From Candidatus Pacearchaeota archaeon (GTDB taxonomy: Archaea > Nanobdellota > Nanobdellia > Pacearchaeales > GW2011-AR1), in contig PBZO01000004.1 in assembly GCA_002731115.1 (NCBI GenBank), forward strand, positions 1-47,857: a stretch of DNA of 47,857 nt, written 5' to 3'. This document shows, one piece after another, positions 1 through 47,857 of the stretch; position 1 is the first letter of the stretch; the number at the start of each line of letters is the position of its first letter. A program made the translations under genes and the position numbers. Under the pieces are notes generated by a model. The model saw only the letters and a list, made by a program, of their open reading frames with translations, ran no database searches and had not been told where the DNA came from.

Positions 1-420
1 AAAAAATCTAAAATTAAGAAACCAACTAAAAAAGATTTTGAATTTAGTTATAGAATGATTGTTTATCCTTTGAGGATAAAAAAGCATTATGAAATATGTA
101 GCGCAAGAGACAATTTATTATTTTTTTCAGACTTAGCAAATCGCTCAATTGAAATTTTAATTAAACTTATTTATTCGTTAAATAAAAAAGAATATGTTTG
201 CATGAAATGGGCAAAAAATGATTTGAAAAAGTTCAAAATAAAACCAAAGGATTTTGACAATAGAATAAACAATCTTATTTTATCGGGTAATAAAAATAAA
301 GAGTTAAAAAATAAGATTTATGAAATCTATAACTTAGGAAGGGAAATATATAGATTGATTTTAAAACAATTTCCAGACATAAAAAAAATAAAGAATCATA
401 TTGACTGGATGGATAAATAA
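1..420 (+). CDS. hypothetical protein, C-terminal fragment (gene starts upstream of the window)
   Basis: Frame 1 has no stop from base 1 to the TAA at 418-420. The listed ORF 55-420 is only the part after an internal Met. No motif I can name. Confidence 0.4.
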   Translation, partial: KKSKIKKPTKKDFEFSYRMIVYPLRIKKHYEICSARDNLLFFSDLANRSIEILIKLIYSLNKKEYVCMKWAKNDLKKFKIKPKDFDNRINNLILSGNKNKELKNKIYEIYNLGREIYRLILKQFPDIKKIKNHIDWMDK

Positions 421-624
421 TAATTGGCGAAGCCGACTGTCTGTTTTCGTAGAAACCCGCGCGCTCCTTGTCTTTTGTTTTGACAATTTTATTTTCAACA
501 ATTTCGTTTAATCAGCGTGTTAAGTGAAATTTTAATTTCATTTTGGAGCGTTAAACGAAGATATCAAAATCAGAATTTTTGGTTTACCGACGCTGAGGAG
601 GAGATTGGAAATTGAAATGAACAA

Positions 625-655
625 CTATTAAGCGAATATTTATTTCGCTTAATAG
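625..655. repeat. perfect 12-7-12 inverted repeat (ctattaagcgaa / ttcgcttaatag) 56 nt upstream of the recombinase gene; a third direct copy of the aagcgaa arm lies at 672-678
   Basis: Read directly: ctattaagcgaa-tatttat-ttcgcttaatag. Function is not established (recombinase site, operator or terminator). Confidence 0.6.
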
Positions 656-710
656 TATCATCTAGTGCAAAAAGCGAACTTATTTAGACTTTAAACAATT
701 TCATAACTGT

Positions 711-1505
711 ATGGAAAAGAGTGGTAAAGATAATTACAAATTAATAGGTAAGCTTATTGAAGAAATAAAGCTTCGGAGATATTCATTTCAGACAGGAAAA
801 TCATACATTTCCATTGTTAAAGAATTTCTTAAGTCAGACTTAACTCCTAGGGAATTCTTATTGTCTTATACTTCTAAGAGTAAATCGACTATGAGGTCTG
901 CTTATTTTGCATTGAAGTTTTTTCATGAGAATGTTTTAGGAGAGGATTTCAAGGAAAAAATTCCTCTTGCTAGAAAATCATCAAAATTACCAATTGTTCT
1001 AAGTAGGGAAGAAGTCCATAAGATGATTGAAATTACGACAAACTTGAAACATCGTCTAGTGATGATGTTTTTGTATTATGCAGGTCTTCGTTTGGACGAG
1101 ACAAGAAACATCAAATGGAGCGATATTGATTTTGATAGAGAGATTATTCATCTTAAAACCGCAAAGGGAGACAAGGAAAGAAGAGTCTTTTTACATAAAC
1201 GATTAATCGAGAGTCTTGAAAGTATTGGAATAAAAGAAAGTGGTTGGATATTTTTTTCACAAAGAGGAAGCAAATACAATAAAAGAACAATTCAACAAAT
1301 TGTAAAAAATGCTTCTAGAAAAGTTGGAATAAAGAAAAACACTACACCTCACACTTTGAGACACAGTTTCGCTACACATTTACTTGAATCGGGAGCAGAT
1401 ATTAGGTATATTCAGCAGCTACTTGGACATAAAGACTTGAAAACAACCCAAATTTATACTCATGTAGCTAATAAAGATATAAAAAATTTAGCAGAATTGT
1501 TATAA
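711..1505 (+). CDS. tyrosine recombinase / integrase (XerA/XerC/XerD-like)
   Basis: Catalytic signature is present: AGLRLDE (Arg I), HTLRHSFATHLL (H-x-x-R), LLGH, and TQIYTHV (nucleophile Tyr). The N-terminal SAM-like core-binding domain is also present. Confidence 0.9.
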   Translation: MEKSGKDNYKLIGKLIEEIKLRRYSFQTGKSYISIVKEFLKSDLTPREFLLSYTSKSKSTMRSAYFALKFFHENVLGEDFKEKIPLARKSSKLPIVLSREEVHKMIEITTNLKHRLVMMFLYYAGLRLDETRNIKWSDIDFDREIIHLKTAKGDKERRVFLHKRLIESLESIGIKESGWIFFSQRGSKYNKRTIQQIVKNASRKVGIKKNTTPHTLRHSFATHLLESGADIRYIQQLLGHKDLKTTQIYTHVANKDIKNLAELL

Positions 1506-1591
1506 ATCTTAAACCTTAATCCAGGAACTTACTCGTTCCTAAAATCAAAACTCCCGTTAACTTAACAATGCACGGAAATATCTGGGAAAAG

Positions 1592-3640
1592 TTAACTTTC
1601 AACAACAGAAATTCCATTTTCTTTCCTGAATTTTATTACATTTTCAACAAAACTCTCTATTTTCTGCTCATGACTTACAATTATCAATTGCTTTACATTT
1701 AATTGCTGTAAAATATCCCTCATCTTATCCAATTGCTGATCAGAAAATCCATCTGTTGGTTCATCTAAGATAACAATGTCTCTTGTTTTTATTTTACTTA
1801 AAAGAGAATTAATAACTCTATTAAGAGAAAATCTATAAGCTAAGGCAATAGCTGTTCTTTCTCCTCCAGATAAATAGGAATAATCCAGTTCATAATCCTG
1901 CTGTTCTATTATTGGAGTAAAATCATCACTAAGTCTTATATTAAATGAATCTGAAACAAGCATGCAAAACCATTCTTCAAATAACTTTAGAAATTCTTTC
2001 CTAAGTTTAATCATTACATTTTTCTCAATAAAAGAGATAAGGGGCATAAACTTTTTTGTTAACCAATCTTCTAACTCAATAAGATAATTTAGCTTTTCTT
2101 TTACTTCTTCTGTTTTTTTTACTCTTTCCTTTAACTCTTCTATTTGTTTTGAAAAAACATCTATTTCTTTTTTTAATTCTGCTACATTTATCTCTACTAA
2201 TCTTTCTTGTTTTAAAGCTTCTTCTAGTTCTTTTTGTTTTGTTTCATAGATTAAATCAAATTTACTTAATTCAAAAACAGATGTCTTTAACGTGTCTTTA
2301 TGTTGATCTAAAAAATCTATATCTTTCTTAAGAGAAATATTTAGATTTTCAATATCCTTTAATCTACTTTGCTTTTCGTGAATCCCTTGGTATTTAATTT
2401 TTAGAATACTTAATTCTTGTATTTTCTTCTCATTTACAGAAGTCTCATTATGTATTTTCATTGCTTTCTCATAAATCTCTTTTTTCACTTGTTCTAAATT
2501 CTCTAATTTACTCTTATTTTCTGCTATATCCGAATGTGATTTATTTAAAACATTTGCTCTATAAACTGCCTCAACATTTTGCAAACAAGTTGGACAGATT
2601 TCTAAGTTAGAAATTTTCTGTTCTAACTTTTTAAGTTCATCTATTCTTAAATTAAAAGAGCTAATTTTTGAACTAATGTCCAAATTATTATTATCTAATT
2701 TCACTCTTTCTTCTTTCAAGAGTTTTATCTCTTGTTCTAATTGAAGTATTTGTGACTCATCAAATTTTATATTCTGTAATTCTTCTATCTGATTTCTTAA
2801 TTGTTCTATTATCTTTACATTGCTCGATATAGTTTCATCTTTATTTGAAATCATTATCTTTGTTTTTTCTACTTCTTGTTGAAATTTTATCTTTTCTTCT
2901 CTCTTTAAAGACACTTCTTCTCTTTCTTCTTGGATTTTCTTTCTTAATTCTGTTTTTGAGAGAAAATCTTTCTCAACCAAGATTAAATTAGAATATTTCT
3001 TTTCAAGATCAATTTCTTTTGATAATAAGTTTGATTTATCTTGTTCAAGACTTTCAGTAAATCCTTCTTTTCTTCTTTTTTCTTCTCTTATCCTAAGAAT
3101 TATTGTTAATGCATTCTCTAGGATTTTTTTATATCTATCAATTCCAAAAACATGCCTTAAGGTATTTATTCTTGTCCTTGAATCTTGTAATATAATTTGT
3201 TTCATCTCTTCTTGGGGAGTATAAACCGTGAATTTGTATAAGATATTTTGTTTTTTTGAGAATTCCTTGGGATAATTTAATAATTCAAGAACTTGATTTT
3301 TAAGTTCTATTACAGATATTTCTTTTTTTTCTTTATTAATTGTAATTGCACAATAATCTTGTGAAACTGTCTTTGCTTTTTTTAGTGTTCTTTCAATTAT
3401 AATATCTTTTTTATCAATATCAAGTTCTATTATTACTCCTCCTTCTTTTGTCCCATTTCTCAATAAGGAGGAACCTCTCTGTCCAGGTTGCAATCCAAAT
3501 AATGCAAATTCTACCCCTAAAAGAATTGAAGTTTTTCCAGAACCAATATCTCCCGATAATAAAGTAGAACCCTCTGGGAAATCAATTTCTTGATGTTCAT
3601 AACTTCGTATATTATTTAGAGTTATTTTTTTCAGTCTCAT
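1592..3640 (-). CDS. rad50: Rad50 DNA double-strand break repair ATPase (short coiled-coil version, 682 aa)
   Basis: Walker A GDIGSGKTS, zinc hook CPTC in the middle of a long K/E-rich coiled coil, signature LSGGERT, Walker B VILDEPT. The start lies 1 nt after the mre11 stop. Confidence 0.9.
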   Translation of the reverse strand: MRLKKITLNNIRSYEHQEIDFPEGSTLLSGDIGSGKTSILLGVEFALFGLQPGQRGSSLLRNGTKEGGVIIELDIDKKDIIIERTLKKAKTVSQDYCAITINKEKKEISVIELKNQVLELLNYPKEFSKKQNILYKFTVYTPQEEMKQIILQDSRTRINTLRHVFGIDRYKKILENALTIILRIREEKRRKEGFTESLEQDKSNLLSKEIDLEKKYSNLILVEKDFLSKTELRKKIQEEREEVSLKREEKIKFQQEVEKTKIMISNKDETISSNVKIIEQLRNQIEELQNIKFDESQILQLEQEIKLLKEERVKLDNNNLDISSKISSFNLRIDELKKLEQKISNLEICPTCLQNVEAVYRANVLNKSHSDIAENKSKLENLEQVKKEIYEKAMKIHNETSVNEKKIQELSILKIKYQGIHEKQSRLKDIENLNISLKKDIDFLDQHKDTLKTSVFELSKFDLIYETKQKELEEALKQERLVEINVAELKKEIDVFSKQIEELKERVKKTEEVKEKLNYLIELEDWLTKKFMPLISFIEKNVMIKLRKEFLKLFEEWFCMLVSDSFNIRLSDDFTPIIEQQDYELDYSYLSGGERTAIALAYRFSLNRVINSLLSKIKTRDIVILDEPTDGFSDQQLDKMRDILQQLNVKQLIIVSHEQKIESFVENVIKFRKENGISVVES

Positions 3641-3641
3641 C

Positions 3642-4802
3642 TTAAAACCTCAAAACTTTCTTAGATTCTTCTAGCAAACGCTTCTCAAATGTTTCGTTTT
3701 TCTCATCTTCTTGTTTTTCTATTTGCAAGGTATTCATTAATTGTGATATTAATTTATTAAAATCAGAAGGATTTTTCTCTGAATAGATATTTATTGCTTC
3801 TTCTTCTATATTTTCAGGGTTTTTTATTTCAACTTCTAGCTCAAATTCTTTTGTTTTCAAATCATGAGTATTTCTTAGTGAGAAATATGCATTTTTCTGC
3901 TTTGCAAATTCTTCTATCTGGGAAAATTTTATATCTGAGCTTTTTCCACTTTCTAATTCCCCACTAATTCTTAAGAGAACAATTTTATCATCTATATCCC
4001 TCTTATCTAATTCGGAGATTATCTTCTCAGTTGCAAGAGTTGTATTTGTTATTTTGATTGAAATTAGAACAACTTCCTTAATTTTTAACTCTATTTTCTT
4101 TAATGAATCATTTAAGCTAGTATCAACAATATAAAAACTTCCATGTTTCAAATCTTCAAGTTCTTGAAAATTATTAGGAAATATCGGACCAGGATAAATA
4201 AAATTATTATATTGAAAATCTATATGTAAATGTCCTAAGGCATAATAATCTGCTTTTGGGAGCATATCTGTTTCTATAGAGTCTATGGGTAAAGTCCCTC
4301 TTGCCTTATCAAGTGTTGTATGAAGCATAAGAATCTTAAACATCCCTGGAGAATCATTTAATTTTATTTTTCTTAAATCATTTATTTCTAAACTAGCTTT
4401 TTTCCCTGGATATCCATATAATGCAACTCCCTCATGAATTGTAGGGTTTAATATTATTGAATTTTCTGTCTCTTCAAAGTTTTCAATATTCTTACAAAAT
4501 CCTGCTTTTTCTAGAACATCTAAAAATGTTTTTCCTGAAACAGAATAATCATGTGAACCTGCAATAATAAAACATGGAAGTCTTGCATCTTTAAATCTTT
4601 TAAATTCAGCAAAAGTTTTCTTAAGAATTTCAATATCAGGATATGCCGAATCAAATAAATCACCTGCAATAATTACAAAGTCTAGTTTCTCATTTATACA
4701 AATATCAACTGCTTTTTTAAATGACTGAAAATTCAAATCTTGTAGTGGCTGTTGTTTCCATCCACCTAAATGAACATCAGCAATATGTGCAAATCTCACC
4801 AT
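3642..4802 (-). CDS. mre11: Mre11 nuclease (calcineurin-like phosphoesterase)
   Basis: Motifs HIADVHLG, GDLFD, GSHD, MLHT and GHLH. I place the start at the Met of MVRFAHIADVHLG (ATG at 4802-4800) rather than the track start at 4913. Confidence 0.85.
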   Translation of the reverse strand: MVRFAHIADVHLGGWKQQPLQDLNFQSFKKAVDICINEKLDFVIIAGDLFDSAYPDIEILKKTFAEFKRFKDARLPCFIIAGSHDYSVSGKTFLDVLEKAGFCKNIENFEETENSIILNPTIHEGVALYGYPGKKASLEINDLRKIKLNDSPGMFKILMLHTTLDKARGTLPIDSIETDMLPKADYYALGHLHIDFQYNNFIYPGPIFPNNFQELEDLKHGSFYIVDTSLNDSLKKIELKIKEVVLISIKITNTTLATEKIISELDKRDIDDKIVLLRISGELESGKSSDIKFSQIEEFAKQKNAYFSLRNTHDLKTKEFELEVEIKNPENIEEEAINIYSEKNPSDFNKLISQLMNTLQIEKQEDEKNETFEKRLLEESKKVLRF

Positions 4803-4872
4803 TTTTAATTGAAAAAACTTATAATTTCTGAAAAAGAAAAGCATATATAAAGATTGTTGAGGTATAAATAAA

Positions 4873-5238
4873 GTGAAATTGAGGTATATTCTTCCAATAA
4901 GTGCAGTAATCACATTTGCAGTATTTAAAACAAATTCAATAGTCTTAGATAGTATAAAATTAATTAATAAATATTATATGGAATGTAAAACCAAATATAC
5001 TCAGGATGTAACAATACATCATTATAAAAGAAATCCTAGAGGATTAGTTTTGACAGCTACAAGATTAGGAGCTAATAAGCCCTTTGTTTATTTCTTTGAA
5101 AATAGATTTACTCACATTGATAATGGTCTGAATGAAGGAGGTTTTAAAGAAGGACTTCCTGAAGATGGGAAAATAGAAAGAAAAAAGAAGGGATTAGTAG
5201 AGATATGCAATGAACTCCCTTCAGGCATTTTATTATAA
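4873..5238 (+). CDS. hypothetical small protein with N-terminal hydrophobic segment
   Basis: ORF with a GTG start in the gap between mre11 and the methyltransferase gene. No recognisable motif. Confidence 0.3.
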   Translation: MKLRYILPISAVITFAVFKTNSIVLDSIKLINKYYMECKTKYTQDVTIHHYKRNPRGLVLTATRLGANKPFVYFFENRFTHIDNGLNEGGFKEGLPEDGKIERKKKGLVEICNELPSGILL

Positions 5239-5244
5239 GTAATA

Positions 5245-5781
5245 TTAATTAGAAAGCTCTAAGATATATAATTCTTCATAAAAAAATTTTCTCTTTTTTA
5301 GTAATTTTTTCATATAATTATCAAATTTAACTCCTTTAGTTAATGAACTTATTAGTAATAGTATTTTCCCATTCTTATTTAGATGATATTTTGCCTGTTT
5401 TAAAAATCTATTAATTATCTCACTACCTGTTTTCCCTCCAGTTGTTGAAATTCTAGAATTTTCAGGTTCTTTCTTGTTTTCAGGCAAATATGGAGGATTA
5501 AATATAATTAAATCAAATTTACCTTCTATATTATTGAATAAATCTGATTTTATACAATTAAATCCAAGTTTTTTGCAATGTTTAACTGCAGTATAGTTTA
5601 TATCACATGAATAAATATATTTTACTCCTAAATCTCTTGCTGTTTTTAATTGAATTCCAGAACCGGCTCCAATCTCTAAGAATTTTAGATTTGGATTGCT
5701 AATTAAAAGTTTTGGAATTTGCTCTTTTAAAACTTTGGATAATAAAAAAGAATCATCTAGAGGACTATAAATCTCAGACAT
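5245..5781 (-). CDS. class I SAM-dependent methyltransferase, HemK/Mtq2-like (N5-glutamine type NPPY motif)
   Basis: SAM motif EIGAGSG and catalytic FNPPY. The ATG at 5781 (MSEIYSPLDDSF) avoids overlap with the upstream gene; the track start at 5799 is a TTG. Confidence 0.7.
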   Translation of the reverse strand: MSEIYSPLDDSFLLSKVLKEQIPKLLISNPNLKFLEIGAGSGIQLKTARDLGVKYIYSCDINYTAVKHCKKLGFNCIKSDLFNNIEGKFDLIIFNPPYLPENKKEPENSRISTTGGKTGSEIINRFLKQAKYHLNKNGKILLLISSLTKGVKFDNYMKKLLKKRKFFYEELYILELSN

Positions 5782-5782
5782 T

Positions 5783-6160
5783 TTAGAAAAATTTACCAAG
5801 TAATTCTGTTAATTCCTCTCTTAATAAAAAAAGTCCTATTATAAGGCCTAATAAAATAAGTAAAATTATTGCTAAGACAAATATCCATATTTTTCTTTTT
5901 GGTTTTTCTGGAGTTTGTTTATAGTCTGAAACTTTCTGAATTGACTTTCTCTCTTTAGGAACTCCTATTTCTTCTTTAGGAGGTTCCTCTTGTCTTAATG
6001 GTTGTTTTTGATTTTCAATCTTATTTTTTTGTAAATCTCTTGCAGCTTCTTCTATTTCTCCTTTTTTATACCCTGCATTATAGAAACTCTGCATTGCTTG
6101 TCTAAGAGATTCTCCTTTTGATACGGCTGATTTTAAACCTTCTAAAATATCTTCTTTCAT
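5783..6160 (-). CDS. hypothetical tail-anchored membrane protein
   Basis: Charged N-terminal part followed by one C-terminal TM helix (IWIFVLAIILLILLGLIIGLFLL). It sits between the RNase J and methyltransferase genes on the same strand. Confidence 0.45.
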   Translation of the reverse strand: MKEDILEGLKSAVSKGESLRQAMQSFYNAGYKKGEIEEAARDLQKNKIENQKQPLRQEEPPKEEIGVPKERKSIQKVSDYKQTPEKPKRKIWIFVLAIILLILLGLIIGLFLLREELTELLGKFF

Positions 6161-6166
6161 TTTAAT

Positions 6167-7516
6167 TTAAAATTTCAAAACTTGTCCATTTGAAGTTAAA
6201 TGTGAAGTTTCTCTAGGTTTATAACCAAACTCTTTTGCTAATTCCATCATTGGAGAAATCAACTCAATTGACCCATGAGCAGGAATTATATGTTTTGGCT
6301 TTACTAAATCTAAATGCTCTCTTAAATCTTCTCTGCTTCCATGGCCATGAACATGAACATCTGTTTGTATTTTTACTCCTTGTTTTCTTAATCTCTTATC
6401 CATTCTTTCACGAGCAAGAATATTTGCAGGTGTTGGGATAGTGCTTGAAGAAAATATTAAATTATCCCCTGGTTTAAAATTAAAAGGAGTATTCCCTTTT
6501 GAAATTCTATCAAGAATTGAATTTTCTTCTGCTTGATGTCCGGTACACACAATCAAATATCTTTTCCTATCCTTTTCAACTTTTCTTAAGAATGAATTTA
6601 TTTGATTTCTATATTTTAATAAGATTATCTTTTTTCTAAAAGGGCAAAGTCTAACTTCAATTGCAGAATTTACATATTTATTAAGACTTCTCCCTAAAAA
6701 TACTATTCTTCTATTGGTCTTTCTCCCAAATTCAACAATATTGTTTAATCTTTCAATATGGGACGAGAAAGTTGTAATAAATAATGCTGAATTTTTATTT
6801 CTTGCTTTTGAGAATGCCTCTTCGAGTAAATGTTTTGCAATCATCTCTCCACCTGGTTTTTTCTCAGTTCTAGAGTAAAGTGCATCCATGACAAGAACTT
6901 TTACTCCTTTTCTTCCTAATTCCCTCATTTTCTTATAATTTGGAGGTCTTCCGAAAGTTGGATAATTATCAAATTTCATATCTAACCCATAAAAGAATAT
7001 CCCTTCTTTCGTATGAAGTGCTGGAAAAGTACATTGTATTGTTGAATGAGTTGTGTGAATAAAATCAATCTTATAATTATCACTTTTTCCTCTAATTATT
7101 TGTGTTGAATTTGGATTTGCAACTCTTATTTTATTTCTTATATTAATTTTATCATCTTTTAGAATTGAATTTAATACGCTTATTGTAAAAGGAGATCCTA
7201 TTATCTCTGCTTGAGGATATCTATATGCTACATAAGGTATTCCTCCCAGATGATCTAGATGTGCATGACTAATAATTATTGCTCTTACTTTATCTCTCCA
7301 ACCCAATTTATCAAGTATCCTATCGTTAGGAATTGCGCCTACTCTTCTTAAATCTTTTTCAGAACGATCTTGCTGTTTTGGATTTTCACTTCCTTGCAAT
7401 TCAATTACAGCAGGTAGATGTAATCCTATATCAAAAATAAAAACATCTTCTCCTGTCTTTACAGCAGTCATATTTTTTCCTACTTCTTCAAATCCTCCAA
7501 TTGTACATATTTCCAT
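6167..7516 (-). CDS. rnj: archaeal RNase J-like beta-CASP metallo-beta-lactamase ribonuclease
   Basis: SHAHLDHLGG (HxHxDH) motif, beta-CASP-like middle part, C-terminal HVHGH/AHG. The size of about 449 aa is typical of archaeal RNase J. Confidence 0.8.
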   Translation of the reverse strand: MEICTIGGFEEVGKNMTAVKTGEDVFIFDIGLHLPAVIELQGSENPKQQDRSEKDLRRVGAIPNDRILDKLGWRDKVRAIIISHAHLDHLGGIPYVAYRYPQAEIIGSPFTISVLNSILKDDKINIRNKIRVANPNSTQIIRGKSDNYKIDFIHTTHSTIQCTFPALHTKEGIFFYGLDMKFDNYPTFGRPPNYKKMRELGRKGVKVLVMDALYSRTEKKPGGEMIAKHLLEEAFSKARNKNSALFITTFSSHIERLNNIVEFGRKTNRRIVFLGRSLNKYVNSAIEVRLCPFRKKIILLKYRNQINSFLRKVEKDRKRYLIVCTGHQAEENSILDRISKGNTPFNFKPGDNLIFSSSTIPTPANILARERMDKRLRKQGVKIQTDVHVHGHGSREDLREHLDLVKPKHIIPAHGSIELISPMMELAKEFGYKPRETSHLTSNGQVLKF

Positions 7517-7603
7517 TTCTATTTCTCTTTTTTATTACTAAACTAATCTAAGTTTAAAAATGCTTTTAGAAAAGTTTTTATGTTAAGATATTCTTGAATT
7601 TTC

Positions 7604-7918
7604 ATGAAGAGGATAAAAAGAGTGATTAATTATAAGATAATATCTTTAATAATATTGATAGTTATCGCAATATATTTCATCGCAGATAAGAAAATAGAAG
7701 AATCAAGTGAATGTCAAACCGACTCTGATTGCGTTAAAGTTCAAACAACTTGTTGTTCTTGTAATAGTGGTGGTGAAGAAAAATGTGTTGCAAAAAAAGA
7801 AGTTGAATATCATGAAAGACAATTAGAAAATTGTTCTAAAGACTCTTTTTGTATTTCTATGTATGCTTGTAATATTAAATCTTGTGGGTGTATTAATGGA
7901 GAATGTATAGGGAAATAA
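7604..7918 (+). CDS. small membrane-anchored cysteine-rich protein
   Basis: N-terminal TM helix followed by about 70 residues with many Cys (TTCCSCNSGGEEKC, SCGCINGECIGK). The 3' end overlaps the start of the subtilase gene by 16 nt. Confidence 0.55.
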   Translation: MKRIKRVINYKIISLIILIVIAIYFIADKKIEESSECQTDSDCVKVQTTCCSCNSGGEEKCVAKKEVEYHERQLENCSKDSFCISMYACNIKSCGCINGECIGK

Positions 7919-10900
7919 ATAGATATCTTATAATATTATTAATAGGCATATTTTTTGTGTCTTTAATTAGTTCTACTAAAGATTTAGATAATAAAATTGA
8001 TGATGCTGTTTTAGATAAACTTGAAGATGAAGAAGATGTTGAAGTAATTGTAAAGCTAAAAGATGAATCTCTAATTACAAAGAAATCTAGGGTTAATATT
8101 TTTTCTAAGAATAAGGTTGAAACTTTTTCTAATGGAATAGAAATTGATAATAAGTTTAAAGATTCTTTTACAACAAATATCACAAAAGATGAATTAGATA
8201 AATTAAAATCAAATGAGGATGTTTTAACGATTATAGAATCAAAAAGAGCTAAACTATTTTTACAAGATTCTAGAGGAATTATGAATGCTACACCTACTTT
8301 TCCTGTTCAGATCTCAGGAACAAATATTACAGGAGTCGATGAAACAATTTGTGTTATTGATACAGGAATTAATTATACTCATCCTGATTTTGGAGGATGT
8401 TCTAATAAAAGTTTTCTTGATGGAAATTGTTCGAAGGTTATTGGAGGATGGGATTTTAATACAGGAACAGAAGATAGTGATCCTATGGATTTTCATGGTC
8501 ATGGAACACATGTTGCAGGAACTGTTGCAGCAAATGGAAATATAACTGGAATTGCACCTGGTGCAAAAATTGTATCTGTAAAAGTCTTTAATGATGCCGG
8601 AAGTGGAGGAAATCAATTAGTATTAGCTAATGCAATTCAGTGGTGTGTTGATAATTCTTCTATATTTAATATATCTGTAATTACAATGAGTTTAGGATTT
8701 GCAGATAATCGAACTAGTTATTGTGATTCAAGTTATCCGAGTATGACTGGAGCAATAAATAATGCTACTGCAAAAAACATAACCGTAACTGTTGCAACTG
8801 GAAATGATTATAATTATACTGCAATTTCTCCTCCTGCATGTATAAGAAACTCAACAGCTATTGGTGCTACAGATAAAAGTGATAATTTTGCGAGTTATAG
8901 CAATAGAAATAATATAACAGATTTATTTGCAACAGGATCAAGTATAAATGCAACAAGATGGAATTCTGATTCTTGCTCTGCTGGTTGTTCTTGTAGTGGA
9001 AATTATATGGTCTGTTCAGGAACATCAATGGCAACTCCCCATGTTGCAGGGATATTCTCTCTTATTAGGCAATTTTATAGATTACAAAGTAATAGAGTTC
9101 TACTTCCTTCTGAGATTGAAAGTACTTTAAATAAGACCGGAGTTAGATTAAGCGATGATTCAAGTGGATTAAATTTTTCCAGAGTTGATATTTATTCTGC
9201 AATTTTATCTATAGATGAAACACCTCCAAATGTAACACTTATCTCTCCTACAAATAAAACAATAAATTCTATTAATAATCAAACTTTTTCATGCAATGCA
9301 ACTGATGAAGTTGGGTTAAAAAATATTACATTTTATTTATGGAATTCAAGTGATGATATAATTAATCAGACAATAACTAATATTTCTGGCACATCTAATT
9401 TAACTTCATGGAATATTACAAATCTTTCTTATGAAAATTACCACTGGAATTGCTTAGCATATGACAGTAATAACTCCGCATATGCAAGTTCTAATTTTAG
9501 TTTAACAATGGGAAATATCAGTGTTACCTTAAATTCTCCATTAAATAACACTATTGCAAATCAAAACCAAACATTTAATTGCAGTTTTTCATCTACAAAT
9601 ACATTATCTAATTCAACTTTCTATATTTGGAATTCTTCAGATAATCTACTATATAATAATACAAAAAATATTTCTGGAACAACAAATAGTTCCAATTTTA
9701 GCTATAATTTCACATATGAAGATACTTATAAATGGAATTGTTTATCTTATAATAATCTTAATCTGAAAACTTATGCTTCATCAAATTTCTCAGTTACATA
9801 TGATTTAACTAATCCTACATTAAATATAACTTCCCCTATAAATAATAGTTGGTATAAGGTTGGAAGATTTAATATAACAATAAATGAAAGCGGGAATTGT
9901 ACTTATTCCTTGAACTCAGGAATAAATAATGTCTCAATGAGTTCGAGTGATAATTTAGTATTTAATTCAAGTAATTCTAGTTTAAGTGCAACTAGTTCTT
10001 CTGATGATTATAATGTTACATTCTATTGTGAGGATAGTGCTGGAAATAAAAACTCAAGTTCATTAATATTCTTTGGTATTGATTTATCTTATCCAAATAT
10101 AACTCTAATAAGTCCTGATACTCCATCTTCTTATACCTCTAATTCTCAAAATATAACTTTTAATTATAATGTAACTGATAACCTGAATATCTCAAGTTGT
10201 AATTTAATTATTGATGGTGAAATTAATCAAACATCCTCTGCAATTACAAATCAATCAGAAACACAAAGTTTTACAGAAAGTTTTTCTCCTGGAAGTTATA
10301 ATTGGCAAATAAATTGTACTGATTCTGCAGGAAATATAAATAATTCACTTTCTAGAAGTTTTAGTATTAGTGCTCCTGCAAGTAGTAGTGAGGAAAGTAG
10401 TACAAGTTCTTCAGGAGGTGGAGGTGGAGGTGGAGGTGGAAGTATTAAAGAAAGTTTAACTAGCTCAATCTCTACACCCCAAATATACTCTCCAAGTAGT
10501 GGGCAAACTTCTTCAGGATATACCAAGGAATTAAGTGAAAATGATAGAATAAAATTTACTCTTCTTAATATTAGTACAGGAGAACATAGTTTAACAATTG
10601 ATAACCTTGAGAATGATTCTGTTAGTATTACTATTCATAGTAATCCCCTAAAAATTGTTTTAAGTATAGGAGAGAGTATAAAGCTTAATTTAACTTCTTC
10701 TGATTATTATGACTTATATCTTAAATTAGAAGAAATTGTAAATAAAAAAGCTAAAATTACAATTAAGACAATTAATGAACCTATTCCAAAAGTAATTGAA
10801 GATTCTCCAATAGATGATAGCGAAGAAATTGAAAAAAAGATAAAATTCCCAGATCTTGAATTAGAGAAATTAAGAAATATTATTTATACATTAATACCAA

Positions 10901-10989
10901 TATTTATAATTATCCTTATATTTGTATTAATTACAAGGAAAAGAAAAAAGAAAAATGAAACCACTAAAACCAAGCGCAAAAGAAAATAA
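7903..10989 (+). CDS. S8 subtilisin-like serine protease with I9-like propeptide, four Ig-like repeats, poly-Gly linker and C-terminal TM anchor
   Basis: Catalytic triad motifs VIDTGI, HGHGTHVAG and GTSMATPHVAG. N-terminal signal anchor. Repeats of about 90 aa start at LISPTNKT, LNSPLNNT, ITSPINNS and LISPDTPS. Nine consecutive Gly (GGGGGGGGG), then TM plus RKRKKK tail. Confidence 0.9.
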   Translation: MYREINRYLIILLIGIFFVSLISSTKDLDNKIDDAVLDKLEDEEDVEVIVKLKDESLITKKSRVNIFSKNKVETFSNGIEIDNKFKDSFTTNITKDELDKLKSNEDVLTIIESKRAKLFLQDSRGIMNATPTFPVQISGTNITGVDETICVIDTGINYTHPDFGGCSNKSFLDGNCSKVIGGWDFNTGTEDSDPMDFHGHGTHVAGTVAANGNITGIAPGAKIVSVKVFNDAGSGGNQLVLANAIQWCVDNSSIFNISVITMSLGFADNRTSYCDSSYPSMTGAINNATAKNITVTVATGNDYNYTAISPPACIRNSTAIGATDKSDNFASYSNRNNITDLFATGSSINATRWNSDSCSAGCSCSGNYMVCSGTSMATPHVAGIFSLIRQFYRLQSNRVLLPSEIESTLNKTGVRLSDDSSGLNFSRVDIYSAILSIDETPPNVTLISPTNKTINSINNQTFSCNATDEVGLKNITFYLWNSSDDIINQTITNISGTSNLTSWNITNLSYENYHWNCLAYDSNNSAYASSNFSLTMGNISVTLNSPLNNTIANQNQTFNCSFSSTNTLSNSTFYIWNSSDNLLYNNTKNISGTTNSSNFSYNFTYEDTYKWNCLSYNNLNLKTYASSNFSVTYDLTNPTLNITSPINNSWYKVGRFNITINESGNCTYSLNSGINNVSMSSSDNLVFNSSNSSLSATSSSDDYNVTFYCEDSAGNKNSSSLIFFGIDLSYPNITLISPDTPSSYTSNSQNITFNYNVTDNLNISSCNLIIDGEINQTSSAITNQSETQSFTESFSPGSYNWQINCTDSAGNINNSLSRSFSISAPASSSEESSTSSSGGGGGGGGGSIKESLTSSISTPQIYSPSSGQTSSGYTKELSENDRIKFTLLNISTGEHSLTIDNLENDSVSITIHSNPLKIVLSIGESIKLNLTSSDYYDLYLKLEEIVNKKAKITIKTINEPIPKVIEDSPIDDSEEIEKKIKFPDLELEKLRNIIYTLIPIFIIILIFVLITRKRKKKNETTKTKRKRK
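10414..10440 (+). repeat. (ggaggt)n hexanucleotide microsatellite encoding the poly-Gly linker of the subtilase
   Basis: Read directly: ggaggtggaggtggaggtggaggtgga. Confidence 0.8.
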
Positions 10990-11230
10990 AAGATATTTAT
11001 TTGTAAAAGGCAGGAATCTAGATAAAAATATTGAAAAATCTATTTTAGAATTTATTGGAACTTGGGGAATGTCGAAAGTTGGTTTAGGCTTTATAAAAAC
11101 AGGGGAAAATTATTCAATTATCTCTATAAATCGTGAGATGGTGGATCTTGTAAGAGCTAGTTTTTGTGTCTTCTCTAAAGAAATTAGTGTGGAAAAAGTT
11201 AGTGGGACTTTGAAGGGGTTAAAGAAATAA
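10955..11230 (+). CDS. rnp2: RNase P protein component 2 (Pop5/Rpp14 family)
   Basis: N-terminus KPLKPSAKENKRYLFV and C-terminal VSGTLKGL resemble archaeal Pop5. It occupies the canonical position upstream of psmA in the exosome superoperon. Confidence 0.6.
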   Translation: MKPLKPSAKENKRYLFVKGRNLDKNIEKSILEFIGTWGMSKVGLGFIKTGENYSIISINREMVDLVRASFCVFSKEISVEKVSGTLKGLKK

Positions 11231-11444
11231 AGTTTGGCATTACAGAATATCAGCTCACATTAAATTAACAACTCTCCTATTTTTCATAAGCTACTAATAT
11301 TCATAAATCTTCCAATTCTGCTACCCTTATATAATAACGCTTAAATTTTCTAAACCAAAAACCTTTTAAATAGAAGCAACTTATAGGATAAGCAGAGAAA
11401 AAGAAGAAAGTTTTAAATTTATTATAAAATTCTCTAAAATTACA

Positions 11445-12164
11445 ATGGAAATGCCAATAGACATGCAACATCAAGCAATGGGCTATGACAGAACTGCAAC
11501 AATGTTCTCTCCAGAAGGTCATTTGCTTCAGGTAGAATATGCAGAAAAAGCAGTTAGGCTTAGTCCTTCAAGTATCGGAATGGTGTGTTCTGATGGAGTT
11601 TTTATTATAGCTGATAAAAGAATAGATGATAAGTTAATAGTCTCAGAATCAGCAAATAAAATCTATGAAGTTGATTCACATATTATTGCAAGTATTGCAG
11701 GAATAGTATCTGATGCAAGAGTCTTAGTTGAAAGAGCACAAGTTCTAGCACAACAACATAGAATAACCTATGATTCTTCAATAGAACCAGAATTAATAAT
11801 TAAAGAAATTTCAAATGTAAAACAACAATTTAGTCAATATGGTGGAGCAAGACCTTTTGGTGTTTTCCTTATGATTGCTGGAATGAACAATAAAAAACCT
11901 CAATTATTTACAAGTAGTGTTACAGGAAATTACCTTTCATATAATGCAAATGCTATTGGTGAAAATGATGAGAAGATAAAAGAAAAACTAAGAGAGAAAT
12001 ATAAACCTGAATTAACAATTAAAAAAGGTATTAAAGTTGCACTTGATATATTTAAAGAAATACAAGGTAGTAAATTTGATTTAGAAAAATTTGAATTATT
12101 TTATATTAATAAAGATAAAATTGAGAGAATAGAAGGAGATAAATTGAGAGAATTTGTAAAATGA
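11445..12164 (+). CDS. psmA: proteasome alpha subunit
   Basis: YDRTATMFSPEGHLLQVEYA signature and overall 20S alpha-subunit layout. Confidence 0.9.
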   Translation: MEMPIDMQHQAMGYDRTATMFSPEGHLLQVEYAEKAVRLSPSSIGMVCSDGVFIIADKRIDDKLIVSESANKIYEVDSHIIASIAGIVSDARVLVERAQVLAQQHRITYDSSIEPELIIKEISNVKQQFSQYGGARPFGVFLMIAGMNNKKPQLFTSSVTGNYLSYNANAIGENDEKIKEKLREKYKPELTIKKGIKVALDIFKEIQGSKFDLEKFELFYINKDKIERIEGDKLREFVK

Positions 12165-12835
12165 CTCAAACATTAGCAAGAATAAAACAATCTGGGAAAA
12201 ACTTTGAGATTATAGTTGATCTAGATAATGCATTAAAATTCAAAAAAGATGAAGTTTCATCAATAGACGCTGAAGGAGATAAGATTTTTAGTGATTCAAA
12301 AAAAGGACAAATTGCATCTAGTTCTGATCTAAAAAAAGCCTTTGGAACAGAAGATATTAATATGATTACTGAAAAAATAATTAAAAATGGAGAAGTTCTT
12401 TTAACTCAAGAACACAGAGATGAAGAACATGAAAGAAAGTTTAAACAAGTTGTTGATTTTTTAACAAATAATTCTATTGATCCTCAAACAGGAAATCCGC
12501 ATACAGCTGAAAGAATAAAAAGTGCTCTAGAACAAGCTCATATTAATATAAAAAATGCCCCCATAGAAAGCCAAATTAATGATATTCTTCTAGGAATTAG
12601 CAAAATTATCCCAATAAAAATAGAAACTAAAAAGATTAAGATAAGAATTCCAGCAGTACATACTGGAAAGGTTTATGGAATAGTTAATCAGTATAAAGAA
12701 GAAGAAAAATGGTTAGATAATGGAGATTTAGAAGTAATTGTTAGTGTTCCTGCTGGAATAATCATTGATTTTTATGATAAATTAAATGGTGTTACTCATG
12801 GAAGTGCAATAACTGAGGAGATAAAAGAAGAATGA
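12161..12835 (+). CDS. SBDS/Sdo1 family ribosome maturation protein
   Basis: N-terminal ARIKQSGKNFEIIVD...FGTED pattern. ATGA overlap with psmA and canonical superoperon position. Confidence 0.85.
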   Translation: MTQTLARIKQSGKNFEIIVDLDNALKFKKDEVSSIDAEGDKIFSDSKKGQIASSSDLKKAFGTEDINMITEKIIKNGEVLLTQEHRDEEHERKFKQVVDFLTNNSIDPQTGNPHTAERIKSALEQAHINIKNAPIESQINDILLGISKIIPIKIETKKIKIRIPAVHTGKVYGIVNQYKEEEKWLDNGDLEVIVSVPAGIIIDFYDKLNGVTHGSAITEEIKEE

Positions 12836-13506
12836 CTAAAGATAATCAAAGAAAGATAGTAATTCCTGGAGAAGTAATTGTTAAAGGAGATAATTATCTC
12901 CCTGGAGAAGGAACAGAAAAAAAAGGAGAAGAAATTGTATCAATAAAATATGGTCTTTCTGAAGAACAAAATAGACTAATAAAAGTAATCCCATTATCAG
13001 GAGTTTATCAACCTAGACGTGGAAACGTTGTTATCGGAAAAGTTGGGAATATTACCTTTAATGGTTGGGTAATAGATATTAGTGCTCCTGAAAGTGCATT
13101 TCTATCACTAATGGAAGTCCCAAAATATGTTAATAAAGATGGATTGGATGAAGTTATGGATTTCGGAGATATGGTAATTGCAAAAATTTGGAGTATTAAT
13201 AAAAGAGGAATAGATTTAAGTATAAAATCTAGAGGTTTAGGAAAAATAGATGAGGGAATAATTGTTAAAATAAATCCTAATAAAGTACCAAGAGTAATTG
13301 GAAAAGAGGGAAGCATGGTAAAATTAATAAAAGATGAAACAAAATGCAATATAACAATTGGACAAAATGGATTAATATGGATAAGGGGAGATAAAATAGA
13401 TGATGAATTATTTGCAAAAAAAGCTATTTTATTTGTAACAGAAAAATCATATATCTCAGGATTAACAGAAGAAGTAAAAAAATGGTTTGAAAAGGAGAAA
13501 AAATGA
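12832..13506 (+). CDS. rrp4: exosome RNA-binding subunit Rrp4 (S1 + KH)
   Basis: VIPGEVI...YLPGEGT N-terminal domain, S1-like GNVVIGKV...GWVIDI, KH-like VIGKEGSMVKLI. ATGA overlap upstream. Confidence 0.85.
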   Translation: MTKDNQRKIVIPGEVIVKGDNYLPGEGTEKKGEEIVSIKYGLSEEQNRLIKVIPLSGVYQPRRGNVVIGKVGNITFNGWVIDISAPESAFLSLMEVPKYVNKDGLDEVMDFGDMVIAKIWSINKRGIDLSIKSRGLGKIDEGIIVKINPNKVPRVIGKEGSMVKLIKDETKCNITIGQNGLIWIRGDKIDDELFAKKAILFVTEKSYISGLTEEVKKWFEKEKK

Positions 13507-14213
13507 CAAAAGAATTTAAAAGACCAGACGGAAGAAAAGTTGATGAATTAAGACCTATGACTGCAAAAGTTGGAGTTGTCCCAAATGCAGATGGAAGCGC
13601 AATGTTTTCTTTTGGAGATACTATTGCAATAGCTGCTGTTTATGGTCCTAAAAAAATGCATCCGCAGCATAAACAAAACCCCGAAAAAGGGACATTAAGA
13701 TGTAATTATAATATGATTAGTTTTTCTGTTAATGATAGAATAAGACCTGGACAAAGTAGAAGAAGTATGGAGATTAGCGAGATTACTAAATGGGCATTGG
13801 AACCTGTTTTAATGATTGATAATTACCCTAATATGGTTGTTGATGTTCATATTAATATATTACAAGCAAATGCATCAACTAGGTGTGCAGGAATAAATGC
13901 TGCTGCTATTGCCCTTGCTCATGCAGGAATTTCAATGAAAAATATGGTTTCAAGTGTTTCAATTGGAAAATTAGACAAACAATTAGTAGTTGATGTTGAT
14001 AAAAAAGAAGAAGATTGGGAAGAAGGAGAAGGAGCAACAGATATTCCAATAACAATGACTGGTGATGACAAAATAACTCATCTTCAATTAGATGGAAAGA
14101 TTGTAACAAAACAATTAAAGGAAGCTATTGAACTTGCAAGAAAATCTTGTAAAGAGATTTATGAAGTTCAAAAAAAAGCTTTAAAAGAAAGTTTAAGTGA
14201 AGGAGAAAAATAA
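13503..14213 (+). CDS. rrp41: exosome catalytic subunit Rrp41 (RNase PH fold)
   Basis: RPDGRKVDELRP...ADGSAMFSFGDT...AAVYGP motifs. ATGA overlap upstream. Confidence 0.9.
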   Translation: MTKEFKRPDGRKVDELRPMTAKVGVVPNADGSAMFSFGDTIAIAAVYGPKKMHPQHKQNPEKGTLRCNYNMISFSVNDRIRPGQSRRSMEISEITKWALEPVLMIDNYPNMVVDVHINILQANASTRCAGINAAAIALAHAGISMKNMVSSVSIGKLDKQLVVDVDKKEEDWEEGEGATDIPITMTGDDKITHLQLDGKIVTKQLKEAIELARKSCKEIYEVQKKALKESLSEGEK

Positions 14214-14214
14214 A

Positions 14215-15024
14215 ATGGATAAAGTATTAACAACACCAGATATAACAAGAGAAAGGATTAAAAGATATTTATCAGAAGGTAAAAGATTTGATAATAGAAA
14301 ACCTGAAGAATTTAGAGAACTAATAATAGAACCAGGAATATCTAAAAATGCTGAAGGATCTGCAAGAGTAAAATTAGGAAAAACAGAAGTTTTAGTTGGA
14401 ATTAAAATGAATACAAGTGAACCCTATCCTGATTCACCTGATAAAGGAAATTTAATGGTTACAACAGAATTACTTCCTTTAAGTTCTCCAAGATTTGAAG
14501 CAGGCCCTCCAAGAATAGAATCAATTGAATTAGGAAGATTAATTGACCGTGCAATAAGAGAAAGCAAACTTATTGAATTAGAAAAACTATGTATAAAAAA
14601 AGGAGAAAAAGTATGGACTGTTTTTATAGATATTTACTCAATAAATGATGATGGAAACTTACTTGATGCTGCAGGAATTGGTGCAATTGCTGCTTTAAAA
14701 AATACAAAAATTCCAAAATATGATGAGAAAAATGAGACTGTTTTATATGAAGAATCTTCAGGAAAGAATATCCCCTTATCAAAGAGCATTCCCATCTCTA
14801 TAACAGCACATAAAATAGGAGATAATATAATTATTGATCCTACACGGGAAGAAGAAGATATAAGCGAAACAAGAGTTACAATAGGATGTACAAATGGAGT
14901 AGTTTCATCTATGCAAAAAGGAAATTCAAAAGAATTAACAATAAAAGAAATGGAAAAAATCTTAGACTTAGTTGAAAAAATTGAAAAAGAAATATCTCTA
15001 AAGATAAATAAACCCTTAAAATAA
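14215..15024 (+). CDS. rrp42: exosome subunit Rrp42 (RNase PH fold, non-catalytic)
   Basis: GKRFDNRKPEEFRE...AEGSARVKLGKTEV pattern. I prefer the ATG at 14215, preceded by aggag, over the GTG track start at 14197. Confidence 0.85.
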   Translation: MDKVLTTPDITRERIKRYLSEGKRFDNRKPEEFRELIIEPGISKNAEGSARVKLGKTEVLVGIKMNTSEPYPDSPDKGNLMVTTELLPLSSPRFEAGPPRIESIELGRLIDRAIRESKLIELEKLCIKKGEKVWTVFIDIYSINDDGNLLDAAGIGAIAALKNTKIPKYDEKNETVLYEESSGKNIPLSKSIPISITAHKIGDNIIIDPTREEEDISETRVTIGCTNGVVSSMQKGNSKELTIKEMEKILDLVEKIEKEISLKINKPLK

Positions 15025-15025
15025 A

Positions 15026-15400
15026 ATGAAACCATCTGATATTAGTAAATATGAAATTGCTAGAATACTTGGGGCAAGGGCTCTTCAAATAGCAATGAAT
15101 GCTCCTCTTTTAATTAAGATTACTGATGAAGACTTGGAAAAAATAAAATTTGATTCTCTAAAAATAGCTGAAATTGAATTAAATTCAGAAATTCTTCCAA
15201 TCTCGGTAAAAAAACCATTTCCTGTAAAAAAAGATGAAGAGTTAAAAAGAGCAAAAGAACAGAAAGTTAGTGATAAAAAAATAGAAGAAGCGGAGACTAA
15301 AGAAGAAGAGGAAATTGCAAAAGAAGGAGAAATTATGGAATTAGTAACTCCTGAAGATGAACAAGAAGAAAATACTTCTAAAGAAGAGGAAGAAAAATAG
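15026..15400 (+). CDS. rpoK: RNA polymerase subunit K (Rpo6/RpoK) with about 60-aa acidic C-terminal extension
   Basis: KYEIARILGARALQIAMNAPLLI is the RpoK/Rpb6 core. The remainder is E/K-rich low complexity. Confidence 0.8.
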   Translation: MKPSDISKYEIARILGARALQIAMNAPLLIKITDEDLEKIKFDSLKIAEIELNSEILPISVKKPFPVKKDEELKRAKEQKVSDKKIEEAETKEEEEIAKEGEIMELVTPEDEQEENTSKEEEEK

Positions 15401-15442
15401 ATTTCTAAAAAACTATATAAACTAAATTTATCTTTTTTATAT

Positions 15443-16600
15443 ATGGTTGTAATAAAAGGGGTTGCTGCAAAATCAATTTTAGATTCTCGTAAGGATAAAA
15501 CAATTTTAATTACTGTAAAGACAAGTATTGGAAATTTTTCTGCAAGTTCCCCAAACGGAAAATCTACTGGAAAACATGCTGTAAAAATATATAAGAAAAA
15601 TCTTGAAGAAGATATCAAAACAATAAAGAAATTTAGTGATTATTTTTCTAAAGAAATAATAGATGAATTTGATGATCTAAGACGTATTGAAGATATTGTT
15701 GATGGACATGTTGGCGCAAATACTCTTTTTGCACTAGAATCTGCTATATTAAAAGCAACAGCAAAAGAACAAAAAAAGCAAATTTGGGAATTAATAAATT
15801 TAAAATCTAGAAAAACCCCTAGATTAGTTGGAAATTGTATTGGTGGAGGAAAACATTCTAATTCAAGGAAAAAACCAGATTTTCAAGAGTTCTTAATAAT
15901 CCCTAATCTAAAATCTACTAAAGAATCTTTTGAAAAAAGTAAAGAAGTAAAAAAAGATATAAAAGAAATTCTTAAAAGAGTTGATAAAAATTTTGAAAAT
16001 AAAAAAAATGATGAAGATGCTTGGATGACTTTATTGAATGAAAAAGAAATTTTAGATATTCTAAAAAAAATTAAATTACCCTTGGGAGTTGATATAGCAA
16101 GTTCTAGTTTTTACAAAAGAAACAAATACAACTATGAAAATCCTCTACTTAAAAGAGATAGTAAAGAACAATTAGGATATCTATCAAATCTTATTAATAA
16201 TTATAATCTATTTTATATAGAAGATCCTTTTAATGAAGAAGATTTTGAAAGTTTTTCTAAACTTCTTAAGAAATTTCCTAATAAATTAATTGTCGGGGAT
16301 GATTTAACTGTTACAAATACTAAGAGACTTGAAAAAGCAATAAAAATGAAAAGTATTAATGCTATAATTGTTAAGCCTAATCAAGTTGGTTCTTTAATTG
16401 AGATGAAAAGAGTCTGTGAACTTGCTAAAAAAAATAATATAAAAATAGTTTTTTCGCATAGAAGTGGAGAAACAGAAGAGAATATTCTAGCTGATTTAGC
16501 ATTTGGATTTGGTGCTGATTTCATTAAATGTGGGATTACAAGTAAAGTTAGAGAGATTAAAATAAGAAGATTGATTGAAATTGAAGAGAGTTTAACATAG
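15443..16600 (+). CDS. eno: enolase (short, divergent, 385 aa)
   Basis: SHRSGETEE, VKPNQVGS, VGDDLTVTN, YIEDPFNEEDF, DFQEFLIIP. The N-terminal SPNGKSTGKHA loop and the NDEDAW segment deviate from the canonical sequence. Confidence 0.8.
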   Translation: MVVIKGVAAKSILDSRKDKTILITVKTSIGNFSASSPNGKSTGKHAVKIYKKNLEEDIKTIKKFSDYFSKEIIDEFDDLRRIEDIVDGHVGANTLFALESAILKATAKEQKKQIWELINLKSRKTPRLVGNCIGGGKHSNSRKKPDFQEFLIIPNLKSTKESFEKSKEVKKDIKEILKRVDKNFENKKNDEDAWMTLLNEKEILDILKKIKLPLGVDIASSSFYKRNKYNYENPLLKRDSKEQLGYLSNLINNYNLFYIEDPFNEEDFESFSKLLKKFPNKLIVGDDLTVTNTKRLEKAIKMKSINAIIVKPNQVGSLIEMKRVCELAKKNNIKIVFSHRSGETEENILADLAFGFGADFIKCGITSKVREIKIRRLIEIEESLT

Positions 16601-16635
16601 AAAACCTTTAAAAACATATTTTCATCTGAATTCTC

Positions 16636-17442
16636 ATGACTAAAGAAAAAAAGGAATCTATAGAAAAAGAAGAAATTGTCGAAGAAAAACTTAAGGGAAA
16701 AGAATTAGAAAAAGCAGCAGAAACAGAATCTTTAAAACCAGAAAAAAGTATAAAAGAAAAGAAAGAAGAACTTTTAGCAAGGGTAAAAAAACTTTCTGGA
16801 AAAATTGATATTACTAAAACAGAAGAACTTAAAGAAAAAGTTAAAATTAAAAAAAGAGCAGATATGCTCATTCCTCTTGAAGAATATGTAAAAGCAGGGA
16901 TATATTTAGGAACAAAAGTTGTAACTCCAAAAATGAAGCAATATGTATATAGAAGAAGAGCTGATGGATTAGCTATCTTTAATACAGATTTAATTGATGA
17001 AAAATTAAAAGAAGGAATAGATTATCTAACAAAATTCAATCCGGAAGATATTATTCTTGTTTGCAAGAGACAATCAGGATGGAAAGCAGCAAATATGTTT
17101 TCACATTTAACTGGAATAAGAACATTTACAAAAAAATATCCCGCAGGAATTCTAACTAACACAACCCTTCCTGAATTTCTTGAAAATGAATTAACAATTG
17201 TAACTGATTCATGGTTAGATAAAAATGCTTTAAATGATACCTTAAAAGTTAATAAAAAAGTTTTAATGATTTGCGATACAAATAATTTTCCAAAAGGCAC
17301 TAATAATATAATTATTGGAAATAATAAAAGTGGAAAAAGTCTTGGAGTTATCTTTTATTTACTTGCAAAAGGATATTGTAAAGCAAAGAATATTAAGGCA
17401 GATATTCCTGATTTAGAATGGTGGACAAATGAAGAAGATTAA
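16636..17442 (+). CDS. rps2: ribosomal protein uS2 with about 75-aa K/E-rich N-terminal extension
   Basis: YVKAGIYLGTKVVTPKMKQYVYRRRADGLAIFN core. Canonical rpoK-eno-rps2 order. Confidence 0.8.
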   Translation: MTKEKKESIEKEEIVEEKLKGKELEKAAETESLKPEKSIKEKKEELLARVKKLSGKIDITKTEELKEKVKIKKRADMLIPLEEYVKAGIYLGTKVVTPKMKQYVYRRRADGLAIFNTDLIDEKLKEGIDYLTKFNPEDIILVCKRQSGWKAANMFSHLTGIRTFTKKYPAGILTNTTLPEFLENELTIVTDSWLDKNALNDTLKVNKKVLMICDTNNFPKGTNNIIIGNNKSGKSLGVIFYLLAKGYCKAKNIKADIPDLEWWTNEED

Positions 17443-17535
17443 ACTTTAAAAGATAACCAACTATCCTTTTCTTTTATATCCAAAAATAATTTTCATAGAT
17501 TTCCCGACGTCAAATATTTAATTCTCACCAAAACA

Positions 17536-17543
17536 TTTATAAA
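17536..17543 (+). promoter_or_regulatory. candidate TATA box (tttataaa) of the rRNA operon
   Basis: Lies about 25-30 nt upstream of the first base (about 17565) of the 16S processing-stem strand. The same octamer recurs at 19364 and 28698. Confidence 0.4.
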
Positions 17544-17564
17544 CATATTCTTTTTGAGGTTATC

Positions 17565-17632
17565 ATAACTAAGATGAGTGCTTTAATAAAGAACGTATCT
17601 GTTAACATTAAGGTATGATGTATGTAAAAGCA
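17565..17632 (+). other. 5' strand of the bipartite 16S processing stem
   Basis: 17619-17632 tgtatgtaaaagca is perfectly complementary to 19212-19225. 17565-17580 ataactaagatgagtg pairs with 19224-19240 with one bulge. Confidence 0.6.
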
Positions 17633-17750
17633 GTCATTAAGTTGTAATTCTGAAGCCAATAGTTAGGATTCGTGTGAAGTATTCTTGATATTTTATCATC
17701 GAGAACGCGGAATTGATTTATTATCTTAATAATTAAATATAAATTCTTTA

Positions 17751-19184
17751 AATCCAGTTGATCCTGCTGGCGGCTGCAGCTCTCTGGTTTGCACTTAGAC
17801 ATGCAAGTTTTTCGAGAGAAAGCGAACTGCTCAGTAACACGTAGCTAACCTGCCCTTAAGTCAAGGATAAGCTTGGGAAACTAAGTCTAATACTTGATAA
17901 GAGATATACCCTGGAATGATTTATCTCTGAAACTCGAGCTTAAGGATGGGGCTGCGGCGGATTAGGTTGTTGTTGGGGTAAAAGCCTAACAAGCCAAAGA
18001 TCCGTAAGGGCTCTTAGCGGAGAAGCCCTGAGAGGGAATCTGAGATACTATTCCCAGCCCTACGGGGTGCAGCAGTTAGGAATATTTTGCAATGCGCGTA
18101 AGCGTGACAAATTGAGCCAGAGTGTTTTTCAAATTGAAAAACTTTTATGAAATGTAAAAAGTTTCACGAATAAGGACTGGGTAAGACTAGTGCCAGCCGC
18201 CGCGGTAATACTAGCGGTCCAAGTTGCAGCCATTTTTATTGGGTCTAAAACATCCGTAGCTTGCTTAATAAGTTTTCTGTGAAATCTTATCTCTTAAAGA
18301 TAAGGCTAGCAGAAAGTACTGTTAAGCTAGAGACTGAAAGGCGTGAGAAGTACGTTTGAAGTAGTGGTTAAATACGTTAATCTTGAACGGACTCACAACA
18401 GCGAAGGCATCTCACGAGGACAGTTCTGACAGTAAGGGATGAAAGCTAGGGGCGTAAAACGGATTAGATACCCGTGTAATCCTAGCAGTAAACACTGCAC
18501 ACTAAACATTAGTACCTCCTCGAGAGGTATTGGTGCTGAAGGGAAGCCGAAGAGTGTGCTACCTGGGAAGTATAGTCGCAAGGCCGAAACTTAAAGGAAT
18601 TGGCGGGGAGATACTACAACGGGTGACGCGTGCGGTTCAATTAGATTATACACCGTGAACCTCACCAGGAGCGACAGCAGGATGAAGGTCAGTCTAAAGG
18701 GCTTACCTGACACGCTGAGAGGAGAAGCATGGCCGACGTCAGCCTGTGCTGTGAAGTGACCTGTTAAATCAGGTAACAGGCAAGACCCACATCTCTATTT
18801 GCTAAGTGCACAATAGGGAGATTGCCTTGGTAACAAGGATGAAAGTGTGGGCTACGTTAGGTGTGTACGTCCCGAATCCCCTGGGCAACACGCGCGCGTC
18901 AATGGTGAATACAACGAGATGCGACTCTGAAAAGAGAAGCTAATCTCTTAAAGTTCATCTCAGTCCAGATTGAGGTTTGTAACTCAGCCTCATGACGATG
19001 GAATCCGTAGTAATCGTTTGTTATCAACGAACGGTGAATAAGTCACTGTCTCTTGCACACACTGCCCGTCAAACCAACCGAGTTATGTTATGGTGAAACA
19101 ATTTTTTGGAGAACTTTGGCATGACAAGGTAGGTTAAGTCGTCACAAGGTAACTGTAGGGGAACCTGCAGTTGGATCACCTCCT
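17751..19184 (+). rRNA. rrs: 16S rRNA (about 1434 nt)
   Basis: 5' aatccagttgatcctgctggcgg, gtgccagccgccgcggtaata, ggattagatacccgtgtaatcc, gcacacactgcccgtc, 3' ggaacctgcagttggatcacctcct. Confidence 0.95.
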
Positions 19185-19211
19185 AAATTTTTAAAATTAT
19201 AATCATATGAA

Positions 19212-19240
19212 TGCTTTTACATACACTCATCGTTAGTTAT
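19212..19240 (+). other. 3' strand of the 16S processing stem
   Basis: Complementary to 17565-17580 and 17619-17632 (see the 5' strand feature). Confidence 0.6.
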
Positions 19241-19285
19241 TAAAAAAATAAAAATTTAAAAACACCAACGGGTTCAAATAAAATA

Positions 19286-19358
19286 GGGCCCATTGTCCAA
19301 TGGCTTAAGATACTTCCCTTGCACGGAAGAGATCCGCGTTCAATTCGCGGTGGGTCCA
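19286..19358 (+). tRNA. tRNA-Ala (anticodon UGC) in the 16S-23S spacer, no encoded CCA
   Basis: Manual fold: acceptor GGGCCCA/TGGGTCC with the G3:U70 Ala identity pair; anticodon arm cttcc-cttgcac-ggaag; T arm ccgcg-ttcaatt-cgcgg. Confidence 0.9.
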
Positions 19359-19363
19359 TGATT

Positions 19364-19371
19364 TTTATAAA
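19364..19371 (+). promoter_or_regulatory. candidate internal TATA box (tttataaa) inside the rRNA spacer
   Basis: Same octamer as at 17536. Centred about 24 nt upstream of the ATG at 19391, which would give a leaderless transcript. Confidence 0.3.
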
Positions 19372-19390
19372 TTAAAAATAGAAATAAAAG

Positions 19391-19573
19391 ATGGCAAAAG
19401 AAATATTAGAATTAATAGTAGATGGAGAACATCAAAAACTTATAAGAACAAATGAGAATGGTAAAATCAAAGTAAGAATAAATGGAAGTATAGAATATTT
19501 TCAACCTAAGATAATAAAGAAAACTTATGAAGAGAAATATAAAGGAAAAGAAGTTAAATTAGAATATCGCTAA
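19391..19573 (+). CDS. hypothetical 60-aa protein encoded in the tRNA-Ala/23S spacer
   Basis: Uninterrupted 60-codon frame in very AT-rich sequence, ATG start, balanced K/E/I/G composition. No known motif. Confidence 0.35.
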   Translation: MAKEILELIVDGEHQKLIRTNENGKIKVRINGSIEYFQPKIIKKTYEEKYKGKEVKLEYR

Positions 19574-19746
19574 AGTGGGAAGTTTTAAAAACTCTCAATA
19601 ACAAAAACTCATATTAAATAAATCAAGTAAAATTAAAATCGTAATAAATAAATTTACAATTACAAATCATGCTCAACTATTGAGAAATGGTTCCAGAAAA
19701 TATATTTGGGATCATGTTGAGAACAAAAATTACTTTATGTTCAATG

Positions 19747-19768
19747 AAATAAGCAGTAAGAGAATATT
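19747..19768 (+). other. 5' strand of the 23S processing stem
   Basis: aaataagcagtaagagaatatt pairs with 22636-22657 aatatttctcttactgtttatt, with one bulged base on each strand. Confidence 0.55.
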
Positions 19769-19794
19769 CCCACTTAATTATATTTGGAAAAACA

Positions 19795-22620
19795 ATACTA
19801 CTATTTATACTGTTAGACGGATAGCTTGGTTTTGGTTCTTTTAAGACGTGGCAAGCTGCGATAAGCTTAGGGGAGTTGCATGCAAGCTTTGATCCTAAGA
19901 TTTCTTAACATGTAGAGATACATAATTACGTCGTGAATTGAAACATCTTAGTAACGACAGGAAAAGAAAATAAATAATTATTCCCTTATTAGCAGCGAGC
20001 GAAAAGGGAACAGGGCAAACTGAATCTGTTTTTGAAAAAAAATTAGAAATGTGGTGAAGATAAGTAACTAAGTTAATAAATCAAAATTTTCTGGAAAGAA
20101 ATACTTTAGAGGGTGATAGTCCCGTAGATGAAATTGATATGTTGCTCTTCAAAAGAGTAGGGCTTCCTGGATTGGAGGTCTGAATATGGCAGGATTAACT
20201 GCTAACCCTAAATAAAACCAAAGTCCGATAGCGCACTAGTACCGTGAGGGAAAGCTGAAAAGTACTCTTAACAGAGGGTTAAAAGACTTGAAATCTAATA
20301 GTTACAGTTTGTTACTGGTCTTAACATTTTATGTTAATAGATTTGTAACGTACGTTTTGAAGAACGGGCCAGGGAGTTTTTCTATATGGCGAGGCTAACT
20401 AATTTTATTAGGTAACCGAAGCAAAAGCAAGTCTGAAAGGGCGTTAGTCATATGGATAAGACCTGAAGCCAGATGATCTATTCATGGACAAGGTGAAGTC
20501 TTTCGAAAGAGAGATGGAAGCCTGAACCGTTGTTGTGTACATGCACTCGAATGATCTGTGAATAGGGGTGAAAAGCTTATCTAATTTGGCGATGGCTGGT
20601 TCCTGCTGAAATATGCCTTCGTATAGTCTTGTTTAGTTAGTTAACGGTGTAAAGTACGGATAAAACTCGCAGGAGCTAATGCTTACGGAGTTTTTTCCAA
20701 CTCAGAAATTGTTAATTGCTTAGAACAAGAAACAGGGTCAGTATGTAAGATACTGTTCCGAGAGTGGAATAACACAGACTAAAGTTAAGGTCCTAAAATT
20801 TATGCTAAGTGTATCGAAAGGTGTCTTGAACCTGAGACACTGGGGATGTAAGCTTAGAAGCAGCTATCATTTAAAGAAATCGTAACAGATCACCTATTGA
20901 GGTCCAAGGCCCTGAAAATGGACAGGGCTAAAGCATAATACCGATACTTTAGAGGCACTTATAAAAGTGTTCTGGTAAGCAGGCGTGTAAATTGTACAGA
21001 ATTTCTTTCTAAAGAAAGAATGGAACGATTTGCAATGAAAATCCTGGTAATAGTAGGATGTGATTTTTCTGAGAATGAAAAATGTCGTAAGAGCAAGGTT
21101 TCCTTGGCAATATATGTTAGCCAAGGGTTAGTCAGTACCTAAGTTGTATCTTAACTGAGTACAACGATGGACAACAGGTTAATATTCCTGTACTAATTGA
21201 ATTTTATATAGTATTATTTTGCTTTTGGATAAGTAAGCACTTGAAAGAGTGTTTTAATAAAGAAAACTGTCAAGGGTAATCCTTAGACGCAGATATAATT
21301 TATTAAACAAAATTACTGATTCCGAGAGCCAGTGAAAATGTTATACTCTTAATTCAGTTGGCTGTACCCATAACCAGCACTGGTGCTCTAGCTTAATAGG
21401 CTAAGACATGAAAGGGAAAACCAATTAAGGGAATTCGGCAAGTTAGTTCTGTAGCTTCGGCTGAAGGAATGTCTATTTTTGTTTTTTCAGAAATGTAGAT
21501 GCATTAATAGATCACAGTAACAAGGACGGCCCGACTGTTTACCAAAAACGTAGCCAAGTGCTAATCTGAAAAGACGTGTATACTTGGTGAGACCTGCCCA
21601 GTGGTGGTGTCTAAAACTCCTTTTCAAGGGAGCTAAGGTCCATCAAACGGCGGAGATAACTATGATCTTCTTAAGGTAGCGCAATACCCTGTCGTATGAA
21701 TTGCGACTTGCATGAATGGTTTAACGAGGTTGTCACTGTCCCTAATTGGAGCCTTCTGAATATACTTCGTGGTGAAAAGGCCACGGACGCCTAGTGGGAA
21801 GCTGAGACCTTGTGGAACTTTACTGCAACTTGTTGTTGTAATCTTAAGAGAAATGCATAGCATAAGTAGGAGCGTCGAAGCTGTTATTTCGGTGACAGTG
21901 GAGCAAACATGTAATACTACTCATTTTTTTTAAGATTGCTTACTCTATATGAAGACAGCAGCAGGCGGGCAGTTTGACTGGGGCGGTGCCCTGCCGAAAA
22001 AATATCGGTAGGACCCAAAGACAAACTCATCCAGCTTGGAAATCTGGAGTTGAGTGTGAGGGCAAAAGTTTGTCTAACTGTATTTTGAACAGCAAGAAAT
22101 GCAGAGGAGAAATCCGGGCCTAGTGAACCCACGTGCTTTTTTAATAGAAGCCGTGTCTGATAGAAAAGTTACCCCAAGGATAATAAGCTTGTCGCCCCCG
22201 ATAGTCCATATTGACGGGGCGGTTTGGTGTTTCGCTGTCGGCTCTCCCTAACCTGCGCGTGCAGAAGCGTGCAAGGGTGTCGGAGTTCACGCATTAAAAG
22301 GGATCGTTAGCTGGGTTAAGAACGTCGTGAGACAGTTTGTATGATATCTACTAGGTGTGTTATTGTCTGAGTGGAACAAGTTTTTAGTACGAGAGGAACG
22401 AAACCTGGGTGCCTCTGGTGAGCAGTTGTCAATTGGCAGGCTGCATAGCTACGCACTAAATGAATAAGAGCTGAATGCATCTAAGCTCGAAGTCATCCGC
22501 AAAACGAGACAATTAAAGCCGTCAAAGAAGATGACGTTGATAGAGTTGTTGTGTAAGATTCAAGTTTCTGGTGAGGCGAGAATTTCAGCATACAACCACT
22601 AAAAGCTTCAATTGTAGTAT
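19795..22620 (+). rRNA. rrl: 23S rRNA (ends approximate, +/- 25 nt)
   Basis: gacggatagcttgg...aagacgtggcaagctgcgataagc near the 5' end; sarcin-ricin loop agtacgagaggaac; gctgggttaagaacgtcgtgagacagtt. Terminal helix aatactac (about 19794) / gtagtatt (22615-22622). Confidence 0.9.
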
Positions 22621-22635
22621 TTTCTAAATATAAAA

Positions 22636-22657
22636 AATATTTCTCTTACTGTTTATT
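22636..22657 (+). other. 3' strand of the 23S processing stem
   Basis: Complementary to 19747-19768. Confidence 0.55.
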
Positions 22658-22666
22658 GATTTGTTT

Positions 22667-22939
22667 TTACAGTCCAAAATTTTCAATAAAGTTTTCAATA
22701 ACTTTATATTCTTCTAAGAATTCATTCCCTCTTGGAGTTATACAAAACATCTTTTTATCTTTTTTATCAATATCTAATTTAATAAATCCCTTACTCGTTA
22801 ATTCATTAATATATTCCTTAAACATTTGAGGAGATAAATTAGAAGCATACAATAATCTGGTCGGTTTTATCTTTCTATTTTCTCTAACTGCTTTGAGAAT
22901 ATCCCTAATTACATCTAATCTTTCCCTTTTCCTTGCCAT
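22667..22939 (-). CDS. small winged-helix DNA-binding protein
   Basis: 90 aa. The RLDVIRDILKAV...TRLLYASNLSPQMFKEYINELTSKGFI pattern is typical of archaeal wHTH regulators. The start lies 1 nt after the stop of the upstream membrane protein gene. Confidence 0.6.
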   Translation of the reverse strand: MARKRERLDVIRDILKAVRENRKIKPTRLLYASNLSPQMFKEYINELTSKGFIKLDIDKKDKKMFCITPRGNEFLEEYKVIENFIENFGL

Positions 22940-22940
22940 C

Positions 22941-23618
22941 TTATTTCCCTCCTGTTACTTTAATTACACCATATAAGAATAATAAGAAAATAACTATATT
23001 TATTAGATAAACATTTGTTAAGACTCCTTTATTCCAATCAAGAAATGATGCTACAAGAAAATTCAATACCCATGTAATAAGACTTAAAATCATTGCAATA
23101 AAATAGAGTTTAAGAAATTTATGTTGTCTCCCATTTTTTTTATAATTAATATAACTTATAACTGATGCAAGAACAAAAATAATGATTTGTGAAGAAAACA
23201 TAAAATAATATGTTTGCCATATATAATCTAAGAAAACAATTATAAAACTCATAAAATAAAAAAGGAAAATCTTTGTATTGAATAATGAACTATTATAATT
23301 AGTTTTAGAACTTTCAAATCTCTTCCATAAAAGACTGTATAGTAAAAAAAATCCCCCCATAACAAGAAAATATTCAAATAAAATATTTATTACAAAATAA
23401 TAATTTGGATTATCTAAGAAAAATGCTCCAAAAAGATATCTAATTATAAATGCAATCCCATAAAAAAAGAAAGCATTTCTAAAATATCTAATTCCTTTAT
23501 GTAAACTAAGACGAAAAAGTTTATTAGTTTTAAGGACTATTACAAAACATATAAGTGCTATTATTAATCCATAAAATATCTTAAGTAATTCCTTATTCTC
23601 TATAATCCATGAATACAT
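22941..23618 (-). CDS. polytopic membrane protein (about 7 predicted TM helices), unknown function
   Basis: Seven hydrophobic stretches counted by eye, with aromatic-rich loops. No catalytic motif recognised. Confidence 0.6.
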   Translation of the reverse strand: MYSWIIENKELLKIFYGLIIALICFVIVLKTNKLFRLSLHKGIRYFRNAFFFYGIAFIIRYLFGAFFLDNPNYYFVINILFEYFLVMGGFFLLYSLLWKRFESSKTNYNSSLFNTKIFLFYFMSFIIVFLDYIWQTYYFMFSSQIIIFVLASVISYINYKKNGRQHKFLKLYFIAMILSLITWVLNFLVASFLDWNKGVLTNVYLINIVIFLLFLYGVIKVTGGK

Positions 23619-23961
23619 ATAATTTTTATTTTTTCTAATTATTTAAGGTTTATGTATTGGAAGAGGTATAGAGGATTGCTATATATTTTCACTTCTCATC
23701 GTTTATAAAGAGATTTTATCTAAAATAACTATGAAAAGAGAGAGAAAATATTCTAATATCTTCCCTCTCTTAACCTCATTTCACCCATCTCGAAAGAGGG
23801 GTTAGAAAAACTAACATGATGGCTGAATTTTAAATTCAAAAATCTCGTTATAACTAACCCCTTTTTCAACATACTCATAAAAAAATAAAAGGTGACAAAA
23901 TGGAACAAGATCCCCCCTAATAAAAAAAATTGTAATTTACTAATGAAAAAACCAAAGAGTT

Positions 23962-23969
23962 TTTAAATA
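23962..23969 (+). promoter_or_regulatory. candidate TATA box (tttaaata) for RNase P RNA
   Basis: Centred about 24 nt upstream of the proposed 5' end at 23989. Confidence 0.4.
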
Positions 23970-23988
23970 GTAAATTATCTATATCTCT

Positions 23989-24362
23989 GTAAGTTGGGTA
24001 GTTAATTTCGGGACTTACGTTTTTAGATAAACAGATTTTGTTTAATATCAAAATCTAGTTCTGAGGAAGGTTCGCCCACCCTTGATAATTTATCAAGACA
24101 AGTCATCCTTGAAAAAGGACTGCTGTAAGGTAGAGCTCTGTTACAGAAACGACACAGCTTGCTTTGAGTTATGAATCATGCGAGAAACTTTGAAAAGCAA
24201 GATTTGATGAGACGAGCATCTTGACTGGTGCAAGGCCATATGAGCCGCATAGTCAAATATTAACACGAACTATTCGATACAGAGATTAAAATCTCTGTCC
24301 CTAAAACTCTCACGAGTTTTTGGTTACGAAGTTCGACAGAAGGCGACCTATTCCTAACTTAC
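23989..24362 (+). ncRNA. rnpB: RNase P RNA (about 374 nt)
   Basis: CR-I gaggaaggttcgccc (24063-24077), acagaaacg, CR-III gcaaggccatatgag (24230-24244), CR-V acagaaggcgacc (24336-24348). P4 can be drawn between ggaaggttcgcc and ggcgacctattcc with a bulged U/A. P1 is gtaagtt / aacttac. Confidence 0.8.
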
Positions 24363-24408
24363 ATTCTTTCTAAAGATTTAAAAAAGATTTCTAACTTTAT
24401 TTTTAGAA

Positions 24409-24480
24409 GGGAATGTAGCTCAGGGGGAGAGCACATGACTGAAGATCATGGTGTCGAGGGTTCAAATCCCTCCATTCCCA
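24409..24480 (+). tRNA. tRNA-Phe (anticodon GAA), no encoded CCA
   Basis: Manual fold: acceptor gggaatg/cattccc; D arm gctc-aggggga-gagc; anticodon arm catga-ctgaaga-tcatg; T arm gaggg-ttcaaat-ccctc. Confidence 0.9.
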
Positions 24481-24527
24481 TTTCAAAACTTTTATAAACA
24501 AGTTTAATTTAATTATAAAAAGAGAAA

Positions 24528-24794
24528 ATGAAAGAAAATTTTGAAACTGCAAGTTATGTTCTAGGAATAATTAGCATAGTCTTAGCATTTTTTACTCCAC
24601 TTGCAGGATTAATCTTAGGAATTATTGGACTTAGACTAAGTAAAAGGCAAAAATCAGAATTATCAAAAAAAGCTAAAAGATATAATACCCTTGGAATAAT
24701 TTTAAGTTTAATCTTCTTTATTATTACAATTATTATCACAATTTACTTAACAAAGCAAGGAATAAATAATCTCCCTAATTTTCCTATAGCATAA
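24528..24794 (+). CDS. small two-TM membrane protein (DUF4190-like)
   Basis: GIISIVLAFFTPLAGLILGIIGL and LGIILSLIFFIITIIITIYL helices separated by a basic loop. Confidence 0.5.
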   Translation: MKENFETASYVLGIISIVLAFFTPLAGLILGIIGLRLSKRQKSELSKKAKRYNTLGIILSLIFFIITIIITIYLTKQGINNLPNFPIA

Positions 24795-24795
24795 A

Positions 24796-25362
24796 ATGAA
24801 AAACAAAACAGCTGCAATGGAGATGAGTGTAGGAATTATTGTCACAATAGTTCTATTAATGACTGTTTTAATCCTCGGATTAGTCTTAGTAAGAACAATT
24901 TTTACAACTTCTATTGAAAATATAGATAGTATTGATCAGGCTGTTAAGGGAGAAATTAATAAGCTATTTGCAGAAGATGATACAAGAAAAGTTGTTATCT
25001 ATCCTCCTACCAGAAAGATTGCAATAAAAAAAGGAAATCAAGAGTATTTAGGATTTGGTTTTGCAATAAGAAATGTTGGTATTAAAGAAGGTACTTTTCA
25101 ATATAGAGTATCAGTAAATGATCCTGATTTAAGAAATAAATGTAAAATAAATGCAGAAGAAGCAGAAAGTTGGATTAAGGTTGGTGGAAGTGGAAATATA
25201 GATATTAATGCTGGAAGTTCAATGGATGAACCTGAATTTGTAAGATTTTTGATTCCTGAAAATGCCCCTCCATGTATAATTAGATATGGTATTGATGTTG
25301 AAAAAGATGGAGAGCAATACGGAAGTACTCTAAGTGTAGATTTAGAAATAGAAGCAGCATAG
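24796..25362 (+). CDS. secreted/anchored protein with archaeal pilin-like N-terminal hydrophobic segment
   Basis: KTAAMEMSVGIIVTIVLLMTVLILGLVLV resembles the archaeal type IV pilin N-terminal domain. The start lies 1 nt after the upstream stop. Confidence 0.45.
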   Translation: MKNKTAAMEMSVGIIVTIVLLMTVLILGLVLVRTIFTTSIENIDSIDQAVKGEINKLFAEDDTRKVVIYPPTRKIAIKKGNQEYLGFGFAIRNVGIKEGTFQYRVSVNDPDLRNKCKINAEEAESWIKVGGSGNIDINAGSSMDEPEFVRFLIPENAPPCIIRYGIDVEKDGEQYGSTLSVDLEIEAA

Positions 25363-25396
25363 TTTAATTTTTAAATTAGTCTTTCTTAAACTAATT

Positions 25397-26734
25397 ATGC
25401 CCTTAAAATTATATAATACTTTAACTAGAAAAAAAGAAATCTTTAAACCTATTCATAAAGATAAAGTTAATATGTATGTTTGTGGACCTACTGTTAATGA
25501 TATTCCCCATTTGGGCCATGCAAGACAACAAATTTCTTTTGATGTACTCAGAAAATATTTAATCTTTTTGGGATATAATATAAAATTTATTTCTAATATA
25601 ACTGATATTGAAGATAAGATAATTGATAAGGCTAATGAACTTAAGGAAAATATTGAAAAATTAACGAAAAGGAATATGAAGGCACATATGGAGGATTATA
25701 GAAAAATTGGTGTTAAGAAACCAGATATTCAACCAAAGGCAACAGAATATATTAAAGAGATGATTGATGTGATAGAAAAATTAGAAAAAAAAGGATATGC
25801 ATATATAATTGAAGATGATGGAGTTTATTTTGATATCTCCAAGTTTAAAGATTATGGAAAACTATCTCATCAAGATATTAAGAAACTAAAGGTTGGAATT
25901 AGGGTAAAAGTTAAAGATAAAAAAAGAAATAAGGAGGATTTTGTTTTATGGAAATTTTCAAGACCCTCTGAACCAAAGTGGAAATCTCCTTGGGGAGAGG
26001 GAAGACCTGGATGGCACATTGAATGTTCTGCAATGTCTGCTTCTATTCTGGGACTCCCCTTAGATATTCATGGAGGAGGACAGGATTTAATATTTCCTCA
26101 TCATGAAGATGAAATTGCCCAAAGTGAAGCAGCATATGATAAAAAATTTTCTAATTATTGGGTGCATAATGGGATGGTTAATGTAGATAGAGTGAAGATG
26201 AGTAAAAGTTTAGGAAATTTTAGAACAATTAGGGATTTGCTAAAATATTATTCTGGTAATACTATAAGGTATTTTGTAATGTCGAGCCAGTACAGGAAAC
26301 CAGTTGATTTTTCAAAAAAGACAATGGATAATGCAAGAAACTCATATAAAAGATTGAAAAATATTATTTCTGAAATAAAAGACGACAAAAAAACAAATAA
26401 AGAATATTTAGAAAAGTTCAAGAAAGTAATGGATGATGACTTAAATACTCCAAAAGCACTTCAAGTCTTATGGAATCTAGTTCGTGATAAAAAAGCTAAA
26501 GGAAAATATCAAACAATAAAAAAGATGGATGAAGTTTTTGGATTTGATTTATTAAAAAAAGAAAAAATAGAAATCCCAAAAAAAGTAAAAGAACTTGTTA
26601 GAGAAAGAGAGAAAATTAGGAAAGAGAAAAATTGGGAAGAAGCAGATAAAATAAGAGAGAAAATAAAAAAACTAGGATATTCTTTAGATGATACTAAGGA
26701 TGGAATTGTTGTAAGGAAGCTAAAAAAATATTAA
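25397..26734 (+). CDS. cysS: cysteine--tRNA ligase
   Basis: HLGH (IPHLGHAR) and KMSKS motifs, GRPGWHIECSAM zinc/Cys-binding segment. Confidence 0.9.
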   Translation: MPLKLYNTLTRKKEIFKPIHKDKVNMYVCGPTVNDIPHLGHARQQISFDVLRKYLIFLGYNIKFISNITDIEDKIIDKANELKENIEKLTKRNMKAHMEDYRKIGVKKPDIQPKATEYIKEMIDVIEKLEKKGYAYIIEDDGVYFDISKFKDYGKLSHQDIKKLKVGIRVKVKDKKRNKEDFVLWKFSRPSEPKWKSPWGEGRPGWHIECSAMSASILGLPLDIHGGGQDLIFPHHEDEIAQSEAAYDKKFSNYWVHNGMVNVDRVKMSKSLGNFRTIRDLLKYYSGNTIRYFVMSSQYRKPVDFSKKTMDNARNSYKRLKNIISEIKDDKKTNKEYLEKFKKVMDDDLNTPKALQVLWNLVRDKKAKGKYQTIKKMDEVFGFDLLKKEKIEIPKKVKELVREREKIRKEKNWEEADKIREKIKKLGYSLDDTKDGIVVRKLKKY

Positions 26735-26823
26735 ATGAACAATTAATTGGAGACAAAGAATATATTAAGCAGGTTTTTGAAAGATAAAGTTTATTAATAA
26801 GAGAGATATTAAACTTATAAAAG

Positions 26824-28104
26824 ATGGTAAAGAAATCAGGATACAAAAGTTTTATTAATTTAAAATATAAGCCTAAGAAAACAGACCTTATCTGTCAATT
26901 CAAAGTTACTCCGGCTAAAGGTTATAATTTTAAGGATGTTGTTAGTATGGTTGCTGGAGAGAGTTCTGTTGGAACATGGACAGAGGTTAAAACAATGAAC
27001 CCAAAGATTGGGAAGACTCTTACTCCAAAAGTCTATTATTTAGATACAAAAAATAAGAGATGTAGAATTGCTTATCCTATTGAACTTTTTGAACTTGGAA
27101 ATTTACCTGAGATTATGTCGTCTATCGGAGGGAATATTTATGGGATGAAATCTGCTAAAGGGTTACGTTGGGAAGATATTGAAATCCCTAAAAAAATGTT
27201 AAAAAGTTTTAAAGGACCTCGCTATGGAATTAAAGGTATTAGGAAATACTTAAAAATTAAAAAAAGACCTTTAGTTGGAACAATTGTTAAACCAAAGGTT
27301 GGATTAACAGAATCTCAACATGCAAAAGTTGCTTATGAATCATGGTTAGGAGGATGTGATATTGTAAAAGACGATGAGAATCTAACCAATCAAAATTTTA
27401 ACAAATTTAAAAAAAGATTTTTATTAACAATTAAATTATTAAAAAAAGCTGAAAAAGAAACAGGTGAAAAAAAAGTCTATTTAATTAATTGTACTGCAGA
27501 AACAAAAGAGATGTTAAAACGAATTAAGTTTGTTGAAGATAATGGAGGAAATTATATTATGCTTGATATTATAACTCTTGGATGGGGAGCTTTACAAACT
27601 GCAAGAAATTTTACAAAATTGCCAATTCATGCACATAGAGCAGGCCATGCTATGTTTGATAGAGATTCTAGACATGGGATGGCTATGGAAGTTATAGCAC
27701 AATTAGCTAGAATGATTGGTGTAGATACACTTCATATTGGAACAGCTTATGGGAAAATGAGTGGGGGGAAAAAAGAAGTTCTCCATATTGAACAAGAAAT
27801 AGAATCTTCTTTTACTAAAGAAACAAAAGAAAATCTAAAACAGAGATGGTATGGAATCAAACCTATCTTTGGAGTTGCATCCGGAGGAGTTTATCCTCAA
27901 ATTGTCCCCCAAATTATCAAATTTATGGGAAATGAGGTTGTAATTCAGGCAGGAGGCGGAATTCATGGCCATCCAAAAGGGAGTATTTCTGGTGCAAAAG
28001 CAATGAGACAAGCAGTTGATGCGGTTATAAAAAACAAAAGTTTAAATGAATATTCAAAAACACATAAAGAGCTTAAAGAAGCTCTAAACAAGTGGAAAAA
28101 ATGA
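26824..28104 (+). CDS. rbcL: RuBisCO large-subunit homologue, form III-like (426 aa)
   Basis: GTIVKPKVGL, carbamylation/metal motif DIVKDDENL, HAHRAGHA, LHIGTAYGKMSGG, ASGGVYP, QAGGGIHGHP. All classic active-site positions appear intact. Confidence 0.85.
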   Translation: MVKKSGYKSFINLKYKPKKTDLICQFKVTPAKGYNFKDVVSMVAGESSVGTWTEVKTMNPKIGKTLTPKVYYLDTKNKRCRIAYPIELFELGNLPEIMSSIGGNIYGMKSAKGLRWEDIEIPKKMLKSFKGPRYGIKGIRKYLKIKKRPLVGTIVKPKVGLTESQHAKVAYESWLGGCDIVKDDENLTNQNFNKFKKRFLLTIKLLKKAEKETGEKKVYLINCTAETKEMLKRIKFVEDNGGNYIMLDIITLGWGALQTARNFTKLPIHAHRAGHAMFDRDSRHGMAMEVIAQLARMIGVDTLHIGTAYGKMSGGKKEVLHIEQEIESSFTKETKENLKQRWYGIKPIFGVASGGVYPQIVPQIIKFMGNEVVIQAGGGIHGHPKGSISGAKAMRQAVDAVIKNKSLNEYSKTHKELKEALNKWKK

Positions 28105-28454
28105 AATTTAGAGAAATAATTACTAAATCTGGAACCCATATCTTAGCAGGAAAAGATGCAAAAAATAATGAAGAACTTGTTAAAATAACAAAACCATCAG
28201 AGGAAGTTTTCCATACTGTAAAACCTGGAAGTCCATTTGTTAAAATTGTTGGTAAACCTAAAAGAGGAGATATCAAAAAAGCAGCAATATTTTGTGCTAA
28301 ATATAGTAGGGATTGGAAAAAAAATAAAAAAGATGTGAAAATACATAGATTTAAAGGGAAGGATATTTATAAAAAAGATTATATGGAGATTGGAACTTTT
28401 GGTGTAAAAAAGTTTAAAATTATTAATATTAAAAAAGAAGACCTACTAAAATGA
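28101..28454 (+). CDS. NFACT-R (DUF814) RNA-binding domain protein
   Basis: SGTHILAGKDAKNNEELV...VFHTVKPGSPFVKI...AAIFCAKYS pattern of DUF814. The ATG at 28101 forms an ATGA overlap with the RuBisCO stop. Confidence 0.7.
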   Translation: MKFREIITKSGTHILAGKDAKNNEELVKITKPSEEVFHTVKPGSPFVKIVGKPKRGDIKKAAIFCAKYSRDWKKNKKDVKIHRFKGKDIYKKDYMEIGTFGVKKFKIINIKKEDLLK

Positions 28455-28696
28455 AAACAATAGGACAAAGACAGTTAGGAAAAAATGGAATAACAACTAA
28501 TTTCATTGAAACATTAAAAAATAATTTTAAAAATTATGAAAATATTAAGATCTCTGTTCTAAGAAGTGCAGGACATGAAAAAAGTAAAGTAAAGGAATAT
28601 TCCGAAGATATCTTAAGAAAATTAGGGAAAAATTATACATCAAAAATTATTGGATTTACAATTATTATAAAAAAATGGAGAAAACCAGTCAGATAA
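28451..28696 (+). CDS. CRS1/YhbY (CRM domain) RNA-binding protein
   Basis: LGKNGITTNFIETLKNNF...IKISVLRS...IGFTIIIKKWRK matches the YhbY pattern. ATGA overlap upstream. Confidence 0.7.
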   Translation: MKTIGQRQLGKNGITTNFIETLKNNFKNYENIKISVLRSAGHEKSKVKEYSEDILRKLGKNYTSKIIGFTIIIKKWRKPVR

Positions 28697-28777
28697 ATTT
28701 ATAAACTTCTTTTCTCCTTAATTTCTAAGTTAAATGGTTTAACTTATCTAACATCGAAAGATGTGACATATATTAAA

Positions 28778-29200
28778 ATGGCAGTTTATGATATTGATGC
28801 TCAAGAATATAATTTAAAATTAGCTGAAAGCTTGAAAAAAATCCCTGAATTTAATCAACCAGAATGGTCTATATTTATAAAAACAGGACCTGCAAAAGAG
28901 AGGCCTATAGAAGACCCTGATTTCTGGCATAAACGGGCTGCAAGTATCCTAAAGCAAATTTATAAAAATAAAATTCTAGGAGTAAATAAATTCCGAACAA
29001 AATATGGAAGTAAAAAAAATAGAGGTTATGCTCCTGAAAAATTTAGAAGAGCAGGAGGGAAGATAATTAGAACTATTTTACAGCAATCTGATAAAGCAGG
29101 ATTTACTGAAATTGCAAAAGCAATTAAGGGCGTGAAAGGAAGAAAACCAGGAAGACAATTAACAGAAAAAGGTAAAGAATTCTTGGAGGGAATAAAATGA
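28778..29200 (+). CDS. rps19e: ribosomal protein eS19
   Basis: PEWSIFIKTGPAKERPIEDPDFWHKRAASILKQIY...GRQLTEKGKEFL. I prefer the ATG at 28778 over the GTG at 28763. Confidence 0.85.
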   Translation: MAVYDIDAQEYNLKLAESLKKIPEFNQPEWSIFIKTGPAKERPIEDPDFWHKRAASILKQIYKNKILGVNKFRTKYGSKKNRGYAPEKFRRAGGKIIRTILQQSDKAGFTEIAKAIKGVKGRKPGRQLTEKGKEFLEGIK

Positions 29201-29424
29201 AAATATATTCTAGAGATTATATAATCTCTGAAAACATTAGTAGAAAAATAATAGAATATTATAGACATAGAATCTTGGATAAGAGTATTTATTTTGGGAG
29301 AGGATATATTGGTTTTACTAATAATAAAAGAATTATAGAGATTAATACACTTTCAAAGAATAGAAATCAACTAATTAAAGCTAAATTAGAAGATGAATTT
29401 AATTTTAAACTAAAAACTGCATAA
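29197..29424 (+). CDS. hypothetical 75-aa protein inside the ribosomal protein operon
   Basis: ATGA overlap with the rps19e stop, and its own stop lies 1 nt before the rpl39e start. No Cys and no recognisable motif. Confidence 0.45.
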   Translation: MKIYSRDYIISENISRKIIEYYRHRILDKSIYFGRGYIGFTNNKRIIEINTLSKNRNQLIKAKLEDEFNFKLKTA

Positions 29425-29425
29425 A

Positions 29426-29629
29426 ATGCCAATTAAAAATCAAAATAAAAAAATAAAACTAGCAAAAAAAGCAAGACAAACTAAGTGGGCTCCTGTTTGG
29501 GTTGTCTTGAAAAAATTTGGAATGGGCAAGAAAATTCATCCTTCATCTATAACTAAATACAAGCGTTCTTGGAGAAGAACTAAACTTCATATTAAACCAA
29601 GAAAACAGAAAAAATCACATCTTGGATAA
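29426..29629 (+). CDS. rpl39e: ribosomal protein eL39 (with internal insertion and basic C-terminal extension)
   Basis: KLAKKARQTKWAPVWVVLK...SWRRTKLHIK matches the eL39 pattern. Confidence 0.75.
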   Translation: MPIKNQNKKIKLAKKARQTKWAPVWVVLKKFGMGKKIHPSSITKYKRSWRRTKLHIKPRKQKKSHLG

Positions 29630-29630
29630 A

Positions 29631-30200
29631 ATGGAAGATAAAGAAACAAAAACAGAGAAAATTGAAAGAGAATACATAATCCCTCTAAGGGAAAAATGCA
29701 GAGTTGTCCCAAGATATAAAAAAGCAAACAAAGCAATAAAAACAATAAAAGAATTCTTAGTTAGACATATGAAGATAAGAAATAGAGATTTGAAAAAAGT
29801 TAAAATTGATAAATATCTAAATGAGGTAGTCTGGTTTAGAGGGATAAAAAAACCTCCTGCAAAAATTAAAGTTAAAGCAATAAAAGAAGGAGATATTATA
29901 AAAGTAGAACTTTTTGAAATACCTAATAAATTAAAATTCAAAAAAGCTAGACTTGAAAAGAGAGAGAGAAAGGCAGAAGATAAAATTGAGAAGAAAAAAG
30001 ATATTGTTAAACCTGAAGAAAAAACAGATGAAGAAAAAAAGGAAATTGAAGAAAAGAAAGTAGAAGAAAAAGAAAAGAAAGCAGCAGTAGTTGAAGAAGG
30101 TAAAAAAATAGAAAAGGCAGCTGCAAAACAGGTAAAACATAAGGTTGGAGGAAAAACAAAACAACCAAAACATCAGATTAGAAAAGCTTTAGCAAAATAG
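29631..30200 (+). CDS. rpl31e: ribosomal protein eL31 with about 100-aa K/E-rich C-terminal extension
   Basis: EREYIIPLRE...RYKKANKAIKTIKEFLVRHMK...KIDKYLNEVVWFRGIKKPP core. ATG at 29631 (the track start at 29622 is TTG). Confidence 0.8.
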   Translation: MEDKETKTEKIEREYIIPLREKCRVVPRYKKANKAIKTIKEFLVRHMKIRNRDLKKVKIDKYLNEVVWFRGIKKPPAKIKVKAIKEGDIIKVELFEIPNKLKFKKARLEKRERKAEDKIEKKKDIVKPEEKTDEEKKEIEEKKVEEKEKKAAVVEEGKKIEKAAAKQVKHKVGGKTKQPKHQIRKALAK

Positions 30201-30230
30201 ATTTTTATACTTAATAATTCTTAGAAAGTT

Positions 30231-31103
30231 ATGGTAAATTTTCAAAATAAAGATATAAAAGAGCTTCTAGAATTTGGAATAATCAATATTGATAAATCGT
30301 CTGGTCCAACATCATTTAATATTTCTGATTTTGTAAGAAAAAAATTAAATTTAAGAAAAACTTCTCATTTTGGTACTTTGGATCCAAAAGTAACAGGAGT
30401 TTTACCCATTGCATTAAATAGAGCTTGTAAACTTACAGGATATTTCTTAGGAGAAGATAAAGAATATATTGGAGTTATGAGGATTCACGAGGATATCTCC
30501 TTAGATAAAATTAAGAAAACAATAAAAGAGAAATTTCTCGGGAAAATTAAACAAACTCCTCCGGTGAGATCTCGTGTAAAAAGGCAAGAGAGAATAAGGG
30601 AAATAAAAAAATTTAATATCTTAGAAAAAAATGGAAAGAATATATTATTTCATGTTGAGTGCGAAGGTGGAACTTATATTAGAAAAATTTGTAGTGACTT
30701 GGGAGATTATATGAAAATTGGGACTCATATGTTGGAATTAAGGAGAATTCGTGCAGGAATTATTAGAGAACATGATAAAAAATACCCTTCTATCAACCTA
30801 TATGAATTTCTCCAAGCTGTTGATGAATATAAAAAGGGGAATGAAGAGTTATTGAAAAGAATGATTATTCCTGCGGAGATTATAACCCAATTACATCCAA
30901 TAATCAAAGTTAAGGAGAGAGAAGTAAAAAGATTATTAACTGGAAAACCTATTTTTAAGGAAGATTTGACTAGAAAAGAGAAAATGGAAACTGGGAAAAT
31001 TATCTGTGTTTTTTCAGAAGAAAGATTTATAGGGATGTATAAAGTTACTAATAATGGAGATATTTTTGCAAAATCAGAATTTGTAATGCAACCTATAAAA
31101 TGA
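30231..31103 (+). CDS. cbf5: Cbf5/TruB-family pseudouridine synthase with PUA domain (H/ACA RNP catalytic subunit)
   Basis: INIDKSSGPTSF...HFGTLDPKVTGVLPIAL catalytic Asp motif; C-terminal PUA-like part. Confidence 0.85.
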   Translation: MVNFQNKDIKELLEFGIINIDKSSGPTSFNISDFVRKKLNLRKTSHFGTLDPKVTGVLPIALNRACKLTGYFLGEDKEYIGVMRIHEDISLDKIKKTIKEKFLGKIKQTPPVRSRVKRQERIREIKKFNILEKNGKNILFHVECEGGTYIRKICSDLGDYMKIGTHMLELRRIRAGIIREHDKKYPSINLYEFLQAVDEYKKGNEELLKRMIIPAEIITQLHPIIKVKEREVKRLLTGKPIFKEDLTRKEKMETGKIICVFSEERFIGMYKVTNNGDIFAKSEFVMQPIK

Positions 31104-31675
31104 AACACTTTATATATTTTTCAAGAAATGCATCAACTACAGGGAATTTTAAAGATTTAATGAAAGCTGGACGAATGGATATTGTTATTCACTCAATAAT
31201 TCAGGGGTTATTTTTATCTAATAGTTTTAGAGAAGATGTTAAAATGCATTTGGTTTTTTATGGTATGCCTGACCCTCCAAAACATATTGAAATACAAGTA
31301 ACTCCTGACTTGGAGATTAGTAAGAAAGATGTTGCTAATTTAATTAAGAAAATTCTATATAAGTATAAAAAGGATAAAAAAACAGAAGTTTTTCCAAAAT
31401 GTTTTATTGAAAAAAAGAGTTTTTTAAAAGTAATTGAAGAACTAATTAATGAAGATAAAGAGATTTTTATTTTAGACAAATCAGGAGTTGATATTAGAAA
31501 AGCAGAGATTTCTAATAATTGTGCTTTTGTCTTGGGAGATCACGATGGTTTACCAAAAAAAGAATTAAGAAGATTAAAGAAGATAGCAAAACCCATCTCT
31601 ATTGGTCCAAAAACATATTTTTCAAGTCAAACGATTGCAATTGTTAATAATGAACTTGATAGAAGAAACATATAA
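31100..31675 (+). CDS. trmY: SPOUT methyltransferase, TrmY-like (tRNA pseudouridine-54 N1-methyltransferase family)
   Basis: AGRMDIVIHSIIQGLFLSNSFREDV...FVLGDHDGLPKKE...ISIGPKTYFSSQTIAIVNNELDRR. ATGA overlap with cbf5. Confidence 0.65.
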   Translation: MKHFIYFSRNASTTGNFKDLMKAGRMDIVIHSIIQGLFLSNSFREDVKMHLVFYGMPDPPKHIEIQVTPDLEISKKDVANLIKKILYKYKKDKKTEVFPKCFIEKKSFLKVIEELINEDKEIFILDKSGVDIRKAEISNNCAFVLGDHDGLPKKELRRLKKIAKPISIGPKTYFSSQTIAIVNNELDRRNI

Positions 31676-31719
31676 AAGAATAATAAAATAACTAAATACT
31701 ATGAAGACTGATTAGAAAT

Positions 31720-32580
31720 ATGAGAAATTATAATATAGAACAAATCTATTTTAATCATGTTAAAAAGACTCCTTATTTAACTTTTGAAGAAGAAAGAAAA
31801 CTTGGAGAAAGAAAAGATAAGGGGAATAAGTATGCTTTTAAGAAACTTGTTGAGTCAAATTTAATGCTAGTTGTGAGTATTGCACATAAATATAATATTA
31901 ATAGAAAACACTTAAATCTCTTTGATTTAATACAAGAAGGAAATCTGGGATTAATAAAAGCAGTAACAAAATTTGATCAAACAAAAGGATATAAATTTTC
32001 TACATATGCAACATGGTGGATTAGACAAGGTATAACTAAGGCTATACTAGATTATGATCACACAGTAAAAGTTTCTGCTAGAATACAAGGGATGAAAAAT
32101 AAAATTATAAAATATAAAATAGAATTTATAACAAAAGAAAAGAGAAACCCAACTAATAAGGAAATTTGTGAGAATACTGGAATTAATCTAAAAATAGTGG
32201 AAAAAATAATTAATAGATATTCTCAATTAGAAATCTCATTACAAGCTCCTATAAATGGAAAAAATAATACTATTAAAAAGCCAGTAGAATATTTTATTAA
32301 AAGTGAACTAGAAGTAAATGATGAAATACCTATAGAGTATATAAAATTAACAAAGACGATGGATAAATTGCTTAAAACACTTTCACCAACAGAAGAAATG
32401 GTTTTAAGAAGAAGATTTGGAATCTTTAAGAATTATAAGATGCAGGGTAAAAATGGAAACTTAGCAGAAATTGGCAGGGACCTTAATCTTACAAGAGAGA
32501 GAATTAGACAGATACAAAAGAAGGCATTAGAAAAGATGAACCATATCTCAAGAAGAAGAGAATTAGAAGCATTTGTATAA
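31720..32580 (+). CDS. bacterial-type RNA polymerase sigma-70 family factor (regions 2, 3 and 4 present)
   Basis: Region 2: LVVSIAHKY...[41 protein letters not shown]. Region 3: [22 protein letters not shown]...SLQAPI. Region 4: [15 protein letters not shown]...[26 protein letters not shown]. Confidence 0.9.
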
Positions 32581-32646
32581 TCCCCAATATAACTTCTCAA
32601 CAATAAAAAACAATATAAACTCGCCCAATTTCTTTTTCTTATAAAA

Positions 32647-34041
32647 ATGGGTGAAAAGGCAATAAAAGATAAATGCGGGGTTTTTGGAATATTTGGAGTT
32701 GATAATCCTGCAGAATATACTTATCTAGGATTGCATAATATCCAGCATAGAGGTCAAGAAACTTGCGGGATTGTAACATCTTCTGAAGAAAAAAAAGAAT
32801 CAAAGGGAAAATTCAAACAATACCATGGCAAAGGTATAGTTAATGATGTTTTTAATGAAAAAATTCTTGAGAAATTAAATGGAAGAGCAGCAATAGGACA
32901 TGTTAGATATTCAACAAGAGGAGGGTCGTCTCTTAATAATGCCCAGCCAATAATTGTAAGCACAAAAAATGGAGTTATTGCAATAGCTCATAATGGACAA
33001 TTTGCAAACTATAAAAGATTAAAAAGAGAACTTATAGAAAAAGGAAGTATCTTCAAAACAACAAGTGATACTGAAATTGCTCTTCATAAATTCTCAAAAT
33101 CTAATGCTGATTCAATAAAAGAGAATATCTATGAAGCATTTAAAGATATAAAACCATCTTATTCAATTGTTATGCTTACTAAAAAAGAGCTTATTGGATT
33201 AAGAGACTCTTCTGGTGTTAGACCCTTGGTTATTGGTTATATTGAAGATAAAGATGCATATGTTTTAGCTTCTGAAAGTGTGGCATTCGATATTATTGGT
33301 GCAAAATATATAGGTGAAGTAAAATCAGGAGAAATAGTAATTATTGATGACAATGGATTAAGAAGAGAACAACTTTTTAATCCTGGGAAACAACAAAGGT
33401 GTATTTTTGAATGTATCTATTTTTCAAGACCAGACTCCTTTGTTTTTAGCAAAGATATAACAATAAGTGTCGCAAGAAAAGAATTTGGACGACAAATTTA
33501 TCGAGAATGCCCTGTTGATGCTGATGTAATTATTCCTGTTCCTGATTCGAGTATTGATGCGGCTCTTGGTTATAGTTATGAATCAAAAATCCCTTTTGAT
33601 TGGGGTTTTGTAAGAAATCATTATATTGGAAGAACTTTTATTCAACCAACACAAACAAAAAGAGATGTAGGAGTAATAAAAAAATTTAATCCTAATAAGT
33701 CAATAGTAGATGGAAAAAGGGTTGTTGTAGTTGATGATTCTATTGTAAGAGCAAGTACATTAAAAAAACTTATTAAATTATTGAGAAAATTTGGAGCAAA
33801 AGATATACATGTTGCAATAAGTTGTCCTCCTTATAAATATAGTTGTTATTTGGGTATAGATACTTCTGAAAAGGAAAAATTAATTGCAAATGAAAAATCA
33901 ATAGAAGAAATAAAAAATTTTATTGATGCTGACTCCCTTCATTATTTAAGTAAACAAGGTATGTTAGACAATAAATATCTAAGAGAAGGTGGATTTTGCA
34001 CTTATTGTTTTGATGGAGAAGAAGTAATTAAAAGAGAATAG
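32647..34041 (+). CDS. purF: amidophosphoribosyltransferase
   Basis: Short propeptide, then the CGVFGIFG Ntn nucleophile; VVVDDSIVRASTLKKLI PRPP motif; Cys residues positioned for a 4Fe-4S cluster (CIFECIYF, CTYCFDG). Confidence 0.9.
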   Translation: MGEKAIKDKCGVFGIFGVDNPAEYTYLGLHNIQHRGQETCGIVTSSEEKKESKGKFKQYHGKGIVNDVFNEKILEKLNGRAAIGHVRYSTRGGSSLNNAQPIIVSTKNGVIAIAHNGQFANYKRLKRELIEKGSIFKTTSDTEIALHKFSKSNADSIKENIYEAFKDIKPSYSIVMLTKKELIGLRDSSGVRPLVIGYIEDKDAYVLASESVAFDIIGAKYIGEVKSGEIVIIDDNGLRREQLFNPGKQQRCIFECIYFSRPDSFVFSKDITISVARKEFGRQIYRECPVDADVIIPVPDSSIDAALGYSYESKIPFDWGFVRNHYIGRTFIQPTQTKRDVGVIKKFNPNKSIVDGKRVVVVDDSIVRASTLKKLIKLLRKFGAKDIHVAISCPPYKYSCYLGIDTSEKEKLIANEKSIEEIKNFIDADSLHYLSKQGMLDNKYLREGGFCTYCFDGEEVIKRE

Positions 34042-34082
34042 ATTTCAACAAAATTAATAAACTATAGCCAGCTATCTTTTCT

Positions 34083-34358
34083 ATGAAAAAGTCTGTAAGA
34101 TTATATATTGATGGAACAGTGCAAGGAGTTTTTTTTAGAGCATTTATTAAAGAAAATGCAGAAAGATATAATGTTAAAGGTTTTGTTAGAAATCTAGAAG
34201 ATGGAAGAATTGAAGCATTTTTAGAAGGAAATTCTGAAGATGTCAATAAGATTATTGAATTATGTAAAAAAGGTCCAAAACATTCACAAATAAAAAACAT
34301 TGAGATTAAACTAGAAAGATTCCAAGATTTTAAAGTGTTTAAAGTTTTGCATATATAA
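34083..34358 (+). CDS. acyP: acylphosphatase
   Basis: GTVQGVFFRAFIKENAERYNVKGFVRNLEDGRIEAFLEG signature; 91 aa. Confidence 0.8.
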   Translation: MKKSVRLYIDGTVQGVFFRAFIKENAERYNVKGFVRNLEDGRIEAFLEGNSEDVNKIIELCKKGPKHSQIKNIEIKLERFQDFKVFKVLHI

Positions 34359-34362
34359 TATT

Positions 34363-34785
34363 ATGATATACACAAATTCTGATGGGGGTGCAAGAGGTAA
34401 TCCGGGACCAGGGGCAATAGGTGTTATTGTAAGACAAGATGGAGAAATTCTTACAAAATATAGTTCAAAAATAGGGGATAATGTTACAAATAATATTGCA
34501 GAATATGAGGGTTTAATTAAAGCTCTTGAACTTGCTTCAGAAATAACTACTGATGAAGTTACTTGTCTTTTAGATTCTGAATTGGTAGTAAAACAACTCT
34601 TAGGAAAATATAGAGTTAGAAATCCTAGATTACTTGAATTATTTTTAAAAGTCCAAAAAATCCAGGAGAAATTTAAGAAGATTATTTACAAACACGTCTC
34701 ACGATGGGACACTTACCAAATCATAGTTGATGAATTATTAAATAAAGAATTAGATAAACACGGACATACCCGATATAGGAAATAA
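34363..34785 (+). CDS. rnhA: RNase HI (type 1 RNase H)
   Basis: DGGARGNPGPGAIGVIV (Asp), NNIAEYEGLIKALE (Glu), LDSELVVKQL (Asp), C-terminal VDEL. Confidence 0.75.
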   Translation: MIYTNSDGGARGNPGPGAIGVIVRQDGEILTKYSSKIGDNVTNNIAEYEGLIKALELASEITTDEVTCLLDSELVVKQLLGKYRVRNPRLLELFLKVQKIQEKFKKIIYKHVSRWDTYQIIVDELLNKELDKHGHTRYRK

Positions 34786-34812
34786 TTTAAACTAAAATCT
34801 TCTAATCTAAAT

Positions 34813-36267
34813 ATGGGTCGTGAAGATCAAATAATTAAAGAGAGGTTGAGAAAACTTAAGGAATTAAGGGAAGAAGGAATAAATCCTTATCCTAATAAGT
34901 TTGATAAAAAACAAACTTGTCTAGAATGTTCAAAATCCAAGATAGGAACAAAAGTCAAAACAGCTGGAAGATTAATGACTAAAAGAGATTTAGGAAAAAT
35001 TATTTTTTGTACACTAAGGGATGAGCTTGGACAAACACAATTAGTTCTACGAGATAAAGAAACACCCAAAAAAGAAAAAAAGTTTTTTAAAAAATACGTT
35101 GATTCAGGGGATTTTGTGGGAGTTCAAGGAGAAATAATAAAAACAAAAACCGGAGAGATTTCAATCTTGGTAAAAAGAATAGAATTGCTCTCAAAATCAA
35201 TTTTACCTCTGCCAGAAAAAAGAAAAGGAATTCAAAACGATGAAGATAGGTACAGAAAAAGATATCTAGATATTTTGATGAATCCTGAAGTAAAAGAAAT
35301 GTTCATAAAAAAATCAAAATTCTGGAATACAATTAGAGGATTCTTAATGGGCAAGGGTTTTTTAGAAGTTGAGACCCCTATCTTAGAGAGTTCTGCAGGA
35401 GGAGCTTCTGCAACTCCTTTTTCAACTCATCATAATGCACTGGATCTTGACGTGTTTCTAAGAATTTCCATGGGAGAACTCTGGCAAAAAAAATTAATGG
35501 TTGCAGGTTATGAAAAAACTTTTGAGATTGGAAGACAGTTCAGAAATGAAGGAATGGATATGGATCATTTACAAGACTATACTCAAATGGAATTTTATTG
35601 GAGTTATGCAAATTATCGAGATGGAATGAAATTAGTTGAAGAAATGTACAAAAAAGTTGCTAAAGAAGTCTTTGGAACTTTGAAATTTGAAACTTATGGC
35701 TATAAACTTGATTTAGGAAAAAGATGGGAAGAATATGATTTTGAAAAAGTAATAAAAAAATATACAAAAATAGATATCTACAAAACAACTGAAAAAGAAA
35801 TTGAAAAAAAATTAAAAGAATTAAAAGTAGAGTATGATCCAAGAGTCAATAAGTGGAGGCTCATTGATGTTTTATGGAAATATTGTAGAAAAAAATTAAC
35901 TGGCCCAGGGTTTTTGGTTGGTCAGCCTGTAGAAATTGAACCTTTGGCAAAAAGAATTCCAGAAGATCCAAGAAAAGTTCAGGAATTTCAAGTTATAATT
36001 GCTGGAACGGAGATGGGAAAAGGATATAGTGAACTTAATGACCCAATTGACCAGGAAGAAAGATTCAAAACACAAGCAGAATTAAAAAAAGCCGGGGACA
36101 CCGATGCCCAAGAACATGACAAAGATTTTGTTGAAGCATTAAAACAGGGTATGCCCCCAACTTGTGGCTTTGGAGTCTCAGAAAGATTATTCTCATATTT
36201 AGCTGGCAAACCAATAAGAGAATGCGTGATTTTTCCTTTAATGAAACCAGAAGAAAAAGGAGGTTAA
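34813..36267 (+). CDS. lysS: lysine--tRNA ligase, class II
   Basis: OB-fold N-terminus, motif 1 GFLEVETPIL, motif 2 FEIGRQFRNEG, motif 3 GFGVSERL. Confidence 0.9.
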   Translation: MGREDQIIKERLRKLKELREEGINPYPNKFDKKQTCLECSKSKIGTKVKTAGRLMTKRDLGKIIFCTLRDELGQTQLVLRDKETPKKEKKFFKKYVDSGDFVGVQGEIIKTKTGEISILVKRIELLSKSILPLPEKRKGIQNDEDRYRKRYLDILMNPEVKEMFIKKSKFWNTIRGFLMGKGFLEVETPILESSAGGASATPFSTHHNALDLDVFLRISMGELWQKKLMVAGYEKTFEIGRQFRNEGMDMDHLQDYTQMEFYWSYANYRDGMKLVEEMYKKVAKEVFGTLKFETYGYKLDLGKRWEEYDFEKVIKKYTKIDIYKTTEKEIEKKLKELKVEYDPRVNKWRLIDVLWKYCRKKLTGPGFLVGQPVEIEPLAKRIPEDPRKVQEFQVIIAGTEMGKGYSELNDPIDQEERFKTQAELKKAGDTDAQEHDKDFVEALKQGMPPTCGFGVSERLFSYLAGKPIRECVIFPLMKPEEKGG

Positions 36268-36268
36268 A

Positions 36269-36454
36269 ATGCCATTAATTGTTAAAAGTAATATAAAAAA
36301 AGTTGTAAAGGAATTGGATAAAGAAAATGCAGTTTCAAGTGTTGCAGAAGAAGTTAGTATAGCTCTTGAAAGAAAAACAGAAGACCTCCTGATTAATGCA
36401 ATAAAAAGAGCAAAGGCAAATGGAAGAAGAACTCTACAGGCAAGAGATTTATAA
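36269..36454 (+). CDS. short histone-fold DNA-binding protein (61 aa)
   Basis: AVSSVAEEVSIALERKTEDLLINAIKRAKANGRRTLQARDL aligns by eye with archaeal histone alpha2-L2 (..ARHAGRKTIKAEDI..). The protein ends 4 residues into where alpha3 would be. Confidence 0.55.
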   Translation: MPLIVKSNIKKVVKELDKENAVSSVAEEVSIALERKTEDLLINAIKRAKANGRRTLQARDL

Positions 36455-36459
36455 CTAAA

Positions 36460-36852
36460 ATGCCGAAAAATAAAGCAAAAGGAAGTAAAGCTGAAAGAGA
36501 ATTATTCCAGAAATTTATTGATGACGGAAGATATCGTATTGGGAGAATAGCTGGATCAGGAACAATGGAAAACGCGGATTGTGATTTAATTGCAGGGAAA
36601 AAAGGGAAAAAATTCGCAATTGAAGTTAAGTCAAGTAAAAAACCAGTAAAATATATTTCTAAAGAGCAAATAAATAATTTTATTGTTTTCTCTGAGATTT
36701 TTGGACTTAAACCAATTATTGCATTAAGATTTAATCGAGAAGGGTGGTTGTTTATTAATCCTAAATATTTAAGAGATACTGGAAAAAATTGGGTTATCAC
36801 ATTAAAAGAAGCACAAAAAAAAGGAAAAAAATTCTCGCAGTTTTTTAAGTGA
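36460..36852 (+). CDS. hjc: Holliday junction resolvase Hjc
   Basis: KGSKAERELFQKFIDDG...IAGSG...DLIAGKKGKKFAIEVKSSK nuclease motif (E...D...E-x-K). Confidence 0.75.
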   Translation: MPKNKAKGSKAERELFQKFIDDGRYRIGRIAGSGTMENADCDLIAGKKGKKFAIEVKSSKKPVKYISKEQINNFIVFSEIFGLKPIIALRFNREGWLFINPKYLRDTGKNWVITLKEAQKKGKKFSQFFK

Positions 36853-37080
36853 TTAACAAGTAATTCTAGCAACAATCTTACTAGCAAAAGGAGATATAAT
36901 TAAAGCTATTGGAAAAGCTATAATAAAACCTACAAGAAATGCCTCAGCCCAAATAGTTAAAAAATTAGGGGCAAAACCCATGTTTACTAATACCATTGCA
37001 AAAGACATCACTAAAGACATCATAAAACCCATTATTAATCCGAATAGTAAAGGGGCATATCTTCTTGATAAAGGTTTCAT
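36853..37080 (-). CDS. small membrane protein (DUF2798-like)
   Basis: Two hydrophobic helices, RYAPLLFGLIMGFMMSLVMSF...WAEAFLVGFIIAFPIALIISP. Convergent with hjc with zero spacing. Confidence 0.5.
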   Translation of the reverse strand: MKPLSRRYAPLLFGLIMGFMMSLVMSFAMVLVNMGFAPNFLTIWAEAFLVGFIIAFPIALIISPFASKIVARITC

Positions 37081-37124
37081 ATCCTCTATAAAATATAATT
37101 ATATATAAATATTTCTCAATAACA

Positions 37125-38024
37125 ATGCTTAAAAATAATCTAACTTTTATAACTATAATGAGATACTTATTAGTAATTTTGTTTGTTTTAATTATTCCAA
37201 ACATTTCTGCAGTAATTATTTCAGAAATTATGTATTCTCCAAATTTTGATGAAAACTACAATGAATGGGTTGAAATATATAATGAAGGGTCGGATGTTAA
37301 TTTAAGTAATTGGAGTTTGTGTGGCAAAGATATCTTAGAAGGCTATATAGATCATAATGAAGCTGAAGCTCTAAAAAATGAAGGAGGATTAATCTTGACT
37401 GCTGGAAGTTATGCTATTATCACAGATGGGGGCAGTGGAACAGAAGTTTATTCAAATTTTGATGTTTCCGGGTTAGCATTACATGTAGACGCAGCAAGCC
37501 TATGTGGAAGACTTTCTAATACTGGAAAAGAGATTTCTTTAGAAGACAATCAAGAAAGTTTAATTGATAGTGTTGCATATAGTCCTGATTGGGGTGCACA
37601 AGACAATAATAATAGTTTGCAGTTTGACGGGGAATGGTGTGAAGCTATATCAACTCCTGGAAATGAAAATAATTGTGGAATAGAAGAAATTCAAGAAGAA
37701 ATAACAGAAACAGAATCACCAGAGATTGTTGAAGATTCTAATGAAATCCTTGAAGAAGTAATATCTAACGAAATTGAAGTATCTGAAGAAATAGAGGAGG
37801 ATGTCAAAAAAGAACTAACTGGTTTATCTATTGAAGAAGATAAACCGGAAAATATTGAATTAAGTATAATAAAACTAAATCCAAAAGACATAAAAACTGA
37901 AGAGAATAAGGAATATTTAGGTATAGAAAGTTATGCAATGTATGGATTTGTATCTTTTTGTATATTGCTTACTATTCTTTTTATATTTAGGAAAAATAAG
38001 TTTAATAAAAATGAGTTTAATTAG
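37125..38024 (+). CDS. lamin tail domain (LTD) surface protein with acidic stalk and C-terminal TM anchor
   Basis: VIISEIMYSPNFDENYNEWVEIYNEGSDVNLSNWSL...SNTGKEISLEDNQESLIDSVAY LTD pattern. Signal anchor, E-rich linker, TM plus RKNKFNK tail. Confidence 0.7.
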   Translation: MLKNNLTFITIMRYLLVILFVLIIPNISAVIISEIMYSPNFDENYNEWVEIYNEGSDVNLSNWSLCGKDILEGYIDHNEAEALKNEGGLILTAGSYAIITDGGSGTEVYSNFDVSGLALHVDAASLCGRLSNTGKEISLEDNQESLIDSVAYSPDWGAQDNNNSLQFDGEWCEAISTPGNENNCGIEEIQEEITETESPEIVEDSNEILEEVISNEIEVSEEIEEDVKKELTGLSIEEDKPENIELSIIKLNPKDIKTEENKEYLGIESYAMYGFVSFCILLTILFIFRKNKFNKNEFN

Positions 38025-38457
38025 TCAAGAAACAAAAAATATCAGAGTAATGATGGTAATTGAAGTCCTAGGAAGACCTCCGAAACATTTAGAGAAAACT
38101 TTAAATGATATAATTAGTAAAATTGATAATGAAAAAGGAGTTAGTGTTAAGACTAAAAAAATAAATAAACCGACACTTGTAAAAGATCAAAAAGATTTTT
38201 ATACAAATTTTGTTGAAATCGAAGTTGAAATCGAAGAAATATTATCTCTTGCAATATTATTATTTAAATATATGCCTGCACATATTGAGATAATTCATCC
38301 TGAATTAATTGCCCTAACAAATAATGGTTGGAATGATATCTTAAATGAACTTACAAGAAGACTTCATGGGTATGATGAGATAGCAAGAGTAATCCAGGTA
38401 GAAAAGGGGATTTTAGAGAAGAGATTAAGAGATGTCCTTGAAAAAAATAAAAAATAA
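38011..38457 (+). CDS. hypothetical cytoplasmic protein (149 aa)
   Basis: I prefer the ATG at 38011 (MSLISQETKN); the earlier part of the track ORF overlaps the LTD gene. No motif recognised. Confidence 0.45.
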   Translation: MSLISQETKNIRVMMVIEVLGRPPKHLEKTLNDIISKIDNEKGVSVKTKKINKPTLVKDQKDFYTNFVEIEVEIEEILSLAILLFKYMPAHIEIIHPELIALTNNGWNDILNELTRRLHGYDEIARVIQVEKGILEKRLRDVLEKNKK

Positions 38458-39669
38458 TTATTTCTTTCCTTTAGCTATCTTTAATAAATCAATATCTTTT
38501 TTTGTCCCTCGGTATTTATTCTTAAAAAACCAATATAAAAATCCAATAATTAAAAGAACAATTATCCATCCAATTATTTTCCCTGTTGAACTTTCTTTTG
38601 CTTCACTGCATTCTCCTAAACAACAAACTCCATCTTTTGCATGTTTTGTTTCTCCAGAACATTCTAAATCACAAATAATTCCTTCAAGTTCTAAACAAGT
38701 AGCAGATGTTGTTGATACTTCTCCATCTGATGGGACATAATCTTTTAGAAAATCTAAATTAATTGCTAAGTAAGAATAGATAGTACTATTTTCATTTGAT
38801 TCTTTAGCTATTATTTGCCCCTCAACTTGTTTTTCTTCATCATCAGATGACATAGTAAGTTCAATTTTAATACTAGAATCCTTTTTTAACTCATCAACTT
38901 CTTCTATTGAAAAAGAAACATATTGCTTTAATGAATCAGAAACAGATAAAGATATATCCTCTAATGTTTTCTTACCCGTATTTTCTAGATAAACTATTCT
39001 TGTAGTTTCTGAATTTGTAGACATAGAAACATTAAAAATAGAAGGTTCAAATCTAAAATCTCTTTCCTTATCTCCTGTTTTGTCTGAAAAAGTATAAATT
39101 GGAATTTCATATATTAGATTATTTGTACTTAATTCAATTATTTTATTTTGTCCTATATCTTCTAATTTAAAATATATCTTTTTAATTTCACCAGAGATTA
39201 ATGTTACTACATCTTCATTTATATTTGACTTAATATTAATCTTTTCATTTTGCAAATTTTGGACAGTGATTTCAGAATCGTTTTCTGATATAATAAAACC
39301 AGGATTTATAAAAAAATCAGCTGTATCATTATTTATTGAAAAGTTTCTAACAATATCCTTGTAACTTACTTCTCTTCCATCCATATATTCTATGTCTTCT
39401 ATGGATATTGAATAATCATTCTGGGTTTCTGGTAATAATGCATAAATATAAAATTCATTATCTATCTTTGCAACATTATACTCCATTGGAACTCTTACAT
39501 GACCTCTGTAAAAAAATATATTTTCCTTGAGAATTGGTTTAATAAAGTTTCCAGAAACTTTTGCAATAAGAGTTTCTCCTTGCTTAAACTCAGATTTTAT
39601 ATCAAACTCAACTGATGAGATAATTGGGAAAACTAACAATAAAATCATTAAGATAATTATCTTTCTCAT
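38458..39669 (-). CDS. secreted surface protein with juxtamembrane Cys module and C-terminal TM anchor
   Basis: Signal peptide MRKIIILMILLLVFPIISS (ATG at 39669), beta-rich body, CLELEGIICDLECSGETKHAKDGVCCLGECSE, TM, basic tail. Confidence 0.6.
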   Translation of the reverse strand: MRKIIILMILLLVFPIISSVEFDIKSEFKQGETLIAKVSGNFIKPILKENIFFYRGHVRVPMEYNVAKIDNEFYIYALLPETQNDYSISIEDIEYMDGREVSYKDIVRNFSINNDTADFFINPGFIISENDSEITVQNLQNEKINIKSNINEDVVTLISGEIKKIYFKLEDIGQNKIIELSTNNLIYEIPIYTFSDKTGDKERDFRFEPSIFNVSMSTNSETTRIVYLENTGKKTLEDISLSVSDSLKQYVSFSIEEVDELKKDSSIKIELTMSSDDEEKQVEGQIIAKESNENSTIYSYLAINLDFLKDYVPSDGEVSTTSATCLELEGIICDLECSGETKHAKDGVCCLGECSEAKESSTGKIIGWIIVLLIIGFLYWFFKNKYRGTKKDIDLLKIAKGKK

Positions 39670-39822
39670 TTTTATAAAAGAAATCAATAGTTAATAAAGT
39701 TTTATTTACAAGGTAATTTCAAGATATCTTAATCTCTATTAATTTGATAGTAGTAACAAATAGGAAAATTTATAAAGGGTTTATACTCTAGAATAATATC
39801 GAATTTCATACTTGGAAGAGTG

Positions 39823-40491
39823 ATGAAAGGAAATAAAAATAATATGAAAAACAATAAAAAACTAAGTGGATTACAAAAGTTAGGAGTAGCTGGTGCATTT
39901 GTTGCAGGAATTAGTGGAGGATTAATAAATAAAGTTTATGCTAAAGAAAATCCTTTAAGAGAAGACATTAAAAAAGTTGAAAGATTTGTTAGAGAAAACT
40001 ATACTTCTAATGGAACTCAAATGTTTAATGGTAAACCAACTGATTTCTTTGAATATAAAGGGAAAAATTTTGAAGTAAATGTAAACGATTTTGGAGTATT
40101 AATAAAAAGTATGTATAAGAATAGTGAAAGAATTCTATATGATTCAAGAGAAAATAAACTTGGAACACTTGATTCCTTAACATTAGTAGAAGGTCATCCA
40201 AATAAAAGTGAACAATTACAATTGGAATTAGAAGCTTATGCAAGAAATAATCCTCAAATGATAAAAACACATATGGAAATGGAGAATATGATGATTAGGG
40301 GTGCTAAATTAGGTCCAAAACAAAAACTCTCTACTAATAGAACTTTATTTAAGAGAGGAGAAGATAATTCTATTTGGGGTTATGACTTTAGTAAACAAGA
40401 ATTATTTAAGGATAAAAGATTTCTACCAAAGTTACAAAATATTCTTGCACAAGAAGTTAATTATATTAAGAAAAAAGTTTTAAAGAAATAA
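39823..40491 (+). CDS. hypothetical secreted protein
   Basis: Basic N-terminus plus hydrophobic LGVAGAFVAGISGGLINKVYA signal-like segment. ATG at 39823 (the track start at 39820 is GTG). Confidence 0.45.
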   Translation: MKGNKNNMKNNKKLSGLQKLGVAGAFVAGISGGLINKVYAKENPLREDIKKVERFVRENYTSNGTQMFNGKPTDFFEYKGKNFEVNVNDFGVLIKSMYKNSERILYDSRENKLGTLDSLTLVEGHPNKSEQLQLELEAYARNNPQMIKTHMEMENMMIRGAKLGPKQKLSTNRTLFKRGEDNSIWGYDFSKQELFKDKRFLPKLQNILAQEVNYIKKKVLKK

Positions 40492-40579
40492 TTTTTTATT
40501 CTTAAAAATTACACAATTATAGAGAATTTGTTTTTTTTTACCATCTCAAAACTTTATCCTTTTAACTTAAATTTATTTT

Positions 40580-42376
40580 TTATTTCCCCATCTCTTTAAG
40601 CTTTTTTAAAACTTCACCTAATTCTCCACTTTTTCTAACTGGATGAGCACTTCTTATGGGAGGCCTAGGGGGTTGTGGAGGTATCTTTCTTTGAATCATT
40701 CTTTGTGGTGGACTTCCCGGAGGATGTCCTGGTTTTGGTTTTCCTCCTCCAGCTCCTGATTTAAATTTATCAAATTTAGATTTTGCCTTAAACCAATAAG
40801 GCCTTAATTTATCTCTAAAAATTATTCCAAAAACAACTAAAATAATCAAAATTAAGAAAAACCATATCCAAAAATAATTTATGCTTGTTGAAGTCTTTTG
40901 AATACAACAAGTATCTGTACTAAAATCACATGAATACAGGGATTCTTCTTCATTATTAGCACATTTACCCTTGCATGTTCCAAAATTTGTTTTACACCCT
41001 GATTCTTCAATTGGCTCTCTACAATCTCCTCCAAAACAACAATCCTGTCCTAATTCTAAATCATATGTATCTTCGGTTCTTCCATTAATACAATCTTGAT
41101 CTGAATTACAAATTTCTCCTCCCAATTCATTACAACTTTCTGTAGATCTTGGTTTATCACAACATTTAAAGAGTGCTGAACAAGAATATCCCTCAAGAAT
41201 TTGTCCAGGACAATCTCCTCCAGACATACAATTATACCCTGCATCTTCACAATCAACATCAGACCCATCTCCGCCAACAACTCTTAATGGCCCTTTTGCC
41301 CAAACAGAATACAAGATAAATGCTGTACTTTTTACATTTCCATTATCCCAACATCCACTTGAATCTTGAGCTTCAAGTAACCAATTAATGGTATTTGTTT
41401 TTTCCTGAGCTTCTTCATATTGAAATGGATATAATGCAACAGCAGTATCATAAAATTTATCTCCTGATTCCATCCACCATTGACTAGATTTTTGTTTTAA
41501 AAGTAAATTATTACGATATTCGGGATAACCTGTTAGATAATATAAAAAGGCTTCTGGAAGAAATTGTGTATTGTCTTCATCATCTACCATTGTAACTAAA
41601 TAAGGCATATAATGAGCTGTATCATAATCTAAAGAATTTAAAACTAATGCAGACCACAGACTTCCTTCATAATTACAAGACCCTCCTTCTTCAAAACATA
41701 AGGAATTAACTTTCTCGGTAGTTGTGCCTCCTGCTGCTGCTGAACTTGTTTCCTCTGAAACATGAATAGTTGAAGAAGTTATCTTTTTAAATAATAGTGA
41801 AGTGAGAAATGATTTATTACAAGATATCTCAAATTCATTATCATAACATGTTGGATTAACTTTTAACCAATAACGCCCATCAGAAGGAGTTAAACAATTT
41901 CCTGCTCCAGAATTTACTTTTTTATCATCTCCAACTTCTACTGAATAGGATGAACCTTCATAAGTTATTGAGCAAGTTGTTTTTTCTGAACTTTCAATTT
42001 GTAAAAGCCAATCAAGATTTGTTGGAGTTGTGTTTTGAGAAATAATCCATTCTTTTGCATCATTAATTCCCCCTCCTGTATTATCCAATGCTAAAATTGC
42101 TTGGGCAGTTGATTTTAAATTACAGTTAGAACTTGGCCAACATTCATCATTCATTGAATCATCCATAACTTCACTTTTACAATCTCCTACTGCAAGTAAT
42201 GAAAAAATTCTTTCTTCTGGAGAAAGACTAGAACAACTATCTCTTACTTTTTCCTTAAGGCAATCTTGTGCCTTATTAACCTTACAAGATTCATCACATT
42301 CTTCAGAACTCTCTGCAATTACAAAAGAAATTAGAAATATAATCAAAACCGTAAATAAAAGCACCTTCTTTCTCAT
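40580..42376 (-). CDS. secreted alpha/alpha-toroid-like (prenyltransferase/terpene-cyclase-like repeat) protein with Cys-rich stalk, TM anchor and Pro-rich cytoplasmic tail
   Basis: Signal peptide. Repeats AQAILALDNTGG, SLWSALVLNSL, YDTAVALYPF, WLLEAQDSSGCWDNG..STAFILYSVW. Cys-rich stalk with CNELGGEICNSDQDC...GQDCCFGGDCRE. TM, then tail GGGKPKPGHPPGSPPQ...PPQPPRPP. The fold assignment is tentative. Confidence 0.6.
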   Translation of the reverse strand: MRKKVLLFTVLIIFLISFVIAESSEECDESCKVNKAQDCLKEKVRDSCSSLSPEERIFSLLAVGDCKSEVMDDSMNDECWPSSNCNLKSTAQAILALDNTGGGINDAKEWIISQNTTPTNLDWLLQIESSEKTTCSITYEGSSYSVEVGDDKKVNSGAGNCLTPSDGRYWLKVNPTCYDNEFEISCNKSFLTSLLFKKITSSTIHVSEETSSAAAGGTTTEKVNSLCFEEGGSCNYEGSLWSALVLNSLDYDTAHYMPYLVTMVDDEDNTQFLPEAFLYYLTGYPEYRNNLLLKQKSSQWWMESGDKFYDTAVALYPFQYEEAQEKTNTINWLLEAQDSSGCWDNGNVKSTAFILYSVWAKGPLRVVGGDGSDVDCEDAGYNCMSGGDCPGQILEGYSCSALFKCCDKPRSTESCNELGGEICNSDQDCINGRTEDTYDLELGQDCCFGGDCREPIEESGCKTNFGTCKGKCANNEEESLYSCDFSTDTCCIQKTSTSINYFWIWFFLILIILVVFGIIFRDKLRPYWFKAKSKFDKFKSGAGGGKPKPGHPPGSPPQRMIQRKIPPQPPRPPIRSAHPVRKSGELGEVLKKLKEMGK

Positions 42377-42508
42377 AATACCTATAATTAATTGTTGTTT
42401 TTAAAGATTTCTTAGATAAACCCCCTAATAGGAGATTATCAAATCTTAAATACTAATTTTAATTATCGTGTTATTTTATTCTTTGAACAAAAGAAGGATT
42501 AGATAATT

Positions 42509-43786
42509 TTATTTCTTAACTCTATCTTTAGACTTCTTATTATCAATTAAATTTCTCCTAATAACATAATTAACTGGATTTTTTATTAACTTGCAAAAAT
42601 CGTTTGGAGAACAAATACCAATCCCCTGATAAAATTCTTTGCAATTTGGAGGCATTATAGTATTTTTTTTATAACTCCATAATACCTGAGATTTGATATA
42701 CCCTTGTTTTAGAGGATATTCATTTTTATTATTCCAATCATCTATTCTTTTTTCTAACTCATCTCTATCCATCCCAATAGAGCGAAATAAATTTATTAAG
42801 ACAAATAATGCTCTTTTCTTTCCATCACTAATTCCTTTTAATATATTTTGAATGCAAGGAGGAAAGTTTTTTTCTGATAAATTAATTAATTTAATTGGTT
42901 TGTAATTAAAATCTTTTTTTTCTTTTTTTTCGCTATCACCTTCCTTATACCAATCGAGTGCCTGCATTAAAAGTTCTGAAGCTTCTCCTTCTTTTGCATC
43001 TGGCATAAAATTCTTAATTTTTACTTTCATGGGGTCTGCATCTTTTAATTGAAAATCCTTTATTTCTTCAGGATTTATTACCACGCTTGCTAAAGCTGTT
43101 TTTTCATGAAGTGAATAAGGTGTTCTAAATAAATGTCTTGGAGAAACTAAAATAATATCCGGCATTACTTCTTTTGATGCTTGAAAATCTCTTATATATT
43201 TATTTGGTTTAGAAAGTTTAGTAATTTCTTCGATTAATTTCTTTTCTGTTTGTTTTATAATATATTTCACAATTATCCTTGGCCATTCTGGAAACATATT
43301 GGAAGTTTTTATTTCATTAATTTCCTTGGGAAAAGCAATCCATGGAATAATAATATGCAGGCCCTTTGATCCTGAAAATTTTACTCCAATGTTTTTAACT
43401 CCATGAAATTTTAACATATTAATTATAACTTCTGCAGAAATCCTGCTGTAATCAAAATACTTACTATCAATGTCAATTACTAAATCCCAACCAGTTCTTA
43501 ATTCATTCATTTGTTTTTCATTTAACCCTGTAGATAAACTTAAGGGATCACTCCAAATCTCTTCTGAACAATGAAAGGATGTTGCTCCTTTTTTTACTAA
43601 TTCAAAAACATCATTCGGGTACTCTAGAGAATCTGGTCTTTTTCCAAAACCTTCAAAATATCTTGGGGTAACCTCGCGATATCTTGAAAATTCATAAATT
43701 GCTTTTTGAACTTCGGGTTTTGAATAATAAAATTCAGTTATTTTTCTAATTCTTTGTTCCTTAATACCTTTTTCTTGATTTCCCAT
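42509..43786 (-). CDS. priS: DNA primase catalytic subunit PriS with fused PriL-like Fe-S C-terminal domain
   Basis: AEP motifs WDLVIDIDS (DxD), FSGSKGLHIII, PRHLFRTPYSLHEKT. The C-terminal part has FPPCIQNIL plus three more Cys (PPNC, GIC, DFC) and NPVNY. Confidence 0.8.
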   Translation of the reverse strand: MGNQEKGIKEQRIRKITEFYYSKPEVQKAIYEFSRYREVTPRYFEGFGKRPDSLEYPNDVFELVKKGATSFHCSEEIWSDPLSLSTGLNEKQMNELRTGWDLVIDIDSKYFDYSRISAEVIINMLKFHGVKNIGVKFSGSKGLHIIIPWIAFPKEINEIKTSNMFPEWPRIIVKYIIKQTEKKLIEEITKLSKPNKYIRDFQASKEVMPDIILVSPRHLFRTPYSLHEKTALASVVINPEEIKDFQLKDADPMKVKIKNFMPDAKEGEASELLMQALDWYKEGDSEKKEKKDFNYKPIKLINLSEKNFPPCIQNILKGISDGKKRALFVLINLFRSIGMDRDELEKRIDDWNNKNEYPLKQGYIKSQVLWSYKKNTIMPPNCKEFYQGIGICSPNDFCKLIKNPVNYVIRRNLIDNKKSKDRVKK

Positions 43787-43865
43787 ATTAAAAATAACTA
43801 GGCAAGATTTAAATATTTACACTATTATCCAAGACAATAATACTTAAAAACAAATAGCTTTTTTT

Positions 43866-44609
43866 ATGAAGATGTTAATAAAACTGGAAAATCCAATGTT
43901 ATTATCTAAGGCAGTTGATATTATTTCTGAATTAGTTGCAGAAGTAAGAATTAAAGTAGATGAATCTGGAATGAGTATCAGTGCAATAGACTCTGCAAAT
44001 GTTGCAATGATTGGTTTTAAACTTCCAAAAAGTGCTTTTTCACAATTTGAAACAGAAAAGGAAACATTGGGTATTAATTTAGATGATTTAAAAAAGATTT
44101 TAAAAAGATGTAGTTTAGGAAGTTCTTTAATTTTAGAGAAAAAAGAAAATTTATTAAAAATTGATATTCAGGATAGAATAAAAAGAAATTTTACATTAAG
44201 TCTTATTGAAATAGAAGGAGAAGAAATAGATTTTAGTTCTAAAGTAGAAAATAAGGAATTTAGTTCTATTGTTGAAATAAATTCAGTTGATTTAATCTCA
44301 TCAATTGAAGATTGTATAGTTGTCTCTGATGCCTGCTCATTTATAATTAATGAGGGAAAATTTATAATTGAAGCCAAAGAATTAAATTCTGCAAGGTCTG
44401 AATTCTCTGGAGATGAAGCAAAGATAAATGCAGAAAATTGTAAATCAAGATATAGTCTAGAATATTTGCAAAAATTTATGAAAGCATCAAAACTAACTGA
44501 TAAAACAACCTTGCATTTTGCAAATGAACATCCCTTAAAAATGGATGTTAAAACAGGTCAAATGGAGATTAATTTTATTCTAGCTCCAAGAGTTGAAGAT
44601 GAAGACTAG
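43866..44609 (+). CDS. pcn: DNA polymerase sliding clamp PCNA
   Basis: 247 aa with a two-domain repeat layout. N-terminus LLSKAVDIISELVAEVRIKVDESGMSISAIDSANVAMIGFKL; C-terminal acidic tail. Confidence 0.8.
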   Translation: MKMLIKLENPMLLSKAVDIISELVAEVRIKVDESGMSISAIDSANVAMIGFKLPKSAFSQFETEKETLGINLDDLKKILKRCSLGSSLILEKKENLLKIDIQDRIKRNFTLSLIEIEGEEIDFSSKVENKEFSSIVEINSVDLISSIEDCIVVSDACSFIINEGKFIIEAKELNSARSEFSGDEAKINAENCKSRYSLEYLQKFMKASKLTDKTTLHFANEHPLKMDVKTGQMEINFILAPRVEDED

Positions 44610-44717
44610 AAAATTGAGATAGAAATAAATCTATAGATTCTTATTAATTTATCTTATAAATTAATTCTAATCTATTTTTAAAAAAAAGTTTATAAGTTAA
44701 TATATATTAATCCTTGT

Positions 44718-45491
44718 ATGAAAAGGGGGCAAATAAGTATTTTTATAATTGTTGGAATTATAATTATTAGTGCTATTGCCTTAACCCTGGTTTTTAGAAG
44801 TGAAGTAGTTCCAGAAATTGGGGGGAAACCAGAAACAAATCCTAATCGTTTCTTAGAATCTTGTATGGAAGATAAAGTTAAGGAAGGTATTGAAAAGATT
44901 TCAATACAAGGCGGATATATAACTCACTCCCTAAATAAACCCTTTAAATTTGAAGATGAGAAAGAAACAATAGATATTTCATATTTATGTTATACTCAAA
45001 GTTATTATGTTCCCTGCATAAATCAAGAGCCAGTATTAATTAAACATTTAACAGATGAATTAGAAGAATATATTTCAGATGAGGTTAAGAATTGCCTTGA
45101 TGGTTTAAGTTTAAATCTAGATAAAGAGGGATATAATGTTGATGCAAAATATGATGGATTTGATGTTGCTTTAATGCCAAATAAAGTTTCAATTGAACTG
45201 GATAATAAGATGATTTTAACAAAAGCAGGTGAAACTTCAATTAAAGAAGATTTCAAGGTTTTAATTCCAACTAGGTTTTATGATTTGGCACTTGTTGTTC
45301 AGGAAATTATTAGCCAGGAAGCAGAATATTGCCATTTTGAAACTTTAGGTTATATGTTATTTTACCCTCAATTTGATATAGATAAATTTACAACAGGAGA
45401 ATCTACAATAATTTATACTATAGAACATAGAGATAGTAAAGAAAGGTTTAGATTTGCTGTTAGAAGCTGTGTAATGCCTCCTGGATTTTAA
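44718..45491 (+). CDS. protein with class III (type IV pilin-like) signal peptide, unknown function
   Basis: MKRGQ-ISIFIIVGIIIISAIALTLVF resembles the archaeal prepilin peptidase motif ([KR]G[QA] followed by a hydrophobic helix). Its stop lies 1 nt before the next ATG. Confidence 0.5.
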   Translation: MKRGQISIFIIVGIIIISAIALTLVFRSEVVPEIGGKPETNPNRFLESCMEDKVKEGIEKISIQGGYITHSLNKPFKFEDEKETIDISYLCYTQSYYVPCINQEPVLIKHLTDELEEYISDEVKNCLDGLSLNLDKEGYNVDAKYDGFDVALMPNKVSIELDNKMILTKAGETSIKEDFKVLIPTRFYDLALVVQEIISQEAEYCHFETLGYMLFYPQFDIDKFTTGESTIIYTIEHRDSKERFRFAVRSCVMPPGF

Positions 45492-45492
45492 G

Positions 45493-47857
45493 ATGAAAAC
45501 AAAAAAAATAAGTATTATATTAATTGCAGTATTTCAAATTCTTCTATTAATTAATATGATTAATGCTCATAGTTATATAATTGCTCAAAATAATGAGAAT
45601 AATATATCTCAAGAAAATGATTCTAATAAATCAAGTAATATAATTAACTTAATTATAAACATATTTTTTAAGGTTTTTTCAATAAAACAAATTGGAACTG
45701 TTTCTGCAAGTTCAAGTAGTGAAGCATGGAATTGCTGTCCTCTAACAAATGATGGGGCTATATGCCAGGATATTACCTCAACTGATACAACAAGTTGTGA
45801 TAATCCCTTGCCAACAAAATGTAATAAGGTTCTTAGATGTGAACCTGGATGTTGTGTTGATTCTAATGAAGGTTTATGTACAACAAACTCTCCTAAGGAA
45901 AAATGTGAAGGAGATGGGGGAGTCTGGAATAATGATAAAAATTGCAACCAACAAGAATGCAAAAATGGCTGTTGTGTTCTGGGAAGTAGTGTTAGATTCA
46001 CAACAGAAAAATCTTGTAAAAAACTTTCTGAATTTCAAGGTTCTGAAATTGATTTTAGAAATATTGATACAGAAATTGAATGTTTAGCACTTTCTAAAAC
46101 TCAAATAGAAGGTGCTTGTGTTTTACAAGGAAGATGTAGTTTGCAAACAGAATCAGGTTGTTCTTCAAAAAGTGGAAAATTTTACAAAGAACTTTTATGT
46201 TCTAATCCCTCATTAGACACTGATTGTGAAAAACAAGATTCAATAGGATGTATTGAACAAAGAGATGAAATTTATTGGTTTGATTCTTGCGGAAATAAAG
46301 AGAATATTTACTCTTCTAATAGAGATTTTAGCTGGAATAATGGAAAAATCTTAAAGAAAAGTGAAAGTTGTGGTGCTGATTCTGGTAATATTGATTCTGA
46401 AAACTGCGGAAATTGCAATTATTTTCTAGGAAGTAGATGTTCTAAATCTAGTGAAGCTGGAGATAAAAAAGTAGTAGACGGAGATTTTATTTGTGAAAAT
46501 AAAAATTGTATTGATGAAAATGGAAATGAGAGAGAAAACGGGGAGAGTTGGTGTGTTTATGATGGAAGTATAGGAAATAGAACAACTCCTTTTAATAATG
46601 GTATTTATGTTAATAATACTTATTTTAATGGTACTTATTCTAATAATACTTATTTTAATCTTACTTACTTTAATAATACTTACTCTAATTGTACTTATCT
46701 TGATAATACTTACTCTAATTGTACTTATTTAAATAAGACTCTTGTAAAGGGTAGTTTTGCAAGTGATACTGTTGGAAGTCGTCATTGGAAAAGAGAATGT
46801 ATTGATGGTGAAATCAAGGTTGATCCTTGTGCTGATTACAGAGGAGAAATTTGCACTCAAACAGTAATAGAAGATACTTCATCTATGAAAAACTTCTCAA
46901 TTGCATCTTGTGTAATAAATGAAGCAATGATGTGTTTTAATTATAATAATGATAAAGAAACAATGGAAGAAGACTGTAATGAAAATACACATTGTATGAT
47001 TAATAATGTTGATGTTAGTGAGGGTTTTAAATTTGATTTGTGTGTTCCTAGATATCCTAAAGGGTTTGATTTGAAAGATTCTTCTGCTGTTTCAGATAAT
47101 TTATGTTCTATGGCAAATCAGAAATGTACTGTTGTTTATGAAAAAGGAGGATTATTTGGAGGCGGTGGATGCAAACAAAATTGTGAGTGTGAAAGTAAAA
47201 AGTTTGCAGAAGAAATGAATGATTTATGTGTTAGTTTAGGTGATTGTGGAAGTTATGTAAATTACGAAGGAATTGGAACAGATAATATTAGAGTTAGTGG
47301 TGCTTCAGAAATTTCTTGGGAAGATTATGCAGATTATTCAAATGTTGTTGAAGGACAATTTGTAAAACCACAAGATATTGATACATTTTTGTCAGCTCTT
47401 GTTGGAGAAAATATAGAAGGAGAACCTGATGAAGAAAATGAGTTTCTTGGAATTAGTGAAGAAGAATTAAAACAATTTGAAATGATTAAGGGGGCAGCAG
47501 GAGCAGTATCTGCAGGAGTATCTTATTTAACAGGAACTAGTTTATTTTATGCTAAGGGTTATGGATTTTTCGTTGGGTCTTCATCCTCTATTGCAGGACA
47601 GGGAGTTACGAATGTAGGAGCAGCATTTGCAGGTGCTGCAATTGGTTCAGCTATTGGTGCAATTGCAGGACAATATCTTGCAGAATGGCTTGGATTAGAA
47701 GGAAATGATGCAATGGCAATGACCATAGGGGCAGGAGTTGTTGGAGGAACAATTGGATATGCAATGTTTGCAGCTAAAGGAAAGGTTATTAGCACCTTAT
47801 TCACTCCTGCGGGAGGAGCTACCATGTATTTTTTCTATGCAGGACTTGCTATAATGG
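45493..47857 (+). CDS. large secreted cysteine-rich protein with pentapeptide sequon array and C-terminal glycine-zipper membrane region (partial, runs off the window)
   Basis: Translated by hand: frame 1 is open from the ATG at 45493 to the window end, which is why it is absent from the ORF track. Signal peptide MKTKKISIILIAVFQILLLINMINA. Repeated xCCx5Gx2C modules (NCCPLTNDGAIC, PGCCVDSNEGLC, NGCCVLGSS). The end is Gly/Ala-rich and hydrophobic. Confidence 0.75.
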   Translation, partial: MKTKKISIILIAVFQILLLINMINAHSYIIAQNNENNISQENDSNKSSNIINLIINIFFKVFSIKQIGTVSASSSSEAWNCCPLTNDGAICQDITSTDTTSCDNPLPTKCNKVLRCEPGCCVDSNEGLCTTNSPKEKCEGDGGVWNNDKNCNQQECKNGCCVLGSSVRFTTEKSCKKLSEFQGSEIDFRNIDTEIECLALSKTQIEGACVLQGRCSLQTESGCSSKSGKFYKELLCSNPSLDTDCEKQDSIGCIEQRDEIYWFDSCGNKENIYSSNRDFSWNNGKILKKSESCGADSGNIDSENCGNCNYFLGSRCSKSSEAGDKKVVDGDFICENKNCIDENGNERENGESWCVYDGSIGNRTTPFNNGIYVNNTYFNGTYSNNTYFNLTYFNNTYSNCTYLDNTYSNCTYLNKTLVKGSFASDTVGSRHWKRECIDGEIKVDPCADYRGEICTQTVIEDTSSMKNFSIASCVINEAMMCFNYNNDKETMEEDCNENTHCMINNVDVSEGFKFDLCVPRYPKGFDLKDSSAVSDNLCSMANQKCTVVYEKGGLFGGGGCKQNCECESKKFAEEMNDLCVSLGDCGSYVNYEGIGTDNIRVSGASEISWEDYADYSNVVEGQFVKPQDIDTFLSALVGENIEGEPDEENEFLGISEEELKQFEMIKGAAGAVSAGVSYLTGTSLFYAKGYGFFVGSSSSIAGQGVTNVGAAFAGAAIGSAIGAIAGQYLAEWLGLEGNDAMAMTIGAGVVGGTIGYAMFAAKGKVISTLFTPAGGATMYFFYAGLAIM
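46594..46740 (+). repeat. in-frame 15-nt tandem repeat (about 10 units) encoding x-N-x-T-Y pentapeptides
   Basis: Units: aataatggtatttat, gttaataatacttat, tttaatggtacttat, tctaataatacttat, tttaatcttacttac, tttaataatacttac, tctaattgtacttat, cttgataatacttac, tctaattgtacttat, ttaaataagactctt. Confidence 0.85.

What the first reader, a model, noticed from the sequence alone, without database searches (positions are those of the whole stretch)
31720..32580. Intact bacterial-type sigma-70 factor embedded among archaea-specific genes
The 286-aa ORF carries every DNA- and core-contacting sigma-70 region. These are region 2 ([41 protein letters not shown]), region 3, and region 4.2 ([17 protein letters not shown]).

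Its contiguous neighbours are archaeal or eukaryote-type only: TrmY, Cbf5, eL31, eL39 and eS19 upstream; histone, Hjc, PriS and PCNA downstream; RpoK at 15026.

Archaeal RNAP initiates with TBP/TFB and has no known sigma docking. A conserved full-length sigma here therefore needs a different explanation. It could be a repurposed DNA-binding regulator, a factor acting on the RNAP of a bacterial partner, or a recent transfer still under selection.

I have a vague recollection that sigma-like ORFs have been noted in some DPANN bins. I cannot verify this, and I know of no functional explanation.
Basis: partly seen in the sequence, partly recalled or inferred. Interest (0 to 1): 0.8.

Follow-up and report, generated by a model that had tools for sequence, protein, structure and literature searches.

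The report
Bacterial-type sigma factor in Pacearchaeota
A marine DPANN (Pacearchaeota-like) archaeon really does carry an intact, long-resident bacterial-type sigma-70 gene among its housekeeping genes; such genes were already reported in DPANN in 2021, and this one is weakly constrained and dispensable, because frameshifted copies occur in the same species and in its closest relative.

Summary
Observation confirmed. ORF 31720-32580 (+, 286 aa) is a sigma-70-family protein (regions 1.2-4, no region 1.1) on an archaeal contig that also carries archaeal 16S/23S rRNA and RNase P RNA. It is not chimeric. The same context recurs in at least 24 assemblies, composition is host-like, and a sister species has the gene in the same TrmY-sigma-PurF slot with neighbour-like dS.

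The transfer is old. Window, sister and a 337-aa paralogue (P0129) form a 100%-bootstrap clade with four shared indels, about 45% identical to Bacillota RpoD/SigA.

Constraint is weak and uneven. Omega is 0.46 against about 0.1 for neighbours. Region 4 (0.20) and the -10/-35 contact residues are kept. Regions 3.0-3.2 are near-neutral (0.82), and the acidic finger has turned basic.

The gene is dispensable. All 16 sister contigs are frameshifted at an (AG)n tract in region 4.2, and four assemblies of the window species carry a +1 G that splits the gene.

Sigma-70 genes in DPANN archaea were published in 2021 (PMC8204110), so this is a new member of a known, functionally unexplained kind.

My best guess, which is inferred and not shown, is an accessory DNA-binding regulator that uses sigma4 and sigma2. 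Docking on the archaeal RNAP, or slow decay, cannot be excluded.

The parts
31720..32580 (+). Sigma-70-family ORF, 286 aa including stop. Regions 1.2, 2, 3 and 4 are present; there is no region 1.1.
31741..31830 (+). Region 1.2 (residues 8-37). Pfam score is just below threshold. Keeps 6/14 bacterial-invariant residues.
31831..32052 (+). Region 2.1-2.4 (residues 38-111): core-binding helix and -10 recognition/melting residues. Keeps 48/56 bacterial-invariant residues. Equivalents of D403, Q406, E407, N409, Y425, F427, T429, Y430, W433, W434, R436, Q437 and T440 are all kept. Carries a clade-specific +2 aa insertion (NINRKH).
32053..32334 (+). Regions 3.0-3.2 (residues 112-205), degenerate: 13/49 invariant residues kept. 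Extended -10 residues H455/E458 are R/G here. Finger loop has a +3 aa insertion and net charge +2 (bacteria -6). Omega 0.82. AF2 pLDDT is below 30 for residues 168-204.
32335..32577 (+). Region 4 (residues 206-286), the most constrained part (omega 0.20). The -35 contact residues R584, E585, R586, R588 and Q589 are all kept. Carries a clade-specific +5 aa insertion between 4.1 and 4.2.
32494..32501 (+). (AG)4 tract inside the codons for T-R-E-R of the region 4.2 recognition helix. It is in frame here. In the sister species it is (AG)5 or (AG)6, both out of frame.
32338..32343 (+). Site of a segregating +1 G insertion (after 32340, GAGTAT[G]ATAAAA) in four independent assemblies of the same species. 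It splits the gene into a 215-aa product (regions 1.2-3) and a 73-aa product (region 4). The adjacent E/D polymorphism is at 32337.
31688..31699 (+). AT-rich motif ATAACTAAATAC, ending 20 nt before the ATG and conserved in the sister species (ATAATTAAATAC). It is a candidate archaeal TATA-like element for a near-leaderless transcript. This is an inference only.
31100..31675 (+). TrmY (upstream syntenic neighbour), 90.6% aa identity to the sister species, omega 0.095.
32647..34041 (+). PurF amidophosphoribosyltransferase (downstream syntenic neighbour), 87.7% aa identity to the sister species, omega 0.125.

Best explanation
SHOWN. The ORF is a real chromosomal gene of a marine Pacearchaeota-like DPANN archaeon. 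It descends from one old transfer of a bacterial group-1/2-type sigma-70 gene; the closest bacterial sequences are Bacillota RpoD/SigA at about 45% identity. Since then it has been inherited vertically. It belongs to a very small archaeal sigma clade: the window species, its sister species, and one deeper paralogue. Selection kept the reading frame open over most of the divergence between the two species, but the protein evolves 4-5 times faster than the neighbouring housekeeping genes. Constraint sits on sigma4 (the -35-type helix-turn-helix) and on the DNA-contact and structural residues of sigma2. The parts that only make sense inside a bacterial RNA polymerase are lost or drifting: region 1.1, the region 3.0 extended -10 reader, and the acidic region 3.2 finger. 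The gene is dispensable, because frameshift alleles are fixed in the sister species and segregate in the window species.

INFERRED (mechanism). The protein most likely no longer works as a canonical initiation factor. I think it is an accessory sequence-specific DNA-binding regulator. Without the auto-inhibitory region 1.1, free sigma can bind DNA on its own (this rests on my knowledge of E. coli sigma70 truncations, not on a test here). Sigma4 would read a TTGACA-like duplex element and sigma2 an AT-rich TATAAT-like element, modulating TBP/TFB-dependent transcription of a few genes. Most archaeal regulators are bacterial-type HTH proteins that act in this way.

The confidence of 0.5 is for the whole statement including the mechanism. 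I would put the 'shown' part alone at about 0.9.
For: Real and archaeal:
- Archaeal rRNAs and RNase P RNA on the same contig, and archaeal housekeeping genes all round.
- The exact protein is on 28 contigs from 5 sources, and all 24 contigs read show the same context.
- Tetranucleotide correlation 0.943, at the 58th percentile; GC3 0.17, like the neighbours.

Vertical and old:
- The orthologue sits in the same Cbf5-TrmY-sigma-PurF slot in a species whose neighbours are 86-92% identical.
- dS is 0.45, the same as the neighbours.
- Window + sister + P0129 are monophyletic in 200/200 NJ bootstraps and share four indels absent from bacteria.
- An exhaustive search of 1.84 billion representatives with residues 108-257 finds only these two clusters above the bacterial background.

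Selection:
- Omega 0.46 (CI 0.31-0.67), against about 0.09-0.19 for the neighbours.
- About 11 premature stops would be expected under neutrality; none is seen (P < 1/5000).
- Region 4 omega 0.20, and 0.11 for the 25 codons after the sister's frameshift. Region 3 omega 0.82.
- All five -35 contact residues are kept in all three proteins. All -10 residues are kept in the two intact proteins.
- Region 2 keeps 48/56 invariant residues, against 13/49 in regions 3.0-3.2. Finger charge is +2, against -6 in bacteria.
- No region 1.1.

Dispensable:
- (AG)5/(AG)6 frameshifts in all 16 sister contigs.
- +1 G split allele in four independent assemblies of the window species.
Against: - No binding site, target gene, expression data or partner was identified. 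The mechanism is an inference from the pattern of constraint.
- The core-binding surface of region 2.2 (equivalents of D403, Q406, E407, N409) is also fully kept in the window protein. A pure DNA-binder would not obviously need it, which favours the RNAP-docking rival. Against that rival, the paralogue has N409I.
- With the nearer outgroup P0129, the intact window copy has changed as much as the frameshifted sister copy (25 vs 27 unique changes, p = 0.78). So the window copy is not demonstrably better conserved overall.
- All within-species variants seen are nonsynonymous or disruptive: Q175R, E206D, the P/L and G/S variants, and the frameshift. That would also fit ongoing relaxation.
- Sigma70-type -35/-10 pairs are not enriched in 20 kb of the window (110 found against 105 +/- 11 in shuffles). 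The test has almost no power at 28% GC.
Confidence: 0.5

Rival explanations
1. Relic in slow decay. The gene was useful in the past but is now effectively neutral in both species and is being lost. The intact window allele simply has not been hit yet.
For: - Omega 0.46, 4-5 times that of the neighbours.
- Equal numbers of lineage-specific changes in the intact and the frameshifted copy.
- Independent frameshifts in the sister species (fixed) and in the window species (about 4 of about 46 contigs).
- In L055-L057 the only two differences from the window in 1.7-1.9 kb are both in sigma, and both change the protein.
- Extremely narrow distribution.
Against: - The frame stayed open over dS = 0.45, where about 11 stops per lineage would be expected under neutrality.
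- Region 4 omega 0.20, and 0.11 for the codons after the sister's frameshift.
- DNA-contact residues are preserved across the deep paralogue split.
- The intact allele dominates in the window species.
- The sister population co-occurs with an intact paralogue.
Confidence: 0.25
2. Hybrid initiation factor. Sigma2 docks on the clamp coiled-coil of the archaeal RNAP (Rpo1N), the site used by TFE and Spt5 and homologous to the bacterial beta-prime clamp helices. It helps to melt or select AT-rich promoters, so it acts as a true sigma-like or TFE-like factor on an archaeal polymerase.
For: - Region 2.2 core-binding residues and all melting aromatics are kept in the window protein.
- DPANN lack TFE-beta, according to the review PMC7289017.
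- Sigma and TFB are argued to be homologous and to occupy equivalent positions on RNAP (PMC8131849).
Against: - The finger and region 3.0, which thread through the polymerase, are drifting and have changed charge.
- The paralogue has lost the N409 equivalent.
- The gene is dispensable.
- No RNAP large subunit was available to test the interface, and no multimer prediction tool was on hand.
Confidence: 0.15
3. Mobile-element or defence-associated sigma. The family entered through, or works for, a virus, prophage or defence island (compare MzaA, and the rpoS-like genes on DPANN viruses).
For: - The paralogue P0129 lies in an island-like context with a SoFic-like Fic protein, an SNF2 helicase with weak ZorD/DpdE similarity and an HNH-repeat protein.
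- Two rpoS-like genes are reported on DPANN viral/prophage genomes (PMC12647753).
- MzaA is the only PADLOC hit for both proteins.
Against: - The window copy sits in a conserved housekeeping block between TrmY and PurF.
- The MzaA match covers only the generic sigma C-terminal domains and scores lower than RpoD.
- There is no relative in IMG/VR.
- The nearest integrase-like gene (XerA type, 711-1505) is 30 kb away.
Confidence: 0.05
4. The sigma is delivered to, or acts on, the RNA polymerase of a bacterial partner or host.
For: Residues for bacterial core binding and for -10/-35 reading are retained. DPANN archaea are generally thought to be symbionts (PMC8204110).
Against: - The first residues align directly to region 1.2, so there is no obvious N-terminal export signal. 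No secretion genes are adjacent.
- Regions 3.0-3.2, needed for efficient initiation on bacterial RNAP, are degenerate.
- No bacterial host is known for this lineage.
Confidence: 0.03
5. Assembly chimera or bacterial contamination at the gene borders.
For: None beyond the bacterial affinity of the protein.
Against: - At least 24 independently assembled contigs show the identical context.
- Synteny in a second species with matching dS.
- Host-like GC, GC3 and tetranucleotides.
Confidence: 0.01

Closest known systems
Sigma-70 genes of DPANN archaea (protein family fam00359; Castelle et al. 2021, Front Microbiol, PMC8204110)
   Same: A bacterial sigma-70-type gene on a DPANN archaeal contig, validated by co-encoded archaeal markers. 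No anti-sigma factor is nearby and the function is unexplained.
   Different: That report stresses Woesearchaeota. This is a marine Pacearchaeota-type lineage. The clade found here (window, sister, P0129) stands apart from everything else in a 1.84-billion-protein search of its region 3-4.1. I could not obtain the Woesearchaeota sequences to test whether the two are directly related.
Bacterial primary and group-2 sigma factors (RpoD/SigA, RpoS), e.g. B. subtilis SigA (PDB 7ckq) and S. aureus SigA (8x6f)
   Same: Collinear regions 1.2-2-3-4, about 45% identity. Region 2 and the 4.2 recognition helix are almost unchanged, with the same -10/-35 contact residues.
   Different: No region 1.1. Four private indels. 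Regions 3.0-3.2 are degenerate and the finger is basic. Scores are far below the RpoD/RpoS equivalog cut-offs. It is encoded in a genome with an archaeal transcription apparatus.
rpoS-like genes on DPANN viruses/prophages (Nat Commun 2025, PMC12647753)
   Same: Sigma-family genes associated with DPANN genomes.
   Different: Those are on viral or prophage contigs from acid mine drainage. The window gene is in a syntenic housekeeping block and has no relatives in IMG/VR.
MzaA, the sigma-70-family component of the MZA anti-phage system (NF041931 / PDLC02203)
   Same: Shares the sigma regions 2-4 at its C-terminus.
   Different: MzaA is about 700 aa with a long N-terminal part that is absent here. 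Only profile positions 428-668 of 683 match, the score is below that for RpoD, and no defence partners lie next to the window gene.
Archaeal TFB / eukaryotic TFIIB, proposed distant homologues of sigma (PMC8131849)
   Same: Helix-turn-helix initiation factors that read promoter DNA upstream of the melted region.
   Different: This protein is a bona fide bacterial-type sigma by sequence, not a TFB. It has no Zn-ribbon or cyclin folds.

Membership tests
Sigma-70 family (superfamily level) | Region 2 domain (core binding / -10 recognition) | tested here: met
   Pfam Sigma70_r2 62.8 bits vs cut-off 24. 48/56 bacterial-invariant residues kept.
Sigma-70 family (superfamily level) | Region 4 helix-turn-helix (-35 recognition) | tested here: met
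   Pfam Sigma70_r4 52.6 bits vs 24.1. Equivalents of R584, E585, R586, R588 and Q589 all present.
Sigma-70 family (superfamily level) | Passes a curated whole-protein family threshold | tested here: met
   TIGR02937 (sigma-70 superfamily model) 99.3 bits vs cut-off 42.9.
Sigma-70 family (superfamily level) | Region 3 domain | tested here: inconclusive
   Pfam Sigma70_r3 23.6 bits vs cut-off 25.3. The region is collinear with SigA, but only 13/49 invariant residues are kept.
Sigma-70 family (superfamily level) | Binds a bacterial-type core RNA polymerase and directs promoter-specific initiation | not testable with these tools
   No biochemical assay or multimer prediction was available, and the rest of the genome is not in hand.
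Primary (group 1) sigma, RpoD/SigA | Score above the RpoD equivalog thresholds | tested here: not met
   NF006666 217.6 vs 572; TIGR02393 212.3 vs 354.
Primary (group 1) sigma, RpoD/SigA | N-terminal region 1.1 | tested here: not met
   The protein starts at region 1.2. There is no PF03979 hit, whereas most bacterial top hits have it.
Primary (group 1) sigma, RpoD/SigA | Near-invariant region 3.0 and acidic region 3.2 finger | tested here: not met
   3/16 and 5/17 invariant residues kept. H455/E458 are R/G. Finger net charge +2 against -6.
Group 2 sigma (RpoS type) | Score above the RpoS equivalog threshold | tested here: not met
   TIGR02394 202.6 vs 378.7. The architecture (no region 1.1) is nevertheless RpoS-like.
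DPANN archaeal sigma-70 genes (fam00359, PMC8204110) | Sigma-70-annotated gene on a contig shown to be DPANN by co-encoded markers | tested here: met
   Archaeal rRNA, RNase P RNA and housekeeping genes are on the same contig. The sister orthologue is deposited as Candidatus Pacearchaeota.
DPANN archaeal sigma-70 genes (fam00359, PMC8204110) | Sequence clustering with the published family members | not testable with these tools
   The held supplementary files contain no matches to 'fam00359' or 'sigma', and sequences cannot be fetched by accession.
MzaA (MZA defence system sigma) | Full-length match including the N-terminal domains, with Mza partner genes adjacent | tested here: not met
   Only profile positions 428-668 of 683 match. 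NF041931 scores 205 vs cut-off 800. The neighbours are TrmY and PurF.

The most novel reading that the evidence does not exclude
A bacterial sigma has been domesticated as a working accessory initiation or melting factor of an archaeal RNA polymerase. Sigma2 would dock on the Rpo1N clamp coiled-coil, the TFE/Spt5 site, in a lineage that lacks TFE-beta, while sigma4 reads a promoter-proximal element. That would be a natural cross-domain hybrid transcription initiation system. The recurrent frameshifts at the (AG)n tract and at 32340 would then be on/off variation of that regulon.
Probability: 0.12. Interest if true: 0.9.

Novelty: new member of a known kind. Interest (0 to 1): 0.5.

Why it matters
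Archaea initiate transcription with TBP, TFB and TFE, so a selectively maintained bacterial sigma in an archaeon is a natural experiment. It asks whether the two initiation systems can be mixed, or how a sigma is re-used once it is separated from its polymerase.

The existence of such genes in DPANN is already published. What this locus adds is a tractable case:
- Orthologues in two closely related species.
- A deep paralogue.
- A clear map of which sigma modules are still under selection (sigma4, and the DNA-contact residues of sigma2) and which are not (region 1.1, region 3.0, the finger).
- Natural loss-of-function alleles that could be correlated with expression or ecology.

If the protein is only a dispensable HTH regulator or a decaying relic, the finding is a modest footnote to horizontal gene transfer into DPANN. 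If it touches the archaeal RNAP, it would matter for the evolution of transcription initiation.

Tried and rejected
1. 'The frameshifted sister copy is the fast-evolving one and the window copy is well conserved.' A relative-rate test with bacterial outgroups first suggested this (25 vs 9, p = 0.006). I withdrew it after the nearer outgroup P0129 gave 27 vs 25 (p = 0.78). The asymmetry holds only at bacterial-conserved sites, mainly region 2.

2. A profile search with the archaeal-specific middle region (A2) in the 5.8-billion-protein index returned nothing, not even the query's own protein. I treat this as a word-index limitation, not as a negative result. The exhaustive HMMER search replaced it.

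3. The first homology search missed the 52%-identical paralogue P0129 because of its word prefilter. Lists from that tool are therefore not exhaustive.

4. The GTDB species-representative scan found only Clostridia RpoD (40-43% identity). It found no archaeal relatives and not the window's own species.

5. The IMG/VR scan found nothing.

6. A clade-specific DNA probe (NKIIK[YH]xIEFI) on the metagenome contigs found only the sister locus and the P0129 locus, plus 19 chance hits.

7. Programmed frameshifting as an explanation for the sister's lesion: rejected. The (AG)5 and (AG)6 alleles need different shifts.

8. Phase variation: not supported. No in-frame sister allele was seen among 16 contigs, or among the strongest matches listed. 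The tract length does differ between 99.98%-identical contigs.

9. Enrichment of sigma70-type promoters: none, and the test is not informative at 28% GC. The best-looking site upstream of sigma itself (31656-31684) falls partly in a stretch that is deleted in the sister.

10. MzaA/defence membership for the window gene: rejected.

11. The supplementary tables of PMC8204110 were searched for the family. Nothing relevant is held.
Full report
1. THE OBSERVATION

Profile searches show a true sigma-70-family protein rather than a generic HTH:
- Pfam Sigma70_r2 scores 62.8 bits and Sigma70_r4 52.6 bits, both far above threshold. Sigma70_r3 (23.6 vs 25.3) and region 1.2 (21.4 vs 22) fall just below.
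- The best NCBIfam models are RpoD and RpoS (about 200-218 bits). These are far below their equivalog cut-offs, but the sigma-70 superfamily model is passed.
- The closest solved proteins are Firmicutes SigA (S. aureus 8x6f, B. subtilis 7ckq, C. difficile 7l7b; E about 5e-50). They align collinearly from region 1.2 to the C-terminus.
- An AF2 model (pLDDT 68; domains 76-88) matches only sigmaA/sigmaS chains of holoenzyme structures.

There is no region 1.1. The protein begins at region 1.2, while most bacterial top hits carry an extra 80-200 N-terminal residues.

2. THE GENOME IS ARCHAEAL AND THE CONTIG IS NOT CHIMERIC

The same contig carries archaeal 16S rRNA, tRNA-Ala, 23S rRNA and archaeal RNase P RNA. 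It also carries proteasome alpha, SBDS, exosome Rrp4/41/42, RpoK, eS19, eL31, Cbf5, TrmY, histone, Hjc, a PriS-PriL fusion and PCNA.

The immediate downstream genes are not archaea-specific, contrary to the finding. They are PurF, acylphosphatase, RNase HI and a bacterial-type class II LysRS.

Evidence against a chimera:
- The exact protein occurs on 28 contigs from NCBI, JGI, Logan, ENA and Tara. All 24 contigs that were read show the same neighbourhood.
- A second assembly (L001) differs from the window by 5 SNPs in 20.9 kb.
- The gene's GC (26.3%), GC3 (0.17) and tetranucleotide profile (r = 0.943, 58th percentile of gene-sized windows) are indistinguishable from the host.

3. A SISTER SPECIES HAS THE GENE IN THE SAME SLOT

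A marine Tara lineage deposited as Candidatus Pacearchaeota (MAH03516.1) has the orthologue between TrmY and PurF, in an otherwise collinear block.

| Measure | Neighbouring genes | Sigma |
|---|---|---|
| Protein identity between the species | 86-92% | 61-64% |
| dS | 0.3-1.0 | 0.45 |
| dN | about 0.05 | 0.21-0.24 |
| omega | about 0.09-0.19 | 0.46-0.52 |

The equal dS means the gene was present before the two species split.

4. THE ACQUISITION IS MUCH OLDER THAN THAT SPLIT

- An exhaustive HMMER search of 1.84 billion representative proteins with the least bacteria-like part (residues 108-257) found the sister (2e-44) and one further protein, P0129 (337 aa, 4e-22). Both are well above the bacterial background, which starts at about 4e-11.
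- P0129 equals MAH03911.1, 'RNA polymerase subunit sigma [Candidatus Pacearchaeota archaeon]'. It is 52% identical to the window protein.
- In an NJ tree of 79 sigma sequences the three archaeal proteins are monophyletic in 200/200 bootstraps.
- They share four indels that bacteria lack: +2 aa in region 2.1, +1 in region 3.1, +3 in the region 3.2 finger, and +5 between regions 4.1 and 4.2.
- A clade-specific DNA probe found no further members in the metagenome collection. The GTDB and IMG/VR scans found none either.

This is therefore a small, old, lineage-specific sigma family, not a recent import. The nearest bacterial sequences are Clostridia/Bacillota RpoD at 40-46% identity. Low-GC compositional attraction could contribute to that affinity, so I regard the donor as only weakly indicated.

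5. WHERE SELECTION ACTS

The table below counts columns that are at least 95% conserved in 118 bacterial RpoD sequences.

| Region | Window keeps | Sister keeps |
|---|---|---|
| 2 | 48/56 | 36/56 |
| 4.1 | 9/13 | 8/13 |
| 4.2 plus insertion | 20/35 | 16/35 |
| 3.0 | 3/16 | 7/16 |
| 3.1 | 5/16 | 5/16 |
| 3.2 | 5/17 | 6/17 |

Residues are mapped below onto E. coli sigma70 numbering. The numbering and the residue roles come from my own knowledge of that protein.
- All five -35 contact residues (R584, E585, R586, R588, Q589) are kept in all three archaeal proteins.
- All -10 recognition and melting residues (Y425, F427, T429, Y430, W433, W434, R436, Q437, T440) are kept in the two intact proteins. 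The frameshifted sister copy has Y425N, Q437S and R441N.
- The extended -10 readers H455/E458 are R/G in the window protein.
- The finger loop has gone from net charge -6 in bacteria to -3 (P0129), 0 (sister) and +2 (window).

Region-wise omega between window and sister:

| Region | omega | 95% CI |
|---|---|---|
| 3 | 0.82 | 0.43-1.98 |
| 2 | 0.57 | 0.29-1.37 |
| 1.2 | 0.38 | 0.12-1.25 |
| 4 | 0.20 | 0.10-0.41 |

A simple neutral simulation predicts about 11 premature stops per lineage over the observed synonymous distance. The probability of none is below 1/5000. So the frame was held open by selection for most of that time.

6. THE GENE IS DISPENSABLE

Sister species:
- Every contig read (16) is frameshifted inside the codons for the region 4.2 recognition helix.
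- The window has (AG)4 at 32494-32501, which is in frame. Fifteen sister contigs have (AG)5 and one has (AG)6.
- The (AG)5 and (AG)6 contigs are otherwise 99.978% identical over 18.5 kb, so the tract is unstable.
- The 25 codons after the lesion are intact in the original frame, with omega 0.11 and dS 0.93. The break is therefore recent.

Window species:
- Four independent assemblies (ENA, JGI and two Logan runs; 99.5-99.9% identical to the window) share a +1 G after position 32340, outside any homopolymer.
- It splits the gene into a 215-aa product (regions 1.2-3) and a 73-aa product (region 4).
- Intact alleles are on about 42 contigs and split alleles on about 4.

Two further points:
- The sister's broken copy and the intact paralogue P0129 come from the same three data sets (ERZ909119, ERZ908531 and the Tara assembly CEQE), and their accession numbers are close together. 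They probably share a genome, but this is not proven.
- No P0129 orthologue from the window species was found.

7. A CORRECTION I HAD TO MAKE

With bacterial outgroups the sister looked accelerated (25 vs 9 unique changes). With the nearer outgroup P0129 the two lineages are equal (27 vs 25, p = 0.78). The intact window copy is therefore also fast-evolving. It has simply placed its changes in regions 1.2 and 3 rather than in region 2.

8. MECHANISM

Shown: this is an old, vertically inherited, weakly constrained, dispensable sigma-family gene. Its sigma4 and the DNA-contact surface of its sigma2 are conserved. The modules specific to the interior of the polymerase are not.

Inferred: it most likely acts as an accessory sequence-specific DNA-binding regulator. 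Free sigma lacking region 1.1 can bind promoter DNA. This is established for E. coli sigma70 truncations and rests on my own knowledge, not on a test here.

Rivals:
- Docking of sigma2 on the archaeal clamp coiled-coil. The region 2.2 core-binding residues are kept in the window protein. DPANN lack TFE-beta according to PMC7289017. The sigma/TFB equivalence is argued in PMC8131849.
- Slow decay of a relic.
- A mobile-element or defence role. This is suggested only by the island-like context of the paralogue (a SoFic-like Fic protein, and an SNF2 helicase with weak ZorD/DpdE similarity) and by rpoS-like genes on DPANN viruses (PMC12647753).
- Action on a bacterial partner's polymerase.

Sigma70-type promoter pairs are not enriched (110 found against 105 +/- 11 in shuffles), but this test has no power at 28% GC.

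9. COMPARISON WITH WHAT IS KNOWN, AND NOVELTY

Castelle et al. 2021 (PMC8204110) already reported sigma-70 genes in DPANN genomes, especially Woesearchaeota. They excluded mis-binning, noted the lack of anti-sigma factors, and called the mechanism unclear. Public databases already name this protein and its relatives as sigma factors. The finding is therefore a new member of a known but unexplained kind.

New here:
- The definition of a Pacearchaeota-specific clade with a deep paralogue.
- The module-by-module map of constraint.
- The recurrent natural frameshift alleles.

I score interest at 0.5. The open question is real and this locus makes it testable. But the phenomenon is published, and the evidence for dispensability lowers the odds of a central role.

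Noticed in passing
L002:8487-8520; L003:10766-10800 (window equivalent 32494-32501): The (AG)n tract inside sigma region 4.2 differs, (AG)6 against (AG)5, between two contigs that are otherwise 99.978% identical over 18.5 kb. It is a locally hypermutable dinucleotide repeat in an archaeal coding sequence. Both lengths are out of frame.
   Followed up: yes
window 32340 (L054:2668-3529, L055:323-1184, L056 and L057:324-1185): A +1 G allele, found in four independent assemblies of the window species, splits sigma into overlapping ORFs of 215 aa and 73 aa. The 73-aa ORF is exactly the sigma4 domain and starts at an internal ATG that overlaps the upstream stop (ATGGATAA). Whether the halves are made is unknown.
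   Followed up: partly
L027:6177-8944 (also L026, L028-L032, L046): The intact paralogue P0129 follows two co-directional ORFs of 479 aa and 97 aa, with gaps of 8 and 12 nt (operon-like). Neither has a Pfam, PADLOC or PHROG hit. The surroundings hold a SoFic-like Fic protein, an ATP-grasp (MvdD-type), an HNH-repeat protein and a 1113-aa SNF2 helicase with weak ZorD/DpdE similarity.
   Followed up: partly
window 34813-36267 (+): The lysyl-tRNA synthetase is the bacterial-type class II enzyme (TIGR00499 lysS_bact, 460.8 bits, above the 427.6 cut-off). It is another bacterial-type gene in the same syntenic block as sigma.
   Followed up: no
window 25397-26734 (+): CysRS is only 54-56% identical between the two species, although its neighbours are 85-91% identical (dN 0.35, dS 0.88, omega 0.39). 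It is either unusually fast-evolving or was replaced in one lineage.
   Followed up: no
window 26824-28104 (+): Type III RuBisCO (TIGR03326, 555 bits, above cut-off), 90.6% identical in the sister species.
   Followed up: no
window 42509-43786 (-): A single 425-aa ORF matches both the primase small subunit (PriS, residues 113-238) and the large subunit (PriL, residues about 250-420). It appears to be a PriS-PriL fusion.
   Followed up: no
window 23989-24362 (+): The archaeal RNase P RNA match spans 374 nt against a 288-position model, so the RNA carries substantial insertions. It lies just downstream of the 16S-tRNAAla-23S operon (17751-22622). Rfam reported no 5S rRNA in the window.
   Followed up: no
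window 711-1505 (+) and 7903-10989 (+): A XerA-type tyrosine recombinase (NF040815, 201.7 bits, just under its 220 cut-off), and a 1028-aa S8 subtilase with Ig-like domains, probably a secreted or surface protease.
   Followed up: no
window 29197-29424 (+) and 37125-38024 (+): Two other genes in the block show raised omega between the species: a 75-aa ORF of unknown function (0.56) and a lamin-tail-domain protein (0.385).
   Followed up: no

Follow-up and report, generated by a model that had tools for sequence, protein, structure and literature searches.

What does the gene pair S1–G, at the 3' end of the window (the whole 47,857-nt stretch of DNA analysed here), encode, and does it belong to a cell-surface apparatus? 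Pacearchaeota and their relatives are ultra-small, uncultivated and abundant archaea, presumably dependent on other cells, and to our knowledge their attachment or envelope machinery is so far undefined. The source organism is a DPANN archaeon, and a first-pass annotation of the DNA had rightly taken its genome to be a small one (485 kb at a completeness of ~80%). The window lies on contig C4 (49,990 nt), which continues for 2.1 kb beyond the window's 3' edge. The explanation which we favour, tentatively and at not quite even confidence, is that S1 and G make up a translationally coupled adaptor-plus-cargo surface complex that is primed by type IV filament (T4F) machinery. With the same reserve, the pair may be seen as the head of an undescribed surface-assembly cluster specific to Pacearchaeota-type archaea.

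The features of the region are collected in Table 1. The TAA stop codon of S1 (45489–45491) is followed by a single base and then by the ATG of G at 45493. The frame which opens there is found only when open ends are allowed, and it runs for 788 codons to the end of the window; both points had been read correctly at first pass. At a G+C of ~28%, ~8% of random codons would be stops and, by our own arithmetic, a 788-codon open frame would therefore arise by chance with a probability of ~1e-30. Extension along the contig, as first recommended, recovered the full gene: G closes at C4:49398 after 1,301 codons, specifies 68 Cys and is broken by neither a stop nor a frameshift. Because it closes on the same contig and full-length homologs are abundant, an artefact, a pseudogene or a frameshift can be dismissed, and a 3' end on another contig need not be invoked since C4 itself extends past the window. 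A paralog of the 257-aa gene, S2, comes after G on C4. The distance between the TATA-like box and the S1 start codon suggests a leader that is short or absent, and a similar TTTATAAA is located ~26–33 nt upstream of the S2 start, past the window. A scan with bacterial sigma-70 promoter and terminator models, of no information value for an archaeon, returned counts equal to those of shuffled sequences.

Table 1. Features of the S1–G region (window coordinates, or contig coordinates where preceded by C4).
Feature	Coordinates	Strand	Description
TATA-like box TTTATAAG	44689..44696	+	~26 nt 5' of the S1 start; putative promoter, read from sequence
S1	44718..45491	+	257-aa ORF; prepilin-like (class III signal type), predicted to be membrane-anchored
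S1 class III-type signal and helix	44718..44798	+	MKRG, putative cut before Gln5; hydrophobic helix, residues 5–27
G	45493..47857	+	First 788 of 1,301 codons; remainder to C4:49398, past the window
G signal/anchor helix	45493..45567	+	Residues 1–25; hydropathy, family alignment
G N-module	45727..47367	+	Residues 79–625; beta-rich, predicted to be exported, 9% Cys
15/30-nt tandem repeat	46596..46740	+	N-x-T-Y sequon ladder; TRF; insert in an N-module loop
Gly-zipper-like hairpin	47614..47769	+	H1 708–732, H2 738–759; AF2, mapped from P0152
Population-level hypervariable patch	47749..47857	+	H2–H3 loop and first half of H3
H3, start	47806..47857	+	Third and most hydrophobic helix; residues 772–796
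H3 and C-module	C4:47806-49395	+	Extends past the window; ~500-aa conserved Ig-like C-module

The pairing is not peculiar to this contig. Of the 28 G genes checked, 25 have an S gene immediately 5' of them, which bears out the co-occurrence that had been put forward as a check on the pair; 17 of these 25 come from a set of 20 further loci drawn from many families. The spacing is -4 to +4 nt at all loci checked. Among same-family genomes, S was found in 40 of the 41 searched, many of them having S1 and S2 on one contig ~3.7–4.2 kb apart, and G in 12 of the 13 sampled. The S and G families are large and unannotated, have been seen only in Pacearchaeota/Nanoarchaeota-type genomes and are conserved in about one third of the sampled genomes of the phylum. 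In the relatives the gene order is S1, G, S2, half-copies of G (N' and C'), four short pilin-like genes (P1–P4) and an S-layer-like gene, within a conserved cluster of 11 genes which specifies six pilin-like proteins. P1, P3 and P4 have N-terminal motifs in the style of S1, while P2 is a larger pilin-like protein of ~305 aa. N', C' and P1–P4 were read from the relatives' loci, the present assembly being without them by tblastn, and comparison of the cluster partners with curated families gave nothing significant. Of the "two-gene operon" originally proposed, the tight coupling therefore stands but not the self-contained unit, the pair being only the head of this longer cluster.

S1 begins MKRG/QISIFIIVG (MKRG/QISIFIIVGIIIISAIALTLVF), that is, with a short basic start ending in [KR]-[GA], followed by ~20 hydrophobic residues. 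The class III-like signal initially recognized on this protein is kept throughout an alignment of 43 S sequences (consensus [KR]-[GA]-Q-[VI]-[TS]-[IL]-F-I-I), in which Q5, F9, C49, C91, C100 and C126 are invariant and C205 and C251 are present in at least 90%; S1 has six conserved Cys. None of its 145 homologs (45–96% identity) is named. Pilins of the EppA type are defined by Gln at +1 and Glu at +5 (PMC3875500). The S family possesses the former as the invariant Q5 but has the invariant Phe (F9) in place of the latter; since E+5 is also absent from Sulfolobus and Haloferax pilins (PMC3875500), this excludes the EppA subtype and not class III signals in general. S1 showed no Pfam match at E <= 0.1, the class III signal, DUF361/PF04021 and archaeal pilin families included, and no match in a PDB sequence-profile search. 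Its one NCBIfam match, to the YycF response-regulator (E 0.032; 13.5 against a 340-bit cut-off), is at chance level. The AF2 model (pLDDT 88.9) has a helix (residues 3–27), a disordered linker (28–37) and a globular alpha/beta domain, for which Foldseek found no pilin and no meaningful match in PDB (TM-score <0.2).

Archaeal T4F systems are rare in DPANN according to a census of these filaments (PMC13705601). Profile searches of the present genome nonetheless located an A24 prepilin peptidase (PF01478) on C1 (C1:150908-151744), T4F ATPases (PF00437) on C7 and C1, and a platform protein (PF00482) on C7, where classical Q+1/E+5 pilins adjoin the ATPase. None of the three components lies within or beside the S1–G cluster at the loci examined, those of relatives included, which speaks against a T4F-primed adaptor, as do the Phe at +5 where EppA-type pilins have Glu and a modelled architecture (transmembrane helix, disordered linker, globular domain) that is not the pilin lollipop. 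S1 might instead be a plain type II membrane anchor acting independently of T4F, either as a maturation or folding factor or as an anchor for its Cys-rich partner. This agrees with the predicted separation of helix and globular domain and the want of a pilin-fold match, with the absence of +5 Glu and of any Pfam class III signal or pilin match, and with a cluster free of T4F genes; each S paralog, moreover, has a large exported protein of its own as partner, a different one in each case. We consider it unlikely: a plain anchor hardly explains why [KR]-[GA]-Q and F at +5 are strictly kept in hundreds of sequences, four more N-termini of the same style occur in the cluster, and a genome of ~0.5 Mb still keeps a prepilin peptidase. 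The paralogs on C8 and C1 of this genome, each placed before a large exported protein unrelated to G, also lend themselves to the adaptor explanation, as further cassettes of S plus a large exported protein.

The homologs of G (417 sequences, ~1,066–1,453 aa) are all unnamed apart from one labelled "GRP family sugar transporter". They show 38–57% identity across genera and share ~66 near-invariant Cys. Searches with G of Pfam and NCBIfam yielded only a chance-level match far below cut-off (Vault repeat), and of PDB sequence profiles nothing; S1 and G are thus both without a curated-family match in these three collections, as the first-pass annotation, which recognized no known family, had anticipated. 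The two modules fused in G also occur as genes of their own. Following the signal helix, a motif ...SIKQIGxVSA is conserved at residues 63–72, and the N-module is an exported, disulfide-type Cys-rich domain. The part of G within the window contains 47 Cys, and 45 Cys of the N-module are invariant or near-invariant (alignments A2 and A4). The early description of G as Cys-rich is correct, but that of repeated CC-x5-G-x2-C modules goes too far for this protein: a single exact copy is present here (residue 81), together with one CC-x5-G-x-C (residue 120), and some relatives carry 4–5 extra CC copies N-terminally. The N-module is paralogous to stand-alone secreted proteins of 500–584 aa, in which a plain Sec signal immediately precedes the CC motif. 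Structure was modelled on the homolog P0152 (1,173 aa, 51% identical) rather than on the window's own protein, and its N-module reached an AF2 pLDDT of ~80–94.

N-glycosylation sequons are depleted in the N-module across the family (O/E 0.33), as against 0.97 in the C-module and 1.02 in controls; with related sequences such as these, the z-score exaggerates their independence. The sequon/pentapeptide array reported earlier is indeed encoded, by the 15/30-nt repeat, as an N-x-T ladder. It is lineage-specific: the N-x-T-Y ladder is missing from nearly all aligned homologs and identical in a 96% relative.

Gly/Ala-rich hydrophobic helices begin at about residue 704 of G. In the AF2 model of P0152 the corresponding G/A-rich pair (598–622 and 628–649) is joined by a 6-residue loop, and the Pfam Glycine zipper 2TM families gave sub-threshold matches (PF05433 in 2 and PF13441 in 1 of 36 members). 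This segment had been described as a membrane-embedded end. The segment is real; the end it is not, as the 500-aa C-module follows. AF2 renders the C-module of P0152 as a string of 4–5 beta-sandwich domains. The Foldseek comparison that the first reading had proposed matched it with tandem Ig/FN3/cadherin arrays (E 1e-13 to 1e-8 over ~450–500 columns), a resemblance at fold level only, with 8–13% identity; the S-layer protein SbsB is among these structures. Pfam Ig-like families were again sub-threshold (Big_13 in 4, Y_Y_Y in 3 and Big_3_3 in 2 of 36 members). A PilY1-type identity for G found no support, AF2 and Foldseek giving tandem Ig-like sandwiches with no propeller and Pfam no match. 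As to a viral or fusogen-like fold, only Ig/FN3 arrays were matched in BFVD; no Fusexin/HAP2 class II fold appeared among the 50 listed matches from each of PDB and BFVD, in searches that covered the N-module only together with the Ig array, which dominated the ranking.

Three helices and a Lys-rich stretch after H3 would together place the C-module in the cytoplasm. Were this topology, as modelled, the true one, G could hardly be an adhesin that is wholly external, and it could act as a trans-membrane coupling device, with its N-module outside and its C-module inside, connecting an outside contact with the cytoplasm in signalling or in an intercellular bridge or fusion apparatus. Such a device would account for the three consecutive helices predicted between the modules, for the enrichment of K+R right after H3 (2.3 per 10 residues), for C' paralogs built of TM0 plus three helices, and for sequon depletion in the N-module only, the C-module being neutral like cytoplasmic controls. 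It is nevertheless improbable. The 21 invariant, mostly isolated Cys of the C-module have the look of disulfides in Ig-like domains that are exported. The number of helices could also be even, if a fourth segment (LGxISGxxG...), conserved but of weak hydrophobicity, is counted; in some C' paralogs the hydrophobicity of H2 is likewise weak, and each Foldseek search lacked a fusogen-like fold in its 50 listed matches.

Compared with a second contig, to which identity is elsewhere ~100%, the hypervariable patch at the edge of the window is only 74% identical and contains indels. The assembly's own N bases (47858–47874) come right after it. An origin by a diversity-generating retroelement (DGR) was ruled out, there being no PF00078 in the genome, no second copy of the patch, and several indels.

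The first-pass annotation had made the pair a candidate for host attachment. Adhesins specific to a host are not usually so well conserved, and the degree of conservation of G and its Cys argues for a core envelope role: it agrees with a component of that kind no less than with a host-specific adhesin. G, N' and C' might constitute an S-layer anchor or envelope scaffold, a SlaB-like stalk that would fasten the S-layer-like protein to the membrane and which the pilin-like proteins help to insert or organize, a housekeeping role as opposed to host-specific adhesion. The cluster stops at the S-layer-like gene in three relatives (L004, G085 and G241), and the encoded protein is without a hydrophobic C-terminal anchor in G085 and G241, the L004 copy being truncated where its locus ends. 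Apart from its conservation in the sampled family genomes, G has a modelled Ig-like array that resembles SbsB, among others, and S-layer-like Ig-fold proteins are found in T4F loci, for which envelope priming has been proposed (PMC13705601). Yet the neighbouring gene is recognized as S-layer-like by its N-terminal sequence style only, and the S adaptor also precedes unrelated large proteins, as if it presented cargo more generally. We hold this alternative to be rather unlikely.

The adaptor-plus-cargo explanation draws on the class III motif, the T4F machinery of the genome, the coupling of S and G, the modular fusion in G and the structure models. Precedents are known in surface proteins that bear class III signals without forming filaments, and in the PilY-like adhesins of archaeal T4F loci (PMC13705601). 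The prepilin peptidase would cut S1, S2 and P1–P4, which with the help of the T4F base may come together in the membrane as a short assembly, non-filament or tip-like, comparable to minor pilins presenting PilY1 or to the Sulfolobus bindosome. This assembly would hold G and its split paralogs on the cell surface, inside or beside the S-layer, where the Ig-like and Cys-rich modules could serve envelope organization, cell-to-cell contact or both. A bolder version, which we regard as doubtful, makes the cluster a DPANN-specific non-filament envelope organelle: a T4F-primed base of six prepilin-like subunits carrying membrane-embedded, disulfide-rich giants as a host-contact or intercellular-bridge apparatus, with the S adaptor and its cargo as a general rule. 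If true, it would supply the still-missing host-contact apparatus of the uncultivated Pacearchaeota.

The S1–G cluster offers a concrete and testable candidate for a cell-surface apparatus. Two large families that are unannotated, have no Pfam model and over most of their length no structural relative are locked to six prepilin-like genes and an S-layer-like gene, and the contact surface of the cells may be built in this way. It is possibly a general rule that every large exported protein has a prepilin-like adaptor gene immediately before its own.

Among known systems, the cluster resembles bacterial FimU-PilVWX with PilY1 and archaeal T4F subsystem 4A/B with its PilY-like arCOG03511 (PMC13705601) in combining short prepilin-like genes with very large Sec-exported non-pilins and, like minor-pilin tip complexes, it has its ATPase and platform encoded elsewhere. 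Unlike PilY1, to which sequence and profile searches revealed no resemblance, G possesses no beta-propeller or vWA domain but a Cys-rich module, Gly-zipper helices and Ig-like repeats; it is itself predicted to be membrane-embedded, and its cluster includes no evident major pilin. With the Epd pili of Methanococcus maripaludis (T4F system 1; PMC3875500) it shares Gly/Ala followed by Gln at +1, clustered pilin-like genes and, in this genome, a classical Q+1/E+5 pilin adjoining the ATPase. S differs from the Epd/EppA DUF361 pilins in its Phe at +5, in having no DUF361/PF04021 match, and in its size (~257 aa) and large globular domain, the fold of which is unmatched, and the cluster is without an eppA-like gene. 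The Sulfolobus bindosome (Bas; PMC13705601) also places class III-type N-termini on non-filament globular surface proteins with the T4F genes elsewhere, although S lacks a solute-binding domain and is partnered by giant exported proteins in place of ABC transporters. Finally, the C-module of G is at fold level a tandem beta-sandwich array like those of SiiE, MpIBP, GhpA and SbsB, from which G is set apart by its conserved Cys pattern and by the fusion to a Gly-zipper and 9%-Cys modules.

The 257-codon gene S1 and the giant cysteine-rich gene G behind it are the head of a conserved, uncharacterised surface gene cluster of the Pacearchaeota. Both the S1 ORF and the downstream frame open to the window end, as claimed in the first-pass annotation, proved real on ORF scanning and reading of the DNA: a single base separates the S1 stop (TAA, 45489-45491) from the ATG of G, whose frame stays unclosed for 788 codons. 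Because stops make up about 8% of random codons at the ~28% G+C of this DNA, such a run lies far beyond chance (~1e-30 by our arithmetic). The parent assembly (485 kb, 15 contigs, ~80% complete) places the window at positions 1-47857 of contig C4 (49,990 nt), which reaches beyond the window end; there G closes at 49398 after 1,301 codons, with 68 Cys, no frameshift, and five ambiguous bases (47858-47874) that give two X residues. An S1 paralog, S2, starts 75 nt downstream of G and is cut by the contig end; its product begins MNKRGQVTIFIII and is 36% identical to the S1 protein (E 3e-36). Since G holds no premature stop or frameshift, no characterised family was matched, and S and G genes co-occur in relatives, the first-pass observation is not refuted.

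Positions of the S1-G cluster and associated features (window coordinates unless a contig, locus or residue range is named)
Feature	Position	Strand	Remarks
Primase and PCNA	42509-44609	-, +	fused PriS/PriL-like primase (-), PCNA (+); just upstream of cluster
S1	44718-45491	+	257 codons
G	45493 to C4:49398	+
G N-terminal signal or anchor	residues 1-25		AF2 model of P0152, mapped
G N-module	residues 79-625 (45727-47367)		Cys-rich, beta-rich; same model
G variable linker	residues 626-707		same model
G helix H1	residues 708-732		same model
G helix H2	residues 738-759		same model
G helix H3	residues 772-796		same model
G C-module	residues 800-1301		same model
Sequon ladder of G	46596-46740		15/30-nt tandem repeat
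G patches differing from L012	46012-46025, 47014-47025, 47103-47112, 47241-47291, 47578-47647, 47749-47849 (largest); also C4:47858-47874 (ambiguous bases)
P1			~165 aa; mostly [KR]-[GA]-Q-type N-terminus
P2			~305 aa; K-[KR]-G-[EY] N-terminus in 2/3 relatives
P3			~170 aa; mostly [KR]-[GA]-Q-type N-terminus
P4			~165 aa; mostly [KR]-[GA]-Q-type N-terminus
Small Gly-rich protein	L013 9310-10302
Small Gly-rich protein	L014 11820-12440	-
S cassette	C8:4105-12008	+	613-aa S-type, then 2,021-aa protein with 38 Cys
S cassette	C1:108335-111423	-	252-aa S-type, then 777-aa protein
Direct repeat	C7:1-3165 and 8734-11898		outside window; one mismatch

An S gene lies directly upstream of G (spacing -4 to +4 nt) for all eight G genes compared, which come from distant relatives (L003, L004, L005), a near-identical contig (L012) and same-family genomes (L013, L014). 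When upstream DNA was fetched for 20 further G matches from many families of the phylum, 17 had an S-profile ORF there. One AR13-like relative (L005/L006, 3736-13840) has the pair in tandem duplicate (257+1,336 aa and 265+1,279 aa). Of 301 genomes sampled from the phylum, 108 match the G profile, as do 12 of the 13 other genomes of the window's family; the S profile matches 40/41 genomes of that family, many of which have an S1/S2 pair on a single contig at a distance of ~3.7-4.2 kb. On complete contigs the order is S1, G, S2, N' and C' (split copies of the two halves of G) with a small Gly-rich protein between them, four short pilin-like proteins (P1-P4) and an S-layer-like protein. The Gly-rich protein (206-330 aa in same-family relatives, with its glycines in the N-terminus and a GGC lipobox-like motif) has no counterpart in L004. 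Primase and PCNA genes lie upstream in relatives as in the window, a synteny kept in distant L003 and L004 and near-identical L012. Tentatively, and at somewhat less than even odds, type IV filament (T4F) machinery may prime the prepilin-like adaptors and minor-pilin-like subunits, which would then present the giant Cys-rich, Ig-like envelope proteins; a main rival is an S-layer anchoring scaffold.

A word-indexed search gave 145 S1 homologs at E <= 1e-3 (45-96% identity among the 120 matches listed), all "hypothetical" and labelled Pacearchaeota, Nanoarchaeota or "archaeon"; an exhaustive profile search reached 6,254 cluster representatives at E <= 1e-3, 560 of them at E <= 1e-30. Pfam and NCBIfam returned no family, the sole listing being a chance-level NCBIfam match far under its cut-off, and a profile search of PDB sequences returned no match. 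The AF2 model (pLDDT 88.9) has a helix (3-27), a disordered linker (28-37) and an alpha/beta domain, and Foldseek found no structural relative in the PDB (TM-scores <0.2). The family alignment has six conserved Cys, invariant Q5 and F9, and an N-terminal consensus [KR]-[GA]-Q-[VI]-[TS]-[IL]-F-I-I. In EppA-type archaeal prepilins the signal ends in Gly, with Gln at +1 and Glu at +5 (PMC3875500); S1 shares the Gly and the Gln but has Phe at +5. A second main rival makes S1 a non-prepilin anchor or chaperone. Processing of S1 by a prepilin peptidase is plausible, since an A24 enzyme of this kind, two T2SSE-type ATPases and a TadC/PilC-type platform are retained in the genome, with classical Q+1/E+5 pilins adjoining the ATPase on contig C7. 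That contig (11,993 nt) carries a 3.16-kb direct repeat of period 8,733 nt, which may stem from tandem duplication, a circular element or misassembly; the contig bears the T4F ATPase, platform, five pilin-like genes, and RtcB-like and archease-like genes.

In this genome two further S paralogs each immediately precede, and overlap by 4 nt, the gene of another large signal-peptide protein. They share the motif KRGQVTIFIII, and BLASTP found no similarity of their large partners to G or to each other. Such unrelated partners support the reading of S as a putative adaptor and of the large exported protein as its cargo. Each of the two paralog types is found repeatedly in genomes of the family, the one of ~615 aa in most of them.

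For G, 417 homologs of about 1,066-1,453 aa were found (38-96% identity among the 120 matches listed), all unnamed except one "GRP family sugar transporter", a label evidently mistaken. The G family alignment contains ~66 invariant or near-invariant Cys. The architecture was mapped from an AF2 model of homolog P0152 (51% identity to G), whose pLDDT averages 79 and is mostly 80-94 in both large modules. The Foldseek matches listed for the whole model are exclusively tandem Ig/FN3/cadherin arrays (E 1e-13 to 1e-8 over ~450-500 columns), among them cell-adhesion ectodomains, SbsB, SiiE, GhpA and phage tail proteins; in the predicted structure this likeness is at fold level, with 8-13% identity. 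A Pfam scan of 36 family members gave sub-threshold matches only (Big_13 4/36, Y_Y_Y 3/36, Big_3_3 2/36, "Glycine zipper 2TM" 2/36). The CC-x5-G-x2-C modules announced earlier were found once exactly and once as CC-x5-G-x-C, so that "repeated" is overstated for G; several relatives (P0122, P0133, P0138, P0145, P0170) have 2-5 extra CCPET-x-G-x-C modules at the N-terminus (columns ~120-290 of family alignment A2).

Judged by its paralogs, G fuses two modules. Relatives encode a stand-alone N-module protein of 500-584 aa (32-34% identity to G residues 70-594, E 1e-70 to 1e-79) and a membrane protein of 710-766 aa that is paralogous to G from its helices onwards across the C-module (G residues 803-1289 aligned by BLASTP, 35% identity, E 5e-77); in genome searches, most G carriers encoded the fused form once, alongside the two split copies. 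As the stand-alone proteins bear a plain Sec signal, the N-module is exported. The C-module would lie in the cytoplasm if the three predicted helices between the modules, the Lys-rich stretch after H3 (K+R 2.3 per 10 residues) and the N-terminal anchor plus three helices of the C' paralogs were decisive; 21 invariant, mostly isolated Cys in its Ig-like sandwiches, a conserved weakly hydrophobic fourth segment (LGxISGxxG...) upstream of H1 and the weak hydrophobicity of H2 in some paralogs argue against this. Both modules are probably outside; a third main rival to presentation by T4F-primed adaptors is a true trans-membrane coupling device. Across 59 family members the N-module contains far fewer N-glycosylation sequons than expected (O/E 0.33, z -12.5), whereas values for the C-module (0.97) and cytoplasmic controls (1.02) are neutral. 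The sequon array reported at first pass is present as a lineage-specific insert; despite the depletion, the window's lineage thereby placed ~8-10 sequons in one loop.

At the DNA level ENA contig L012 is ~100% identical over S1, G and S2, apart from short patches within G; the largest patch (74% identity, with indels) covers the H2-H3 loop and the first half of H3. The assembly's own N bases directly follow this patch. Neither a template repeat for the patch nor a reverse transcriptase was found in the genome, so a diversity-generating retroelement was ruled out as its source. The patches appear to reflect mosaicism of alleles within the population.

Full-text searches gave no publication on the S and G families, and the S1-G cluster is not described in a 2026 census of archaeal T4F, which reports such systems to be rare in DPANN (PMC13705601). 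The same census (PMC13705601) records non-filament binding proteins that carry class III signals, and T4F loci that include PilY-like or Ig-fold accessory proteins. These two are the nearest functional analogies to the cluster.
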